Source of the DNA: Parcubacteria group bacterium Greene0714_7
GTDB lineage: Bacteria > Patescibacteriota > Minisyncoccia > Phycocordibacterales > Phycocordibacteraceae
NCBI GenBank assembly: GCA_007378985.1
Contig: VMHB01000002.1
Coordinates: 27,320 to 91,319 of the forward strand
DNA: 64,000 nt
Reading direction: 5' to 3'
How positions within the stretch are numbered: the first letter of the stretch is position 1; the number at the start of each line of letters is the position of its first letter. This document shows, piece by piece, positions 1 to 64,000 of the stretch. The position numbers and the translations under genes are program-made. The notes beneath the pieces were generated by a model. It searched no databases. It saw nothing but the letters and a program-made list of their open reading frames with translations, and was not told the origin of the DNA.

Positions 1-230
1 GGGAAGGTATTAACCCTCTCTATATTCCCCACCTTGATTTATTAAAAATTTGCACTAAAATACCCGTATGTCACAAGAAAAAGCACCTGACTTTCTCGAT
101 AAGGCTCTGAATTGGCTAGATAGGAATGTTGGCAGACATGTACGTCCTGTCGGACCACGCAGTCCTCGCGAATAAAAACAAAAAACCACCCTTGAGAATG
201 CCTCAAGGGTGGTTTTTTGTTTTTACTACA

Positions 231-1769
231 TCAAAGGTCTGTTCCTGAATACGAAAGATTCAAGCTCTTATTACAAAGTGGAAAATCAGGAACGATGTTT
301 CCTGGAGCAAGTTCACCAAAAAGTGGCCAGTTGCAGAATGACGGGTCACGGATGACCAATCGGTCAATGCGACCTTTTGCATCAAGACGCACAAAATCTA
401 AAACTGCACCACGCCAACTCTCAGCAAATCCGTATGCATCTCCCGTGCCATGAGGAACAGGAAGCGTTGCCTTGCCCTCAGGAAGTGTGGTAATGGCAAG
501 GCGAATTAATCTGAATGATTCGGTGAGTTCACGCACACGCACATTGAAACGCGCAAGAACATCGCCTACTGTTTCTACCATCACTGACACATCCATATCG
601 GCATACGCTCCGTATGGCATATCACGACGAAGATCCATATCGATACCCGAGGCACGTGCGCCAATACCTTGTGCACCATATGCAAGCGCTGCTTCTTTGC
701 CTAAAATTCCTGTTGTTTCAAAACGCTCCTTAAGACCATCTTTTGCGTAAGCGATTTTCAACACTTCCCCTATATCCTTTTCTATACGCTTAATTGTTTC
801 TAGAATTTTCACTTCATCGTCTGCCGTTACATCGTGCGCACCGCCCAGTGTAATTGCACCACGAAGGAACCGATGTCCGACGAGATCAGCATTGAGGCGA
901 CGCATTTCTTCCACCATACGAAAACCTTGAGCAGCCATAAATGTAAACCCAGTACCCATACCGCCCATATTCCCTATGTCAAAGATGTGGGCACACACAC
1001 GTTCAAGCTCGCTCCATATAACTCGGAGGTACTCCGCACGCAGAGGCACCTTCACACCAGAGACTTTTTCTACAGCCTGCACAAACGCAAGCGTGTGTCC
1101 TACTACCATGTCCCCTGACACACGCTCAACAAAGGGTAGTGCTTCCTCGGGAGTTTTCCCTTCAACAAGTTTGAGTACACCTTTATGTTTGAAAAAGAGT
1201 TTGCCTTCAAGGGTAATAATGCGCTCCCCACGTACATTGAAACGGAAATGCCCCGGCTCAATGATGCCTGCGTGAATTGGCCCTACTGGAATCTCATACA
1301 CCCCTTCCCCTTCCACTTGGTGCATAGGATATGGAACGTGTGCATGCGCAAGTTTTGTATTCCACTCAAAGTCTTTTCGCATAGGGTACGTGCCTTCAGG
1401 AACATTTTCATGATGCATCAAGCGCCGTGGATCAGGATGTCCCACTGCTTCAATGCCAAACTGATCCATAATCTGCCGTTCATACCAGTTCGCTGCCATG
1501 ATTGAACGAGTCAAAGATGGATACTGTGGTTTTTCAGGCGAGAGGTAGCTCTCAAGCGTAAGTAGTTCTGTACCAACAGCAAAAACTGCACGTATAGAAA
1601 AAATATTGCTTTTTTTACGCTCATCGAGTGCGTACATTAAAACCAAAGGCGACCCTGCCTCTACTATGTGCTCTGCCGTAAGTGCAAAGTCCGACACTGG
1701 AACCTGCACCGTGCCAGAATCGCTCACATCTTCTAGACCTATTTCTTTTAAAAGTGTTTGGATATTCAT
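231..1769 (-). CDS. Fused NuoC-NuoD-like large subunit of group-4-hydrogenase-related (Ehr-type) complex; NiFe-ligand cysteines absent
   Basis: N-terminal NuoC signature (ANWYERQIMDQFGIEAVGHPDPRRL) fused to a NuoD/HycE-like body (GPIHAGIIEPGHFRF). The canonical RxCGxC motif reads RVSGDMVVGH and the C-terminal DPCxxC reads DPSFCN, so the Ni-Fe ligands are lost. Confidence 0.8.
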   Translation of the reverse strand: MNIQTLLKEIGLEDVSDSGTVQVPVSDFALTAEHIVEAGSPLVLMYALDERKKSNIFSIRAVFAVGTELLTLESYLSPEKPQYPSLTRSIMAANWYERQIMDQFGIEAVGHPDPRRLMHHENVPEGTYPMRKDFEWNTKLAHAHVPYPMHQVEGEGVYEIPVGPIHAGIIEPGHFRFNVRGERIITLEGKLFFKHKGVLKLVEGKTPEEALPFVERVSGDMVVGHTLAFVQAVEKVSGVKVPLRAEYLRVIWSELERVCAHIFDIGNMGGMGTGFTFMAAQGFRMVEEMRRLNADLVGHRFLRGAITLGGAHDVTADDEVKILETIKRIEKDIGEVLKIAYAKDGLKERFETTGILGKEAALAYGAQGIGARASGIDMDLRRDMPYGAYADMDVSVMVETVGDVLARFNVRVRELTESFRLIRLAITTLPEGKATLPVPHGTGDAYGFAESWRGAVLDFVRLDAKGRIDRLVIRDPSFCNWPLFGELAPGNIVPDFPLCNKSLNLSYSGTDL

Positions 1770-1776
1770 ATATATA

Positions 1777-3249
1777 TTATGAAATGGCCGTGATTATACG
1801 TTCAAGAATTGGCGATGCCATAGGTGTCATAAGAAACACACTAAATGCAACCAACAAAATAAGGTGAAAAGCTATAGCGGTGTGCGACCATCCCCATTTT
1901 TCACCCACTTCCACTTCACTCTTTGGAGGAACAAGCGCGGGCGAAAAAAGAAACGGAATGATGAGGCGTATGAATCCTGCAAAAATGATAGCGAGCGCAA
2001 GAAGTACTATTGTTGCAAATATCGGATGTAGTACAACGCTTTGCGATATCAAAAGTAGTTCACTCCCAAAAAGTGGCGATGGTGGAATAGCGAGGAGCAT
2101 CAAAATCAAGGTAAGAAACAGTGCTCCCGTGTACGGCAGTGTACGCATAACCTGCCCTATCCGATCAAACTTCGTACTCTTGAAACGGAGCAATATGTTG
2201 CCTGCGCTAAAAAACAGCGCAGACTTTAGGAGCGCATGTCCAACAATATGAATAACTGACGCAACAGCACCAACAGTCCCGAGTCCAGCAGAAAATACAA
2301 TGAGTCCCATATGCTCAATCGAAGAGTACGCAAGGAGACGTTTATAGTCTGCTTGGATCAAAATGAACGCTGCAGGAATAATGCATGAGAGCACTCCAAA
2401 CACTAAGAACAATTCACTCGTCCATTCGCTTGAAGCAAGTGAACCGTCTACTAACACCCGAAAGCGCAATATTCCAAACAACGCAGCATTGAGAAGAATA
2501 CCTGAGAGCATGCCTGAAATCGGCGAAGGGGCTCTGCTGTGCGCATCGGGTAACCATGCATGCATTGGCACCAAACCTACCTTCGTTCCATACCCAATAA
2601 GAATGAACACGAACGCTATTTGCATCAGGTGTGGCGGAAGCGAGGGAGCAACAGTAAGCAAATTCGTCCAACTGATTGCTGAAAGTCCGTGCAAAAGACC
2701 AGAAGATGACGCTGCATAATACGTGAGGAATAATCCAATGAGTCCGAGCGAAATTCCCGTTGAACAGAGAATAAGATATTTCCATGCTGCTTCAAGTGAG
2801 CCTTTGTGAGCATAGAACGCAACGAGGAGCGTTGTAGTCAGTGTTGTTGCTTCAAGCGCAATCCACATAAAACCAAGATTGTTTGAAACAATAGTGAGAA
2901 GCATTGAGCACACAAAGAGACCAACAAAAAAGAAGTAACGACGCACTGCGGGCAGTGTTATCTCCCCTGTTCTCACTTCTTCTCCTAAGTAGTGAATACT
3001 CGTTATGGTTGCTGTCCATTGAATGAACCCAATGAGAAGCACCATGAGTGCTGCGAATGTATCAAGATACCAGTACCCATTTTCAAATGACGATGCCCCA
3101 AAAAATAGCGGGATGGCAGTATACAGACTTAACACAAACACACCAGAACTTGCCAAAAATGCTGCGCCAAAAATAAACCGCAAACCACGCATAAAAAATG
3201 GCACGGTGGCGAGAACTAAACATGAGACAAGCAGTAGTGAGATAGCCAT
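1777..3249 (-). CDS. NuoM/NuoN/HyfF-like antiporter-type membrane subunit
   Basis: Polytopic membrane protein with the conserved WLPDAHSRAPSPISGMLSGILLNAALFG motif of the complex I/Mrp antiporter family. Confidence 0.8.
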   Translation of the reverse strand: MAISLLLVSCLVLATVPFFMRGLRFIFGAAFLASSGVFVLSLYTAIPLFFGASSFENGYWYLDTFAALMVLLIGFIQWTATITSIHYLGEEVRTGEITLPAVRRYFFFVGLFVCSMLLTIVSNNLGFMWIALEATTLTTTLLVAFYAHKGSLEAAWKYLILCSTGISLGLIGLFLTYYAASSSGLLHGLSAISWTNLLTVAPSLPPHLMQIAFVFILIGYGTKVGLVPMHAWLPDAHSRAPSPISGMLSGILLNAALFGILRFRVLVDGSLASSEWTSELFLVFGVLSCIIPAAFILIQADYKRLLAYSSIEHMGLIVFSAGLGTVGAVASVIHIVGHALLKSALFFSAGNILLRFKSTKFDRIGQVMRTLPYTGALFLTLILMLLAIPPSPLFGSELLLISQSVVLHPIFATIVLLALAIIFAGFIRLIIPFLFSPALVPPKSEVEVGEKWGWSHTAIAFHLILLVAFSVFLMTPMASPILERIITAIS

Positions 3250-3254
3250 AAAAA

Positions 3255-3902
3255 TTAATCAGTTAAGGTTCGCAAATCATCAGTCGCCACCGACGCATTC
3301 TCATCTTGTGCGCGGTGCGTGAACACAGTGATAAGAATAAAAAATGCCAAGAGGTCAAAAAACGATCCGATTTCAAAAAGAAATGGCATGCCGTGCGTGA
3401 GTGCGAGTCCGAATGTGAAGATGCCATTCTCCATAACAAAGAATCCAATTCCCTCCCCAAACATATCTTTTCGCGAAACCAACATAAGAAGGCCGACGAG
3501 CACAATGCCAAATGATGCAGCGAGCACAAAGTAATCAGCACCAACGGGCAATAACCCACGTGCTCCAACTAAAGCAACAATAGCCAGACACGCCGCAACA
3601 AAAGAAAGCGTTGCGGGACGTGCATATGATTGTAGGCGTTCAGATGCCCCACTCACACGTGCCGCACGAAGCAAAAACGAAGGAATAAACCAAACTTTAA
3701 TGAGAACAATAAGGCCTGCAACAATAAAAAGTTGAAACTCCCCCGTTACAAATGCTGCGGCAATAGCGAGGAGCGCAAGAAGCGCTGACTGTACTCGAAA
3801 TGCAGTTACCAAAGACCCCAAGCGCATGCGACTACTCATAAGAAACGCTAGGAAAAACATTCCTCCAGCAAACACTGTCATGGCAATTGCGATTGGTGTC
3901 AT
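3255..3902 (-). CDS. HyfE-like small membrane subunit of hydrogenase-4/Ehr-type complex
   Basis: A 215-aa all-helical membrane protein of the same size and position as hyfE within the operon. Confidence 0.6.
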   Translation of the reverse strand: MTPIAIAMTVFAGGMFFLAFLMSSRMRLGSLVTAFRVQSALLALLAIAAAFVTGEFQLFIVAGLIVLIKVWFIPSFLLRAARVSGASERLQSYARPATLSFVAACLAIVALVGARGLLPVGADYFVLAASFGIVLVGLLMLVSRKDMFGEGIGFFVMENGIFTFGLALTHGMPFLFEIGSFFDLLAFFILITVFTHRAQDENASVATDDLRTLTD

Positions 3903-3903
3903 A

Positions 3904-4884
3904 TTAGTGATAGAGGACGATTAACTCAACAGCAAGTCCGAGGAGCGCAATAAAGAATGCAAGCATCATATACTCCTGCATCCGATAAAAACGCATCTTC
4001 ACAATCACTGATTCTATAAAAGCAATTGCAAAAGCCCCGAGTGCAAGTTTTCCGAAAAATGCAATCAACGCAATCCCAAGCCCAAAGAACGTAACCGGTG
4101 GAGCGCTAATCCCAAATGGAATGAGAATGCCCATACACACTGCCAAGAGCGCAGTTAACTTTATTGCTGACGCATACTCGAGCATTGCAAGATATGTTCC
4201 TGAATACTCTAAGATCATAGCTTCGTGCACCATGGTGAGCTCGAGATGTGTCGCAGGATTATCTACTGGGTAGCGTGCATTTTCGGCAAGCAACACAAAT
4301 AAAAGTCCAATGAGTGTGACGATAGCAGGAGGAACAGCGACCAACCACGGCAGTGATGTGAAGTGTCCAACAATGCCCCCCATGCCCCATGCGCCCGTAG
4401 CAAGCGCAAGAGTTGCAAGTGATACATAGAGCGCTGGCTCAACGAGAGTGGCGAGCGTCATCTCACGGCTCGAACCCATGTTGCCAAACGTACTTCCCGT
4501 ATCCATGCCTCCAAGCACCAAAAATACTGAACCGAGCGCCACTACTGCGCCAAAAAGAAAAATATTATCGAGCGAGCTTGGCACAATTCCAAAGAAGAGC
4601 GAAGGTACAACAAGAGCAAGGAAGAATGCGCTTCCTAAGACCACAAATGGCACCATGCGAAATACCCACGAACTATGCTTTGTAATTGTCATCTCTTTTC
4701 GGAGGAGTGAAAGCATTGAGACGTAGGGCAAAAATATCGACGGTCCTTGGCGATTTTGAAAACGAGCTTTCAATGTGCGAACCATTCCCACGACTAATGG
4801 TGCAGAAAGAAGTACAACGAGAGCTTGAAATGTAATAAGGAGGTATGTCATAGAGTTGTAGCGAGAGTGAACACCAATGCGCAA
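3904..4884 (-). CDS. NuoH/HycD-like membrane subunit
   Basis: A 326-aa polytopic membrane protein sitting between the NuoL-like and HyfE-like genes, in NuoH/formate hydrogenlyase subunit 4 family order. Confidence 0.7.
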   Translation of the reverse strand: MRIGVHSRYNSMTYLLITFQALVVLLSAPLVVGMVRTLKARFQNRQGPSIFLPYVSMLSLLRKEMTITKHSSWVFRMVPFVVLGSAFFLALVVPSLFFGIVPSSLDNIFLFGAVVALGSVFLVLGGMDTGSTFGNMGSSREMTLATLVEPALYVSLATLALATGAWGMGGIVGHFTSLPWLVAVPPAIVTLIGLLFVLLAENARYPVDNPATHLELTMVHEAMILEYSGTYLAMLEYASAIKLTALLAVCMGILIPFGISAPPVTFFGLGIALIAFFGKLALGAFAIAFIESVIVKMRFYRMQEYMMLAFFIALLGLAVELIVLYH

Positions 4885-6854
4885 ATAACTAGGAGGAGGT
4901 ACAACTGAATGACGCCATTCTGGAGTCTTTTAACCGCACGGGAAACAGCAAAGACCGCAATGCCAATCGGGCGATAGAGCCAGTATTCAAAAAATGACTT
5001 AATACTCCACACAAGACGCCGACGCACAATCCACGGATTACTCATTGAAATAGGCTCAATAATTAGTTCCTTCTCCGACATGAGAATTGATTTGAAGAAA
5101 AATCTAATCGGCGCAGAAAAACCAGTTGCAGTATATTGCATTCGAGGAGTTATAGGTTGGCCGCAATCCCATGTATCCGTGATACGGGCAGGGTTTCTGT
5201 TAGAAAAAGATCGGCGACACACTGTGAGAAGCACTCCAATAAAAATAACACTTAGAAGTACCCACCATGCATTCATAGAAACTCCACCTAGAATTGCAAC
5301 GTCTCCAAAAAGTGTCACACCTTCCATGAAAGTGTTTGGCGCACTAAGAATTGGAAACAAAAATAATCCCGCAATGATTGAGAGGAGTACGGAAAATAGT
5401 GATGGAAGCCAAAGCAGTATCGGCATTGGGGACACCTGTTCTGCATGAGTCGTGCGTGCTCGTCCAAGAAAGATTGCACTAAACATACGCACGTACGCAA
5501 AGAGCGCGAGCCCGCCGACCAACGCAAGAAGAGCGAGTATCAATGCAAAACTTCCTCCAAAAAAAGCAGAAACCGTCATACCACTTGCGAGTGTCTGAAA
5601 ATATGTCCACTCACCAAAAAAGGTACCGAATGGGGGCAACGCAGCAGCTGCAAGAGAAAGCGCAAGAAATATTCCTGCAAAAATTGGCCAGCGCTGTGCA
5701 AGACCCCCTAGCTCGTCGAGATTTCGTGTATGTGTTTTTGATGCCACAGCACCAACTGCCATGAAAAGCCCTGTCTTGAAAATAAAATGGTTCGCAGTAT
5801 GAAGAATTATGAAAAGAGCAATGGATGGTGCAATTGCGGAAACCGCACTATCTTGAGATCCGTGCACAAGGAGGTATATTCCAACAGCAGAAAAGATGAG
5901 CCCCATATTTTCTATACTGCTCCACGCAAGGACGCGCTTTGCGTCATTCTCAACTGCAGCGCGGAGCGCACCAAAAAATGCTGAGAGAAGGCCAATACTA
6001 ATAACGAGGAATGCTGAAAAAGACGGAACAAACGGGAATAGTGCTACTCCTTGAATGAAACCAAAGAGTGCCACTTTAAGCATGACACCAGAGAGAAGCG
6101 CGGAGCTTCCACTTGGTGCTTGTGGGTGTGCATAGGGCAACCACTGATGAAGTGGCACTAAACCTGCTTTCGAACCAAACCCCGCTAAGAGAAGTACAAA
6201 TGCAATAGAGATAGCGAGTGGTGTGGCACCAAGAGCAGAGAGTGCAACATCATGCCACGACGCAAAAAGATTACCCCCTGCAAGAAGAAGAAGCCCTGCT
6301 GCAATACAAGCAAACCCAATGTGAGTCATCACAAAGTAGAGCCATCCTGCACGGAGTGATTCATCACTCCTATCTGCGATAACCAAGAAATATGCGGAGA
6401 CTGACATAATTTCCCAAGCCATCAGGAAAGTAAAAAGCGATGGGGAAAGGATCGTTGCTTGCATCCCTACAATAAAAAATGCCGAGGCAACATTGAGCGT
6501 TGGCAACACGTACACATCCTTATATGGTGGCAAGCTCTGAATCGCATAGAGCGAGGTTAGAAGGACGCCTCCGTACACCAACATAAGGAAAAACACTTGC
6601 ATCGAGTTAAGTGCAATGTTCACCAACCCAAAGAACGTACCATTGAAAGACGCACTATTTCCTATTCCTAAAAGAGCAAAAAAATAACTGCCAGCAATCA
6701 GGCCAGCAAAACCCGACAAAATAAACATCGATTGCACCAGCGTGTTGTTCCAAGAAAAACGGCGAGTCGCAAGAGAAAGAACTACACCTACAAGTGGGAG
6801 CACGAATGCTATAGCAAAAAGACAGTCGATAGTGAAGGAGGACATATGGTGCAT
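4848..6854 (-). CDS. NuoL/HyfB-like antiporter-type membrane subunit
   Basis: A 668-aa polytopic protein carrying the WLPYAHPQAPSGSSALLSGVMLKVALFG motif. Confidence 0.8.
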   Translation of the reverse strand: MHHMSSFTIDCLFAIAFVLPLVGVVLSLATRRFSWNNTLVQSMFILSGFAGLIAGSYFFALLGIGNSASFNGTFFGLVNIALNSMQVFFLMLVYGGVLLTSLYAIQSLPPYKDVYVLPTLNVASAFFIVGMQATILSPSLFTFLMAWEIMSVSAYFLVIADRSDESLRAGWLYFVMTHIGFACIAAGLLLLAGGNLFASWHDVALSALGATPLAISIAFVLLLAGFGSKAGLVPLHQWLPYAHPQAPSGSSALLSGVMLKVALFGFIQGVALFPFVPSFSAFLVISIGLLSAFFGALRAAVENDAKRVLAWSSIENMGLIFSAVGIYLLVHGSQDSAVSAIAPSIALFIILHTANHFIFKTGLFMAVGAVASKTHTRNLDELGGLAQRWPIFAGIFLALSLAAAALPPFGTFFGEWTYFQTLASGMTVSAFFGGSFALILALLALVGGLALFAYVRMFSAIFLGRARTTHAEQVSPMPILLWLPSLFSVLLSIIAGLFLFPILSAPNTFMEGVTLFGDVAILGGVSMNAWWVLLSVIFIGVLLTVCRRSFSNRNPARITDTWDCGQPITPRMQYTATGFSAPIRFFFKSILMSEKELIIEPISMSNPWIVRRRLVWSIKSFFEYWLYRPIGIAVFAVSRAVKRLQNGVIQLYLLLVICALVFTLATTL

Positions 6855-7372
6855 TACTTACGGGTAGCGGTAACTATACTCAAGAGCCCCCTTAAGACAT
6901 CCTCTGGTGTTGGAGGATCGCCAGGAATTCGAGCATCGACAGGAATTACATTTTCTACTGCCCCAACTACCGCATAGGAATCCTTCCAAATTCCGCCCGT
7001 GCATGCTCCATCACCGAGAGCAACAACAATTTTTGGCCCTGGTGTCATTTCGTAGGCGGTCTTCAATGCATGCTCCATGTTGCGAGTAACAGGGCCTGAA
7101 ACAGTGAGTACATCAGCATGACGGGGAGATGCCACAAATGAGATTCCAAAACGCTCAATATCGTAAAACGCATTCCCAAGCGCAGTTAGTTCATACTCTT
7201 CGCCGTTTGTGGAACCCGCATCAACATGCCGTATGCGTAGTGTTCGGCCTCCATATAAAGTATGAATAGCGTGCTTCAGATTCTCACCGATCTCCTCAAT
7301 GTAAGTTGGAATTTGAGGACATTTTTCAGTTCTCTTCCCGGTGGTAATTATTTTAGAAAGAAGACGCAACAT
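6854..7372 (-). CDS. NuoB-like small subunit lacking Fe-S cluster ligands
   Basis: YEMTPGPKIVVALGDGACTGG and IPGDPPTPE align to the NuoB motifs YDQMPEPK / GSCAxxGG / PGCPPRPE. The CC pair and the CPP cysteine are replaced (ST and D). Confidence 0.75.
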   Translation of the reverse strand: MLRLLSKIITTGKRTEKCPQIPTYIEEIGENLKHAIHTLYGGRTLRIRHVDAGSTNGEEYELTALGNAFYDIERFGISFVASPRHADVLTVSGPVTRNMEHALKTAYEMTPGPKIVVALGDGACTGGIWKDSYAVVGAVENVIPVDARIPGDPPTPEDVLRGLLSIVTATRK

Positions 7373-7390
7373 ACTGTGGAAATGTGGCTT

Positions 7391-7419
7391 ACTATATTCC
7401 TCTTCACTTTAGATGTCCA
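7391..7419 (-). promoter_or_regulatory. Sigma70-like promoter for the Ehr-type operon (TGGACA-17-TATAGT on minus strand)
   Basis: On the minus strand TGGACA and TATAGT are separated by 17 nt, about 20 nt upstream of the ATG at 7372. Confidence 0.45.
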
Positions 7420-7497
7420 GAAAGCAACAGAGTAAATAGTGGACCCATCTACTCCACTGTTTCTTAAAATAAACCACCACACTGTTGTAGAAATTCC

Positions 7498-7526
7498 TTG
7501 CTTCTTAGAATAAAGAGGCGTATAAC
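7498..7526 (+). promoter_or_regulatory. Sigma70-like promoter (TTGCTT-17-TATAAC) for the His-rich ORF
   Basis: The hexamers are 17 nt apart and lie about 30 nt upstream of the ATG at 7562. Confidence 0.4.
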
Positions 7527-7561
7527 TTCACAAAATAATCTAACAAAAAATATTTACTGAT

Positions 7562-8326
7562 ATGGCTGGTTACGAAGGGGGTCCACGAGACCCTATGAAT
7601 TTTGAAGAGGCAGAAGAATATGTTCGTCGAAATGGCAAGGTACTGCCTATCCCTCCGCTCCTCGGGCCAGATCACATACATTGTATTGATAGTCGGCGAA
7701 CCAAAGAAGGGATAGGATACCCAGGAGGTCTGCTGGGACTTACCACGACCCTTTTTTCAGGAGTGCATGAGGACGCGCACGCGCACGTTGGCGGATTCAA
7801 GGGATTTGCTCAATTTCTTGAAGGATTATTTGGTGGAATGAGTGCTCACACCGACGATGAACACGAGCATGATCCTTCTGGGTGTAGAGGGTGTGGACAC
7901 ATGCAATCTCTTATGACTAATCACAGTGCATACGGATTCGGTTCAGAACACGCTGAGGAAGTCCACTCGTATGCAAAAGGCTTGAAAACTCGGTGGAGAG
8001 AAGGTACTCCTGGTTTCAATATTTTTCAATACGGAGGAAAAGCAAACCCGCGTGCAGTTATGCATGTAGACGACCCACGAGATGGGCACTATATATCTCT
8101 CCCCCCTAACGATGGAACAAATCAAGTATTTGTTCACAATAGAGGTGCCAACCATGGCATTTTAGGCGATGCAGTGCATTTTATTTTAGGCGGACTTGGT
8201 GACGTATTTAAAAGCCACCCAAAAGATATTTATGATAAGCATATTGCGTTAACAATAGATAAACTGGCTTCAGATTTACCACATTTCACAGTAGGACATG
8301 ACGGGGGAAAAATTACAGTAAACTAA
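7562..8326 (+). CDS. Hypothetical His-rich protein (possible metal-binding)
   Basis: 254-aa ORF with His clusters (HEDAHAHVGG, HTDDEHEHDPSGCRGCGH) and no recognised family. It is divergent from the Ehr-type operon. Confidence 0.5.
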   Translation: MAGYEGGPRDPMNFEEAEEYVRRNGKVLPIPPLLGPDHIHCIDSRRTKEGIGYPGGLLGLTTTLFSGVHEDAHAHVGGFKGFAQFLEGLFGGMSAHTDDEHEHDPSGCRGCGHMQSLMTNHSAYGFGSEHAEEVHSYAKGLKTRWREGTPGFNIFQYGGKANPRAVMHVDDPRDGHYISLPPNDGTNQVFVHNRGANHGILGDAVHFILGGLGDVFKSHPKDIYDKHIALTIDKLASDLPHFTVGHDGGKITVN

Positions 8327-8380
8327 AAGTAAGGTCTCATAAAAAACCAAAAAAATATAGGAGAAAGCACCTATAAACAC

Positions 8381-8409
8381 TTGTAAAGGCACCATTATCG
8401 AGCTATCAT
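8381..8409 (+). promoter_or_regulatory. Sigma70-like promoter TTGTAA-17-TATCAT for infC
   Basis: Good hexamers with a 17-nt spacer, and the -10 ends 15 nt before the TTG start. Confidence 0.5.
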
Positions 8410-8424
8410 TCTTGATACAAAACC

Positions 8425-8958
8425 TTGGCTACTCTAAAAACACGTATCAATGCGCAAATACGCGCACCCGAACTTCGGGTCATAGGTCCTAATGGCGAAA
8501 ACGTCGGCGTTATTACGCTCGCTGAAGCTATGGCGCAAGCAAAAGCTGCGGAGCTCGACTTAATAGAGGTTTCGCCAAACGCGACCCCGCCAGTTGCGAA
8601 AATAATGGATTATGGTAAATTTCAATACGAGCAACAGAAAAAAGACCGAGAAATAAGGGCTAAATCGCACATTACAGAGACAAAAGCAGTCCAAGTTGAG
8701 GTAGGTACTGGAGAAAACGATCTTCTCCGAAAGGCTCGCCAAGCAGCTGGATGGCTCAAAGAAGGACATCGGGTACGAGTGGAACTCTTCCTTAAGGGAC
8801 GCTACAAGTACATGGATCCGGCATTTCTCAAGGAAAGATTGAAGCGTTTCGTGCTTTTGGTTCCCGAGGATTACCGTATCGCTGAGGACATACAGAAAGG
8901 TCCAAAAGGATTCAACATGATCCTAGAAAAGGCCGGAAAACAGAAGCCTGCAAAATAA
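8425..8958 (+). CDS. infC: Translation initiation factor IF-3
   Basis: Clear IF-3 sequence (RINAQIRAPELRVIGPNGENVGVITLAEAMAQAKAAELDLIEVSPNATPPVAKIMDYGKFQYE). It begins at a TTG start codon, as is common for infC. Confidence 0.9.
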   Translation: MATLKTRINAQIRAPELRVIGPNGENVGVITLAEAMAQAKAAELDLIEVSPNATPPVAKIMDYGKFQYEQQKKDREIRAKSHITETKAVQVEVGTGENDLLRKARQAAGWLKEGHRVRVELFLKGRYKYMDPAFLKERLKRFVLLVPEDYRIAEDIQKGPKGFNMILEKAGKQKPAK

Positions 8959-8962
8959 TAAA

Positions 8963-9154
8963 ATGAAAACGAACAAATCATACACAAAGCGTCTCCGCGT
9001 AACTCGCAACGGTAAGATTGTTGCGCGTAAGGGCGGACAAGACCATTTCAATTCTCGTGATAGCCGAAAGACTCGCACCGTGAAAGCTCGTGCGAAAGCT
9101 GTAGAAATGAATCCGAGGGTGCGCGCTCGATTCCTTCCAGGAAACGGCAAATAG
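8963..9154 (+). CDS. rpmI: 50S ribosomal protein L35
   Basis: 63-aa basic protein (MKTNKSYTKRLRVTRNGKIVARKGGQDHF) immediately after infC. Confidence 0.9.
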   Translation: MKTNKSYTKRLRVTRNGKIVARKGGQDHFNSRDSRKTRTVKARAKAVEMNPRVRARFLPGNGK

Positions 9155-9165
9155 ATTTTCTTTAG

Positions 9166-9197
9166 CTAAACCCTATCCACTAAACACTAACCCCTAA
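9166..9197 (+). repeat. CCCTAA(A)-like intergenic repeat copy (gctaaaccctatccactaaacactaacccctaa), 6 nt upstream of the rplT ATG
   Basis: Member of a recurrent motif family seen at more than 15 sites in this window. Confidence 0.7.
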
Positions 9198-9203
9198 TTT
9201 CAT

Positions 9204-9551
9204 ATGTCTAGAGTAAAAGGAGGACCAAAGGCGATGAAGCGCCGTCGCAATATATTGAAAGCCGCAAAAGGCTATCGTTTTGGACGCTCAACAAAGACAA
9301 AGCAGGCACTCGAAGCTTTGAAACACGCTGGTAAATACGCATTCCGCGATCGTAGAGCTAAGAAAAGAACTATGCGAGGACTCGCAATTGTACGTATCAA
9401 CGCAGCACTTCGCGAAAGAGGTTTCAAAAACTACAGCACCTTCATGGGCGCAGTAAAGAAAGCAAACATCGAGCTCGACCGCAAAGTACTTTCAGAAATT
9501 GCATCGGAATACCCAGAAGCATTTGATAGACTCTTGAAAATAGCTGCCTAA
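9204..9551 (+). CDS. rplT: 50S ribosomal protein L20
   Basis: MSRVKGGPKAMKRRRNILKAAKGYRFGRS...; canonical infC-rpmI-rplT order. Confidence 0.95.
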   Translation: MSRVKGGPKAMKRRRNILKAAKGYRFGRSTKTKQALEALKHAGKYAFRDRRAKKRTMRGLAIVRINAALRERGFKNYSTFMGAVKKANIELDRKVLSEIASEYPEAFDRLLKIAA

Positions 9552-9695
9552 GGAGTTGTGAATCCATCCCCGCGAGAAAAATACAAGTTAAAAATATGCG
9601 CTGGGTGTACTCGACCAATCCTTGGGTATGACAATTTAACTTGTACTGAATTACGCGACGGTCGTTTTCTTCATTCAGGTTGCAAACTATAAACT

Positions 9696-9722
9696 AATCC
9701 CGTTTTCGCGGGATTTTTTATA
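9696..9722. terminator. Bidirectional rho-independent terminator between convergent rplT and the MBL gene
   Basis: Hairpin aatcccg-ttttcg-cgggatt followed by TTTTTAT. Confidence 0.6.
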
Positions 9723-11139
9723 CAATAGGAATTTCGTATGTCTCCCCTTCTCTTGGTACATCAACGGGAATATTGAGGAACCCTGCGATGCGTTGCGCTA
9801 GAAACGTTGCTGACTCTGTTTCCCCCAATATTACAAAAACATGCTTAGGGTTAACATTTTCAGCAAAGGTCATGAGATCATCTCTGTCAGCGTGTGCAGA
9901 AAATCCGTCCGTTGATAGTATTGTCGCGCGCGCCTTAACCTCAACACCATCTATATTTACTGTTCGTGCGCCGTCTTTAAGTCTCCGACCTAAACTCCCA
10001 GGCACTTGATAGCCCACCAGGAGGAGCACCGTTGATTTCTGCGGTAGATACTTCGCTTCGTGTCTTCTAATACGCCCACCATGGCTCATACCAGCTCCTG
10101 CGATGATTATTTTAGGGCCGGGGTGCCTGTCTATCGCATCCGACTCGTCTGGGTGGACACTCACTTTTAAACTTGGGAATGAAAATGGATCGTCTCCGCC
10201 GAGAAGTCGAGTGCGTATATCAGCACGAAGAAATTCTGGATGCTTTCTGTACACATCAGTTACTTTGGCAGCAAGAGGTGAATCCATAAATACTGCTACT
10301 TCGGGAATAACACCGTTAGTAATTGCCTTATCTAAAGAAGCAAGAATTATTTGTGTGCGTTCAAGTGAAAATGCAGGTATAAGAAGCGTACCTTGGCTCC
10401 CAATAATAACTTTAACAGCCGACAAGAGCGCCTGCTCACTCTCTTCAAGTGAGCTGTGTGTTTTATTGCCGTATACACTTTCTGTTATAAGGTATTCTAC
10501 ATCGGCAGGCACTTCCCTATCGGGCACAAGAGCGGCAGGCACACGACCTAAATCTCCTGTAAACAAAATTTTCTTTCCAAAAATATCAAGGAGGATGGTG
10601 GCAGATCCTAAAATGTGTCCAGCATTGTGAAATGTTGCAGTAACTCCAGGCGCGAACTCTAATGTTTTGCCATATGTCGCCTCATCAATATATTCAACTG
10701 CCCGTATAGCATCTTCAATAGCGTACGGTGGTTCATCGTTGCATCGCTTTGCTTCGAGGGCAATTATCTTTACAGAGTCCTCAAGCATTATTGGAATAAG
10801 TGCTTTGGTGGGAGCCGTTGCAAACGCACGCCCTGTAAAACCGTTCTTTACAAGTTTAGGGAATAACCCAATGTGATCAGCGTGTGCGTGAGTAAAAAGA
10901 ACTATATCAATCGTTGCGGGATCGTATGAAAATATTTCCCTATTAGCCGATTCACAAAATCGCTCACCCTGCGCTAGTCCACAATCAATAAGTATGCGTG
11001 TAGTAACCTCTCCATTTTTTGCTTCTACAAGGAAATTTGAACCCGTAACACGTCTCGCACCTCGTGCAAACAAAATAGAAATCGATTTCATTGAATCATC
11101 ATACCTTAGACCAGAGAGCGCAACATCGGGAAAATTCAA
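9718..11139 (-). CDS. MBL-fold beta-CASP family ribonuclease (RNase J/CPSF-like)
   Basis: FTHAHADHIG metallo-beta-lactamase motif plus C-terminal beta-CASP-like region; 473 aa. Confidence 0.75.
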   Translation of the reverse strand: MNFPDVALSGLRYDDSMKSISILFARGARRVTGSNFLVEAKNGEVTTRILIDCGLAQGERFCESANREIFSYDPATIDIVLFTHAHADHIGLFPKLVKNGFTGRAFATAPTKALIPIMLEDSVKIIALEAKRCNDEPPYAIEDAIRAVEYIDEATYGKTLEFAPGVTATFHNAGHILGSATILLDIFGKKILFTGDLGRVPAALVPDREVPADVEYLITESVYGNKTHSSLEESEQALLSAVKVIIGSQGTLLIPAFSLERTQIILASLDKAITNGVIPEVAVFMDSPLAAKVTDVYRKHPEFLRADIRTRLLGGDDPFSFPSLKVSVHPDESDAIDRHPGPKIIIAGAGMSHGGRIRRHEAKYLPQKSTVLLLVGYQVPGSLGRRLKDGARTVNIDGVEVKARATILSTDGFSAHADRDDLMTFAENVNPKHVFVILGETESATFLAQRIAGFLNIPVDVPREGETYEIPIV

Positions 11140-11149
11140 AAGTAAAAAT

Positions 11150-11169
11150 TGTATGATATATCATACAGA
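11150..11169. promoter_or_regulatory. Palindromic operator-like box TGTATGATATATCATACAG
   Basis: 18-20 nt palindrome 22 nt upstream of the MBL RNase start. A near-identical copy sits at the ComEC start (47938..47957). Confidence 0.5.
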
Positions 11170-11193
11170 CATCTAAGGTAGCCATAGCGCGGA

Positions 11194-11250
11194 AGAATTA
11201 CCACACCCTCACATATACGATATATCGTATATGTGAGGGTGTGGTAATTC
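11194..11250. repeat. 57-bp perfect palindrome (GAATTACCACACCCTCACATATACGATATATCGTATATGTGAGGGTGTGGTAATTC)
   Basis: Arms of 28 bp pair without a single mismatch. The centre ACGATATATCGT shares the GATATATC core with the operator-like box. Confidence 0.9.
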
Positions 11251-11263
11251 TCTTTGTTCATAT

Positions 11264-11297
11264 AAAAATCCGCCTTTGATATATTCAAGGGCGGATT
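11264..11297 (-). terminator. Rho-independent terminator downstream of ndk (minus strand)
   Basis: Stem aatccgcc...ggcggatt followed on the minus strand by a TTTTATAT run. Confidence 0.55.
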
Positions 11298-11310
11298 TAG
11301 AAGGATCAGT

Positions 11311-11444
11311 GACGGAGTATTAACCTTAGAGCCGAAGCTCCAGGTGGGTGCTCGCAGCATCTCGCGCATCGGATTCTCCGGAGAGATTCACCAGCGCGGA
11401 GCGATATAAAGCTCCCTAAAGTTTTTCAACGAGGTTAATACTCC
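11311..11444. ncRNA. Candidate structured RNA element bounded by 15-bp inverted repeat (gacggagtattaacc / ggttaatactccgtc)
   Basis: Perfect 15-bp arms enclose about 105 nt rich in internal palindromes (ctccggag, gcgcgcatc...). No convincing ORF and no family recognised. Confidence 0.3.
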
Positions 11445-11551
11445 GTCACTAACCCCTCCCTCCATTCTAGCAGGTTAGCCACTAGTGGTTAGGGTTTAGG
11501 GGAAAACAAAAGTGCATTCTCCCTAATGGCTAAAAACTAAACCCTATTGGC

Positions 11552-12187
11552 TTATTCAAGGATTCCATCCAAATTCACATCGTAGAGAATTTGCTCCTGG
11601 ACGATACGGTATTTCAATATTTCTTCGGGCTTAAACCACACAGCAATTTCACGTGATGCTTCTTCTGGGGACTCTGAACAGTGGACGAGGTTTCTAACGG
11701 CACGACTCTGTACCGATGAATGGTCGTAAGAATCCACAGTGTAGTCACCACGAATAGTTCCAACATCTGATGTCTTTGGCTCTGTTGCACCCACAAGTTT
11801 CTTCACAACGGCTACTGATTCATTCCCTTCAACAACCATCATGAGTACAGGACCTGCAGTCATGAATTTCACTATTGAATCTATTATTTCTTTACCGTAC
11901 CCAAGCGCATCCTTCTCTATTGGCAGATTGTGCGTGGTGCGGTCATTTAATATCCGAGTTCCTTTTTCAAGAAACCACTTCTCATCTTTGTTGTAGTGAC
12001 GCACAAGTTGGTCTTCCGTGGCAAGACCAAATTTGAATGCAACAAATTTCAATCCTGTTCGCTCTATGCGCTTCATTATCTCTCCGATAAGAGAACGCTG
12101 TACTGCGTCAGGCTTCAATATAATAAGCGTACGCTCATTTTCAAATTGTGCATTGGTGTTCATTGAAGCGACTATAGCATTCTGCAA
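11552..12187 (-). CDS. ndk: Nucleoside diphosphate kinase (extended form)
   Basis: Conserved NDK core (RTLIILKPDAVQRSLIGEIMKRIERTGLKFVAFKF...) and the active-site region (NLVHCSESPEEASREIAVWF). Confidence 0.8.
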   Translation of the reverse strand: MQNAIVASMNTNAQFENERTLIILKPDAVQRSLIGEIMKRIERTGLKFVAFKFGLATEDQLVRHYNKDEKWFLEKGTRILNDRTTHNLPIEKDALGYGKEIIDSIVKFMTAGPVLMMVVEGNESVAVVKKLVGATEPKTSDVGTIRGDYTVDSYDHSSVQSRAVRNLVHCSESPEEASREIAVWFKPEEILKYRIVQEQILYDVNLDGILE

Positions 12188-12202
12188 GGCGAAACGCCAT
12201 GC

Positions 12203-12222
12203 GAAGGGGTTAGGGTTTAGAG
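12203..12222 (-). repeat. CCCTAA-like repeat copy (minus-strand ctctaaaccctaaccccttc) about 15 nt upstream of ndk start
   Basis: Same motif family as the rplT copy, oriented with the downstream gene. Confidence 0.7.
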
Positions 12223-12244
12223 AAGAACGAATTCAAAGCCCCTT

Positions 12245-12271
12245 GATCCCTGCGGATCCGATGAAGCGTCG
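12245..12271 (+). repeat. Two-hairpin UNCG element copy a (GATCC-CTGC-GGATC + CGATG-AAG-CGTCG)
   Basis: It shares structure and sequence with the copies at 54170..54196 and 43817..43843, with compensatory base changes between copies. Confidence 0.65.
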
Positions 12272-12300
12272 CCTAAACACTAAACCCTGTCCACTAACCC

Positions 12301-15186
12301 CTACTGCTTCTGGTTTTCTCGCATCTGATTATACTTTTGGTGAATATCAGCCTCCACAGCTTCGCGGGCTCGACCGTAGCGTTGATACGAAATCTGTTTC
12401 AATGCATCAATGTTCAAGAAGTCACCAGGGATAAATGGAATAGTCTCAATAGTAAAACCGGGGGTAGGTTTTCCTCCAGCAAGGAGCTTCAAATACGAGT
12501 GGAAGTTGTCAATTTTCAGGAAGTCGGAAACCTCAAAGCCTGGAAATTGTTTCGCAATATACTCAGCATCATCGGGACCTACACGAAACACTGCCATGGT
12601 ACCAACGTTACCGAATACTGAGTCTTTAATTTTTGGAAGGAGCTGAGAAACATACTGGTGTGCCATCGTCATAGAGAGGCGAAATTTGCGTGCCTCAGAG
12701 AGAATTGTGGAAATAGTATCGGTCGTAATGTTTTGGAACTCGTCAATGTAGAGATAGAAGTTCGGAGGATTCAAATGCAAATACTCCGTACGCGCAAGTG
12801 CGGTCATCATTATTTTCCCAACAATCACAAGACCAATCAAGTTTGCATTTACATCCCCTAGTCGGCCTTTGGACAAGTTCACAAGAAGAATTTTCTTGTT
12901 GTCCATAATGTCCTTGAAATTAAAGGCCGAGCGTTGCTGACCTATGATGGGGCGCATAATTTCGTTTGCGATGAAGATGTCGAACTTTGAGGTGATATAT
13001 GGAACCACGTTGCGCAAATCTCCTTCTCCGCGCACATTTTCTGCAATATCTTCCCAGAAGTGCGTTACCACAGGATTCTTACAGCGAGACAATTTCAATG
13101 CGCGGAATTCATCGTCAGCCAAAACACGGGAAATATCCATCAAGGTCGAGCCAGTATCAGGATCTTCGAGCACAAGCATTGTGGCATTACGGAAGTACTG
13201 CTCAAAGATAGGACCAAATGCTTCTGGTACATCGCCATATAATTTCTTGAAAATCTTAAACATTTCATCCACCACGAATGTTTTTTGTTCAGGGAAGCGT
13301 GGATCATACTCAAGCATATTGAGCCCCATTGGCCTTGCGGTGTATGCAGGATCAAAGTAAATGAGGTCATCGATACGATCTTTAGGAATACGGGAAAGAA
13401 TCTCCAATACATCCACGCCGTGTGGGTCAATAAAACACACCCCTTCCCCATTCTCAATGTCCTGAATAATCATGTTCTTCAGGAAGTTCGTCTTACCAGT
13501 ACCCGTTTGCCCAATGGTATACATGTGACGCAGGCGATCATCTGGAGTGAAATGAATTGGCGTTGCAATATTTGAGTAACGATTAATGCCAATGACAATG
13601 CCTTTCTCAGGAAGCCCTGGTGGCGCAGGAGCGAGCTTAGCGCTTGCAGTTTTGGCTTCACGAGATGCTGTACCTCCTGCAATAGTGAGATGAAAAATAG
13701 TTGAGAGCTCTGCCAAATTCATAGGCATGAGTGGAATCTTATGCATCAAAGGCGTTGGAGCAGCCTTGCGTGTCCATTCAAGCCACAGCTGATAGAAAAA
13801 TCCTTCGTGTGCTTGACGGTCAAACATGCGGAAGATGAACAAGCGGAGAAATTCCCGCAATTCCTTTCTACCTTTTATATGCTTAAAACGAAGGCGATTC
13901 GCTTTTGCATCTTCATACTGCCCAAAAGTATTTTCGAGTTCTGTAAGAATGGCCATTGCCCTCTCTTTGGTGCGAGCAGACGCAACAATACGTAAATTCA
14001 CTCCCACAATGACACTCTTGAGCTTTTTTGACACTGCGTCAGCCGCAAAAGAATCAATATTCTTACTATCATCCTTCTTTTTTTCTTCAGAGCTTTCCAA
14101 AAAACTAGTGAAGCCTTTGTTCAATCCCTGAAAAAATCGACGCATTGGTGAGTAATGCTCCATATACATATTTTTTCGAAATATGTCATTCGCAGAACCC
14201 TTACCTTTATTAAGTTCGTCTAAAACATAGCGAATACGCTTAGAGTGATAGTCTCCTGCTGGTGCAACGGTAATTTGAAGCGCGGCCCCCTCACCTTCTT
14301 TGGTAATTTTTGAAAGTGCTGCGAGCGTCACATTCATAGGGTCGTGACTAAACTCTTCTGATGTCTTTAAAGGAATTGGTGGCGGGCGCTGATAGTAAGC
14401 AGACGCTGCAACAGTCACACCAAATTGGTTAAAAAGATTGTAGTCATCTTTTTTTTCAACAATACGTGCACGGGGAAACATAGCAAAAATCTGCTTTTCA
14501 AACGTTTCCCGTTTTGCTCGAGGAACTGACAAATAAAAGACCGCTTCCTCTTTAGTGTGCGAGACAGCAATTTCCATTGTGAAATGCTGGAGATGAATTT
14601 TTTTGCGCTTGTGCCAATCTTTCAGGAAAATTGTATCGGGGAGAGCAACAAAAGGAATCATGCTCAAATAAAACTGCTCCATCTGCATGCAAACATCCTT
14701 AAGAGACCCCCCTGGTTTCCCTGGCGCGGCTTCAGGTACGGCTATATCCAAGAGAACAAAATCAAGAGCTACAGCGAGTGGGTCACTAGCGCTCAGCCCT
14801 GGGATTGGATGACCAGCTGTCCGGTACTGCACAAGCAGGCGATGGAAATCATCTTCAAGATGGGGATTATCAATGCGATCGAGCTCCTTCATGACAGCCT
14901 TGAATCCTTGGGTATGTAAAATACCCAACAACTCCTCCATGTCTTTGTCGTTCGAGTCAGGTGTAAGTTCAAGAATGATGCCTTGCTTCTGCTCTTGCTC
15001 TACCCCCTCTGGTGCCTCCGAAAGTGTAGGGAGAACAGATGCTTCGACAGGTAAGGCCGGATCTCCTCGATGCCCCCTTCCTCCACCACCAGAGCGCGCA
15101 GTCTCACGCAACTTCGTCAGTTGATGTTCGGGCGAGAGCTTCGCTGCTTTTGTATCAATTCCTTTGTTTGGATTAAACCCTGGCAT
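12301..15186 (-). CDS. Large P-loop ATPase of the VirD4/VirB4 (T4SS/FtsK-HerA superfamily) type with about 500-aa N-terminal extension
   Basis: Walker A GQTGTGKTNF, then FIDPHGVD (the DPKG-like motif of T4SS ATPases) and Walker B LYIDEFQN. No transmembrane segment is obvious. Confidence 0.5.
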   Translation of the reverse strand: MPGFNPNKGIDTKAAKLSPEHQLTKLRETARSGGGGRGHRGDPALPVEASVLPTLSEAPEGVEQEQKQGIILELTPDSNDKDMEELLGILHTQGFKAVMKELDRIDNPHLEDDFHRLLVQYRTAGHPIPGLSASDPLAVALDFVLLDIAVPEAAPGKPGGSLKDVCMQMEQFYLSMIPFVALPDTIFLKDWHKRKKIHLQHFTMEIAVSHTKEEAVFYLSVPRAKRETFEKQIFAMFPRARIVEKKDDYNLFNQFGVTVAASAYYQRPPPIPLKTSEEFSHDPMNVTLAALSKITKEGEGAALQITVAPAGDYHSKRIRYVLDELNKGKGSANDIFRKNMYMEHYSPMRRFFQGLNKGFTSFLESSEEKKKDDSKNIDSFAADAVSKKLKSVIVGVNLRIVASARTKERAMAILTELENTFGQYEDAKANRLRFKHIKGRKELREFLRLFIFRMFDRQAHEGFFYQLWLEWTRKAAPTPLMHKIPLMPMNLAELSTIFHLTIAGGTASREAKTASAKLAPAPPGLPEKGIVIGINRYSNIATPIHFTPDDRLRHMYTIGQTGTGKTNFLKNMIIQDIENGEGVCFIDPHGVDVLEILSRIPKDRIDDLIYFDPAYTARPMGLNMLEYDPRFPEQKTFVVDEMFKIFKKLYGDVPEAFGPIFEQYFRNATMLVLEDPDTGSTLMDISRVLADDEFRALKLSRCKNPVVTHFWEDIAENVRGEGDLRNVVPYITSKFDIFIANEIMRPIIGQQRSAFNFKDIMDNKKILLVNLSKGRLGDVNANLIGLVIVGKIMMTALARTEYLHLNPPNFYLYIDEFQNITTDTISTILSEARKFRLSMTMAHQYVSQLLPKIKDSVFGNVGTMAVFRVGPDDAEYIAKQFPGFEVSDFLKIDNFHSYLKLLAGGKPTPGFTIETIPFIPGDFLNIDALKQISYQRYGRAREAVEADIHQKYNQMRENQKQ

Positions 15187-15254
15187 ACCTAGTAGTATAA
15201 CGCGTCACTCGCGCAAAATTTTTCTTGAGTAGAAACGAGCGTGTAATATTTCTA

Positions 15255-15806
15255 TTACGGAACATCAGAACCTAAACTCCGCATCATCTCAAATGCACCA
15301 CGAGCAATTGATGCACCATCTGCCCCAACAGAAAGTGGTGCTTTTTTTAAAACCAAATGACCTTGCTCTTCAAACACTCCAACCTCAGTGCCTGCAGTCT
15401 CAAACCAACACGCCAACCCGGCTTTTTCACCCTCCAAAAGTGGCCATTCTGGAACACCTATTTCTGCACACGAACCTTCATATGTTCCAACAGAGGATTC
15501 TTTACCATTAAGAGAGAGCGATACATTAGTGAGTGGAGCACCGGCACGGTTTTTACTGCCTGAGTCACTCACAATCCAGTTGTACACAGAAACCTCGCAT
15601 GGAGTAAATTCACATGCTGGACCTACTCGTCCAACAGTACTCCCATCTGGACAGATTTTCGTTTCTTCAGTACACGCGCTCACATGTGGCACAACAGTAG
15701 TAGAAATACGGACAAAAAAGAACCAAGCACCGATGACCCCAACACATATAACTACACCAAAGAAAACCCACTGAAACTTTGCCGACATCATACTAGTGTA
15801 ACTCAA
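15255..15806 (-). CDS. Hypothetical membrane-anchored/secreted Cys-containing protein
   Basis: N-terminal TM helix (VFFGVVICVGVIGAWFFFV) followed by a Cys-containing ectodomain. No family recognised. Confidence 0.5.
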   Translation of the reverse strand: MSYTSMMSAKFQWVFFGVVICVGVIGAWFFFVRISTTVVPHVSACTEETKICPDGSTVGRVGPACEFTPCEVSVYNWIVSDSGSKNRAGAPLTNVSLSLNGKESSVGTYEGSCAEIGVPEWPLLEGEKAGLACWFETAGTEVGVFEEQGHLVLKKAPLSVGADGASIARGAFEMMRSLGSDVP

Positions 15807-15817
15807 ATAGAGAATAC

Positions 15818-15901
15818 AAAAAAAGGCGCCACTAAAACATAAGATTTACTTATGTTTGGGCGAACAATTACTTTGTAATTGTTTTAGCCGTGGCGCCTTT
15901 T
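15818..15901. terminator. Long hairpin (aaaaggcgccac...gtggcgcctttt) bidirectional terminator downstream of map operon
   Basis: Imperfect stem of about 18 bp flanked by A- and T-runs. Confidence 0.5.
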
Positions 15902-16019
15902 AAGAACCTGTCTAAGTAGTTATTTTTTCTTATCTTTCTTTGGTTTCTTTTTATCTTTACGATGTGTTTCTCCTTTTGCCATACAATAGTGCGATTATTA
16001 AAATAATGTTTTTATACTA

Positions 16020-16196
16020 TCATGTCTTTACTATTATTTTCTTCCCATCGCAGACACTGCATATGAGCGACATATGTTGCCAGTCGCCATTTTGTTTTCT
16101 GTATCCGCGATCCTCAGTGCCCCATCCATTACATCGATGACATTTTTCTTCAGTGGAATTCAAAAACACTTCTCTTCCTAAGCCTTTAAAAACCAT
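16020..16196 (-). CDS. Small zinc-ribbon protein (two CxxC pairs)
   Basis: MVFKGLGREVFLNSTEEKCHRCNGWG...SLICSVCDGKKIIVKT begins 13 nt after the map stop. The start is moved from 16310 to an internal Met to avoid overlap with map. Confidence 0.4.
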   Translation of the reverse strand: MVFKGLGREVFLNSTEEKCHRCNGWGTEDRGYRKQNGDWQHMSLICSVCDGKKIIVKT

Positions 16197-16209
16197 ACAA
16201 TCTCTTACT

Positions 16210-16974
16210 CTAAAGCTCTGTAAGAATTTGATGGCCATTCTCAGTAATAAGAATAGTGTGTTCAAAGTGTGCGGCACGCGAACCATCTTTGGTAACAAAT
16301 GTATATCCATCCTTCAAAAGTTTTACGCGAGGGGTACCCTCCGTAAACATAGGCTCGATTGCAATAACCAAGCCTGGAGTTAAGAGTGCTCCGGTACCAG
16401 CGTCCCCAACATTCGGCACATACGGCTCTTCATGAACAGAATTCCCCACTCCATGTCCTCCAAGCTCAAAGACAATACCGTACCCGCGTTTGACGCCCAC
16501 TGTTTCAATAGCAGAACTTATGTCTCCAATATACCCACCTGGTTTTGCCATTTTAATACCCGCCATGAGAGCCTCCTTTGTTGCATTCAATAGTGCCTTT
16601 GCGCCCATGTCCCCCTTCCCTGCAATAACTGTAAGCGCACTGTCTACAAGTAAGCCTTGGTGCGCTAAAACACAATCAAGCCCCACAATGTCCCCCTCTG
16701 TAATAATGCTAGGATTTTCATTTGGGATACCGTGCACTACCTCATCGTTAATTGAAATACAGATGGTTGCAGGGTACGGGCGTGCTGCTCCCCGTGGAGT
16801 ATACCCAATGAGCGATGGTACATCGCCGAAATCTCGAATCATTTTCTCCGCAAGAGTATTGAGAGTATCGGTTGATACACCGGGGCGAACAGCATTCCCG
16901 ACAGTTTTTAGTACTTCCGCAAGGTGTCTTCCACCTTCCCTGAGAATTGGAATATCTTTTTTTGTTGCAATCAT
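16210..16974 (-). CDS. map: Methionine aminopeptidase type I
   Basis: MAP-like sequence with metal-ligand regions (GYTFVTKDGSRAAHFEHT); follows adk as in the canonical spc operon tail. Confidence 0.9.
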   Translation of the reverse strand: MIATKKDIPILREGGRHLAEVLKTVGNAVRPGVSTDTLNTLAEKMIRDFGDVPSLIGYTPRGAARPYPATICISINDEVVHGIPNENPSIITEGDIVGLDCVLAHQGLLVDSALTVIAGKGDMGAKALLNATKEALMAGIKMAKPGGYIGDISSAIETVGVKRGYGIVFELGGHGVGNSVHEEPYVPNVGDAGTGALLTPGLVIAIEPMFTEGTPRVKLLKDGYTFVTKDGSRAAHFEHTILITENGHQILTEL

Positions 16975-16983
16975 CCTGTCAAA

Positions 16984-17565
16984 TTATTTCAAAACCTCTG
17001 CTACTTTTTTCATTACTTCTTCATGCACTTCCGCAGGTGTTTGTTCACCATTTATATTGATACATTTGCCCAATTGTTGGAAATATTCAATAGCTGGTTT
17101 CGTAAGACGATTATACTCAGCGAGGCGCATACGGATAACAGACTCATCTTTGTCGGTTGAATCACGGCCACGGAGAAGTGAGCGTTTTACTACTTCATCT
17201 TCACTGACATCCAAATTCAATACGGTATATGAACGCCCCAGCCATGTACAGACTTCATCAATGACTTTTGCTTGTTCAACATCACGACCCGATCCTTCAA
17301 ATATTGCGCCCCTTTCTGGAGCTAGATTAAACAAAAACTCCTCGAGCATATAATTAGCAACCCACGAAGGCATGAGAAGACCCTTTTCATAATCTGCCTT
17401 AATGCGGTTACCGAGAAGTGAACCTGACGCAACAATTTCACGAAACTTTCCACCAGTGCTAAAAACCGTATACCCAAGTTTCTCTGCGAGCTGTACACAC
17501 TGCGTTTCTTTTCCAGAAGCAATGCGTCCTACAAAGAAAAATAAATGTTTCTGTTGTGTATCCAT
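16984..17565 (-). CDS. adk: Adenylate kinase-like nucleoside monophosphate kinase
   Basis: P-loop GRIASGKETQ and a secY-adk-map position. Confidence 0.75.
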   Translation of the reverse strand: MDTQQKHLFFFVGRIASGKETQCVQLAEKLGYTVFSTGGKFREIVASGSLLGNRIKADYEKGLLMPSWVANYMLEEFLFNLAPERGAIFEGSGRDVEQAKVIDEVCTWLGRSYTVLNLDVSEDEVVKRSLLRGRDSTDKDESVIRMRLAEYNRLTKPAIEYFQQLGKCININGEQTPAEVHEEVMKKVAEVLK

Positions 17566-17576
17566 GAATACCTATA

Positions 17577-18149
17577 TTAACCTGCAATAAGAGATTCTAC
17601 GACTTCTGCAAAACGTTTTTTAGCAGCATCCACTTCTCCCGAATGATTTTCAATAACAAAATCAGCCTCGGACATAAAATTCATCTCATCTTGATATCGT
17701 TCTTTTCTTTTCTCGAGTTCCGTTTCCGATATTGATGCACGAGCCCGAATCCGAGCCTCCATTTCACTCCACGAACCAGCATTCACGAAAATAACAGCTA
17801 GTTCTTCTTTAGGGATTTTCTTTTGCAATTGTCGAACTCCTTGTACTTCAAGTTCTTTTAGTGCAGTCATACCTCCGTCTAACAGTGGCATAACTTCAGA
17901 TGCAAGCGTGCCATAAAAATGCCCACCATATTCTGCCCACTCTAAAAAATCACCACTCTCGATGCGGGACTGAAACTCCTCACGAGAAAGAAAATAGTAA
18001 TGCTCGCCGTGCTTTTCGTTAGCACGCATAGAACGAGTTGTTGAAGACTTCGGGTACTGAAGCGCTGGAAACAGAGGGCGGATATGATTAATAAGTGTTC
18101 CTTTTCCAGAACCAGATGGACCAATAACGAGTATGAATTTCCCTTTCAT
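17577..18149 (-). CDS. gmk: Guanylate kinase
   Basis: GPSGSGKGTL P-loop and the STTR motif. Confidence 0.85.
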   Translation of the reverse strand: MKGKFILVIGPSGSGKGTLINHIRPLFPALQYPKSSTTRSMRANEKHGEHYYFLSREEFQSRIESGDFLEWAEYGGHFYGTLASEVMPLLDGGMTALKELEVQGVRQLQKKIPKEELAVIFVNAGSWSEMEARIRARASISETELEKRKERYQDEMNFMSEADFVIENHSGEVDAAKKRFAEVVESLIAG

Positions 18150-18199
18150 ATTTTTACTATTTAGAAGCTACACACAAACGCTAGCCACTAAATCCTATC

Positions 18200-19471
18200 T
18201 TAATATTCTCGTAAAGAAATTTGTGCTCCAATCTTACGCACCAAATCCAAGACGACTGATACAACAATGAGGAGCGCTGTGCCTCCGATGGCAAGCGTAC
18301 TTAAACCCGTGAGAGATTGCATGATGAGCGGGAGAACGGCAACAACACCAAGAAACAACGCGCCAACCATAGTAATGCGAGTAATGACGGTGCCAAGATA
18401 CTCTGCCGTTTGTACTCCTGGACGTACTCCTGGCACAAACGCTCCGTTCTTTTGAAGATTAGTTGCAAGCATGTTTGGATCAAAAGTAACTGCTGTGTAG
18501 AAATAGGTGAAAAGAAATACGAGGAGGAAATAAAACACGGCGTAAATTACTGCACCGCCACTCCACGAAAGGAGTGCACTTGCGATACTAGCAAGCCACA
18601 CCACAGAAGACTTTGCTGCAAAATTCAAAAGAAGCTGTGGGAACAGGAGGATAGAGAGAGCGAAGATGATAGGAATAACACCTGCCTGATTTAAACGAAG
18701 TGGTAGGTACGTAGAGACACCGCCGTACATTTTGTTACCGCGCACTCTCTTTGCGTATGTCACAGGAACTGGCCTCTCTGCCTCAGTCATGACAACAACT
18801 CCGTAGATAATCACCAAAGCTGCAACAACAAAGCCCATATAGAGAGGAATTTGCGCAGGATTAAATGAGAACAAAAGCTGTGCAAAATTCTGAGGAACGC
18901 TCGCAACGATACCTGCAAAAATTATGAGCGAGACACCATTACCGACACCGAACTCAGTCATAAGCTCTCCAATCCACATCAAGAGCACCGAACCTGCAGC
19001 TATGATAAGAACATTCAACATGAACGCCATAAGTGGAAGCTGGTCAACAATTCCCTGACTCTGGAAAAGAGCGAGGTACGCATATCCTTGAATGAATGCG
19101 AGCGGAATCGAAAGAAGACGTGAGTACTGACTAAACTTCTTGCGCCCTTGGTCGCCCTCTTCTTGGTACATCTCCTTCAGCTTTGGGAACATGATAGTAA
19201 GAACCTGCATGATGATAGATGCAGTGATGTATGGCGCTACGCCGAGCATGACTATTGAAAGATTGGAGAGTCCGCCTCCTGAGAAAATGTTGAGAAGACC
19301 AAGGAATTGGTTACTTGAAAAGAATTGCGAGAGACGTACAGGATCAATCCCTGGGATTGGTATCGTCGCGAGAAGTCTGAATACGGCAAGTGCCACAATA
19401 ACAAACCCAATACGCTTGAGAAGCATACCGTCACTCAGAATGAGTTTGAGTTTTGCAAAGAATCCAGACAT
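18200..19471 (-). CDS. secY: Preprotein translocase subunit SecY
   Basis: 423-aa, 10-TM protein with conserved SecY features, downstream of rplO. Confidence 0.95.
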   Translation of the reverse strand: MSGFFAKLKLILSDGMLLKRIGFVIVALAVFRLLATIPIPGIDPVRLSQFFSSNQFLGLLNIFSGGGLSNLSIVMLGVAPYITASIIMQVLTIMFPKLKEMYQEEGDQGRKKFSQYSRLLSIPLAFIQGYAYLALFQSQGIVDQLPLMAFMLNVLIIAAGSVLLMWIGELMTEFGVGNGVSLIIFAGIVASVPQNFAQLLFSFNPAQIPLYMGFVVAALVIIYGVVVMTEAERPVPVTYAKRVRGNKMYGGVSTYLPLRLNQAGVIPIIFALSILLFPQLLLNFAAKSSVVWLASIASALLSWSGGAVIYAVFYFLLVFLFTYFYTAVTFDPNMLATNLQKNGAFVPGVRPGVQTAEYLGTVITRITMVGALFLGVVAVLPLIMQSLTGLSTLAIGGTALLIVVSVVLDLVRKIGAQISLREY

Positions 19472-19483
19472 GGTAACCAGTGT

Positions 19484-19993
19484 TTAGCTTTTAGCTTTTA
19501 GCGAAGAGACAGCTTTCTTAGAAGGCATAACCTTTCTTGAAACAGGAGCGCGGACAGCACCTCCTGCTTTCTCAATTGTAGCCCGTGCTACTTCAGAGAT
19601 GAAAACATCCTCAAAAGAGAGCTTAACGGTGAGTTCACCTCGCGCAAGAACCTTGATTGGAGGAACCTTACCGGAAATGCGTCGTACAACCCCAGCCTTT
19701 ACGAGCGCGATAGGTGTAACAACATCCCCTGCCTTAAATTGCCTTGAGAGCGTATCAAAGTTCACGGTAGCAAATCTCACGCGAGGTACTGCTGTGCGAG
19801 AACGGTTTCTGCCATATCCACGGCGTTTTGGAATCTTCTTGATGATGTCACGCCATTCTGGGCGGAACTTTGCACCAGCACGGGAATTCTGACCTTTACC
19901 ACCACGACCCGATGTCTTACCTCGTTTTCCCCCACGACCAACACGACGGGTCGCCTTATTGCTCTTTGAACGTGTAAGTGTGTGAAGTTCCAT
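19484..19993 (-). CDS. rplO: 50S ribosomal protein L15 (with C-terminal extension)
   Basis: RRVGRGGKRGKTSGRGGKGQNSRAG signature. Confidence 0.9.
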   Translation of the reverse strand: MELHTLTRSKSNKATRRVGRGGKRGKTSGRGGKGQNSRAGAKFRPEWRDIIKKIPKRRGYGRNRSRTAVPRVRFATVNFDTLSRQFKAGDVVTPIALVKAGVVRRISGKVPPIKVLARGELTVKLSFEDVFISEVARATIEKAGGAVRAPVSRKVMPSKKAVSSLKAKS

Positions 19994-19994
19994 A

Positions 19995-20612
19995 TTATTT
20001 CTTTAGACTTGAAAGCGCCTTAATGGTTGCCCTCGCAATGTTGAGTTTATTTTTAGATGGTGACAATACTTTTGCAGTCACATCTTTAATTCCTGCAAGC
20101 TCCAAAACAATTTTAACTGCAGAGCCAGCCACAATACCGCGCTCAGGAGAAGGACGAATTGCAACTATCCCTGAAGATGTCTTTGCCATCACATCGTGTG
20201 CAATGCTCATGGTTTTTGTCATTCTGACAGTAATCATGTTCTTCTTTGCATCGCGGAGTGCTTTTTCAATCGCAAGTGCTGTGTCGCCTCCCTTACCAAT
20301 ACCAATTCCTACACGACCCTTTCTGTCTCCTGCGGCAATAGCTGCAGAGAACGAGAAGCGTCTACCTCCTGCCATAACACGAGCAACGCGACGGATAAGA
20401 ATAGTTCTCTGATCAAATTCAGCTCGTTCACGAGGTTCACGCTTTCGGTCTCCCCCACGAGAAGGCCTACGATCACCACCAGCGCCACCACGAACAGGTC
20501 GGCGCCCACGCGGAGCATTTCTGGGTGCGCGAGGTGCAGGAGCAACAGGAGCCGATGCTGGAGTTGCGTCGGTTGTATTTTCAGATACTGGTGTGTTTTG
20601 TTCGTCGTTCAT
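19995..20612 (-). CDS. rpsE: 30S ribosomal protein S5 (with Pro/Arg-rich N-terminal extension)
   Basis: S5 core (RRFSFSAAIAAGDRKGRVGIGIGKG). It is directly adjacent to rplO with no rpmD between them. Confidence 0.9.
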   Translation of the reverse strand: MNDEQNTPVSENTTDATPASAPVAPAPRAPRNAPRGRRPVRGGAGGDRRPSRGGDRKREPRERAEFDQRTILIRRVARVMAGGRRFSFSAAIAAGDRKGRVGIGIGKGGDTALAIEKALRDAKKNMITVRMTKTMSIAHDVMAKTSSGIVAIRPSPERGIVAGSAVKIVLELAGIKDVTAKVLSPSKNKLNIARATIKALSSLKK

Positions 20613-20633
20613 ATGCTAAATAGTGAAGCTACA

Positions 20634-20990
20634 TTAAAATTCCAACCCTCCAGCTCTCGCAGCTTCTGCAAGCGCTCGAACGCGTCCCGTGTAAGTGAAG
20701 CCTCCTCGATCAAAGACAACCTTCTTTACACCCTTTGAAAGTGCAGCCGCTGCAACCCGTTCACCAACAATTCTTGCATCTTCCATCATAGTCTTGCCCT
20801 TTATATCCATAGACGAAGCGCTTGCCAATGTTTTTTGCGCATCATCATCAATGAGTTGTGCATAGAAATACTTATTCGAACGGAATACAGCAAGACGAGG
20901 GCACGAAGCTGTGCCTTTTACCTTCGCGCGGATACGGCGATGGCGACGAGCACGAAGAGCAGATTGAGTTTTTGGAGTTAATTTAGACAT
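20634..20990 (-). CDS. rplR: 50S ribosomal protein L18
   Basis: [35 protein letters not shown]. Confidence 0.9.
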
Positions 20991-20995
20991 ACAAA

Positions 20996-21532
20996 TTATG
21001 CAGATGCTTTCTTACCTTGTTTACGACGCACATACTCACCATCGTAACGAATCCCCTTACCTTTATATGGCTCAGGTTTCTTCACAGCACGAATAACCGC
21101 AGAAAACTGCCCCACTGCATCTTTATCAATACCACTCACGGTTATTTGATTCTTCTCAACAACAACATCAATGCCCTCAGGAATTGCCAAAATTACTGGG
21201 TGAGAAAATCCAACGAGGAATTTCATATTCCTTCCCTGTACTTCAACGCGGTACCCGATACCTTCGAGGGTTAATTTCTTTTCGTATTTCTTATTTACAC
21301 CAGCAATCATATTCTTGAGGTGAGATGCAAATGTTCCCCAGAGAGATCGTGCGAGCTTTGAAGAGTTCAAAGGCGCAACCGTTACGGCCTCACCTTCAAC
21401 AGTCACCGATACCATCGAGTGTACTGGTCGTGTTATTACGCCCAAAGGACCCTTCACGGTCAACACGCCCTCAACAACTGAGATGTGCGTATTTGCTGGA
21501 ATAGTTATTGGATTTTTACCGATGCGTGACAT
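20996..21532 (-). CDS. rplF: 50S ribosomal protein L6
   Basis: [12 protein letters not shown]..., 178 aa, in r-protein order. Confidence 0.9.
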
Positions 21533-21559
21533 ATGTATTTTTGTAGTGATCGTATTGGA

Positions 21560-21955
21560 TTACCAGATTTTGAAAAGGGTTTCTCCTCCAAGTCTATTTT
21601 GCCTAGCCTCACGATCAGTGACGATACCTTGTGGTGTAGAAAGAACCATGAGTCCCTTGCCGTATTTCACAGGGAATACTTCACGAGCTTTTGCGTAGAG
21701 GCGGCGACCTGGCTTCGAAATTCTTTTAACGCCATTGATTCTTGGAAGACCGTCGGCTCCGTAGAGCAACTCAACAACGAGAGTCTTGTGAATTCCCGAA
21801 CCTTCTTCAGAAACTTCACCAAGGTACCCTGATTTGCGAAGCGCGAGTGCTACCGCAAGCTTAAGTTTTGAAAATGGCACAGCAACGGATGCTTTGCGCA
21901 CCGCTGTGGCGTTTTTCAAACGAACAATGAAATCTCCAATAGGATCTGTAATCAT
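21560..21955 (-). CDS. rpsH: 30S ribosomal protein S8
   Basis: MITDPIGDFIVRLKNA... Confidence 0.95.
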   Translation of the reverse strand: MITDPIGDFIVRLKNATAVRKASVAVPFSKLKLAVALALRKSGYLGEVSEEGSGIHKTLVVELLYGADGLPRINGVKRISKPGRRLYAKAREVFPVKYGKGLMVLSTPQGIVTDREARQNRLGGETLFKIW

Positions 21956-21979
21956 GATGAAATTATTGCTGTGGCTGAA

Positions 21980-22249
21980 TTACCAAGAAGACTTCTTAAC
22001 ACCTGGGATCTCCCCTCGGCGTGCCATTTCACGAAACTGAATACGAGAAAGACCGAAATGACGCATATATCCCTGACCACGGCCAGTAACTGCGCAACGA
22101 TTCTTCACACGAATTGGTGAAGCATCTTTAGGAAGCTTTTGAAGACCTTCCCAATCTCCTGCCTCTTTCAAGGTAGCGCGCTTCACAGCAAAACGAGCGA
22201 CCGTCTTGATACGCTTAGAATTACGAGCCAATTGTGATTTTTTTGCCAT
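21980..22249 (-). CDS. rpsN: 30S ribosomal protein S14 (long, non-zinc form)
   Basis: [13 protein letters not shown]...[26 protein letters not shown]. Confidence 0.9.
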
Positions 22250-22517
22250 TTCTTAGATTTTATTACTGAGCGAGGCGAAATTAGAAAATCTTAGACCCCA
22301 TCAGTATTTTTGCCACTTTGTTGCATACGACGCGCGTGTCCGAATAGGACATCCCTAGCGGGCGAAGCGCGCCACCGAGGTATCTCACAACCGAAGATGT
22401 GGGACAACCTTCGTCATATATTTTTGCAAAAATACGACGGGGTTTTGTCGCCTTCTTGCACTCCGCCCTTGTGAGGCAAAAAGCGCTTCGAAAAGCTATT
22501 GCTAGGATAGCAAACAA

Positions 22518-22545
22518 AAAGCCCCGAGTCAAAGGGGCTTGGAAT
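22518..22545 (-). terminator. Rho-independent terminator inside the rplE-rpsN gap (minus strand gcccc-tttgactc-ggggc + TTTTTGTTT)
   Basis: GC stem followed on the operon strand by a T-run. Confidence 0.55.
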
Positions 22546-22560
22546 GTCTGTGTTTAGACT

Positions 22561-22725
22561 CTATTTTCTTTTTGAAGTTTTAAGCCGTAAAGGGGTTCTG
22601 TCTGCCTTCATTCCTGGAAGAAACGGCTCCGCAGGGCCGCTATTTTCTAATCCAAGAGTTTTTGCGTGCGCACGCATATCTGCATCAGAAGCCCCAAAAG
22701 AAGTACCTGAATTTTCACGCCCCAT
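22561..22725 (-). CDS. Hypothetical 54-aa small ORF between rplE and rpsN
   Basis: MGRENSGTSFGASDADMRAHAKTLGLENSGPAEPFLPGMKADRTPLRLKTSKRK* is missed by the ORF track's length cutoff. It begins 11 nt after the rplE stop and ends at the terminator. No family recognised. Confidence 0.25.
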   Translation of the reverse strand: MGRENSGTSFGASDADMRAHAKTLGLENSGPAEPFLPGMKADRTPLRLKTSKRK

Positions 22726-22736
22726 AAAAATTGAAA

Positions 22737-23300
22737 TTACACCGCCTCCTGAAGCGGGACACCAATGTGTCGGAAGAATGCCTCTGCCTGCTTTGCATCT
22801 TTTGCTGTAGTCACAATGGTAATAGCAAGACCGAACACATCTTTCAGCTCTTCATCTGAAGTTTCAGGGAAAATAGTGTGCTCTTTAATACCGAGAGTTA
22901 TGTTACCCAAGGAATCAATAGCTTTTGCGGAGAGTCCACGGAAGTCACGAGTACGAGGAAGAGAGATGTGAACAAGTTTGTCCAAGAAGTCATACATGCG
23001 AGCTCCACGGAGTGTTACTTGGTAACCCACAGGATCCCCTTCACGAACCTTGAATGAAGCAACTGATTTCTTTGCGCCACGAACCGCTGCTTTTTGACCG
23101 GTAATCAAAGCAAGCCTGTCTTCAATAACTTCAATTTTCTTTTTATCCTTTATCTTTCCAATACCTGTTGAAATAACCACCTTCACAAGGTGCGGTGCTT
23201 GAAAAACATTCTTGTAACCAAATTCACCCTTGAGGGTTTTGAATGCGCTTTTTGCTTGTGTACGAACTGATTGCATATATTTTTTATACTTCTGAACCAC
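22737..23300 (-). CDS. rplE: 50S ribosomal protein L5
   Basis: FGYKNVFQAPHLVKVVISTGIGK... Confidence 0.9.
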   Translation of the reverse strand: MVQKYKKYMQSVRTQAKSAFKTLKGEFGYKNVFQAPHLVKVVISTGIGKIKDKKKIEVIEDRLALITGQKAAVRGAKKSVASFKVREGDPVGYQVTLRGARMYDFLDKLVHISLPRTRDFRGLSAKAIDSLGNITLGIKEHTIFPETSDEELKDVFGLAITIVTTAKDAKQAEAFFRHIGVPLQEAV

Positions 23301-23586
23301 TCTTAACCGCGACGCGAACTCGCTTATCTCCCTTCATTTTAATCGAAATGCGTGTGCCTTTACCTGATTTTGGATCAACAAGCATTGCATTTGATACATG
23401 AAATGGCATCGACATATCAACAATCTGACCCTTTTTATTACCACGAGGCTTCTGGTGTTTCTTTTTCATATTCAAACCCTCAACAATGATCTTGCTCACT
23501 GCTGGAAGCGCTCTCGTTACCGTACCCGCCTTACCTTTATCCTTACCGGTAATGATGATGACTTTATCTCCTTTTCTTATTTTCAT
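23284..23586 (-). CDS. rplX: 50S ribosomal protein L24
   Basis: MKIRKGDKVIIITGKDKGKAGTV. Confidence 0.95.
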   Translation of the reverse strand: MKIRKGDKVIIITGKDKGKAGTVTRALPAVSKIIVEGLNMKKKHQKPRGNKKGQIVDMSMPFHVSNAMLVDPKSGKGTRISIKMKGDKRVRVAVKSGSEV

Positions 23587-23619
23587 ATTGTTTTTGTTTT
23601 GTCTGCAAATCAGCCGATT

Positions 23620-24000
23620 CTACACAACCTCTGGCGCAAGAGAACCAATCTTCTGATATCCCATGTCGACGATTTCACGAGGGATTGGACCGAAGACACG
23701 ATTTGCCTTTGGTTCAAAAGGATCTTTTGCATTCTTTGAAAGAATAACTACAGCATTATCATCGAAGCGAATGTAGGAACCGTCAACACGACGGAATGTC
23801 TTTCGTTGACGAACTACTACCGCAGTCAACACATCTTTTTTCTTAACCATTTTTCGTGGTTCAGCAGACTGCACAGAAAGCACTACTCTGTCGCCAATCT
23901 GAGCAATGGTTTTTTTAGAGCCACCAAGCACTTTGAAAATGCGTCCAACCTTTCCGCCGGTGTTATCTGCAATTATGACGAGTGATCGATCTTGAATCAT
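23620..24000 (-). CDS. rplN: 50S ribosomal protein L14
   Basis: MIQDRSLVIIADNTGGK... Confidence 0.95.
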   Translation of the reverse strand: MIQDRSLVIIADNTGGKVGRIFKVLGGSKKTIAQIGDRVVLSVQSAEPRKMVKKKDVLTAVVVRQRKTFRRVDGSYIRFDDNAVVILSKNAKDPFEPKANRVFGPIPREIVDMGYQKIGSLAPEVV

Positions 24001-24236
24001 ATAACTATAAAATGCTTATTCTTCGACATTGGGCGACATGGCGCAATTGTGACGCGCTCTCCGTCTTTTTTTGTGTTCCCTGCATCATGCGCAAGATACT
24101 TCTTCGTCTTCTTCACATACTTTTTATACTTTGAATCCTTCACATAGCGATTTACAGCCACCGTTATGGTGTCTTTCATTTTTGTGGATACAACCACGCC
24201 AGTGAGTGTTTTTTGATTTTTTGTGTTTGTTTCCAT
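23997..24236 (-). CDS. rpsQ: 30S ribosomal protein S17
   Basis: KTLTGVVVSTKMKDTITVAVNRYVKDSKYKKYVK. Confidence 0.9.
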   Translation of the reverse strand: METNTKNQKTLTGVVVSTKMKDTITVAVNRYVKDSKYKKYVKKTKKYLAHDAGNTKKDGERVTIAPCRPMSKNKHFIVI

Positions 24237-24241
24237 ATAGA

Positions 24242-24436
24242 TTATGCCTCTCTTTCTGCCATGACTAACTTAATACGCGCGATATCGGCACGAACTGTGC
24301 GAGCCTTGCGGACATTCTTGGTGCGCGATCCCGACATACCAAAACGAAATTCACGAAGCTCAATTTCGAGCTCACCAAGAGCCTTCATAAGCTCACTATC
24401 AGTCTTCTTCCTAACATCTATAGCTTTCATATGCAA
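24242..24436 (-). CDS. rpmC: 50S ribosomal protein L29
   Basis: MKAIDVRKKTDSELMKALGELEIELREFRF. Confidence 0.9.
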   Translation of the reverse strand: MHMKAIDVRKKTDSELMKALGELEIELREFRFGMSGSRTKNVRKARTVRADIARIKLVMAEREA

Positions 24437-24438
24437 AT

Positions 24439-24858
24439 TTAGTGGCGAGCAATTACGGTCGTTTTAACTGACAATTTAGTTGCAGCTTTGCGAAGTGCTT
24501 CTCTCGCAATCGCATCAGTAACACCGTCGATTTCAAAGAGAATTCTGCCTGGCTTTACCTCAACAACAAAACGGTATGGGTCACCCTTACCCTTACCCAT
24601 CGGCAATTCCCCTCCCTTCTTCGTGTCAGGACGGTCAGGAAATACGCGAATCCAGACACGTCCAGTTTTTCCTAGAAGTCGTGCTCCTGCCCTGCGAGCA
24701 GCCTCAAGCTGATTTGATGAAATGCGATCAGAGGTAAGAGCCTTCAACCCATGAGAACCGAAAGCAAGCGTAACACCACGGGTTGCTACCTGCTTCTTTT
24801 TAGGATTAACGCGAGAGCGTTGCCACTTTCTATATTTAACTTTTTTTGGAAACAACAT
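24439..24858 (-). CDS. rplP: 50S ribosomal protein L16
   Basis: MLFPKKVKYRKWQRSR... Confidence 0.95.
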   Translation of the reverse strand: MLFPKKVKYRKWQRSRVNPKKKQVATRGVTLAFGSHGLKALTSDRISSNQLEAARRAGARLLGKTGRVWIRVFPDRPDTKKGGELPMGKGKGDPYRFVVEVKPGRILFEIDGVTDAIAREALRKAATKLSVKTTVIARH

Positions 24859-24864
24859 AAAAAT

Positions 24865-25545
24865 TTATACTTTTGGACGTGACGCATCATCAGCAAAAAT
24901 ATCGCCACGATAAATCCAAACCTTAACGCCGATTTTGCCCAAAGGAAGTTGTGCTGCTATTTGCGCATAATCAATGTCTGCGCGGAATGTCTGAAGAGGA
25001 ATGCGTCCGCGCTTCAATTCTTCAGTGCGTGACATAGAGCCTGAACCGAGCATGCCAGCAACAGCAATACGCACACCCTTCACATCTCTATTAGCCATCA
25101 CCTTATCAATAGTCTGTTTCAAAACACGGCGGAAAGGAAGGCGCTTCTCGAGACTCTCCACCACCATACCTGCAACAATTGCCGCGTTAGATTCAGGAGA
25201 TCGAACTTCAATAACATCAAGATGAAGCGCGGGCACGGATGAAAGCTTCATGCTCTTGAGCATTTGGTGCAAATCCTTTTTCAATTTTGTTGCACCTTCA
25301 CCTGAGCGACCAATAACCATACCTGGGCGTGCTGTATGAATTTGAACTCGCAAATCTTTTTGAGAACGCTCAATTTCAACATGCGACACATAGCTTCCAC
25401 GAAGACGCTTTGTCAAAAATTGACGAATCATTGCATCAGTTCGAATGAATTCACGATTCTTTTTTGCAGAACCAGCAAACCAACGACTCTGCCAATCCCT
25501 AAGGATGCCTAGACGGTGCGCGTATGGATGAACGATTTTTGTCAT
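24865..25545 (-). CDS. rpsC: 30S ribosomal protein S3
   Basis: MTKIVHPYAHRLGILRDWQSRWF; KH domain region present. Confidence 0.95.
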   Translation of the reverse strand: MTKIVHPYAHRLGILRDWQSRWFAGSAKKNREFIRTDAMIRQFLTKRLRGSYVSHVEIERSQKDLRVQIHTARPGMVIGRSGEGATKLKKDLHQMLKSMKLSSVPALHLDVIEVRSPESNAAIVAGMVVESLEKRLPFRRVLKQTIDKVMANRDVKGVRIAVAGMLGSGSMSRTEELKRGRIPLQTFRADIDYAQIAAQLPLGKIGVKVWIYRGDIFADDASRPKV

Positions 25546-25547
25546 AA

Positions 25548-25889
25548 TTATTTTTTCTTCTTTGGCTTTGCTTTCCCTAAAGTCACTGTTATATGGCTCA
25601 TTCTATGGCGAATTGGGGATGAACGACCAAACGCACGAGGCATCGAACGCATAGCAACTAAACCTTTATTGACCGTAATGTTTTGAACAACGAGAGTTCT
25701 TCCGTCTTCACCCTGCTTCTCCGCGTTTGCGACAGCAGAGGAAATGAGTTTAGCCATAGGAGCTGCGGCGCGCTTATCCAAGAACTTTAGTGCAAGGAGT
25801 GCTTCCTCAACACCCTTACCCTTCACAAGCTCAGTAACGAGTCTGGTTTTTCGTGGAGTCTGCTTGTAGTTGGAAAGTGTCGCCTTCAT
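25548..25889 (-). CDS. rplV: 50S ribosomal protein L22
   Basis: MKATLSNYKQTPRKTRLVTELVKGK. Confidence 0.9.
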   Translation of the reverse strand: MKATLSNYKQTPRKTRLVTELVKGKGVEEALLALKFLDKRAAAPMAKLISSAVANAEKQGEDGRTLVVQNITVNKGLVAMRSMPRAFGRSSPIRHRMSHITVTLGKAKPKKKK

Positions 25890-25912
25890 ATGCTGATTCT
25901 AGATATCAAAAA

Positions 25913-26296
25913 TTATTTCTTAGCTCCAGCCTTAGCCTTACCATCAGCAGGTGCCTTGGCTGCTTGAGCTGCTGCAATTTCAGACTCTTTCTTCTTCTGT
26001 TCAAGCTCTTTCTGCATCTTACCTCCGTGACGAGTAAATTTGGTTGTTGATGAAAATTCGCCAAGACGATGTCCTACCATTTCCTCTGTAACAAATACCT
26101 CAGGGAAATCCTTTCCGTTATGAACAAGGAAAACAAAACCAACCATTTCAGGGCTGATTTCAGATGCACGAGCCCACGTCTTAATAGGCGCTGTTGTGGC
26201 AGGCTTCTTGCCTTCAATCTTCTTTAGAAGCTTGTGGGCGACATACGGACCTTTCTTAAGTGAACGAGACATTGTTGTAGTTTTGACCCAAATCAA
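25913..26296 (-). CDS. rpsS: 30S ribosomal protein S19 (with Lys/Ala-rich C-terminal extension)
   Basis: [19 protein letters not shown]...GHRLGEF. Confidence 0.9.
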
Positions 26297-26367
26297 GTGC
26301 GCACTAAGAAAAATGCGCCCTTACGAGCTTTGGGCATACTATCCCAATCACCCACCCACTGTCAATC

Positions 26368-27169
26368 TCATTTGTGCAACCTCCGGAGGTTGCACAAATG
26401 AGACACTAAAGCCAAAATGAAAAAATTACAAAATAATACCTTGGAGCTCTTCGACTAAAAGTTTTTTGCTGGTTGTTTTAACAAAATCGGCGTAATTACT
26501 TTTTGCTGTTATAGCAAACTGCCCCGTGATGATCTCGGGCACAATGAGTCCTCCCCATCGGTTCGCATCAGTAAAATCTTGGAGTGACGACCAAGGATAC
26601 TCGGATTCCCTTCCTGACCATTCTCGTATGTCACTGGGGTTTCTATGAATATAGGCGGATGCATATAAAAGCTGGGAATCTGTTTTTACATGCACCGCTT
26701 TGTACGGACCCTGAAATACATGTCCTGAGGTTTCATACTTAGTATTATAATATTTTGTATATCCGTCAGCTACGCGTTGCATGTAGCGTGCCATTCCTCC
26801 TTCAATGGTTTCTTTGACCAACAAGTGAAAGTGGTTCGACATAAGACAAAAGCACACCACTTCCACAAAACGACCCTCAATGATGGCCTCGATATCTTCG
26901 TTAGGGACAGAAAAACCAATATCCGGAACAAAACTTTCTGTAATCCGATGTATGTTTTTAAATTGATGAGGGGATTGGAGGAATAACACATTAAAAAGGA
27001 ATCGACGCCAGTCCCCTTTTTCTTTAAAAATAGTCTGCCTGTGCGCACCGCGATTGAACACATGGTAGTACTCCCCCGGAGCGATTCCTTCTCGTGACTT
27101 TAGCAATACCTTAGCCATCAACTCAGGCTACCACACCTCTGTGCAACCTCCAGAGGTTGCACAGAGAGG
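26368..27169. mobile_element. IS200/IS605-family (RAYT-like) element: Y1 transposase flanked by matching subterminal hairpin palindromes
   Basis: Left palindrome tcatttgtgcaacctccggaggttgcacaaatga (26368..26401) and right palindrome cctctgtgcaacctccagaggttgcacagagagg (27136..27169) share the core TGTGCAACCTCC/GGAGGTTGCACA. They bracket a HUH/Y1 transposase gene. Confidence 0.75.
26426..27121 (-). CDS. HUH Y1 (IS200-like / REP-associated tyrosine) transposase
   Basis: YYHVFNRGAHRQTIF, HUH motif CLMSNHFHLLVK, and Tyr-containing YKAVHV...YIHRNPS. Longer (231 aa) than classic IS200 TnpA. Confidence 0.75.
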   Translation of the reverse strand: MMAKVLLKSREGIAPGEYYHVFNRGAHRQTIFKEKGDWRRFLFNVLFLQSPHQFKNIHRITESFVPDIGFSVPNEDIEAIIEGRFVEVVCFCLMSNHFHLLVKETIEGGMARYMQRVADGYTKYYNTKYETSGHVFQGPYKAVHVKTDSQLLYASAYIHRNPSDIREWSGRESEYPWSSLQDFTDANRWGGLIVPEIITGQFAITAKSNYADFVKTTSKKLLVEELQGIIL

Positions 27170-27197
27170 ATTTTAAAAACAAAAATCCTCCTTCGGA

Positions 27198-30100
27198 CTA
27201 AAATTCATCGAAGCGCGGAGTAACACCTATGGTCACTGACTTTGAACTCGGCACCCCACCGGTTAAACAATTCATTGTGTATGTACTTTGTTGATTTATG
27301 ATCACAGATTGTGCACCTGAAAAAGCGGTTGAAGAAAGTCCCGGACCTGATATTGAACATGAGTCAGGAGTGCCTACCACTCCCCATGACACCGTTGCAG
27401 GGTCACCTTGGCGAACAGTAACGGCTGGGCTAATGTTGAGAGTAATATCGGCAGGGTTTACAGTCACTGTGGCGCTTGAAGATGCACTTCGTGTACCACT
27501 AGTACAAGTGATACCGTAGGTTGTAGTAACTGGAGGGGAAACAGTAACCGAGCCCACAGTTGCACTACCTGTTGGGAAATTAGTTCCCGTACAGGAAGTG
27601 GCGTACGAAGATGTCCAGTCAATTCTAGGAGAAGTCACACCTTTAATGATCGTATTTGGTGTGGCAGTAATCAGCACTGTTGGCGTGTTCTGTATGGTGC
27701 CAGCCCCACAGGTTGCAGTAACCGCACCTGTACCTGATGTCACAATAACTGAAGCCGATTTCGTACCGGCGGTACCGTATGTTTTTGAAACAGTTGCACC
27801 GGTGCCGGTCAGCCCGTCAGTGCCACTCCACACATAGGTATACGAGCCTACACCACCAGAAGGTGTAACGGTCCATATTAATGAGTCTCCAACATACCCC
27901 GTGCTTGGTGACGGAGAGCACGAGGCTGTGAGCGTGCCTGGGTTCACGGTGAGCGGTGTCCATGCACTGCAGTTATCAAGTTCGTTGGATTCATTCACTT
28001 CATTGAGCGGAGTGTCGGCACAAAAACGCATCTGGTACGCACCCGGCGAAAGAAATGTATAGCTTCCTGTTTCTGTACCACTTCCACCGGCTGAAATCGA
28101 TATTCGACTCAAAGCAATTTTTATTGATGTATTAGCTTCAGCAAAGTGAATAAAGAGACTGAAGATGCGGCCCCAGATAGAATCTAATTGAGTGAGATAA
28201 TTATTAAGACAGGCGCTGTCCGAAGCGAGGCACACATACATTCTTGAACCAAATACTGGAGTCGCTACTCCACCAGTATTATTAACACCAGCAGTAAATG
28301 TGCTGTTTACTCCTGCCGTCACACTAAGCGGTGTCAGGCTACCGGTGGTTAGATCAGACAAAGAAACACCAACCACCACAGAATTGGAGCAACTCGCTGT
28401 TATTGATGCCGGTGCCGATGCCGTTGCAAGACCTCCAAAATAATTATGTCTCGTTGTGTTACCGCTAGTGGAGGTTTTCGAGGCAAGAGAAGCATTTGAA
28501 TATGCTTCGTAGTGATAGTAGGTATTAACTGGCTGTCCAACCGAATTCAAAGTCTCTCGTACATCAACACTACAGCAACCGCCCGCAGGTGTTATTTCCG
28601 AACACACTCCTGCCATGGCAGAGTTAGCGCCACCCGTAAAGCCCACACCATCCTCTGTGCTGCCATAACTACCTACTTTTGTACCTCCAGAGCAGTGCTT
28701 TTCTCCTTGGAGCGTAACAGAAGTTACACCGGACGGACTAGTAACAGTAACTGAAGCTGTTTTTGTGCCAACTGTTGTATATATTTTTGAGATCGACGCA
28801 ACAGTACCAGAGAGACTATCAGTACCACTCCATGAATACGTGTACGAACCAGCTCCCCCTGATGCAGATGCAGTCCAAGTCACAGGACTACCGGTATATA
28901 CGCTCGTTGGAGATACTGAACATGACCCCGAAAGAACGCCGGAGGAGGTTGAATTTACTTGAACATTTGCGGTAGCAAAAGCGGTCTGGGGAGTCACGGC
29001 AGGGGAAGCGCCGACACATGAATAGATATCAGTATTGATGTTGCATGCACTGATGGTGTTCACCTTACATGTTGGGATGCTACAAGCCTTTCCTGTTGGA
29101 TTCGGAGGGCAAGTAGGTACGCTTGAATATGCCTTGTTTGGATCTGTGAGTGGGCAAGCAAAATCGCTTATATCAGACTCTGAGTATTGCCATATACCTG
29201 ACGATACTGCGCTAGCTCCTGTACAAGTAATAGAATAGTTTGTGGTGGCACTTAACGCCCCGGTAGAAATAGAGCCTGATGTATTCCCGCCAGTTTCAAA
29301 TCCACTACCAACACAAGAAACTGCATTAGTTGAGGACCATGTGAGAGTAGCTGAAGATCCAGAATTCAAACTTGTTGGAGTTGCAGATAACGAAACAGTC
29401 GGTGTGGGGATTGAGCTTACCGTGACTGTTTGAGATGCCGACGCAGACCCACCAGCGCCAGTACATGACACAAGATAGCTGGTTGTTTGTGATGGAGTAA
29501 CTGATACAGAGCCTGCGTTTGCTGACGCTGTAGAAAAATTAATGCCTGTGCATGATGTTGCATTCGTTGAACCCCATGTGAGCGTTGACGATGAACCTAC
29601 TACAAGTGAAGTTGGGTTTGCAGAAAGTGTTGCAGTTGGTGCAATAATTGGAGCGCTGACGGTCACCGTTGCTGAAGAAGAAACTGTTTGAATACCATCA
29701 GTGCAGGTAATCGAGTATGTTATTGAGGAAGCAGGTGAAACAATAAGCGAACCTGCAGTAGCGCCTCCAGTTGAAAAATTAGTACCCGTACATGAGGTCA
29801 CATAGTCCGAAGTCCATGTTAGAAGAGATGAACCACCACTGCTTATAGAAGACGGTGTTGCAATAATTCCTACATATAGAGTTGTAGGTTCCTCGATACA
29901 ACCATTCCCTTCATCAATGCGCGCGACTTGATACGAACTTTGCACCACATAACTATCTCCTCCATACACCGCACGAAACGCCGCTTCACCTGCACTACCA
30001 GGAGGGAAAGGGTTAGTCACTATTGTGTAGTCATACTCCCATGTCGTACCACTACACCCCCCAACCTCGCCACCTCCTCCTCCATCAAGGTTCGGGCCAG

Positions 30101-30212
30101 CATGTGTTAACTGAGGAACGGCACTAAACAGAACAATTGAAAAAAAAGCACCCATAAAAAAGATTTTAAAAGCGGGGAAAGCAAACCGGCGGAAGGCTAT
30201 CATTGAACCCAT
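27198..30212 (-). CDS. Giant secreted Cys/Ser/Thr-rich multi-repeat surface protein (paralog A), Ig-like two-Cys repeats + PKD-like modules, C-terminal ...TPRFDEF
   Basis: Signal peptide. About four 85-aa repeats of the form TLTWxSTNATSCTGxxFSTGG...VSVxPxxTTxYxxxCTGxGG...TVTV. Two YTY(S/V)WSGTD(S/G)L(S/T)G PKD-like motifs and Cys-rich linkers. Paralogous to the adjacent gene. Confidence 0.8.
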   Translation of the reverse strand: MGSMIAFRRFAFPAFKIFFMGAFFSIVLFSAVPQLTHAGPNLDGGGGGEVGGCSGTTWEYDYTIVTNPFPPGSAGEAAFRAVYGGDSYVVQSSYQVARIDEGNGCIEEPTTLYVGIIATPSSISSGGSSLLTWTSDYVTSCTGTNFSTGGATAGSLIVSPASSITYSITCTDGIQTVSSSATVTVSAPIIAPTATLSANPTSLVVGSSSTLTWGSTNATSCTGINFSTASANAGSVSVTPSQTTSYLVSCTGAGGSASASQTVTVSSIPTPTVSLSATPTSLNSGSSATLTWSSTNAVSCVGSGFETGGNTSGSISTGALSATTNYSITCTGASAVSSGIWQYSESDISDFACPLTDPNKAYSSVPTCPPNPTGKACSIPTCKVNTISACNINTDIYSCVGASPAVTPQTAFATANVQVNSTSSGVLSGSCSVSPTSVYTGSPVTWTASASGGAGSYTYSWSGTDSLSGTVASISKIYTTVGTKTASVTVTSPSGVTSVTLQGEKHCSGGTKVGSYGSTEDGVGFTGGANSAMAGVCSEITPAGGCCSVDVRETLNSVGQPVNTYYHYEAYSNASLASKTSTSGNTTRHNYFGGLATASAPASITASCSNSVVVGVSLSDLTTGSLTPLSVTAGVNSTFTAGVNNTGGVATPVFGSRMYVCLASDSACLNNYLTQLDSIWGRIFSLFIHFAEANTSIKIALSRISISAGGSGTETGSYTFLSPGAYQMRFCADTPLNEVNESNELDNCSAWTPLTVNPGTLTASCSPSPSTGYVGDSLIWTVTPSGGVGSYTYVWSGTDGLTGTGATVSKTYGTAGTKSASVIVTSGTGAVTATCGAGTIQNTPTVLITATPNTIIKGVTSPRIDWTSSYATSCTGTNFPTGSATVGSVTVSPPVTTTYGITCTSGTRSASSSATVTVNPADITLNISPAVTVRQGDPATVSWGVVGTPDSCSISGPGLSSTAFSGAQSVIINQQSTYTMNCLTGGVPSSKSVTIGVTPRFDEF

Positions 30213-30254
30213 TGTACAGGGAATTTACACCGATTGTTAAAAGAAGTGTGGGAA

Positions 30255-33020
30255 CTAAAACTCTTCGTACGCTGGAAGCAGTTTAACTGTTATTGATTTT
30301 GAGGTGACTCCTCCGCCTGTGGTGCATGAGAGCGTATAGGTGCTTTCTTGACCAATGACCACAGACTGTGAACCTGAAAAAGCGCTTGATGAAAGTCCCG
30401 GACCACTTATGAGGCACGTATCAGGACTTCCTGATACTGACCAACTAATGGTTACTGAATCATTACGACGAACTGATGTGTTTGGGGATGCAGTAAGCAC
30501 TAGATCGGCCACATAGACCGTAACAACCGCGCTCGAATAAACACTCTTTGATCCATTCGTACAAGTAAGATCGTATGTAGTGGTGTTAGTTGGTGTTACT
30601 GATACAGCACCAGATGTTTGACCTCCTGTTGCAAAGCTAGTGCTCGTACACGATGTTGCGTTTGTCGAAGACCATGTAAGTTGCGACGCGTTTTGCCCGC
30701 GAATAATTGAGCTCGGGGTCGCGCTTAAAAGTGCCGTAGGAGAAGCTGAAATTGAGGTTGAATTGCTACACGCCTGAGTGACAGACTGTGTACCTGAAGT
30801 AATACTTACAGAGCCTACTTTGGTTCCCACTGTTGTGTATTGCCGTACAACCGACTGCGTTGTTCCTGACAGACCGTCTGTACCACTCCACGAATACACA
30901 TATGAACCAGTGCCCCCCGCAGGAGACGCCGTCCACGTTATGTTGTCGTTGGTGTATCCAGAAGTAGGTGTGACTGCACAAGAAGTGCTAAGTGGTGAAC
31001 TTGAAACAATCACCGCAGTCCACGCACCACAATTATTTGTTTCATTGGACTCGTTGATAACACCGGAACCCGCAGATGAATTTTTGTCGGCGCACGCTCG
31101 CAGGTACCACGTGCCTGCAGAAGGGAACGCGTACGAAAGCGTAGTTACATCAGATCCGTTCGCTGAAATGTTTGGTGACGTGTCGGTACCAATATCTACC
31201 GTGTTCGCACCGCTTGAAGATGTGGCTCGCTGAAAAAGATTAGTGAACCCGCTACCTGTCGCAGGGTTACCGACGTTCGTGATTGTTGCAGAAAATGTTT
31301 TTGTGACATTAGTAACTGCGGATGTCGGTGAAATAGCGCCCGCAGTAAGATCTGACAAAACGACACTCACTGCAACTGAATTTGAACAACTTGCCGTTGT
31401 TGACATGGCGTTTGTTTTGAAACCTGCGGAATAATAGTAATTGTTCGTGTTACCTCCTGAAACAGTAGAATACGAATCCTTGGTTACAAGAGATGCGCCG
31501 GAGTAGGATGTCCATTGATAATACGTGTTGACCGGTTGTCCGCCCGAACTCAACACTTCTTTTGCGGACACACTGCAACACCCTCCAGCTGGAGTGATAC
31601 TGTCACACATTGCACTGTCACCGCTTGAATTATATACAGCACCATCTTCGGTAGTACTTTGACTTGCAACCAACGTGCCACCGGAACATTGCCTGTTGCC
31701 TTGGAGATTGGTTGTGCTCGTGTTGGTCACAGTAACCGAACCAGTTTTCGTACCAGTTATTGAGTATGTTTTTGAAATTAACGCACTAATTCCCGACAAT
31801 CCGTCCGTACCACTCCACGAATACGAGTAGACAGGTACACCGCCAGACGCAGATGCATTCCAAGTAACCGTCTCTCCCGTATACACGCTTGTGGGAGACG
31901 CCGTACACGATGCCTCAAGAGGAGCATTTGAAACGGTAACGTATGCGCTGCCTGATACACTTGGCGGAGGCGACGTTACTTGGCACGAATAGAGCTCTGT
32001 AGTAATACCACATCCAGGACCTATCGTATTTACCTTGCAAGTTGAAGGTGGCGATGTACATGATTTACCTTGAGGACTTGCTGGGCAATCTGGTACAGCG
32101 CTATACACATTGTTGTTGGACGATACAGGACACGATAGATCCGAGTAATCACTTTGATAGTATTGCCATGTGCCCGTACCACCACCCGAAGAACCGGTGC
32201 ATGTAACCGTGTAGTTTGTACTAGCGTTTGGTGTGATGGTTACCGAGCCCGATGTGGTACCGGCGGTGTCAAATTGAGTGCTCGAACAATATGAAGCGTT
32301 GCTTGAAGTCCACGAAAGGGTTGTGCTTCCGCCGACAGCAACGGTAGAGGGTGACGCGGTCAACGATATACTTGGCGACGAACTTGGGGGCGTTACCGTA
32401 AGAGTTGCCGAAGCAGTTGCCGTACCTCCCGCACCAGTACAACTTACTGAATAGTTGCTGGTTTGCGGTGGTGAGACGGACACTGTACCAGAGAGTGCCC
32501 CGCCCGTACTGAACCCCGTTCCCGTACATGATGTTGCATTTGTGGAACTCCACGTGAGTGCAGATGAGTACCCTGCCGTTATAGAAGTCGGTGACACAGA
32601 AAGTGTGGCAACCGGTGTAGGAGAAACATTTGTGTAAGTGAGGGTGTATTTTTTGCTCGCACTCGAAATACCTGTGCCACTGTACAGTCCATAAGAAACT
32701 CCCCACGCAGACGGAGTGGATACCAGCGATGCCTGAATACAGTAGGTATTCGGAGTATTGTAATTACTTGGCAAGAAAGAGCCAGTAATAAATCCCCATG
32801 CGAGCACCGACCACGACGGCGCTGGTCCATCGCTACTATCTCCGCCAAGTTCTGAAATAAATGCCCCTGTACATTGTCTATTTGCAGTGGTGACTGCACC
32901 ACTGCTCGTTGGTGGATTGGGATACGAGTATGCATGTGCCAATCCCGACACCCCAAAAACACCTACAACAAAACTTGCAAAAATTACAGTTTTTATTAGT
33001 GAGGTAACCGATGGGCACAT
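30255..33020 (-). CDS. Giant secreted Cys/Ser/Thr-rich multi-repeat surface protein (paralog B), C-terminal ...LPAYEEF
   Basis: Same domain order as paralog A. The start is placed at the internal Met giving the signal peptide MCPSVTSLIKTVIFASFVVGVFGVSGLAHA; the ORF track extends to 33080. Confidence 0.75.
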   Translation of the reverse strand: MCPSVTSLIKTVIFASFVVGVFGVSGLAHAYSYPNPPTSSGAVTTANRQCTGAFISELGGDSSDGPAPSWSVLAWGFITGSFLPSNYNTPNTYCIQASLVSTPSAWGVSYGLYSGTGISSASKKYTLTYTNVSPTPVATLSVSPTSITAGYSSALTWSSTNATSCTGTGFSTGGALSGTVSVSPPQTSNYSVSCTGAGGTATASATLTVTPPSSSPSISLTASPSTVAVGGSTTLSWTSSNASYCSSTQFDTAGTTSGSVTITPNASTNYTVTCTGSSGGGTGTWQYYQSDYSDLSCPVSSNNNVYSAVPDCPASPQGKSCTSPPSTCKVNTIGPGCGITTELYSCQVTSPPPSVSGSAYVTVSNAPLEASCTASPTSVYTGETVTWNASASGGVPVYSYSWSGTDGLSGISALISKTYSITGTKTGSVTVTNTSTTNLQGNRQCSGGTLVASQSTTEDGAVYNSSGDSAMCDSITPAGGCCSVSAKEVLSSGGQPVNTYYQWTSYSGASLVTKDSYSTVSGGNTNNYYYSAGFKTNAMSTTASCSNSVAVSVVLSDLTAGAISPTSAVTNVTKTFSATITNVGNPATGSGFTNLFQRATSSSGANTVDIGTDTSPNISANGSDVTTLSYAFPSAGTWYLRACADKNSSAGSGVINESNETNNCGAWTAVIVSSSPLSTSCAVTPTSGYTNDNITWTASPAGGTGSYVYSWSGTDGLSGTTQSVVRQYTTVGTKVGSVSITSGTQSVTQACSNSTSISASPTALLSATPSSIIRGQNASQLTWSSTNATSCTSTSFATGGQTSGAVSVTPTNTTTYDLTCTNGSKSVYSSAVVTVYVADLVLTASPNTSVRRNDSVTISWSVSGSPDTCLISGPGLSSSAFSGSQSVVIGQESTYTLSCTTGGGVTSKSITVKLLPAYEEF

Positions 33021-33027
33021 AGAAATT

Positions 33028-33687
33028 TTATTGTGGGGTAACGACATACGGCGCTGATGACACAAATGTAATGGCGCCATCTATCGAATACAAATTAAAA
33101 TTATTTGGACGACCAGTGTGGATTGCAAACATAGTTGGTGACACAAACCCGATACCACTAACATACGTAGGGAGGGCAGGAATTTTCAACGAACCAAAGT
33201 ATGATACGCTCGCGCCACCCTCATACACCTTGAACACATCAAATTGGTTGGTGATCTGATTAAACAATACCGCAGCACTTCCATCAGGAGCAACCGCACC
33301 AATATCAGGAGTAATACCTTCTTGTGCAATGAGGACAAGCTCATTTTTTGCTGTTGGATTGCGCCAAACTAGCCCTTTCTCGGTAACTACAAGAATCATA
33401 CCGCTCGGAAGTGTGACTTTATTTGAGACTGAGAGACTTTGTTGTGGTGCCGTGGCAGTACGCACTTCATTCGCAGGATTCAAGACATACCATTGATACG
33501 TATCAGTTTCATAGATTGAAAATACTTGATCTGCCATTCGCTCGTCCACCTCTTTTGATACCCATTCAGAAAAAAATGTACGCAAAATAGGAACTGCATA
33601 CAGAAGACCGCAGAGTGCACCTAAAATGAGTGCAATAGAAAGTGTGATACGCATTGGTCGAGAGAGTCTCTGTAATATCTGACTCAT
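33028..33687 (-). CDS. Hypothetical membrane-anchored (N-terminal TM) extracytoplasmic protein co-located with the giant protein pair
   Basis: 219 aa with TM helix ITLSIALILGALCGLLYAV then a soluble domain. No family recognised. Confidence 0.55.
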   Translation of the reverse strand: MSQILQRLSRPMRITLSIALILGALCGLLYAVPILRTFFSEWVSKEVDERMADQVFSIYETDTYQWYVLNPANEVRTATAPQQSLSVSNKVTLPSGMILVVTEKGLVWRNPTAKNELVLIAQEGITPDIGAVAPDGSAAVLFNQITNQFDVFKVYEGGASVSYFGSLKIPALPTYVSGIGFVSPTMFAIHTGRPNNFNLYSIDGAITFVSSAPYVVTPQ

Positions 33688-33762
33688 ACTCTAAATAGTC
33701 TACAATGAAAAATAGCACTCCTTACAAAAAACACCCCGCATGATGCGGGGTGTTGATGGATA

Positions 33763-34626
33763 TTACGCGCCTTTCGTTCTTTTTTTCCCGACACGACGAC
33801 GAGAAACAATGAAGGGATTCGAGTATTTCTTTGGAGTTCGTGTTTTCTGTCCCTTTCCTGATGGCTTGCCCCACATGGTGCGTTGTCTTCGGTGACCACG
33901 GCCTTGGCGACCTTCACCTCCTCCGTGTGGATGGTCAACAGGGTTCATGGCAGTACCACGAACCGTTGGGCGAATACCCATGTGACGAGCACGACCTGCT
34001 TTACCAATGATGACAAGGTGATGCGCATCGTTTGAAACTTCACCAATAGATGCCCATGCAGTATCAACTACTTTACGTACTTCAGTTGAAGGGAGTTTAA
34101 TTTGAGCGTAGCCAGCATCGAGCGCAATGAGTTCAGCGTGGTTACCTGCGCTTCGTGCCATTTTTGCACCGCCGTTTGCATGTACTTCGATATTGTAAAT
34201 GAATGTGCCGATTGGAATGTTCTTCAAAGGAAGTCGGTTACCGGGAGTGATGGGAGCAGTTTCTGAAGTAATGACCTTATCGCCAACTTTCAAAGACTTA
34301 GGCGCGAGAATGTACCTTCGCTCACCGTCAATGTCCACGATACGAGCAATGAATCCTGTGCGAGTAGGATCGTACTCAATGTGCTCAACTTTGCCTGGAA
34401 TATTCTTCTTAGCAAACATAAAATCAACTACGCGCATCTGCTGTTTGTGTCCACCTCCTTGGTGACGGGTCGTGATGCGACCAAGCGAGTTTCTACCTGC
34501 GTGGCTTTTCTTTCCTTTTGTCAAAGACTTCAACGGCTTCCCTGTCGTCAAGACATCACGATAACGAATCACGCTCATGTGGCGAGTAGATGCGGTTCGT
34601 GCTTTGTAATTTCGTGTAGTAGACAT
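33763..34626 (-). CDS. rplB: 50S ribosomal protein L2
   Basis: HKQQMRVVDF...GGEGRQGRGHRRQRTMWGKPSGKG... Confidence 0.95.
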   Translation of the reverse strand: MSTTRNYKARTASTRHMSVIRYRDVLTTGKPLKSLTKGKKSHAGRNSLGRITTRHQGGGHKQQMRVVDFMFAKKNIPGKVEHIEYDPTRTGFIARIVDIDGERRYILAPKSLKVGDKVITSETAPITPGNRLPLKNIPIGTFIYNIEVHANGGAKMARSAGNHAELIALDAGYAQIKLPSTEVRKVVDTAWASIGEVSNDAHHLVIIGKAGRARHMGIRPTVRGTAMNPVDHPHGGGEGRQGRGHRRQRTMWGKPSGKGQKTRTPKKYSNPFIVSRRRVGKKRTKGA

Positions 34627-34643
34627 AATTGTGTATTAAAAAT

Positions 34644-35042
34644 TTATGAGAAACGGATAGTGTCTCCTTTCTTTAAAAACACGAGTGCCTTTCGTGATGC
34701 AGATGTCTTCCCAAAACCTCTCTTCTTTCTCATCTGCACTCGCTTTGCTGGAGTATTTACTACATTCACCTTGATTGGCATAACTTTATAGAGCGCATTC
34801 ACTGCCATAGCAACATCCTTCTTTGTTGCCTCTTTTCGAATATCAAATGTGTACACACCATTCGCGGTCATGTTTGCAGCTTTCTCCGTAATGCGAGGAC
34901 GTACCAAAATATTGGCATACTCAGCAAGCGCTGAAGGGCGATCAGTTTTTTTAGTAGCAGAAACTTTTGTTTCAACTTTTTTGACTTCTGCCTTTGGAGC
35001 ATCAGTCTTCTTTGTATTCGTTTTTGATTTAAAAATTGCCAT
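34644..35042 (-). CDS. rplW: 50S ribosomal protein L23 (Lys-rich N-terminal extension)
   Basis: ILVRPRITEKA...VYTFDIRKEATKKDV core. Confidence 0.85.
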   Translation of the reverse strand: MAIFKSKTNTKKTDAPKAEVKKVETKVSATKKTDRPSALAEYANILVRPRITEKAANMTANGVYTFDIRKEATKKDVAMAVNALYKVMPIKVNVVNTPAKRVQMRKKRGFGKTSASRKALVFLKKGDTIRFS

Positions 35043-35048
35043 AAAAAT

Positions 35049-35600
35049 TTATTTCTCTAGTCGTTCTGTAAGTGTTTTAACAGACACCTTCGGATCTACA
35101 ACGAGAATATAACGGTACGTGAGCAAGTCAACTGGGTTCGCATTTCTTGCCTCATCAACCATCACATTCTTCATGTTAACATCATGCTTTGAAAGAAGAA
35201 TGAGCGCCGCATTGTTTCTGCGTGTAGCGAGTTCAGCAAATCCTGCAATCTTAGCAAGACCTCCGAGTGTTGCCTTTGCGTCTTTTGTCTTTGGTGCCTT
35301 GAAAGAAAGCGAGTCAACAAAAATCATTTTTCCTTTACGGAGTTTTTCTGAAAGAACTGTTGCAACTGCTTTTGCACGCATCTTCTTATTGATCTTCTGT
35401 GAAAAATCGCGCTCTTTTACAGGTCCGTGAGTTGTACCTCCTCCTCTCCAGATTGGAGATCGAATGGATCCGTGACGAGCTCGGCCAGTACCCTTTTGCT
35501 TCCATGGCTTCTTACCGCCACCGCGTACTTCACCACGACCCTTCGTGTGAGCAACTGGTGTACGAGCGTTTGCCTGCATCGCAAGAACAACTTGGTGCAC
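35049..35600 (-). CDS. rplD: 50S ribosomal protein L4
   Basis: RGGGKKPWKQKGTGRARHGSIRSPIWRGGG. Confidence 0.95.
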   Translation of the reverse strand: MHQVVLAMQANARTPVAHTKGRGEVRGGGKKPWKQKGTGRARHGSIRSPIWRGGGTTHGPVKERDFSQKINKKMRAKAVATVLSEKLRKGKMIFVDSLSFKAPKTKDAKATLGGLAKIAGFAELATRRNNAALILLSKHDVNMKNVMVDEARNANPVDLLTYRYILVVDPKVSVKTLTERLEK

Positions 35601-35653
35601 TAACGCATCATTTCTCTTTGCATCAAAAATGCCTTCTGGGAGTTCAATCTCCC

Positions 35654-36244
35654 CTACTTCTTTTGCGTGCGTCCTGGAACTGCTCCACGAACAAAAATTT
35701 CATTCTTTGCGCCATCAACACGAATCACCTCAAGGTTTGGAACGGTGACGCGGTCAGAACCCATTCGGCCTGCCATGCGCATACCCTTCACAACGCGACC
35801 TCCTGCTCGGCCTGGACCTCCGCCTGAAGAACCACGCTCTCTTTCAGAATGTTTCTGACCGTGTGTACGAGGGCCTCCTTTGAAACCGTATCGCTTAACG
35901 ACACCTTGGAAGCCTTTTCCTTTTGAAATTCCTGAAACAACAACACTTTCACCTTCTCTGAAAGCAGTGACATCAAAAGTTGCACCTACTTCAAGCGCCT
36001 CAGCTCCATCGAAACGAAACTCACGAAGTCCACGAACATCTCCTTTAGGTTGCTGTGGTTTTGCAATGCGTGATTGTTTCTGTTCACCGTAGCCTACCTG
36101 TACTGCCTTGTAGCCGTCAGTCTCTGTATTCTTTACTTGGGTCACTGTAACCTTAGGCGCATGTATAACGGTAACAGGCACAGCATGACCTGCTGCATTG
36201 AAGACCTGTGTCATTCCTTGTTTTGTTCCTATGATGAATTTCAT
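35654..36244 (-). CDS. rplC: 50S ribosomal protein L3
   Basis: MKFIIGTKQGMTQVFNAAGHAVPVTVI... Confidence 0.95.
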   Translation of the reverse strand: MKFIIGTKQGMTQVFNAAGHAVPVTVIHAPKVTVTQVKNTETDGYKAVQVGYGEQKQSRIAKPQQPKGDVRGLREFRFDGAEALEVGATFDVTAFREGESVVVSGISKGKGFQGVVKRYGFKGGPRTHGQKHSERERGSSGGGPGRAGGRVVKGMRMAGRMGSDRVTVPNLEVIRVDGAKNEIFVRGAVPGRTQKK

Positions 36245-36284
36245 TAGTTTTTTGTTGCGAGTCCTCGAGTCTAGAAAAATCTAA

Positions 36285-36466
36285 CCCTGTTAAATCCCCG
36301 GGACGGGGACGCTTTGTATTCAAAGCGTATTTAACAGGGTTCTGAGAATCTAATCGCTATGCTCAAGATTCTCTAGAAAAAAACGCGCACTAGTATTTCG
36401 CAGTGCGCGATATACCATTGGTCCGGAAGGAGCCTATTGGGCTTCCGTACGTAGCGTTTCGGCTAC
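36285..36466. ncRNA. Highly structured non-coding region between rpsJ and rplC (candidate ncRNA / r-protein leader); five or more consecutive hairpins
   Basis: An 11-bp stem (ccctgttaaat/atttaacaggg) encloses two inner hairpins. Further hairpins follow: gagaatct...agattctc, gcgcact...agtgcgc, ccggaag...cttccgg, gtagc-gtttcg-gctac. No ORF. The strand cannot be resolved. Confidence 0.35.
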
Positions 36467-36511
36467 TATACACAAAGCCGTAGAAAGATGCAAGAGAAAC
36501 AAAAAACCGCC

Positions 36512-36540
36512 CTATTGGGCGGTTTTTTGTTTCTCAAGGA
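36512..36540. terminator. Bidirectional rho-independent terminator immediately after rpsJ (aaaaaaccgccc-tatt-gggcggtttttt)
   Basis: Perfect GC-rich stem flanked by A6 and T6 runs. Confidence 0.7.
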
Positions 36541-36541
36541 A

Positions 36542-36937
36542 TTAAATCATCCTGACGTCCACCGATACCCCGGAAGGGAGTGAAAGGTTCGTCAACGCAT
36601 CAATGATTTTGGGCGTTGGATTTACGATGTCCAAAATTCGCTTATGGGTGCGGATTTCGAACTGCTCACGAGCATCTTTGTAGACGAACGATGAGGCGTT
36701 GACCGTAAACTTCTTGATGTCAGTTGGAAGCGGGATAGGGCCAACAACCTCCGCATCAAAGCGGAGCGCAGTGTCGATTATCTGCTTCACCGAAGCATCC
36801 AAAACTTTGTGGTCATATGCACGAACACGAAGACGTAATTTACCTAGACCCGCAACTGGAGCCGAAGCTTTCGCTGTTTTTGCTCCTGCTTTTGGTGCCT
36901 TGCGGACAGGCGTCTTTTTTTCTTTAGTGTCGGACAT
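36542..36937 (-). CDS. rpsJ: 30S ribosomal protein S10 (Lys/Ala-rich N-terminal extension)
   Basis: [23 protein letters not shown]...THKRILDIV core. Confidence 0.9.
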
Positions 36938-36966
36938 AAATTTTCAAAGTTCGTGAATACTAGGCT

Positions 36967-38163
<1,197 letters not shown>

Positions 38164-38345
38164 ATAATTAATTATTAGTGCGTAGTAATTGGTAACACTG
38201 GTAAAAACAAATCAAAGAGCCCGAGAGCTCTTGCCATCGATAGTCCTCGCACAACATTAGTGAGGAGTCTATAGACGAAAAGAACGCGTGAAGCGTTACG
38301 AGGTACTGTATCTGAAACCTAGAAAAGAGTCAAGAAATTAAGCTC

Positions 38346-38591
38346 CTAAAGGTCTATTATCGCATTACGCTTTCGTGCAAGTTTCTGAGCAATCGTGTGA
38401 ATCCGTGCTTTCACTTCTTCATTAAGAGGTCTAGGTGCGGGCACCTCAGCAATTTCCTCTTCAAGAGTGCGAACACGCCTCGGAGCCGGATGAACGTAGC
38501 AGTCAGTAGTATCTTGGAGAGCTCCGCCTTCAAAACGGCCCAGCATCCTTCGGGGGTCATTTGCTCTTCTCCAATTCATTTTAGAGCCCAT
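38346..38591 (-). CDS. Hypothetical small protein between fusA and tuf
   Basis: 81-aa ORF with no recognised similarity, in an unusual position within the str operon. Confidence 0.3.
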   Translation of the reverse strand: MGSKMNWRRANDPRRMLGRFEGGALQDTTDCYVHPAPRRVRTLEEEIAEVPAPRPLNEEVKARIHTIAQKLARKRNAIIDL

Positions 38592-38828
38592 AACAAAGCA
38601 ATCATACTTTAAGCCCGTAAAAAACCGAAGGAAACAAGACCTTTAATGAACAAAACTTTTGAGGGGTGCGCAGGGGTCGCAATACCAAGCCCTATCTATA
38701 TAAACATCTGCAGTATTTGAGCAGAGCTTACACTTCGGGCTTTCTGGAGGTAATCCAGAAATTTCTCTATTCACCGCTCTTTCCTGCCCTCCCCACATAG
38801 TAATTAAGAAAATACCCTAGAGAAAACT

Positions 38829-40982
<2,154 letters not shown>

Positions 40983-40994
40983 AGTAATTAAAAA

Positions 40995-41249
40995 TTAATT
41001 TTTAGCTTTTTTAAATTCCACTACCTGTCCTGTCTTACCTGTAGCCTTTTTTTCTTGGACAGCTTTCTTTTTTCCAATCAGTGCTCTAACAACCTCCATT
41101 TGAGATGCGATCGTTACGGCAGTAACCGAGTCAACTTCGCGCCATTGACCGCCCAGATCTAAAAGAAGCGCCTCTAGTTTTGGTAATGATAGCCTACTAA
41201 AACGAAATCTAGTGACTGGATCGCTTTCTCCAGACATAAAAACTACCAC
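40995..41249 (-). CDS. Hypothetical small protein between rpsG and fusA
   Basis: 84-aa ORF with no recognised similarity; overlaps the rpsG stop by 7 nt. Confidence 0.3.
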
Positions 41250-41713
41250 GCCAAGTGAGCAAACGCACGGTTTGACTCCGCCATGCGGTGTACATCCTCA
41301 CGCTTCTTCACTGCACTTCCTTCATTTTTAGAAGCTGCCATGAGCTCATCAGCAAGCTTCAAAGCCATTGGCTTTCCCTTCTTTGCGCGAGCCGCTGAAA
41401 CAATCCATCTGAAAGCAAGTGAGCGACGGCGTTCTGGCCTGACTTCACGGGGAACTTGGTAGTTTGCACCACCGACACGGCGTGAGCGTACCTCGATTGT
41501 TGGGCTTACATTAGAAATTGCTGTATCAAAAACAACTATTGGGTCAAGCGTATCATCACGCTTTTTTATTTCATCGAGGGCGTCATAGACAATTGTCTGT
41601 GCAACGCTTTTCTTTCCATCCCACATAACAGTGTTGATGAAGCGAGCCAAAAACTCTGAATCATATTTTGAATCAGGATTGATGATATTTTGTTTTTTGA
41701 GTCGTCTACGCAT
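41243..41713 (-). CDS. rpsG: 30S ribosomal protein S7
   Basis: [43 protein letters not shown]. Confidence 0.95.
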
Positions 41714-41716
41714 ATA

Positions 41717-42058
41717 TTATTTTGCCTTTGGGCGCTTGTAGCGAAGCGAAAGGTCCTTAGTACGACCACCACGAAGCATAACCACTGAGTGTTCCTGCAA
41801 GTTGTGACCTTCACCAGGAATGTAGGCAGTTACTTCCATGCCGTTTGTTAAACGAACACGAGCAATTTTACGAACAGCTGAGTTTGGCTTTCTTGGAGTT
41901 TTGGTTGTTACTTTTGTGCAGACACCTCGTTTAAATGGTGATGGGTAGAAGGTAGGGCGATTCTTTAATACGTTGAAACCACGTGACAAAGCAACGGTTT
42001 TCGTCTTACGAGATGTTTTTTTGCGAGGGTTTTTCCTCAGTTGATTTATTGTAGCCAT
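41717..42058 (-). CDS. rpsL: 30S ribosomal protein S12
   Basis: [14 protein letters not shown]...[34 protein letters not shown]. The start is set at the MATINQ Met rather than ORF-track 42121. Confidence 0.9.
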
Positions 42059-42306
42059 TTTTACGAAAAAACTGCGCAAGGGCAGTTCGGATACTATACA
42101 AGGCAAGGCTTGGAAATACAAGCCTTGCCCGCTAACTAACGCACCTCAATCTATCAAATACCAGTGACCCTCTTATATTGCAGGCTTGTGTTTTGAACAC
42201 CGAAAGCCATATTCTCCATAATGCCAGCCTAAATTGCCACATTTCCGATACCCACACTTTCCTTTTTGTGCACCTTCGCGTGCCATAGCCTTCAGATAAT
42301 AGCTTT

Positions 42307-42936
42307 TTAAGTACCAACGATTAATGAGAAGAGTGTCTGCACAAATCCAGAGAGGTATGGCCATAAGAGGTATATCGCCAGAAGACTAACCATAATGAGA
42401 CCAACCGGGCCAAGGGCATACATTGAGGTTTCAAGACGCCCGTAGGCAAGAGCTAGATTACTGGGGAGTATAGAGCGAAGAACTTTTGAGCCATCGAGTG
42501 GTGGTATCGGAATAAGATTATAGATTGCCAATACGAGGTTGGCGTATACCACCGTTACACATATACCGAGAAATGCCCCCGAAAGCCCTAAAGAACCGGA
42601 AAATCGTAAAATAAGCCCAAATATAAGGGCAATTAGAACATTGGTGAGAGGACCTGCCGCTCCGACCATTGCCTCTCCCCATCGTTGATTCTTTAAATTG
42701 TAGGGGTTATAAGGAACCGGTTTTGCCCACCCTATTAAGAAAGAGGACCCTGTTAATGCCAAGATGCCTGGGATAAGAACAGACCCTACTGGATCAATAT
42801 GGGGCAACGGATTTAAGGTCAGTCTCCCTGCATAACGCGCTGTTGGATCGCCGAGCCAATTAGCCACAAAGCCATGCGCAATCTCATGAAGGATTATTGA
42901 GAGAATAACTATAACGATGCCGATGAGGAATTCCAT
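42307..42936 (-). CDS. Site-2 protease family zinc metalloprotease (peptidase M50)
   Basis: HEIAHG HExxH motif within a TM helix; polytopic, 209 aa. Confidence 0.8.
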   Translation of the reverse strand: MEFLIGIVIVILSIILHEIAHGFVANWLGDPTARYAGRLTLNPLPHIDPVGSVLIPGILALTGSSFLIGWAKPVPYNPYNLKNQRWGEAMVGAAGPLTNVLIALIFGLILRFSGSLGLSGAFLGICVTVVYANLVLAIYNLIPIPPLDGSKVLRSILPSNLALAYGRLETSMYALGPVGLIMVSLLAIYLLWPYLSGFVQTLFSLIVGT

Positions 42937-42947
42937 ATTTAGCTAGC

Positions 42948-43010
42948 CAATAGGGTATAGGGTATAGGGTAACAGCATTAAAATCTAGTGGCTAAACCCT
43001 AGTGGCTAGT
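42948..43010. repeat. Divergent-promoter-region copies of the CCCTAA-like repeat (minus: ccaatagggtatagggtatagggtaac; plus: ctaaaccctagtggctagtggc)
   Basis: Each copy sits in sense orientation upstream of its own divergent gene. Confidence 0.7.
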
Positions 43011-43034
43011 GGCTCACGATGCTACACTCGCACT

Positions 43035-43775
43035 ATGCAACGAGAAAAAGTCTATATATATGGAAAGCACGCCGTCGCTGAGGCGGTCGAGCATGCCACG
43101 CATGTAGTTAAGAAAGTTTTCCTTTCGCCGGTCTTTGATGATGAAAAAATAAAAAATCTTTTAGAGAAGAAAAAAATAACCATCGCTACACTCAAAGGAA
43201 GCGACATGGTGGGCAACGATGCAGTGCATCAAGGTATCGTCGCCATAATCGATACCGAGGCACTCTTGGTTCCTTTTGAAACATTCATACAAACACTCAA
43301 CATTGCTAAAAAACCGGCGCTCGTACTCTTAGGAGAACTACAAGATCCGCACAATGTGGGCGCAATCATTCGATCCGCGGCAGCGATGGGACTCTCTGCT
43401 GTTCTTATTCCTGAACACCGCACCGCCCCAATAACAGGAGCCGTAGTAAAAACATCAGCAGGTATGGCATTCCGTATTCCTCTGGTAACTATTGGTAATG
43501 TAAATCAAACTATTCGCCTTCTTAAAGAGAAAGGATTTTGGACATACGGCCTTGCAGGCAAGGGTGCGCAATCGCTCATTGATGAATCGTTCAGCGAACC
43601 GTCGCTGTTTATTGTTGGCAACGAAGGAAAAGGTATTCGTGAAAAAACCGAAGAGTTATGCGATGTGTTGCTTCGTATTCCTGTACATCCACGCACCGAG
43701 TCATTAAATGCTGCCGCTTCCGCCGCAATAGTCTTCTACGAATGGAGTCGCGGACACCAAGGCGCTCTCAAATAA
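43035..43775 (+). CDS. TrmH/SpoU-family RNA 2'-O-methyltransferase (RlmB-like)
   Basis: LGELQDPHNVGAIIRSAAAMG and IVGNEGKGIR SPOUT motifs. The start is uncertain (43002 or 43035). Confidence 0.8.
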   Translation: MQREKVYIYGKHAVAEAVEHATHVVKKVFLSPVFDDEKIKNLLEKKKITIATLKGSDMVGNDAVHQGIVAIIDTEALLVPFETFIQTLNIAKKPALVLLGELQDPHNVGAIIRSAAAMGLSAVLIPEHRTAPITGAVVKTSAGMAFRIPLVTIGNVNQTIRLLKEKGFWTYGLAGKGAQSLIDESFSEPSLFIVGNEGKGIREKTEELCDVLLRIPVHPRTESLNAAASAAIVFYEWSRGHQGALK

Positions 43776-43816
43776 TTAAAGAGGTTAAATTTCAGATTTA
43801 AAGCTGAAAGCTGAGT

Positions 43817-43843
43817 GTTCCCTTCGGAACCGATGAGACATCG
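43817..43843 (+). repeat. Two-hairpin UNCG element copy c (GTTCC-CTTC-GGAAC + CGATG-AGA-CATCG)
   Basis: Stem base pairs co-vary relative to copies a/b (GATCC/GGATC becomes GTTCC/GGAAC). Confidence 0.65.
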
Positions 43844-43860
43844 CCTGATACCTACTTATT

Positions 43861-44577
43861 ATGAGTCGACAAAACAATTTCTGGAATAAAGAATACGGCA
43901 AATCAAACCGCACCGGTGGGGCAAACCCTCACCTTGCTCTTTCGGTTGAACCATCTGAAGATTTGGAAAAGTTCGGACGATTTTTAATGCGTGAGTATGG
44001 AAAAAAATTCCTCAATGTAACTGCGCAGGCGCTCGACATTGGATGTGGCAACGGGCGCAATCTCATTTATCTTGCAAACACATTTGGTATGCGGGGGGTT
44101 GGATACGATCTTTCAGAGGTAGCTATCACTGTCGCCAAAAAAGCAGGGGAAGGCTTGCCACTCAAATTTTTTGTGCAAGACATGGAAAAACCAATTCCCT
44201 TGCCTGACGCATCAGTCACCATTGCACTCGACATGATGAGTTCGCATGTATTGAAGACTGCCGAGCGTGAACAACTCCGAACTGAAATACTCCGTGTCTT
44301 AAAACCAGGAGGATGGCTTTTCTTTAAATCGTTCCTTCTTGATGACGATTCTCATGCAAAACGCCTACTCCGTGAAAACCCAGGGGAAGAAGCGGGGATG
44401 TACATTCATCCAGAAATTCACACCGCCGAGTATGTCTGGACAGAAGAAGCACTGCGCGAGTTCTTTGAACCCTATTTCACTATCCACAAAATAGAGAAGT
44501 CTTTCAAACATAAGCACGCTGACGGAAGTGCATGGAAGCGTCGTACCATTGTTGCGTACCTAGAGAAGAGTAACTAG
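43861..44577 (+). CDS. Class I SAM-dependent methyltransferase
   Basis: LDIGCGNGRN motif I. Confidence 0.8.
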   Translation: MSRQNNFWNKEYGKSNRTGGANPHLALSVEPSEDLEKFGRFLMREYGKKFLNVTAQALDIGCGNGRNLIYLANTFGMRGVGYDLSEVAITVAKKAGEGLPLKFFVQDMEKPIPLPDASVTIALDMMSSHVLKTAEREQLRTEILRVLKPGGWLFFKSFLLDDDSHAKRLLRENPGEEAGMYIHPEIHTAEYVWTEEALREFFEPYFTIHKIEKSFKHKHADGSAWKRRTIVAYLEKSN

Positions 44578-44595
44578 GTAATAGGAATCCTCCCT

Positions 44596-44630
44596 AAACC
44601 CTAGTGGCTAACAACTAAACCCTGAGCGTG
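44596..44630 (+). repeat. CCCTAA-like repeat copy (cctaaaccctagtggctaacaactaaaccctgag) upstream of rpmB
   Basis: Motif family. Confidence 0.7.
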
Positions 44631-44671
44631 GGATTTACTTTTCATTTTTAGGATGGTATCCTCTAAAAACT

Positions 44672-44914
44672 ATGGCTAAGGCATGCGCTGTAACTGGTAA
44701 ATCATCTCTCGTCGGAGGGAGGTATTCAAATCGCACTCGTGCGACGCAGTACAACCCATGCGGTAAGGTACGCCGTAAGGCAAACCTACAAAAGCACAAA
44801 ATCTTTGTGCCTGAGCTTAATAAGCACATTTCGCTTCTTCTTTCAGCTCGTGCTGTAAAGACCATTGCAAAGCGCGGTGCTTTTAAGACCCTCAAGAAAG
44901 CTAATATTATTTAA
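44672..44914 (+). CDS. rpmB: 50S ribosomal protein L28
   Basis: MAKACAVTGKSSLVGGRYSNRTRATQYNP... Confidence 0.85.
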   Translation: MAKACAVTGKSSLVGGRYSNRTRATQYNPCGKVRRKANLQKHKIFVPELNKHISLLLSARAVKTIAKRGAFKTLKKANII

Positions 44915-44923
44915 CTACTCTTT

Positions 44924-44965
44924 AAGGTAGACGGTACGCCGTTTATCTTAGGGAGTTTTTTTATT
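44924..44965 (+). terminator. Terminator-like hairpin after rpmB (acgg-tacg-ccgt, UACG tetraloop, then T-run)
   Basis: Hairpin plus agtttttttatttt. Confidence 0.4.
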
Positions 44966-45128
44966 TTGAACTATATGTCAGAAAAAAGATTTCCACCAAA
45001 CAGAAGCCGCTCACTCCTCGAAGAGTGGGTAGTGAGAGTCTGCAATTTGTGCAGTAAAGAACGCCCCGCATATATGTTCTCGCACAAAAGAAATGAGTGT
45101 GTGATTTGCGTTCCTGCCTAAACACCCG

Positions 45129-45965
45129 TTAGTATTTGGCAACCTTAAGAGTATGGCCATCTGATAGGAAAGTGACTCTACCATTCTTGCAGGTATCAAG
45201 AATGGGAATATCGAGACTCTGAAATAGATCTCCAACTCTAGATGCTGGGTGCCCGTACTTGTTATCGCATCCACGAGAAAATATTCCGTACTCTGGATTA
45301 ACTGCTTTCACAAATTCAGGTGCACTGGAGTTTTTTGAACCATGGTGCCCAGCTTTCAAAATAGTGCTCTGGAGATTTTTACCATCAATCGAAACTAAAT
45401 ACTTTTCAATAACCTGCGGAGAATCCCCGTTTAATAAAAATGATGTATTCCCATACACAACACGCATGACGATGGAGCCCGTGTTTGTTTCAATTTTGGA
45501 TACATCCCTATCTGGAAAAAGAATATCTGCGTATGCCCCGCCGCCGAGAATTAACCGCATACCCCGCCTAGCAGTAATTTTTTTCACTCCTGATTTTTGT
45601 ACTGCCAAAACAGTAGCCTTTGTTGCTTTGGTATCGTTCGGAATGTCTGGCTCCAAAAATGTTTCCACCCTGTAGCGCTCAAATACATCAGGAATACCTC
45701 CAAGATGATCTTGATCTGGATGTGTCTCTACCATCGCATCAATAGAGCGATCAAACATAGGCATCACACTTCCTAGTTCTCTAAGCACTGATTTGTCAGG
45801 AGGGCCGGCATCAACAAGCATTTGAATGCCTGTCGGACCTTCTATAAAAATAGAATCCCCTTGCCCAATATTTAAAAAAGAAACTTTGAGTCCGTGGGGA
45901 ATAGGAACCGTCCAGACAAAAATGTTTCCAAAAATGAGTAGCCCGATCAAAAAAATGCGTGCCAT
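45129..45965 (-). CDS. Stand-alone ComEC-type metallo-beta-lactamase domain protein (membrane-anchored)
   Basis: LNIGQGDS and THPDQDHLGG, typical of the ComEC C-terminal MBL domain. The start is trimmed to the Met preceding the TM helix to avoid overlap with the SOD gene. Confidence 0.7.
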   Translation of the reverse strand: MARIFLIGLLIFGNIFVWTVPIPHGLKVSFLNIGQGDSIFIEGPTGIQMLVDAGPPDKSVLRELGSVMPMFDRSIDAMVETHPDQDHLGGIPDVFERYRVETFLEPDIPNDTKATKATVLAVQKSGVKKITARRGMRLILGGGAYADILFPDRDVSKIETNTGSIVMRVVYGNTSFLLNGDSPQVIEKYLVSIDGKNLQSTILKAGHHGSKNSSAPEFVKAVNPEYGIFSRGCDNKYGHPASRVGDLFQSLDIPILDTCKNGRVTFLSDGHTLKVAKY

Positions 45966-46015
45966 ACTCACAATGATATACTGACCCCAGATTAAACTAA
46001 CTCCGCAAGCTTGGT

Positions 46016-46591
46016 ATGCACACTGCAAAAAAATTCAACTTTGGAAACTTAGACGGTATTTCGCCAAAACAGCTTGAAGTACACATCAAACTCTATGAGG
46101 GCTATGTAAAATTCTTAAACACACTTGAGGAAACTGCTGTAGACTTAAAAAAAGATTCTGAAAAAAACGCATACGCTCTCGCTGAAGTAACTCGACGCAT
46201 CGGATTTGAGTGGAACGGCATGCGAATGCACGAACACTACTTCTCACAGTGGGAGGGAACGCCCGCCCCTATCGAAGGCCCTCTGAAAGATGCGCTGGCG
46301 GCACAATATGGCTCATACGAATCTTGGGAGAACGAATTCAAAGCAGTTGGCATGATGCGTGGTATTGGATGGGCGATGCTTTCGTATGACGCAACAACCA
46401 AGAACTTTCTCACTCACTTTGTTGCTGACCACGAGCTAGGACAACTCAATGACACAAAGACAATCCTCGCTCTTGATATGTGGGAACACGCCTACATGGT
46501 GGATTACACTCCAGCCGAAAAAAAGACCTATATAGAGGCATTCTTTAAAAATTTGAATGGCGCTGTGGTTCAATCACGTTTCCCTTCCTGA
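46016..46591 (+). CDS. sodA: Fe/Mn superoxide dismutase
   Basis: DMWEHAYMVDY C-terminal signature and N-terminal metal-ligand His region. Confidence 0.8.
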   Translation: MHTAKKFNFGNLDGISPKQLEVHIKLYEGYVKFLNTLEETAVDLKKDSEKNAYALAEVTRRIGFEWNGMRMHEHYFSQWEGTPAPIEGPLKDALAAQYGSYESWENEFKAVGMMRGIGWAMLSYDATTKNFLTHFVADHELGQLNDTKTILALDMWEHAYMVDYTPAEKKTYIEAFFKNLNGAVVQSRFPS

Positions 46592-47954
46592 AACGGAAAA
46601 ACAACAAGCCTGCCACTCCATACGCAAACCCAAGCACCATCAAAAGTGGCCACATCCACTCTCGTGGAATAGGGAGAGAGGCAAACGGAAGTATCCCAAA
46701 AAATGTTGCGATAGAAATAATATAAGAAAGGATTCCGTACGCAAAGATGCTTAGTGGGAAAGCGAGTACCGGAGAGACAATTGAGGTAATCGACGCAAAG
46801 AAACCAACAAACATAGCGAGCGGAACTGCGGGTAAGACAAGTGCATTTGCTGGAAGAAATACGAGAGACACTGCGCCTACAGAAAATATAAGAAGTGGCA
46901 ATACCGTCACCTGCGTTGCAAGAGTAGTTGAAACAATTTCACGAAATGGGAAATATTTAAAATCAGGAATGAACTTCAAATGGTCTGCAATTTTTGCAGA
47001 AAATAATATAAGTCCGAGCGTTGCAAGAATAGAGAGTTGGAATGAGAGATCATACAAAACAATAAACGGATTCATGACTGCCATTGTGGCGGCAGCAATG
47101 GCGAGCATACGTAGTGCTGCCTTTGGCCGATGCAAAACAGTCGCAACCATCATGAGGAGTGCCATGATGAGTGCGCGAATAGTTGTCTCAGATCCGCCAG
47201 TCATCACTGCAAAGCCAATAACAAAAACCGCAGAGAAACTATATGCAACTTTGCGTGAAAATATTTTTAGAAAAACAAAAGAAATCCACTGAATCACGAG
47301 CGCAACGTTGTAGCCAGAGAGAACAATAATGTGCACGACTCCTGCATTTCGAAATGCTCCCGTTATCTTTTCACCCAACGATTGTTTTTCACCGAGAAGT
47401 AAACCCGCAAGAAGTGCGGATTGAGGTTCTGGAACTGCACGCTCAATTCCTTTAATAAATAAATGTTTAACAGATAGAAGTCCCGCAACAATTGGATGCC
47501 CCTCTCCTGTTGCCAGTTTCGTAACCTGCGGAAATGAAATGATGTAGAGAATGTTATGTGCACGAAGATACTTTGGATAATTAAATGTTCGCCCTGAGTC
47601 AGTTTCAAAAGGCTCAGGTTTTTTAAGTTTTCCTTTTACACTAATGCGATCACCATAGACGGCAGTCTCAAACGAATCCGCAAAGAGAAGTACTCGTACT
47701 TTCTCTTGAGCAGAAACACCATTCAACTTTTGCACTTTCACAACAAGGTGTGTGGTGCGTTCACGCTGGTCAGAGTCTCTCACTACAACGCCTTCAATGA
47801 CAACACTAGTATCAACTGAGTCTTCAAAAATCGAAGGAAGTTTTTCGGGTACCAATACTGAATACACTCCTGCACCAACTACGAGCCCGACACAAAGTAT
47901 CGGCACGACATTTCGAATAAAAAAACTCTTGAAAAACTCTGTATGATATATCAT
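46545..47954 (-). CDS. comEC: ComEC/Rec2 DNA-uptake channel (membrane domains only)
   Basis: DUF4131-like N-terminus plus polytopic competence domain (VVHIIVLSGYNVALV). No fused MBL domain. Confidence 0.8.
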   Translation of the reverse strand: MIYHTEFFKSFFIRNVVPILCVGLVVGAGVYSVLVPEKLPSIFEDSVDTSVVIEGVVVRDSDQRERTTHLVVKVQKLNGVSAQEKVRVLLFADSFETAVYGDRISVKGKLKKPEPFETDSGRTFNYPKYLRAHNILYIISFPQVTKLATGEGHPIVAGLLSVKHLFIKGIERAVPEPQSALLAGLLLGEKQSLGEKITGAFRNAGVVHIIVLSGYNVALVIQWISFVFLKIFSRKVAYSFSAVFVIGFAVMTGGSETTIRALIMALLMMVATVLHRPKAALRMLAIAAATMAVMNPFIVLYDLSFQLSILATLGLILFSAKIADHLKFIPDFKYFPFREIVSTTLATQVTVLPLLIFSVGAVSLVFLPANALVLPAVPLAMFVGFFASITSIVSPVLAFPLSIFAYGILSYIISIATFFGILPFASLPIPREWMWPLLMVLGFAYGVAGLLFFRFRKGNVIEPQRHSNF

Positions 47955-47964
47955 ACAGAGTTTT
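47931..47964. promoter_or_regulatory. Perfect palindrome aaaaactctgtatgatatatcatacagagttttt at ComEC start (contains the TGTATGATATATCATACA box)
   Basis: A 34-bp perfect palindrome with the same 18-nt core as 11150..11169. It could act as an operator and/or a bidirectional terminator between comEC and rnhA. Confidence 0.5.
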
Positions 47965-47994
47965 TAGGAGAGAAAAATGCAGGCATACTGACAA

Positions 47995-48414
47995 TCAAAC
48001 CCCTCGATCCATTGCTTCGTTTGCAAGAGCGTCCGCTTCGCTATTTTCTTCGCGCGGTATGTGCATAAATTTTATTTGAGGAAATGATTCTGCAATGAGT
48101 ACACGCACTTTTGTGTGTTGTTCTTTAAGTACCGGATGCTTCACTTTGTACTCCCCTTTCATCTGACGAACAATTAATTCTGAATCCATTCTCACAACCA
48201 CTCCATGTGGCACTGGCGTTCCAAACGAATCAACCGTTGCACGAAGTGCCAAAATAAGCGCCTCATACTCTGCCCAATTATTAGTGCGCGTACCTAAAAA
48301 AGCCGAGATGCTCGCCGCATTCTTCCCTTTCAAATCTTTGACGACAGCGCCAGCCCCTGACGGTCCTGGATTACCTCGCGAACCTCCATCAGTATAAATA
48401 ATTATGTGCGACAT
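47995..48414 (-). CDS. rnhA: Ribonuclease H (type 1)
   Basis: IIIYTDGGSRGNPGPSGAGAVV... Confidence 0.9.
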   Translation of the reverse strand: MSHIIIYTDGGSRGNPGPSGAGAVVKDLKGKNAASISAFLGTRTNNWAEYEALILALRATVDSFGTPVPHGVVVRMDSELIVRQMKGEYKVKHPVLKEQHTKVRVLIAESFPQIKFMHIPREENSEADALANEAMDRGV

Positions 48415-48464
48415 TTGGGTATTGTATCGTATACCTCAATCAAAATTTCTGCAGACACCTTACG

Positions 48465-50156
48465 CTAGACAATCACATTCTCTACCCGCAATCTGAGCTC
48501 CTTCCTACCTGCAAAGTAAGAGCGTTCCACAGAGGCTTCAATGGTACAGACATCACCAACTGAAAGAAGACCGAGTTTCTCCTTAAATAGAGAGCGTGGA
48601 ACGAAAAAGACTATTGCATCCGCCTTGCGCCCTGAATCATCAGCGAGAGTAAGTCGGAGGTGATCCTTTGCTTTACCAAAATAATTAATTCCAACAATTG
48701 AAACATTGTGAAATCTAAAAAATGGCTTGGGATTCTCCATTCCGAAAGGACCAAGGGAACGGAGTGCATCGAACGCAACATCATTTACTTCGGCAAGGGT
48801 GAGCGAGCTTTCCACTATTCCTTTATTCCTGCCACCCGAATCTATCTCCTCACCCCCTCTTGCTGCAATTAGTTCAAGCGCTTGTTGAAGCTTTAATGGT
48901 AGGTCATGAATTTTTTCAGGCGAGACAGAAAAACCGCCCGCAAGTTCATGTCCGCCAAAATCCAAAAACGCATCTTTAGCTTCCACCATTAAAGAAACAA
49001 TGTTCACCGTGCCATTTGACCTGCATGAGCCTTTAATTAATCCTCCATCCATTCCCCACAAACACACTGTTCGTTGATACGTTTCAACAACACTCGTTGC
49101 AGCAATTCCTAAAAGTGACGGCCTCCACGACTGACTCCCCATCACAATCACGGAATCCGATGTAGGTGTCATTTCCATCCGCTTCTTTACATCTTTCGCC
49201 ACACGCATTCCTTCAATTTTTCGTTCCTGATTTAACTGCACCAACTCTTTGGCAATTTCGCGCGCTCGCGAATCTGATTCGGTTGTGAGAAGCTCGAAGG
49301 AAAGTTTTGGACTCTTCATGCGCGATGCCGCATTTATTTTTGGTGCGATAGAAAAAGCTATGTCGTCTTCCACAGCAGTCATGAGTGGTATTCGTTCAGC
49401 TTCAAGCAATGCCTTCAAACCCGGACGCCTGCCTTTTCTCAAAACCGTAAGTCCAAATTTTACGAGCGTTCTATTTTCTCCGGTTAGTGGAACCATGTCG
49501 GCAACTGTTGCAACAGCTACTAAATCCAAAAGCCACTTTTCTTGCCCCACCTCTATCGTGTGGGGCACCTCGCCGAAGCCTTGGCGAAGGCGGGCAAGAA
49601 TCCCCTCAACAAGTTTGAATGCAACTCCCGTGCCACAAAGTCCCTTGAATGGATACACGTCGTCTGCTTGGTGTGCATTGATAACTGCAAGTGCCGGTGG
49701 AAGTGTTGCCTGTGGAAGATGGTGGTCAGTGACAATTGTTTCAATTCCAACAGCGCTTGCATGAGCCACCTCTCTAACATCAGTGATTCCACAATCAACA
49801 GTGATGATGAGAGAGATTCCTTTTTCTTTCAGAGAATCAATGCCGGGAACATTCAAACCATATCCTTCGCTCCGCTCGGGTACATATGTTTCTATTTCAT
49901 ATCCAATGCGACGAAAAAAATCAAAGAGGAGTGCTCCTCCTGGAATACCATCGCAATCGTAGTCATGCCAAACACAAATCTTTTCTTTCTTTTTTATTGC
50001 GTCAAGAATGCGAGCTACCGCGACATCCATTCCCTTCAAAAGAAACGGGTCGTGACGGGCATCGTAGAGAGGATTCAAAAACAATTCTTTGTCTGTAATT
50101 TTCCTGTTCTCTAAAATTCGCTCGACTAATGGGTGCATTACACGAAATGGTAGCAT
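48465..50156 (-). CDS. recJ: Single-stranded-DNA-specific exonuclease RecJ
   Basis: DHH motifs (HDYDCDG, DCG, TDHH) and DHHA1 region. Confidence 0.9.
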   Translation of the reverse strand: MLPFRVMHPLVERILENRKITDKELFLNPLYDARHDPFLLKGMDVAVARILDAIKKKEKICVWHDYDCDGIPGGALLFDFFRRIGYEIETYVPERSEGYGLNVPGIDSLKEKGISLIITVDCGITDVREVAHASAVGIETIVTDHHLPQATLPPALAVINAHQADDVYPFKGLCGTGVAFKLVEGILARLRQGFGEVPHTIEVGQEKWLLDLVAVATVADMVPLTGENRTLVKFGLTVLRKGRRPGLKALLEAERIPLMTAVEDDIAFSIAPKINAASRMKSPKLSFELLTTESDSRAREIAKELVQLNQERKIEGMRVAKDVKKRMEMTPTSDSVIVMGSQSWRPSLLGIAATSVVETYQRTVCLWGMDGGLIKGSCRSNGTVNIVSLMVEAKDAFLDFGGHELAGGFSVSPEKIHDLPLKLQQALELIAARGGEEIDSGGRNKGIVESSLTLAEVNDVAFDALRSLGPFGMENPKPFFRFHNVSIVGINYFGKAKDHLRLTLADDSGRKADAIVFFVPRSLFKEKLGLLSVGDVCTIEASVERSYFAGRKELRLRVENVIV

Positions 50157-50165
50157 TTCGTGAAG

Positions 50166-50256
50166 TGTTTAGGGATAAGTGTTTAGCGTTTAGGGAAATT
50201 CCGAAGCAAAATCATGAGCTGTTGCTCTATACGCTAAACCCTATACACTAAACGCT
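50166..50256. repeat. Divergent-region CCCTAA-like repeat copies (gtgtttagggataagtgtttagcgtttaggg / cgctaaaccctatacactaaacgct)
   Basis: The G-rich copy is adjacent to recJ (minus) and the C-rich copy ends at the HIT gene ATG. Confidence 0.7.
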
Positions 50257-50667
50257 ATGGAAAATTGTCTATTTTGTAAAATCGTTGCGAGAGAAATTCC
50301 TGCGGAAATTATATTTGAAAATGAGCACACGTTCGCATTTCTAGATATCCGCCCCAATAATGCAGGCCACACACTCGTGGTTCCAAAAACTCACTACAGA
50401 AACATGCTGGACATGCCGATCGGTGTTTGGCTGGAAGCAATGAAAACTGTGCACTATCTTGGACCTAAAATAAAAAACGCTGTCGGAGCGGGTGGGATTA
50501 ATCTTGGAATGAACAACGAACCCGCTGCACACCAGCTCGTCTTCCATGCACACATACACATCATTCCCCGCATTGAAGGCGACCCACACAAGCCATGGAT
50601 AGGAACTGAATACAAAGAAGGCGAAGCGGAAATTGTTGCGGAAAAAATAAGAAACTCTTTGAACTAA
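50257..50667 (+). CDS. HIT-family (histidine triad) hydrolase
   Basis: HAHIHIIPR histidine triad. Confidence 0.9.
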   Translation: MENCLFCKIVAREIPAEIIFENEHTFAFLDIRPNNAGHTLVVPKTHYRNMLDMPIGVWLEAMKTVHYLGPKIKNAVGAGGINLGMNNEPAAHQLVFHAHIHIIPRIEGDPHKPWIGTEYKEGEAEIVAEKIRNSLN

Positions 50668-51782
50668 GAATTTTTCTCAATCGCTTCAATCCCAGGCAGT
50701 GTTCCGTTTGCAAGAAAATCAAGCATCGCGCCACCTGCAGTTGAAACGAATGTAAATTTATCCATGAGTCCGAGATTCTGAATTGACGAAAGCGTATCTC
50801 CCCCACCAACAATAGATTTTGCTGATGACCCAGCAACGGCAGTGGCAAGTGCATCGGTTCCTGCGGTAAATCCTTTTTCAAAATTTCCCATGGGGCCATT
50901 CCAGAGTATTGAATGTGATGCATTAATAATAGGTTGAAGTGCTTGAACAGATGCGGGGGCAATATCTAAAATAACTTCATTCTTCCCAACCTCGCTGGCA
51001 AGGATGTCTCGTCGCCCATTTGGCCCATCTACTGTGACGAACTCCGGAAGAATTATTTTTGAATTACCAAGCATGGTCTTAGCGGTATCATTTTCCGACA
51101 CAAGAGACAATCCCACTTCGTATCCTTTTGCTTTGAAAAAATCATTGGCAATAGCCCCACCAACAAACACGGAGTCATATTTTTTAAGCAATGTCTCTAT
51201 TAATGCAACCTTCGTGGCAAGTTTCGCACCACCAACTATTGCAAGCGATGGGCTGTTAGGGGTGAGTGCGGGTGTAAGGCCTGCAACTTCATCGAGAAAC
51301 TGCAAACCTGCGTATGCTGGCAAAAGTTCTGCCACACCGACAACAGAAGCATGCGAACGATGCGATACGGGAAAATCATCATTTACAAAAATATCAGCGA
51401 GGGATGCAAGACTCTTGGCAAACGCGGGATCATTTGTTTTATCTCCAGCATTACGACGGAGATTTTCGAGAAGAACTATCTCCCCATCCTTGAGTGACCC
51501 CACGGCATCTTGCGCAATATTTCCCACAATATCATTAACAAAAGTAAGAGAAACTTTTTCTTTTAAATATTCATAAACCGGAAATAATGAACCAGCGGAG
51601 TCACTCATGTGACTTATAAGTACGATACGCGCACCTTTTGCAATAAGAAAATTAATTGTTCGGAGTGCTCTATCAATACGAATACCATCAGAAACTACGC
51701 CATTCACAATCGGAGCATTCAGAGATGCTCGGAGTAATACGCGCGCACCTTTTAAATCAGTACATTCTTCAATGGAACGCAT
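50664..51782 (-). CDS. pgk: Phosphoglycerate kinase
   Basis: N-terminal PGK motifs (ARIVLISHM) and C-terminal GGGDTLS-like region. Confidence 0.85.
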   Translation of the reverse strand: MRSIEECTDLKGARVLLRASLNAPIVNGVVSDGIRIDRALRTINFLIAKGARIVLISHMSDSAGSLFPVYEYLKEKVSLTFVNDIVGNIAQDAVGSLKDGEIVLLENLRRNAGDKTNDPAFAKSLASLADIFVNDDFPVSHRSHASVVGVAELLPAYAGLQFLDEVAGLTPALTPNSPSLAIVGGAKLATKVALIETLLKKYDSVFVGGAIANDFFKAKGYEVGLSLVSENDTAKTMLGNSKIILPEFVTVDGPNGRRDILASEVGKNEVILDIAPASVQALQPIINASHSILWNGPMGNFEKGFTAGTDALATAVAGSSAKSIVGGGDTLSSIQNLGLMDKFTFVSTAGGAMLDFLANGTLPGIEAIEKNS

Positions 51783-51793
51783 GCGAGTAATAA

Positions 51794-52546
51794 TTATTTT
51801 TGAAATGCGCGAACAATATTTGTAAATTCTTCAGCATTAACACTCGCACGTCCAGGAAGAAGTCCTTGTATGCCGGGAGTTGCTGCAAACAATACGGCAC
51901 TTTCTGCATTGACCGACCCTCCATAGATGATGCGCACCTTAAGTGCGCGCTCTCGTCCCCACATATCTGCGATGGTCTTGCGGATAAACATCACTGCCTC
52001 TGCAACAATACGAGGAGATGGAGCCTCCGTGGCACCAATCGCCCAGAGTGGATCATACGCTATCGTAAATTTCGAAGCGTCTACTGCATTAATGCGCGCG
52101 AGTGAAGACACTACATTGTTGGTTAAGTAGGTGAGATACGCACCTTCAGTGTCTCGCGTAGGCTCCCCAACACAAATAACGGGATGTAATTTTGCCTTAA
52201 TTGCAGTGGTCGCTTTCTTTGCAACAACGTCGTCGGTATCTCCCTCTCGACGTCGCTCAGCATGCCCAATAATCACATATTTAATTCCCGACGAAACGAG
52301 AGCCTTCGGTGAAGTCTGCCCCGTGTGAGCCCCGCCCTCTTCGAAAAAAACATCCTGAGTACCAAAGGCTATACGCTTTCCGCCGTAACTACTCTTCAAA
52401 AGTGGCGCGAGCGACACCTGAGGGCAAAGGGCCACTTCTACTTTCAGTCCACGTGGCAATTTTTTATCAATGTCCCGAATAAGCTTTTTCCCTTCCTGAG
52501 GGGTATTGATATATAACTTCCAATTACCAACGATTAGTTTTTTCAT
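51794..52546 (-). CDS. tpiA: Triosephosphate isomerase
   Basis: MKKLIVGNWKLY..., GHAERR. The start is set at MKKLIV rather than ORF-track 52573. Confidence 0.9.
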   Translation of the reverse strand: MKKLIVGNWKLYINTPQEGKKLIRDIDKKLPRGLKVEVALCPQVSLAPLLKSSYGGKRIAFGTQDVFFEEGGAHTGQTSPKALVSSGIKYVIIGHAERRREGDTDDVVAKKATTAIKAKLHPVICVGEPTRDTEGAYLTYLTNNVVSSLARINAVDASKFTIAYDPLWAIGATEAPSPRIVAEAVMFIRKTIADMWGRERALKVRIIYGGSVNAESAVLFAATPGIQGLLPGRASVNAEEFTNIVRAFQK

Positions 52547-52734
52547 ACAAAAAGTAGAGCTTCTCCCGTACATGTTCGAGCAAAGCGAGTTACATGTCCG
52601 AGGACCCCGTACACAGAGGCCACTATATATTCAATATATCGCATACCGTGTGTCGAACAAGACGGGACCTTACAAACACGACCGCCGATGACGGCGAGTG
52701 TTCTGGGGCAATTTCCAATAATGAGCTTTTTCAT

Positions 52735-52849
52735 CCCGTTAGAAATAGAATGCGAATGCCTGTGCCTCGCACCTACCTATATTAAAAATATTAAACATCG
52801 ACCTCAGCAGTCCATTTCTATCTGTTTCGCATTCGCAATTTCTAACGGG
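52735..52849. repeat. Long-range inverted repeat (cccgttagaaatagaatgcgaatgc ... gcattcgcaatttctaacggg) enclosing a 69-nt AT-rich loop
   Basis: Arms pair over 21 bp with one 4-nt bulge, within the 400-nt tpiA upstream gap. Confidence 0.6.
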
Positions 52850-52901
52850 ATTCATTGAGAAATCGTAACATGTTTGAGAAGGGTTTAGGAAAGAGCTTTG
52901 A

Positions 52902-52945
52902 ATTGGAATTTTCCCTAAACGCTAACCACTAAACCCTAACCCCCA
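52902..52945 (+). repeat. CCCTAA-like repeat copy (ccctaaacgctaaccactaaaccctaacccccactag)
   Basis: Motif family, located at the 3' end of the pilin-like gene. Confidence 0.7.
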
Positions 52946-52952
52946 CTAGTAG

Positions 52953-54134
52953 CTAGTCCTGCGTACGCCAATCAATAATACGAAATCCACTGGCTGTTGC
53001 TGGAGTGAATGGTGGTGGCAATTGTGCCAAGAGGGCATCGTGGACATCTGTCCGAGTGCTATAGCCCGAAATAAACGCGCCAGAGGATGTCCATTTTGTT
53101 TCAACGGTACCAGGCGATGAAAATGTACCGAAGGTATTTAGCGTGGAACGAAGTACATATGATTGCAGGTCGATAGGAACAGCGTGCGTACCTGAGGAAT
53201 CATAGCGATGTCGCCCAAAATGGCCAGTGCCTGCCACAAAAACACCATTCATCTGCAACACATCGGGTGATTGGAGTGAAATCAATACTGATCGCTCGGC
53301 AATTGCGGTCAACCCATCATCGTATGCATGCGCATAGGTAATATTTCCAGTAATAACAATGTCTGGCTTAATACTGGAGCTCGCCACATTTGCAGCGGCG
53401 AATGTAACCTTTCCAGATACGACCCCCTCAAGCCAAACAGAATCTTCTACAAATACAACGGGACATCCTGCAGGTATGGCGTAATTTATTGTGGCGCCAA
53501 TTGAAGCAATTATTGTGTTTTCTTCCTCCCAACCTTCATCATCTGAATATCCCATTATCTCAGTAACTGCAGTAACAGGACTTGCATCAAATGTTCCGTT
53601 CGACTTGAAAACAATTTTGTACCCATGCGCTCCACCAGATGTAGGAGCAAGATATACGCCCGATGCTTGCGCATATGTTTTTAAGTTTGTGAGGGTGGAG
53701 GTAACCACTGTGGAATCAGTCTTTGCTGGACTTGTTGATGCCGCCAACGTCTCCGTCCCATACTGAGCAATAAGTGTTTTTGTGTGTGATGCATTTTCCA
53801 GTGCCCATCCTGTTGAACGCACTGATGCGGATGTAAGTACTCCACAAGAAGTTATATCTGAAATAGCGAGAGAAAAATTCCCGACAGTATTTCCGTTTTC
53901 TGGATCCAAAACTGCATGGACATACGGCCCAGACAAACCCGTGCCATCTTGTACATCAGTAGGAAACTCTGAGAAGTGCCACCGATAGTACTCAATTCCC
54001 GCTTCAGAAATACCTAGTGCTTTGTCGGCCTCAGATCCAAAACGCTCTTTAGTACGCTCAAGTGTGAGCGCACTCATAAAGTCGGAGAGCAGGAAGAAAA
54101 AAACAGCAGAAGCGATAAGTACAAAAAGAGTCAT
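52953..54134 (-). CDS. Large pilin-like/pseudopilin-like protein with N-terminal hydrophobic segment (type IV pilus cluster)
   Basis: Start set at MTLFVLIASAVFFFLLSDF; the ORF-track N-terminal 31 aa are encoded by the intergenic two-hairpin repeat and are probably not coding. Gly/Ser/Thr-rich ectodomain. Confidence 0.5.
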   Translation of the reverse strand: MTLFVLIASAVFFFLLSDFMSALTLERTKERFGSEADKALGISEAGIEYYRWHFSEFPTDVQDGTGLSGPYVHAVLDPENGNTVGNFSLAISDITSCGVLTSASVRSTGWALENASHTKTLIAQYGTETLAASTSPAKTDSTVVTSTLTNLKTYAQASGVYLAPTSGGAHGYKIVFKSNGTFDASPVTAVTEIMGYSDDEGWEEENTIIASIGATINYAIPAGCPVVFVEDSVWLEGVVSGKVTFAAANVASSSIKPDIVITGNITYAHAYDDGLTAIAERSVLISLQSPDVLQMNGVFVAGTGHFGRHRYDSSGTHAVPIDLQSYVLRSTLNTFGTFSSPGTVETKWTSSGAFISGYSTRTDVHDALLAQLPPPFTPATASGFRIIDWRTQD

Positions 54135-54169
54135 AAACCCTCCCGCACTTCTTGCGCGTCTCCCTAAGT

Positions 54170-54196
54170 GATCCCTTCGGATCCGATGAAGCATCG
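54170..54196 (+). repeat. Two-hairpin UNCG element copy b (GATCC-CTTC-GGATC + CGATG-AAG-CATCG)
   Basis: Perfect stems with a C(UUCG)G tetraloop; followed by a CCCTAA-like motif (gacccctaaacgccataccct). Confidence 0.7.
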
Positions 54197-54226
54197 CCTG
54201 ACCCCTAAACGCCATACCCTGCTTCC

Positions 54227-54823
54227 TCATATCGCCTTAAGATTACGAAGTGTGGTGGTAGCGGTGAGTATGAACGGGGTGGTCATCCCCGGAGCAAGTA
54301 CATCAATAGAAACTAGTATGGATGCGACATCCTTCACTCGGTTCATATCAGTAACTTCAATGCCGTCCCGATCGTAATAGCGGAAAAGTGAAATGGAGTT
54401 AGCGCTGTTGTTCATGTATGTTGCCAAGGATTCACTCACTGGCGTACCACTATATGTTGGCGGAGTACCTGCGCTCACTTGGCTCCGAGAAAGTGTTGTT
54501 CCATTAATTTGATACTGAAAACGCGTCGCTCCAATGCTATTTGGAATATTACTAAAAAAAGTTAACGAGGAGGTGGACATAGAAACAATTGGATACGAGC
54601 CGTCATTGCCATATGCAACACTCCGCAAATCTGTCATTAGCGTAGTAAGAGCAGACCTAGCACTGCTGATTTGAGTTAGAGCACGAGTCCCTGTGTTATT
54701 TGTTTTGTAGAGCGCCAATACCGAATTTGACGCACTCACCACAATCAATGAAACAACCGCGAGGGTCACCAAAACCTCTATCAAACTCATTGCTCGTTTT
54801 GTGTTATTTTTATGGCGCAACAT
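54227..54823 (-). CDS. Type IV prepilin-like protein
   Basis: Leader ...KRA|MSLIEVLVTLAVVSLIV with Glu at +5 after the cleavage site. Confidence 0.65.
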   Translation of the reverse strand: MLRHKNNTKRAMSLIEVLVTLAVVSLIVVSASNSVLALYKTNNTGTRALTQISSARSALTTLMTDLRSVAYGNDGSYPIVSMSTSSLTFFSNIPNSIGATRFQYQINGTTLSRSQVSAGTPPTYSGTPVSESLATYMNNSANSISLFRYYDRDGIEVTDMNRVKDVASILVSIDVLAPGMTTPFILTATTTLRNLKAI

Positions 54824-55292
54824 AGGTAACCGCAGACATACTGTGTGAAAATCCACGTATATTCCAACTTGCCTCAACTTTTACTACCTTATAATCATTC
54901 TCGCCCACGCCATTCGCTTCATCATCCTTATATGTCACAACCGTTCGAAGTGTATACGGAATATTATTAACAAGTCGTGATTCAGTAGATACTAAAACTC
55001 CTGAAGGAGTACCGCTAACAGTCCCAACGCTCGCATACGGGAGTCCTCTCACATCCTCGATAGTGCTCGCAATAAGCGCACTCGCATTTGTGCGCGACGC
55101 AATACTTTGCACTAATGTAGCGGATGCCGCATATGCACCAAAAAACCCCAAAAAAATTATAAGCATCAAAGAGACAGCAACGACTACTTCGATAAGTGTC
55201 ATTCCCCGCAAAATGCGAGTAGGTAGAAAGTAGCTAGCAGAATGCAGACGAGCTCTTATAGATTCCTGCCTTCTGTATACTGCCTTCTGCAT
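54810..55292 (-). CDS. Type IV prepilin-like protein
   Basis: Class III signal ...ILRG|MTLIEVVVAVSLMLII. Confidence 0.7.
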   Translation of the reverse strand: MQKAVYRRQESIRARLHSASYFLPTRILRGMTLIEVVVAVSLMLIIFLGFFGAYAASATLVQSIASRTNASALIASTIEDVRGLPYASVGTVSGTPSGVLVSTESRLVNNIPYTLRTVVTYKDDEANGVGENDYKVVKVEASWNIRGFSHSMSAVTYVAP

Positions 55293-55297
55293 ACTTC

Positions 55298-56512
55298 TTA
55301 AATGTGACTCGACAGCGAGTAGATAGGAGCAATCATCGAAATCGCAAAAAAACCAACCATAGCGCCAATAATAACCATGAGAAATGGCTCAATAACCGTA
55401 GAGAGATCTTTTGTTTTTCGCTCAACCGATTCTTCATAAAATTCTGCGGTTTCCTTAAGAAGACTCGACAAGCGCCCTGTTTCTTCGCCCACAGCAACAA
55501 TCTCAGCAACCAATGGCGGAAAAAGAATAGGGTGTTTTGCAAAGGATAGTGAAAGTGGTGAACCCTCGGTAAGACTTTTCTCGGCTTCAGTAAGAACCTT
55601 TTTATACTGACTATTCTCGAGCACATCATGGGTAATCTTGACCGACAAAACCATATCGACTCCCGACGAAAACAATGAAGCAAGTGTGCGAGTAGTCCTG
55701 GCAACATTCACTTCAACGATCAGTCCACCAATGATAGGAACTTTTAAAAGAAACCAGTCTAAGAAAACTTTTCCCCGTGCTGATCGAATTGCTGAAAGTG
55801 ATACAAATACAAAAACCGCCAATAATACCAACGCAAGCGCTGTATTGTGAATTAAAAAATCACTTGCATTAATGATGAATTGCGTTGTTGGAGGAAGAGC
55901 TGCATGTAATTCTTTAAAAGTCCCTGACAGGGTCGGAACGACGTACAGCAACATCAATATGCCAATACATACCATTGCACTCAAAACAATGCTCGGGTAA
56001 ATAAGTGCGCTTTTAACTTTTTTCTGCAAATTGGAAGCTCGCTCCATTTGAATAGATGAGACTCGAAGCGACTCGGTCAATTTTCCTGACTCCTCTCCAG
56101 CGCGCACCATAGAAACCAAGAGTGATGTAAACACCTTAGGAAATGCAGAAAGAGCGGTTGAGAATGTCTCGCCCTTTTTCACACTGGTAATTATTTCAAT
56201 CAAAATTTCCTGCAAATGCACATTGCGTGTTTGCCTCTTTGCTATTTCAAGTGATCGAGAAATAGTTAAACCCGCATCAAGCATAGTGGCAAGATTACGC
56301 ACCAGCAGTACCTTTTCATCAAGAGAAATAGTGTGAAAAAATTCTAAAAAGAAATCGAGGGAAAATAAATTGTTCGCACGTACCTCTCGAAGTTCCAGCA
56401 CTCGGTCACCTCGGTCACGTATATCGTGATGAACTGCAAAACGATCATTCCCATCAATAATATCGGAATACGTTTCACCAGTCTGAGTGATTGCGGTAAC
56501 TTTAAATTTCAC
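55298..56512 (-). CDS. pilC: Type IV pilus/T2SS platform protein PilC/GspF family
   Basis: 404 aa with two GspF repeats and three TM segments. Confidence 0.85.
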   Translation of the reverse strand: MKFKVTAITQTGETYSDIIDGNDRFAVHHDIRDRGDRVLELREVRANNLFSLDFFLEFFHTISLDEKVLLVRNLATMLDAGLTISRSLEIAKRQTRNVHLQEILIEIITSVKKGETFSTALSAFPKVFTSLLVSMVRAGEESGKLTESLRVSSIQMERASNLQKKVKSALIYPSIVLSAMVCIGILMLLYVVPTLSGTFKELHAALPPTTQFIINASDFLIHNTALALVLLAVFVFVSLSAIRSARGKVFLDWFLLKVPIIGGLIVEVNVARTTRTLASLFSSGVDMVLSVKITHDVLENSQYKKVLTEAEKSLTEGSPLSLSFAKHPILFPPLVAEIVAVGEETGRLSSLLKETAEFYEESVERKTKDLSTVIEPFLMVIIGAMVGFFAISMIAPIYSLSSHI

Positions 56513-56576
56513 TTTTTCAGTATAACGTCAAAAAATAATTCCTAGCATGCTAATTGGTACACCATGTGTACCTAAG

Positions 56577-58313
56577 TTATTCAGATATAACTCGGAGAAC
56601 TTCCTCAATAGTTGTAACTCCGGTAACTGCCTTGAAAATACCATCCTCCACCATCGTAAGCATGCCTTCACGTTTTGCCTGCAGTTCAATCTCATCTGCT
56701 GAAACTCTTTTAAGAATAAGCTCTCGTATTTCATGCGTTACTGGCAATACCTCATGTATGCCAACACGCCCCATATATCCGTCGGGAGAGACACCGTTTT
56801 CTTTTGGCTTAAAAAACGGAATCTCCTTAATGGTTGCCTCTTTGGGAATATGTTTTTCTTCTTTCAAAGTTGCGAGCACTCGATCAATGTCTACTGCCGA
56901 TTTCAACTGAGCAATTTCCTCTTCAGAAAGAATATACTCAGTGCGGTCTGACGCTAAGCGACGAACAAGTCTCTGTCCAACAATGACACGGAGCGTTGAT
57001 ACGAGAAGGAATGGCTCGGCCTCCATGTCCATGAGCCGAGGAATAGTCGCTGCAGCTGAGTTAGTGTGCAAAGTTGAAAGAACGAGGTGTCCAGTGAGTG
57101 CTGCATTAATAGCGAGCGATGCTGTTTCAGTGTCGCGAATTTCTCCTACCATTATTATGTCGGGATCTTGACGCACCAACGAGCGCAAACCTGACGCAAA
57201 AGTAAACCCTATATCTGAGCGCACCTGTGTTTGGTTCACACGAGGCATTTGATATTCGATAGGATCTTCAATGGTAGAAATATTTACATCAGGAGTGTTT
57301 AGAATATCCAAAATCGTATAGAGAGTTGTCGTCTTTCCACTGCCAGTTGGTCCTGTCATTAAAATCATTCCTGTCGACTGCTTTGAAGCTGCGTGTATTC
57401 GCTCTAGTGCAACACCATGGAAACCTAATGATTCGAGAGTAAAACCTCCACCGCCTTCTCTAAGTAATCGCATCACAGTCTTTTCTCCAAAATACGTTGG
57501 CATCACCGATACACGCAAGGACACTCGCTCTTTATCTGCTTCCATTTTAAAACGCCCATCTTGCGGAAGACGTTTCTCATCAAGTTTTAAATTGGCCAAA
57601 ACCTTAATACGTGCCGTTACTCCTGCTGAAATATTTTTTGGCAATTCCATTGCGTCATGGAGTATCCCGTCAATGCGATAACGAACTAAAAGCATTTCTT
57701 CCAAAGGTTCAATGTGTATGTCGGATGCACCCTGAACAATTGCGTGTCGGAGGAGCGTATCAACCACCTTTATAACAGGCAGATCATCAGCAAGTTTTTT
57801 TAACCCAGCAGTATCTAAGGAGGGATTATCTTCTATTGAAAGTGACGCGCCTTGAATAATATTGCCAAACTCCTCCTTGAGAGATTTTTGGTACTGCAAC
57901 AGGGCGCTTTTCAGAGACGCTCCATCAGTAAGGCGAGGCAAAATCTTTAAGCCAATTTTCTTTTTTATGAAGTTAAGTGGCTCTAAGTCGCCGGTATAGA
58001 GCATGGCAACTTCCAACGCATCCGCAGTTTTTTTGTAAGCAATAACATTATGCTTGCGAGCGATAGGCTCAGGGATGAGTGAAAGAACTTCAAAATCTAT
58101 CTTCATGCCGGCAAGAGATATAAAAGGAATGCCAAGTATGTGTGCTTGCATACGGCGAAGCTCATCTTCACCAAGTACTCCTCCTGAAACGAGGGCATCA
58201 CTCAAAGGTTGCCCTGTGTCTTTTGCATCTCGCTCTGCAGCTTCAAAATCTTTACGGGATACTAAACCAGAATCAATTATGAATGTTTTTAATTGTGCGT
58301 CAGGAACAATCAT
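56577..58313 (-). CDS. pilB: Type IV pilus assembly ATPase PilB/GspE family
   Basis: Walker A GPTGSGKTTTLYT, Asp/His boxes, and N-terminal GspE_N domain. The start is set at MIVPDAQ. Confidence 0.9.
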   Translation of the reverse strand: MIVPDAQLKTFIIDSGLVSRKDFEAAERDAKDTGQPLSDALVSGGVLGEDELRRMQAHILGIPFISLAGMKIDFEVLSLIPEPIARKHNVIAYKKTADALEVAMLYTGDLEPLNFIKKKIGLKILPRLTDGASLKSALLQYQKSLKEEFGNIIQGASLSIEDNPSLDTAGLKKLADDLPVIKVVDTLLRHAIVQGASDIHIEPLEEMLLVRYRIDGILHDAMELPKNISAGVTARIKVLANLKLDEKRLPQDGRFKMEADKERVSLRVSVMPTYFGEKTVMRLLREGGGGFTLESLGFHGVALERIHAASKQSTGMILMTGPTGSGKTTTLYTILDILNTPDVNISTIEDPIEYQMPRVNQTQVRSDIGFTFASGLRSLVRQDPDIIMVGEIRDTETASLAINAALTGHLVLSTLHTNSAAATIPRLMDMEAEPFLLVSTLRVIVGQRLVRRLASDRTEYILSEEEIAQLKSAVDIDRVLATLKEEKHIPKEATIKEIPFFKPKENGVSPDGYMGRVGIHEVLPVTHEIRELILKRVSADEIELQAKREGMLTMVEDGIFKAVTGVTTIEEVLRVISE

Positions 58314-58339
58314 TCTTTTATAAGAATAACATCGCGGAG

Positions 58340-58375
58340 CAGGGTTGAGCATTTAGTGAATAGGGTTTAGTGGAG
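58340..58375. repeat. CCCTAA-like repeat copy (G-rich orientation gcagggttgagcatttagtgaatagggtttagtgg) upstream of pilB
   Basis: Motif family. Confidence 0.6.
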
Positions 58376-58626
58376 GAAAATTGAACTGCTTCAATTTTCC
58401 TCCGATCCCGTTTCGGGAACCGCCGATGTTGAGCTGAAGCGAGACAGGCGGTAGGAGGGCGAAATATTAAAAATAAAATTAAAAATAAAATATCAAGAAG
58501 AAAAATTAAAGATAACGCAAAAAAATACCAAAAAGTGGCACTAAAAAATGCCTAAGGGGGAGTACTTGACAGAGTGATTTAAGTGTAGTACCCTGCGCGA
58601 ATTAGAAATACAAAGAAATTATATAT

Positions 58627-58968
58627 ATGACTGACATTACTGTTGGTGAAGGATTCAGATTCGAAAGACCGCAAGTTGCGCGCACCGTACGAAGAACAAA
58701 TCCCGAACGAAATTTACACACAGGAGACATTCCTACACTTACACACCTTCCATCTACGCTTGGAAGTAAAGCTCCTGAAGCTCAGAATGTTTCATTGGTG
58801 CCATACCTCGGAGATATTATTGGAGCAAATGCAGAGCTGTTGAGAGATGGATTTGATGGGATTGTAACCCACAAAGAAGTTATTGCATTCGATGTTGCAG
58901 CTTGGTTTTCACTGACCTGGGCTGGAAAACTTTGGCGGATAGTTACCCGACCTCGAGACCGTTATTAG
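58627..58968 (+). CDS. Hypothetical protein
   Basis: 113-aa ORF with its own AT-rich upstream region and a downstream terminator. No family recognised. Confidence 0.45.
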   Translation: MTDITVGEGFRFERPQVARTVRRTNPERNLHTGDIPTLTHLPSTLGSKAPEAQNVSLVPYLGDIIGANAELLRDGFDGIVTHKEVIAFDVAAWFSLTWAGKLWRIVTRPRDRY

Positions 58969-58989
58969 AGATCTTTGGCTCTTTTACAT

Positions 58990-59017
58990 CAAAAAAGACA
59001 CTTAGGGTGTCTTTTTT
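58990..59017. terminator. Bidirectional rho-independent terminator (aaaaaagacac-ttaggg-tgtctttttt)
   Basis: Perfect 9-bp stem flanked by A/T runs. Confidence 0.7.
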
Positions 59018-59024
59018 GATGTAA

Positions 59025-59053
59025 TTGACAGCGACACCTCCCCGCGCTATACT
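59025..59053 (+). promoter_or_regulatory. Near-consensus sigma70 promoter TTGACA-17-TATACT upstream of nusA
   Basis: Consensus hexamers with ideal spacing. The predicted TSS near 59060 is followed by a short hairpin plus T-run (59077..59105), which may be a leader attenuator or a small RNA. Confidence 0.55.
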
Positions 59054-59126
59054 TTCGAAGTCAGTTTCCCTCCATGGGTCCGCGTAGCGGGCCTCTTTTT
59101 TTACCAAAATGGAGAGAAATTGAAGC

Positions 59127-59160
59127 TTTCTTATCCCTAAACGCTAGTCACTAACCCCTA
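59127..59160 (+). repeat. CCCTAA-like repeat copy (ccctaaacgctagtcactaacccctaac) 6 nt upstream of nusA ATG
   Basis: Motif family. Confidence 0.7.
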
Positions 59161-59166
59161 ACTAAT

Positions 59167-60417
59167 ATGTTTGACCTAAAAACAATAAACCTCGTCATTG
59201 AACAACTCTCCGAAGAGCGAGGTATCCCTCGTGACAAAATGATAGAAGCCATTGAAGGTGCTGTTGCAACTGCCTATAAGCGTGAGTACGGAAAGCGTGA
59301 CCAAATAGTTCGCGCACATTTTGATATTTCAACGGGTGGTGTCGATTTCTACCAAGTAAAAATGGTTGTCGCACCTGAAGAAGTTCGTATGGATGGCGAT
59401 GAGTCTCCAGTAGAAGAAGGCGACGATCGTCCTCATTATAATGAAGAGCGCTTCCTTTTCCTTGAAGATGCAAAAAGAATTAAAAGAGATGTTGCTGTAG
59501 GTGATGAACTCATATTTCCTCTAGAAAAAAAGACTGACTTCGGACGCATCGCTGCACAAACAGCAAAACAGGTCATTATGCAGAAAATTCGTGAAGCAGA
59601 ACGAGCTTCAGTTGTTGAAGAATACGGCGGAAAAGAAGGCGATATCGTTCACGGTATTGTGCAACGCATTGAGCGTGGAAACCTGTATGTCGACTTGGGT
59701 CGTGCAACGGGCATCATGCCATACCACGAGCAAATCCCCGGTGAGCGATATCGCGCTGGTGAGCGTGTTCGCGCATACCTCTTCTCAGTTGAAGAAGGGG
59801 TGCGTGGAGTATTCTTGCGTTTGTCCCGAGCACATCCAAAATTCTTGGAAAAACTTTTTGAACTTGAAGTACCTGAAATCGCAAGTGGTGCAGTTGTCAT
59901 AAAAGCAATTGCTCGTGAAGCTGGCGGTCGCTCAAAAGTTGCCGTACACGCAACTGATTCACGCATCGACCCAGTTGGCGCACTCGTCGGTCAGAGAGGT
60001 GTTCGTGTTTCAACAGTCATGAGTGAACTCGGAGGTGAACGCATCGACATCATCGAGTGGTCAGAAGAAATAAAACAATTTATTGAAGACGCACTCTCCC
60101 CTGCCCAAATTCTTTCAATTGAACTTGATGAAGAAACACACCGTGCAGTTGCTGAAGTCTCTGAGGATCAGCAATCACTTGCAATCGGTCGCGGTGGTCA
60201 AAATGTACGCCTCGCAGCTAAGCTCACTGGCTGGTCAATCGATATCCGTCCTGTTGGCGGAACAGCAGTAGAGGTGAGCGAAAATGAAGGTGGCAGAGTC
60301 GTACTATCAGCAGAAGAAGAACTCTCTTCTGCTGAAGATAAAGAGGTTGGTGAGGCAGAAGCCGAAGCAATCGAAGAAGCTCCCATTGAGCAATCAGTAG
60401 AAAAAGCTGACGCGTAA
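59167..60417 (+). CDS. nusA: Transcription termination/antitermination factor NusA
   Basis: N-terminal domain, S1, two KH domains (GRGGQNVRLAAKLTGWSIDI) and an acidic C-terminal tail. Confidence 0.9.
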   Translation: MFDLKTINLVIEQLSEERGIPRDKMIEAIEGAVATAYKREYGKRDQIVRAHFDISTGGVDFYQVKMVVAPEEVRMDGDESPVEEGDDRPHYNEERFLFLEDAKRIKRDVAVGDELIFPLEKKTDFGRIAAQTAKQVIMQKIREAERASVVEEYGGKEGDIVHGIVQRIERGNLYVDLGRATGIMPYHEQIPGERYRAGERVRAYLFSVEEGVRGVFLRLSRAHPKFLEKLFELEVPEIASGAVVIKAIAREAGGRSKVAVHATDSRIDPVGALVGQRGVRVSTVMSELGGERIDIIEWSEEIKQFIEDALSPAQILSIELDEETHRAVAEVSEDQQSLAIGRGGQNVRLAAKLTGWSIDIRPVGGTAVEVSENEGGRVVLSAEEELSSAEDKEVGEAEAEAIEEAPIEQSVEKADA

Positions 60418-60427
60418 TTCTTGATAC

Positions 60428-60460
60428 ACTAAACTCTATACCCTAATCACTAAAACCTAA
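60428..60460 (+). repeat. CCCTAA-like repeat copy (cactaaactctataccctaatcactaaaacctaa) upstream of ppa
   Basis: Motif family. Confidence 0.65.
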
Positions 60461-60463
60461 TTT

Positions 60464-60994
60464 ATGAATCTTTGGCACGACATAGACCCAGGTACTGCAG
60501 ACGAGATAAATGTCATTATTGAAGTTCCTAAGGGTTCACACAATAAATACGAGATCGATAAAGAAACAGGACTCATTAAACTTGATCGAGCGAACTACTC
60601 ATCCGCCCCATATCCAGTTGACTACGGTTTTGTACCAAAGACACTCTGGGATGATGGCGATGCACTCGATGTTATGGTGCTTTCTACCTTTCCTATTCAC
60701 CCTGGCATTCTTGTAAAAGTACGCCCTGTAGCAGTCATGGAAATGATTGACGATGGCGAATCAGATTTCAAAGTACTCGGAGTGCCTGTGAAAGATAAGC
60801 GCTGGGACGAGGTGAAAGACCTTGCTGATGTAAACAAGCACACCATCAAAGAAATCCAACACTTTTTCGAGACATACAAACAGCTCAAAGGAAAAGAAAA
60901 CGTTGTTGATATCCAAGGGTTTAAAGGAGCAAAAGAAGCGAAGGAAGCATTTGCAAAATCCTTGGGACTCTACAAAGAAAAGTTCCCCGCATAG
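60464..60994 (+). CDS. ppa: Inorganic pyrophosphatase (family I)
   Basis: EIPKGSHNKYEID...DYGFVPKTLWDDGDALDVMV. Confidence 0.9.
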   Translation: MNLWHDIDPGTADEINVIIEVPKGSHNKYEIDKETGLIKLDRANYSSAPYPVDYGFVPKTLWDDGDALDVMVLSTFPIHPGILVKVRPVAVMEMIDDGESDFKVLGVPVKDKRWDEVKDLADVNKHTIKEIQHFFETYKQLKGKENVVDIQGFKGAKEAKEAFAKSLGLYKEKFPA

Positions 60995-61003
60995 CCTCAA
61001 AAT

Positions 61004-61043
61004 CCCCGCTTTTCTCTAGAGAAAAGCGGGGATTTTGATTTTT
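61004..61043 (+). terminator. Rho-independent terminator after ppa (ccccgcttttctctagagaaaagcgggg + T-run)
   Basis: Perfect stem followed by attttgatttttt. Confidence 0.7.
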
Positions 61044-61138
61044 TACTTCCCAACATCCTTGAGGGTTATATACTATATAAAAGACATTCAAATAAATATT
61101 TGGATGATGTCGTTGTAAAAACTAATCATTAAATCACT

Positions 61139-61906
61139 ATGAAACGCACATGGACATATAACGCACTCACTCTCATGGCAGTAGTGCTCGCCCTCGGCTC
61201 TGCAACAGTCGCATTTGCAGAAACACCTACTCGACCTCTACCAAGAGTAGAGTCTGCAAAGGCATACTTGGATAATTTAGGGAATAATCAAAAAACAGAC
61301 CCTCGAGCTGGCTACACTGATCCAGTAAGACCCGATCGACCAACTGTAGGAGTACCTCCTCGCCCAATGTTGCCTCGTGCTTCAACAACACCAATTCGTG
61401 ATCGCATGGATGATCGTGCTGGTTCAAGTACTCGCCCAGTAGTACGACCTGGAATTGCCTCTACAACTCGACCTGGGAATATGAGCACTACTACCCGCGA
61501 ACGCAGTGAACAAAGAATCAAAGAGGCGATGAAGCGCCTTGCAGAAAGACTCCTCGCTGTCATTCATCGACTGGAAGAAATCATCGTACGCATTGAATCG
61601 CGTGCCACAAAAATAGATCAGGCAGGCGGAAACACCACTGACGCACGAGCTGACATAGCAATTGCAAAAACTGAAATAGCCGCAGCAAAACAAGACCTTG
61701 GGGCCATACAAGCGGCAGCGGTAAGTATATTGAACGCATCCAACATGGCAGCTGTATCAGCAAGTCTCGCCCCTATCCGCACCACTACAGATAGTGCGCA
61801 GATGCATATAAAGAAAGCGCGTGAAGCAATTCAAAGCGCAGTAAAGAAGCTTGGTGTAGCAGCTCGTGCTATCCGCCAAAACGCAACCACAACGCCAAGA
61901 ATATAA
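61139..61906 (+). CDS. Hypothetical secreted Pro-rich/coiled-coil protein
   Basis: Signal peptide (ALTLMAVVLALGSATVAFA), Pro/Arg-rich segment, then helical region. Confidence 0.55.
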   Translation: MKRTWTYNALTLMAVVLALGSATVAFAETPTRPLPRVESAKAYLDNLGNNQKTDPRAGYTDPVRPDRPTVGVPPRPMLPRASTTPIRDRMDDRAGSSTRPVVRPGIASTTRPGNMSTTTRERSEQRIKEAMKRLAERLLAVIHRLEEIIVRIESRATKIDQAGGNTTDARADIAIAKTEIAAAKQDLGAIQAAAVSILNASNMAAVSASLAPIRTTTDSAQMHIKKAREAIQSAVKKLGVAARAIRQNATTTPRI

Positions 61907-61933
61907 ATTCTTTTTAAAAACTAAAATAAAAAT

Positions 61934-62287
61934 ATGGACACAAACGAAGCTACTCAAACTCCTCCTCCAACCTCGACACCATCAACCGAAATGCCAAAGA
62001 AAAGTACTATGGCTATTGGTCCAATTGCCGTCATTGTGATTATCGTGGGCATCCTTGCAGCAGGAGCTTGGTACTTCTTGAATCAGAGTCTTGAAAAACT
62101 ATCAGTTGATGCACCAGCTGGCACCGTTGAAGAACTTCAAACATCTAACGATCCCGATGTGCAAGCTGCTTTAAGTCAGAGCTCATCAGATGAATTAGAC
62201 AGCATTGAAGCTGACATCAATGCCACTGATTTTTCAGGCATTGAAAGCTCTGCTGCCGCAGTAAACGGAGGAGCAAGTGCTCAGTAA
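61934..62287 (+). CDS. Hypothetical small membrane-anchored protein
   Basis: Single TM helix (IGPIAVIVIIVGILAAGAWYF) and an acidic ectodomain. Confidence 0.5.
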   Translation: MDTNEATQTPPPTSTPSTEMPKKSTMAIGPIAVIVIIVGILAAGAWYFLNQSLEKLSVDAPAGTVEELQTSNDPDVQAALSQSSSDELDSIEADINATDFSGIESSAAAVNGGASAQ

Positions 62288-62295
62288 TAACTAAT

Positions 62296-62335
62296 CACTT
62301 CGCCAAAAGCCCACTCTCAATGCCTGAGAGCGGGC
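62296..62335 (+). terminator. Rho-independent terminator (gcccactctca-atgcc-tgagagcgggc + TTTTG)
   Basis: 11-bp stem with one mismatch, followed by a T-run. Confidence 0.6.
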
Positions 62336-62405
62336 TTTTGCTTTACACTTCTAATGCGTTAGGATAGACACTTATGCAAACAAAAAAAGACATCGTGAAA
62401 TAACA

Positions 62406-63347
62406 TTGCCAGGCTTCCGCAAAGGTACAGCGCCAATTGAAAAGGTGCGCGAGCATGTAGGAGAAAAAGTCCTCTGGAGGGAAGCCGCGGAAGATGCACT
62501 GAAATCAAAAGTGGAAGAATTACTAAAAGAACATGCGGTTATGCCAATCATGCCCGTTGCCGCAACCTTAGGCGCTTCTGACATAGATACTGATGTTCCC
62601 TTTGAAATCGTTGCTATCGTTGCACCAAGTTGTTCAATTGAGAACTTCAAAGATGTTGCAAAAAAAGCATCTGCCAAACTCCCTGCCCTCGATGAAGAGA
62701 AGGAACAAGAAGCAGCCCTTCAGGCACTTCGCATGCAAGCAAGGCAAATGACGCAGTCCACGGGAGACGCAACCACCACCCTCTCTGACGACGAGGCAAA
62801 GAAGCTTGGCTTTGAAAATTCACTCGCTGTTGAGCACTTCCTCAAAGAAGAATCAGTGCGTGCCGTGAAAGAGCGCGAACTTCAAAAGAAAAGAGGCGCT
62901 ATAGCGGAAGCGCTGATTGAAAAAGCATCATGCGCTATTCCTAAACTTATAATAGGCGAAGAAGCGGGAGCGCTCTTGGACGCAACGAAACGCGATGTTG
63001 CAGCGCAAGGCGTTCCTTTCAATGACTACCTAAAGCGCATCGGCAAAACTGAAGATACCATTCGTGCAGAACTCCAAGTTCCTGCAGAAAAGCGTGTTGC
63101 TCTCGATCTTATTTTCGGTGAGATAGCCCGTGCTGAAAAAATAGAAGCTGACTCGAAAGATGAAGAACGACTTGCGCACGCACTCATTGAGCAAGGCGTG
63201 GAACACGGCCGTGCACATCAGTATGTCCGTGCAACAGTAATGCGAGAAAAAGTCTGGGAACTCCTTGGCGCTCGCTCAATTTCAAAAGAACCAATCGATA
63301 TCATTGAAACCCCAGAAGAAAAACCTACGGAAACTCCTAAGAGCTAA
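62406..63347 (+). CDS. tig: Trigger-factor-like chaperone lacking the PPIase domain, N-terminally truncated (TTG start)
   Basis: It begins with the TF ribosome-binding signature PGFRKGTAP and has a C-terminal region resembling the TF C-domain. No FKBP domain. Upstream MQTKKDIVK* is in another frame across an A7 run. Confidence 0.5.
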   Translation: MPGFRKGTAPIEKVREHVGEKVLWREAAEDALKSKVEELLKEHAVMPIMPVAATLGASDIDTDVPFEIVAIVAPSCSIENFKDVAKKASAKLPALDEEKEQEAALQALRMQARQMTQSTGDATTTLSDDEAKKLGFENSLAVEHFLKEESVRAVKERELQKKRGAIAEALIEKASCAIPKLIIGEEAGALLDATKRDVAAQGVPFNDYLKRIGKTEDTIRAELQVPAEKRVALDLIFGEIARAEKIEADSKDEERLAHALIEQGVEHGRAHQYVRATVMREKVWELLGARSISKEPIDIIETPEEKPTETPKS

Positions 63348-63584
63348 CGCTATAAAGATGTCCTTGGACATCTGAGTCGATGCCAGTCTCTGCATCGACT
63401 ACACCACCACCTTAGAGGAAAAGGTATAGGCTGTTCTGCTACATGCGTGGATAATGCTTCTCGCTTCATATGTGGCTAGTATATTGAGCAATCTTTTTTT
63501 GTCAATCTATATTTTCAATATATATTTGAAATACATATTTAAAATATGATTGATTCGGTATTCACATTTTTCTGTTAATTTTTA

Positions 63585-63614
63585 TTGACACAATTTGAGT
63601 AATAAGAATATAAT
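63585..63614 (+). promoter_or_regulatory. Sigma70 promoter TTGACA-18-TATAAT driving a leaderless transcript
   Basis: Consensus hexamers; the -10 ends 6 nt before the ATG at 63621. Confidence 0.6.
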
Positions 63615-63620
63615 GGAAAT

Positions 63621-64000
63621 ATGAAAAAACCAGTCGATAATCTCACCGGAAAATTGATTTCCTTTGGCCTCTCAGAGAAAGAAGCCTCTGTGTATATCGC
63701 CCTCCTAACTATTGATAGAGGTACCGTTGCGCAGACATCGCGTAAGGCAAATGTTAATCGAGCCACTACCTATGTGATCCTTGATTCACTCATCAATAAA
63801 GGGCTCGCGAGCATGTCAGGGAAAAAACCGAAGCAAGAATACTACGCAGAGTCTCCCGATAAACTTGCAACATACCTAGAGAAGCAAGCTGAAGAATCTA
63901 CCCGGGCTGCTGAGAAAGCTAAGGAATTTGCATCTGAGCTTAAGCTAATACAAAAATCTGCAACTCGACCTCAAATTAAGTTTTATGAAGGAATCGAAGG
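63621..64000 (+). CDS. TrmB/MarR-like winged-helix transcriptional regulator (partial; continues beyond window)
   Basis: MKKPVDNLTGKLISFGLSEKEASVYIALLTIDRGTVAQTSRKANVNRATTYVILDSLINKGL matches the TrmB-family N-terminal HTH pattern. It is absent from the ORF track because it runs off the end. Confidence 0.6.
   Translation, partial: MKKPVDNLTGKLISFGLSEKEASVYIALLTIDRGTVAQTSRKANVNRATTYVILDSLINKGLASMSGKKPKQEYYAESPDKLATYLEKQAEESTRAAEKAKEFASELKLIQKSATRPQIKFYEGIE

Follow-up and report, generated by a model that had tools for sequence, protein, structure and literature searches.

A conserved C-terminal hexapeptide on giant secreted proteins of Patescibacteria and a linked membrane protein as its candidate receptor

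The window considered here is a stretch of 64,000 nucleotides from Parcubacteria group bacterium Greene0714_7 (GenBank assembly GCA_007378985.1, contig VMHB01000002.1, positions 27,320 to 91,319 of the forward strand). Inside its S10 ribosomal-protein cluster lies a cassette that encodes a 219-aa membrane protein and two giant, putatively secreted proteins of 921 and 1004 aa (Table 1). Both giant open reading frames occur exactly where an earlier note on this DNA, made from the sequence and its translated reading frames, had placed them, and their description as tandem paralogs holds: in a pairwise BLASTP alignment the proteins are collinear, with 415 identities over 864 aa (48%; E = 0). The start of the 921-aa protein at 33020 agrees with the public annotation (P0001), and an alternative 941-aa reading from 33080 would run into the 219-aa gene.

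Table 1. Features of the cassette and its flanks, in coordinates of the window.
Feature	Position	Strand	Basis
Promoter-like element TTGACA-N16/18-GATAGT/TAGTAT, just upstream of rpsS, after the cassette	26336..26365	-	
1004-aa downstream giant (Greene07147_345), paralog of the 921-aa protein	27198..30212	-	sequence, BLASTP, Pfam, public annotation, module HMM
Tail P-R-F-D-E-F of the 1004-aa protein; stop codon 27198-27200 directly after	27201..27218	-	sequence, family-wide conservation
Penultimate and terminal Ig-like modules, 1004-aa protein, residues 843-998	27219..27686	-	module HMM
Three N-terminal Ig-like modules, 1004-aa protein, residues 113-337	29202..29876	-	module HMM
Putative Sec signal peptide, 1004-aa protein, residues 1-38, ...QLTHA/GPN	30099..30212	-	by eye from sequence
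921-aa upstream giant (Greene07147_346)	30255..33020	-	sequence, BLASTP, Pfam, public annotation, module HMM
Tail P-A-Y-E-E-F of the 921-aa protein; stop codon 30255-30257 directly after	30258..30275	-	sequence, AF2, family-wide conservation
Penultimate and terminal Ig-like modules, 921-aa protein, residues 763-915	30276..30734	-	module HMM, AF2, Foldseek
CARDB domain of the 921-aa protein	31029..31352	-	Pfam PF07705, 34.3 bits vs cut-off 22.7
Two N-terminal Ig-like modules, 921-aa protein, residues 138-211 and 215-279, a Cys pair in each	32184..32609	-	module HMM
Putative Sec signal peptide, 921-aa protein, residues 1-30, ...GLAHA/YSY	32931..33020	-	by eye from sequence
Partner gene, 219-aa protein: basic N-terminus, one membrane helix, all-beta ectodomain, probably a partial beta-propeller	33028..33687	-	
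Predicted membrane helix of the partner, about residues 13-35, three Arg before it	33583..33651	-	sequence; AF2 helix spans 10-40
Terminator-like hairpin, 11-bp stem with 7 G-C pairs, then T-run, between rplB and the partner gene	33730..33754	-	

Both giants are rich in Ser and Thr, carry few charged residues and are composed of multiple Ig-like modules, PKD and CARDB domains and Cys-rich linkers. The shared features that had been described earlier, namely a Cys-rich linker, the PKD-like motif YxYSWSGTD(G/S)LSG, a GGCCSV region and the two tails, all appear in the pairwise alignment. Profile searches of the kind proposed in the earlier note place CARDB (PF07705) above its cut-off of 22.7 bits in both proteins, at 31.6 and 34.3 bits, a 30-aa insertion in the 1004-aa protein restricting its match to the C-terminal half of the profile. 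PKD_4 (PF18911) exceeds its cut-off of 27 bits only in the 1004-aa protein (39.1 bits); the 921-aa protein reaches 19 bits, although it shares the YxYSWSGTDGLSG motif. At the N-terminus, each giant has one basic n-region and a hydrophobic core followed by THA/G or AHA/Y, as would be expected of an ordinary Sec signal peptide, and a role for the tail in secretion, one of those once suggested for it, is thus unlikely.

The repeated modules of the giants are likewise real, and their number differs from the three to four per protein first proposed. A hidden Markov model of the module, which within the window finds it in these two giants only, gives three N-terminal copies, one penultimate and one terminal copy in the 1004-aa protein, and two, one and one in the 921-aa protein. 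The terminal copy had been taken for a separate domain of about 90 aa; its conserved end is borne out, whereas the domain itself is homologous to the internal modules, of which it is a variant with six extra residues. Neither this homology nor the setting in the S10 cluster had been remarked upon in the earlier note. The terminal modules of the two paralogs are 57% identical. Internal copies fit the profile only to about position 78, and those matches extending to positions 83-84 lie nearly always at protein ends. An AF2 model of the last 178 aa of the 921-aa protein (pLDDT 91.4) contains two complete beta-sandwiches, which Foldseek matched to tandem Ig folds. In this model the terminal sandwich ends at residue 171 and the tail, residues 173-178, lies outside any strand, which suggests that the tail is an appendage and not a core strand.

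The giants end in ...TPRFDEF (1004 aa) and ...LPAYEEF (921 aa), and no other ORF of the window ends in [DE]EF. Beyond the window, the tail has the consensus P-x-(F/Y)-x-E-(F/I/Q)-COOH, and its conservation was assessed with a module HMM stripped of the tail columns, by which 117 proteins with the last module near the C-terminus were compared with 139 controls in which all modules are internal. The distance from the last module core to the C-terminus peaks at exactly 8 residues (89/117). Glu stands at position -2 in 106 of the 117 proteins and in 7 of the 139 controls, and the pattern P-x-[FYW]-x-E-x$ occurs in 89 and 2, respectively. Among 92 distinct tails, F or Y occupies position -4 in 84 and F, I or Q position -1 in 87, L and V also being found at the last residue. 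This conservation is far beyond chance. Tail carriers comprise about 100 diverged proteins, from 86 to more than 1700 aa, with unrelated upstream architectures, and related genomes hold additional tail proteins at a second locus. All organism names attached to tail-bearing proteins are those of Patescibacteria lineages, almost all cluster entries carrying no taxon label. Searches of Pfam, NCBIfam and the literature yielded no record that describes the tail or the 219-aa partner, and nothing relevant to the tail in the literature.

The earlier note had also named the 219-aa protein as a candidate partner, and comparative genomics strongly supports this choice. The 921-aa gene begins 7 nt after the partner stop codon, and the same arrangement recurs elsewhere: 21 pairs of a partner gene followed by a tail gene were found, with a spacing of at most 11 nt or an 8-nt overlap, in a sample kept narrow by its source, since 18 of the loci came from a terminal-domain alignment scan with one peptide pattern. 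These pairs occupy two conserved neighborhoods, one between rplB and rpsS and the other between L25-SLT_2 and L31. In most loci examined, the tail gene directly follows the partner gene. When all ORFs of 24 sequences (23 loci and the window) were searched by jackhmmer with the partner, each of the 15 matches, the window's 219-aa protein included, had a tail gene as its immediate downstream neighbor. More pairs come from L025 (two) and from L026. In L015 and L025, two partner-plus-tail pairs lie in tandem. The linkage is reciprocal, for a search that began from the partner found a tail protein next in 4/4 complete loci; a metagenome scan with the long-partner alignment gave 2 loci. Genomes that have no partner at the rplB locus carry one at the L31 locus. 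Some tail genes stand without an adjoining partner, including the second giant of the window and of L007 and the lone giants of L002, L008 and L009, and in L021 and L022 tail genes are present with no partner detected at all.

The partner itself is a shortened member of an unannotated family of proteins of about 300-340 aa, which numbers at least 19, word-indexed homolog searches having given 5 and then 19 members. From the positive-inside rule, its N-terminus is expected to lie inside the cell and its ectodomain outside. This ectodomain is probably a beta-propeller, as suggested by weak matches to PD40, to an S9-peptidase propeller and to a Tol component, the sequence evidence being sub-threshold and the PD40 match occurring in 1 of 19 family members. 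With the partner profile, the sole distant match to bear an annotation was a "Tol biopolymer transport system component", in which PD40 repeats occur. Structure prediction had been proposed for both the terminal domain and its neighbor; the former was confident, whereas the model of the partner was poor (pLDDT 60.6), and its fold is used here as support only. A length of 219 aa would accommodate only about 3-4 blades.

The cassette is likely a separate transcription unit, as marked by the terminator-like hairpin after rplB, which is kept in 6 orthologous loci with compensatory changes in the stem. The promoter-like element before rpsS is kept in four loci (L001, L002, L007 and L008). Individual promoter sites were counted only where conserved across loci, the promoter scan overall being at chance (13 found vs 13.7 expected). 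Very high expression through co-transcription with the ribosomal genes was considered and dropped in view of these two signals, since a conserved terminator after rplB argues against simple co-transcription. No Rfam family was found within the window.

Adjacent to the cassette, at 26426-27121, lies a gene for a 231-aa protein that matches Pfam Y1_Tnp (33.3 bits vs a cut-off of 23) and falls below the cut-off for NCBIfam REP_Tyr_transpos (29 bits vs 80); a 36-nt palindrome adjoins it. Recent insertion of the cassette by this Y1 transposase-like gene was rejected as the principal explanation, since the same gene order is kept in genomes with giants that share only 50-60% identity. A literature search on insertions in ribosomal operons found nothing relevant.

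The best explanation for these observations, to which we would give slightly less than an even chance, is that the propeller protein captures the tail of a Sec-exported giant and thereby holds it non-covalently on the cell. The giants would leave the cell by the Sec pathway through their signal peptides and fold outside as chains of Ig-like, PKD and CARDB domains with disulfides, and each protein ends in the fixed six-residue extension, P-x-(F/Y)-x-E-(F/I/Q), of its last Ig-like module. The product of the upstream gene, with its single N-terminal membrane helix, would present a beta-propeller-type domain outward and could grip the free tail at the C-terminus, and perhaps the terminal module with it, as the giant exits the translocon. 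The giant would thus be retained at the surface by a bond that is not covalent, and in the window one partner would serve two tandem paralogs. Several considerations temper this proposal. The low-confidence model of the partner, the sub-threshold evidence for its propeller and its room for few blades weigh against it, the variable last residue is loose for the ligand of a carboxylate pocket, tail genes without an adjoining partner count against capture, and conserved synteny in compact genomes could reflect co-regulation or an assembly or chaperone role instead of anchoring.

A second way to account for the tail, plausible in itself and on balance unlikely, is that it caps the terminal Ig-like module structurally or makes a lattice contact for it, with the propeller protein as a helper in folding, assembly or export. 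The tail may shield an exposed edge strand, or it may allow self-assembly into a layer or fiber by strand augmentation. Given the homology of the terminal domain to the internal modules, the tail could be an adaptation of the fold to the terminal position, and the tail genes with no adjoining partner fit such a role as well; the composition of the giants, Ser/Thr-rich, charge-poor and multi-Ig, is that of many envelope or S-layer proteins, and an archaeal S-layer fragment, 1L0Q, in which a propeller is joined to PKD, is among the matches for both models. However, the predicted sandwich is complete without the tail, and a pure cap needs neither a near-invariant Glu at -2 nor a fixed end across varied architectures. 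The strict pairing with the partner, and the paired duplication of partner and tail genes, would also be left unexplained.

A third and distinctly less probable possibility is that the tail signals processing or ligation, whereby an enzyme, perhaps encoded elsewhere, trims the giant or links it to peptidoglycan or lipid while the propeller acts as a substrate-presenting adaptor. C-terminal motifs at a fixed position are characteristic of signals for sorting and processing. In addition, proteins of other bacteria (mostly unnamed) that carry the same module end in PEP-CTERM-like anchors, which makes the C-terminus a site where sorting information is swapped, and in the widespread L31 context a gene for an SLT_2 peptidoglycan lytic transglycosylase invariably precedes the pair. 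Against this, the rplB locus has no SLT_2 gene, and the loci examined show no gene for a sortase-like or other enzyme that is conserved alongside the pair. No transmembrane segment follows the motif; to our knowledge, all known sortase, exosortase, archaeosortase and rhombosortase signals require one. The NCBIfam sorting-signal models gave no match, and the earlier note's view that the tail resembles neither LPXTG nor PEP-CTERM signals stands. Nor could the domains of the giants be assigned to a family of adhesins whose sorting mechanism is known, an outcome that the earlier note had set as a refutation: NCBIfam returned nothing and Pfam only PKD and CARDB.

Finally, the idea that the tails are alike merely as a by-product of recent tandem duplication, also foreseen earlier, is refuted, for the two genes are indeed adjacent paralogs but are only 48% identical, their duplication is old because the tandem pair also occurs in L007 and single copies of either type elsewhere, and the tail is shared by some 100 diverged proteins and by the second locus. 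In all, the interpretation of the earlier note is partly supported.

The ways in which CPR/Patescibacteria build their surface and attach to hosts are poorly characterized; among attachment devices, only type IV pili are well supported. Microscopy has revealed S-layers in some CPR species (PMC13293708). No CPR S-layer protein was found to be identified in the literature searched. As a sequence tag, the tail singles out an entire class of surface proteins encoded by these genomes, and with a specific candidate receptor and two conserved loci it offers a testable handle. The findings point to an undescribed mechanism by which proteins are held at the cell surface. On the names available, tail and propeller receptor could well form a two-gene surface-display module confined to Patescibacteria (Parcubacteria/Paceibacteria), a view that we hold just short of even confidence. 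A bolder and more tentative reading is that the Paceibacteria/Parcubacteria use enzyme-free surface retention, based on the Ig-like tail domain of about 85 aa and a dedicated propeller receptor, for a cargo that, in these cells of ultra-small size, is the main envelope (S-layer-like) protein or a host-contact protein possibly engaged in adhesion. This would account for the location of the pair amid core translation genes at every locus examined. If the interaction of tail and propeller is true, it would represent a new form of protein display on a monoderm cell that dispenses with sortase and membrane anchor, and with the tag, sequence alone could suffice to predict the surface proteome of lineages not in culture.

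Several known systems resemble parts of this arrangement. LPXTG/sortase, PEP-CTERM/exosortase, PGF-CTERM/archaeosortase, GlyGly-CTERM/rhombosortase and MYXO-CTERM all place, like the tail, a short position-fixed C-terminal motif on varied Sec-exported proteins of a lineage. These tripartite signals consist of a motif, a transmembrane helix and a basic cluster and are cleaved by a membrane enzyme, whereas the giants stop at the motif: no hydrophobic segment follows ...EF as it would in a sortase substrate, neither helix nor Arg cluster is present as in PEP-CTERM proteins, and NCBIfam gave no match for either type. Moreover, the gene linked to the tail proteins encodes what appears to be a non-enzymatic, propeller-type membrane protein, unlike the processing enzyme of those systems. 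The T9SS CTD of Bacteroidota is, like the tail module, an Ig-like beta-sandwich of 80-100 aa at the extreme C-terminus of varied cargo, for which it acts as the common sorting module. T9SS is an outer-membrane machine of diderms, PorU cleaves its CTD, which lacks an invariant carboxylate motif at the terminus, and Pfam and NCBIfam profile searches found no such CTD in the giants. The same databases gave no SLH or S-layer family in the giants, which is compatible with an S-layer held by another anchor.

Free C-terminal motifs are read by the WD40 domains of alpha/beta'-COP (KKxx/KxKxx-COOH) and by the PDZ domain of DegS (YxF-COOH of outer-membrane proteins). Their likeness to the proposed capture is one of mechanism only, as they serve eukaryotic vesicle coats and the diderm envelope stress response and recognize other motifs. 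TolB/PD40 propellers are located in the envelope and bind a partner protein, much as the 219-aa family is proposed to do; the latter differs in having its own N-terminal membrane anchor, fewer blades and no Tol-Pal context. The Methanosarcina mazei surface protein 1L0Q, which appears in the match lists of both models through fold-level likeness only, unites a YVTN beta-propeller and PKD in one polypeptide, whereas here they belong to separate, co-encoded proteins. The SlaA/SlaB pair of the Sulfolobales is archaeal and has no sequence relationship to the giants or the partner; SlaB has its membrane anchor in a C-terminal helix and employs a coiled coil, with no conserved C-terminal hexapeptide. 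What it would share with the cassette is its overall design, a large beta-sandwich outer protein held non-covalently by a smaller membrane tether encoded by the adjacent gene, a tethering that is here proposed for the giants and their propeller-type partner.

The two large secreted proteins (the giants) are collinear, with 48% identity over 864 residues in a pairwise BLASTP alignment, and all of the architecture read from them in the earlier note was recovered there: repeated modules of ~75–85 aa with two Cys each, a Cys-rich W(Q/E)Y..SD.SD..CP linker, two YxYSWSGTD(G/S)LSG segments with a GGCCSV region in both proteins, and C-termini reading ...TPRFDEF and ...LPAYEEF, with the stop codon immediately after. 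The terminal domain that the note had also described is indeed present, though as the same Ig-like module plus six extra residues rather than as a domain type of its own. A module HMM found 3+1+1 copies in the 1004-aa giant and 2+1+1 in the 921-aa giant. Pfam matches were limited to CARDB, in both giants, and PKD_4, which passed the cut-off in only one of them; an NCBIfam profile search of the giants gave no match. Both are 31–35% Ser+Thr, with 27–30 Cys and scarce charged residues. The 921-aa giant can alternatively be read as 941 aa from an in-frame ATG at 33080 (-), which adds 20 residues and runs 53 nt into the 219-aa gene; the public annotation takes the start that gives 921 aa, and with it a normal signal peptide. 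Within the CARDB domain of the 1004-aa giant (residues ~655–690) lies a ~30-aa hydrophobic insertion (CLNNYLTQLDSIWGRIFSLFIHFAEANTS) that is missing from its paralogue and kept at 87–89%, gap-free, in orthologues P0009, P0011, P0014 and P0015.

The C-terminal hexapeptide, or tail, extends well beyond this pair. An ending of the form ...V(N/K)(V/I/L)xP-x-(F/Y)-x-E-(F/I/Q) closes most Patescibacteria-type proteins among the 120 best full-length homologues, and the tail-ending members of that set vary in length and upstream architecture. Searched exhaustively as a profile, the 84-aa terminal domain retrieved 1374 proteins at E≤1e-3; internal module copies stop matching at about position 78, and matches reaching positions 83–84 almost always fall at the last residue of the protein. 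In a motif-blind test, the tail columns were deleted, and a 78-position core HMM served to measure how far the last module lies from the C-terminus in 256 module-bearing proteins. One distance, exactly 8 residues, stands out as the only spike; it holds for 89 of the 117 proteins in which the last module lies near the end. Glu occupies position −2 in 106/117 of these proteins versus 7/139 with internal modules only, and P-x-[FYW]-x-E-x$ occurs in 89/117 versus 2/139. Across 92 distinct tails, 84 carry F/Y at −4, and the final residues include F (58), I (19) and Q (10). The organism names on tail-bearing proteins and loci are all Patescibacteria lineages, except for comparison locus L021, labelled just “bacterium”.

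The tail has also been joined to quite different N-terminal domains, as seen in a 474-aa protein of GWAWSxxxGWxSFN repeats ending in VNVIPNFQEF (locus L005, 13717–15141). Its gene lies within that genome's L31-type locus, as does that of a 195-aa protein (13101–13688) with the motif FTQP..PPGGNV..P(V/L)NVG, often found in hypothetical proteins of CPR. Other module-bearing proteins end in hydrophobic/Arg-rich PEP-CTERM-like anchors instead of the tail; many-module examples are P0132, P0133, P0153, P0161, P0171, P0174, P0200, P0214 and P0251. The module is widespread, and the C-terminal sorting element seems to have been swapped between lineages.

The 219-aa neighbour, or partner, has three Arg, followed by one hydrophobic helix and then ~170 beta-strand-rich residues. 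It weakly but significantly resembles a ~320-aa protein (E=9e-8) encoded just upstream of distant tail-bearing genes. A jackhmmer search of all ORFs in 24 sequences (23 loci and the window) gave 15 partner matches, each lying immediately upstream of an ORF that carries the tail. Further pairs occur at L025 and L026, with two tandem pairs each at L015 and L025; in L025, a short 231-aa partner matches a 315-aa one at E=1.5e-20. Since the tail had served to find all these loci, sampling was also begun from the partner side, and a tail-ending signal-peptide protein was encoded next in 4/4 loci with a complete downstream gene. In total, 21 partner–tail gene pairs were found, always separated by ≤11 nt or overlapping by 8 nt. 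Tail genes lacking an adjacent partner are the second tandem giants (window, L007) and the lone giants of L002/L010, L008 and L009; in the genomes of these lone giants the partner is found at the other locus. No partner-family member was detected in L021 or L022, from more distant genomes, where the gene preceding the tail gene encodes a protein of 453 aa in L021 (4963–6324; signal peptide, C-terminal membrane anchor) and one of 187 aa in L022 (6206–6769; hydrophobic segment at the N-terminus); these may be alternative partners.

The cassette lies within the S10 ribosomal-protein cluster, in the order rplW-rplB, partner, giant, giant, Y1 transposase-like gene, rpsS-rplV-rpsC-rplP. The same position is filled in orthologous genomes whose giants are just 52–58% identical; there the giants number one or two, and the partner and Y1 gene may be present or missing. 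A second, more widespread home runs L25, SLT_2 (a coiled-coil lytic transglycosylase), partner, tail protein, L31, RF1, S2, EF-Ts. Both homes are occupied in five genomes; the L31-type locus was not found within the window. The Y1 gene holds the same giant-to-rpsS position in at least six genomes and so appears fixed rather than mobile. Between it and rpsS lies a perfect REP-like palindrome, kept in L002, L007 and L008 and single-copy in the window, which would fit a domesticated REP-associated tyrosine transposase.

A strong hairpin with a T-run, terminator-like, directly follows the rplB stop codon; six other loci (L001, L002, L006, L007, L008, L009) retain it, with compensatory changes in the stem. 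In this clade the S10 cluster seems to be transcriptionally split after rplB. An element TTGACA-N17-TA(G/C)TAT lies upstream of rpsS in L001, L002, L007 and L008 as well as in the window. These two conserved signals give the cassette the look of a transcription unit of its own, insulated within the S10 cluster; co-transcription with the ribosomal genes at very high expression was dropped on the same grounds. An extended -10-like TGTA(C/G)A(C/A)TA(T/G) motif, conserved in the equivalent spacers of L001, L002 and L006–L009, may be the cassette's own promoter, very near the start codon. Elsewhere in the window, genes for DNA uptake and for type IV pili or secretion lie near the locus, and the first genes listed below look like a membrane-bound hydrogenase or complex-I-like module, unusual for a Parcubacterium.

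Features of the window, in window coordinates
Feature	Position	Strand	Remarks
Fused NuoC/NuoD-like (NiFe-hydrogenase-related) subunit, two Mrp/NuoL-like antiporter subunits	231-6854	-	
961-aa protein	12301-15186	-	weak TrwB/TraG coupling-protein matches
Palindrome CTCATTTGTGCAACCTCCGGAGGTTGCACAAATGAG	26367-26402		36 nt
Y1 transposase-like gene (RAYT-like, IS200-like), 231 aa	26426-27121	-	Pfam above cut-off, NCBIfam RAYT equivalog below
Giant, 1004 aa	27198-30212	-	ORF; identical to public “hypothetical protein” Greene07147_345
CARDB-domain insertion	about 28140-28250	-	
Giant, 921 aa	30255-33020	-	ORF; identical to public “hypothetical protein” Greene07147_346
Extension in 941-aa reading	33021-33080	-	
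Partner, 219 aa	33028-33687	-	ORF; stops 7 nt 5′ of 921-aa gene
Extended -10-like motif	33688-33729	-	between rplB terminator and first cassette gene
Hairpin with T-run	33754-33730	-	
ComEC competence channel	46545-47954	-	
PilB-type T2SSE ATPase	56577-58352	-	

The sole element that travels with the tail is the tightly coupled gene for a membrane-anchored protein, probably outward-facing and of propeller type. There is ample precedent for propellers and PDZ domains that recognise free C-terminal motifs. In the simplest model, which we hold tentatively at a little under an even chance, the propeller would hold the tail-bearing giant non-covalently on the cell: the hexapeptide would be the last portion to exit the translocon, the propeller would capture it, and the Ig-string would thereby be tethered. 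There is a substantial chance, though less than an even one, that this constitutes a distinct retention system, possibly with the envelope protein of these organisms as its cargo. Less probably, the tail could be a structural or lattice element with the partner as assembly factor. A processing or ligation signal is improbable; the tail cannot act as a sortase or exosortase signal, as no transmembrane segment follows it. Nor does the tail seem needed for export, the giants' signal peptides appearing ordinary, so that the secretion role which the earlier note considered is unlikely. That the tails are alike only through duplication is refuted by their occurrence in diverged homologues and by the contrast in Glu at −2.

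A literature search found no paper mentioning the tail, and the system lacks what defines each of the named sorting families tested, having no TM helix, linked enzyme or model match. As a “terminal Ig-like sorting domain”, the T9SS CTD comes closest, but it differs in being part of diderm outer-membrane secretion. Propeller capture of the tail would resemble C-terminal sorting signals in its logic, and the partner–giant pair resembles S-layer anchor pairs such as SlaA/SlaB in gene organisation. We rate the tail and its partner as belonging with surface-protein C-terminal tags that have a cognate partner.
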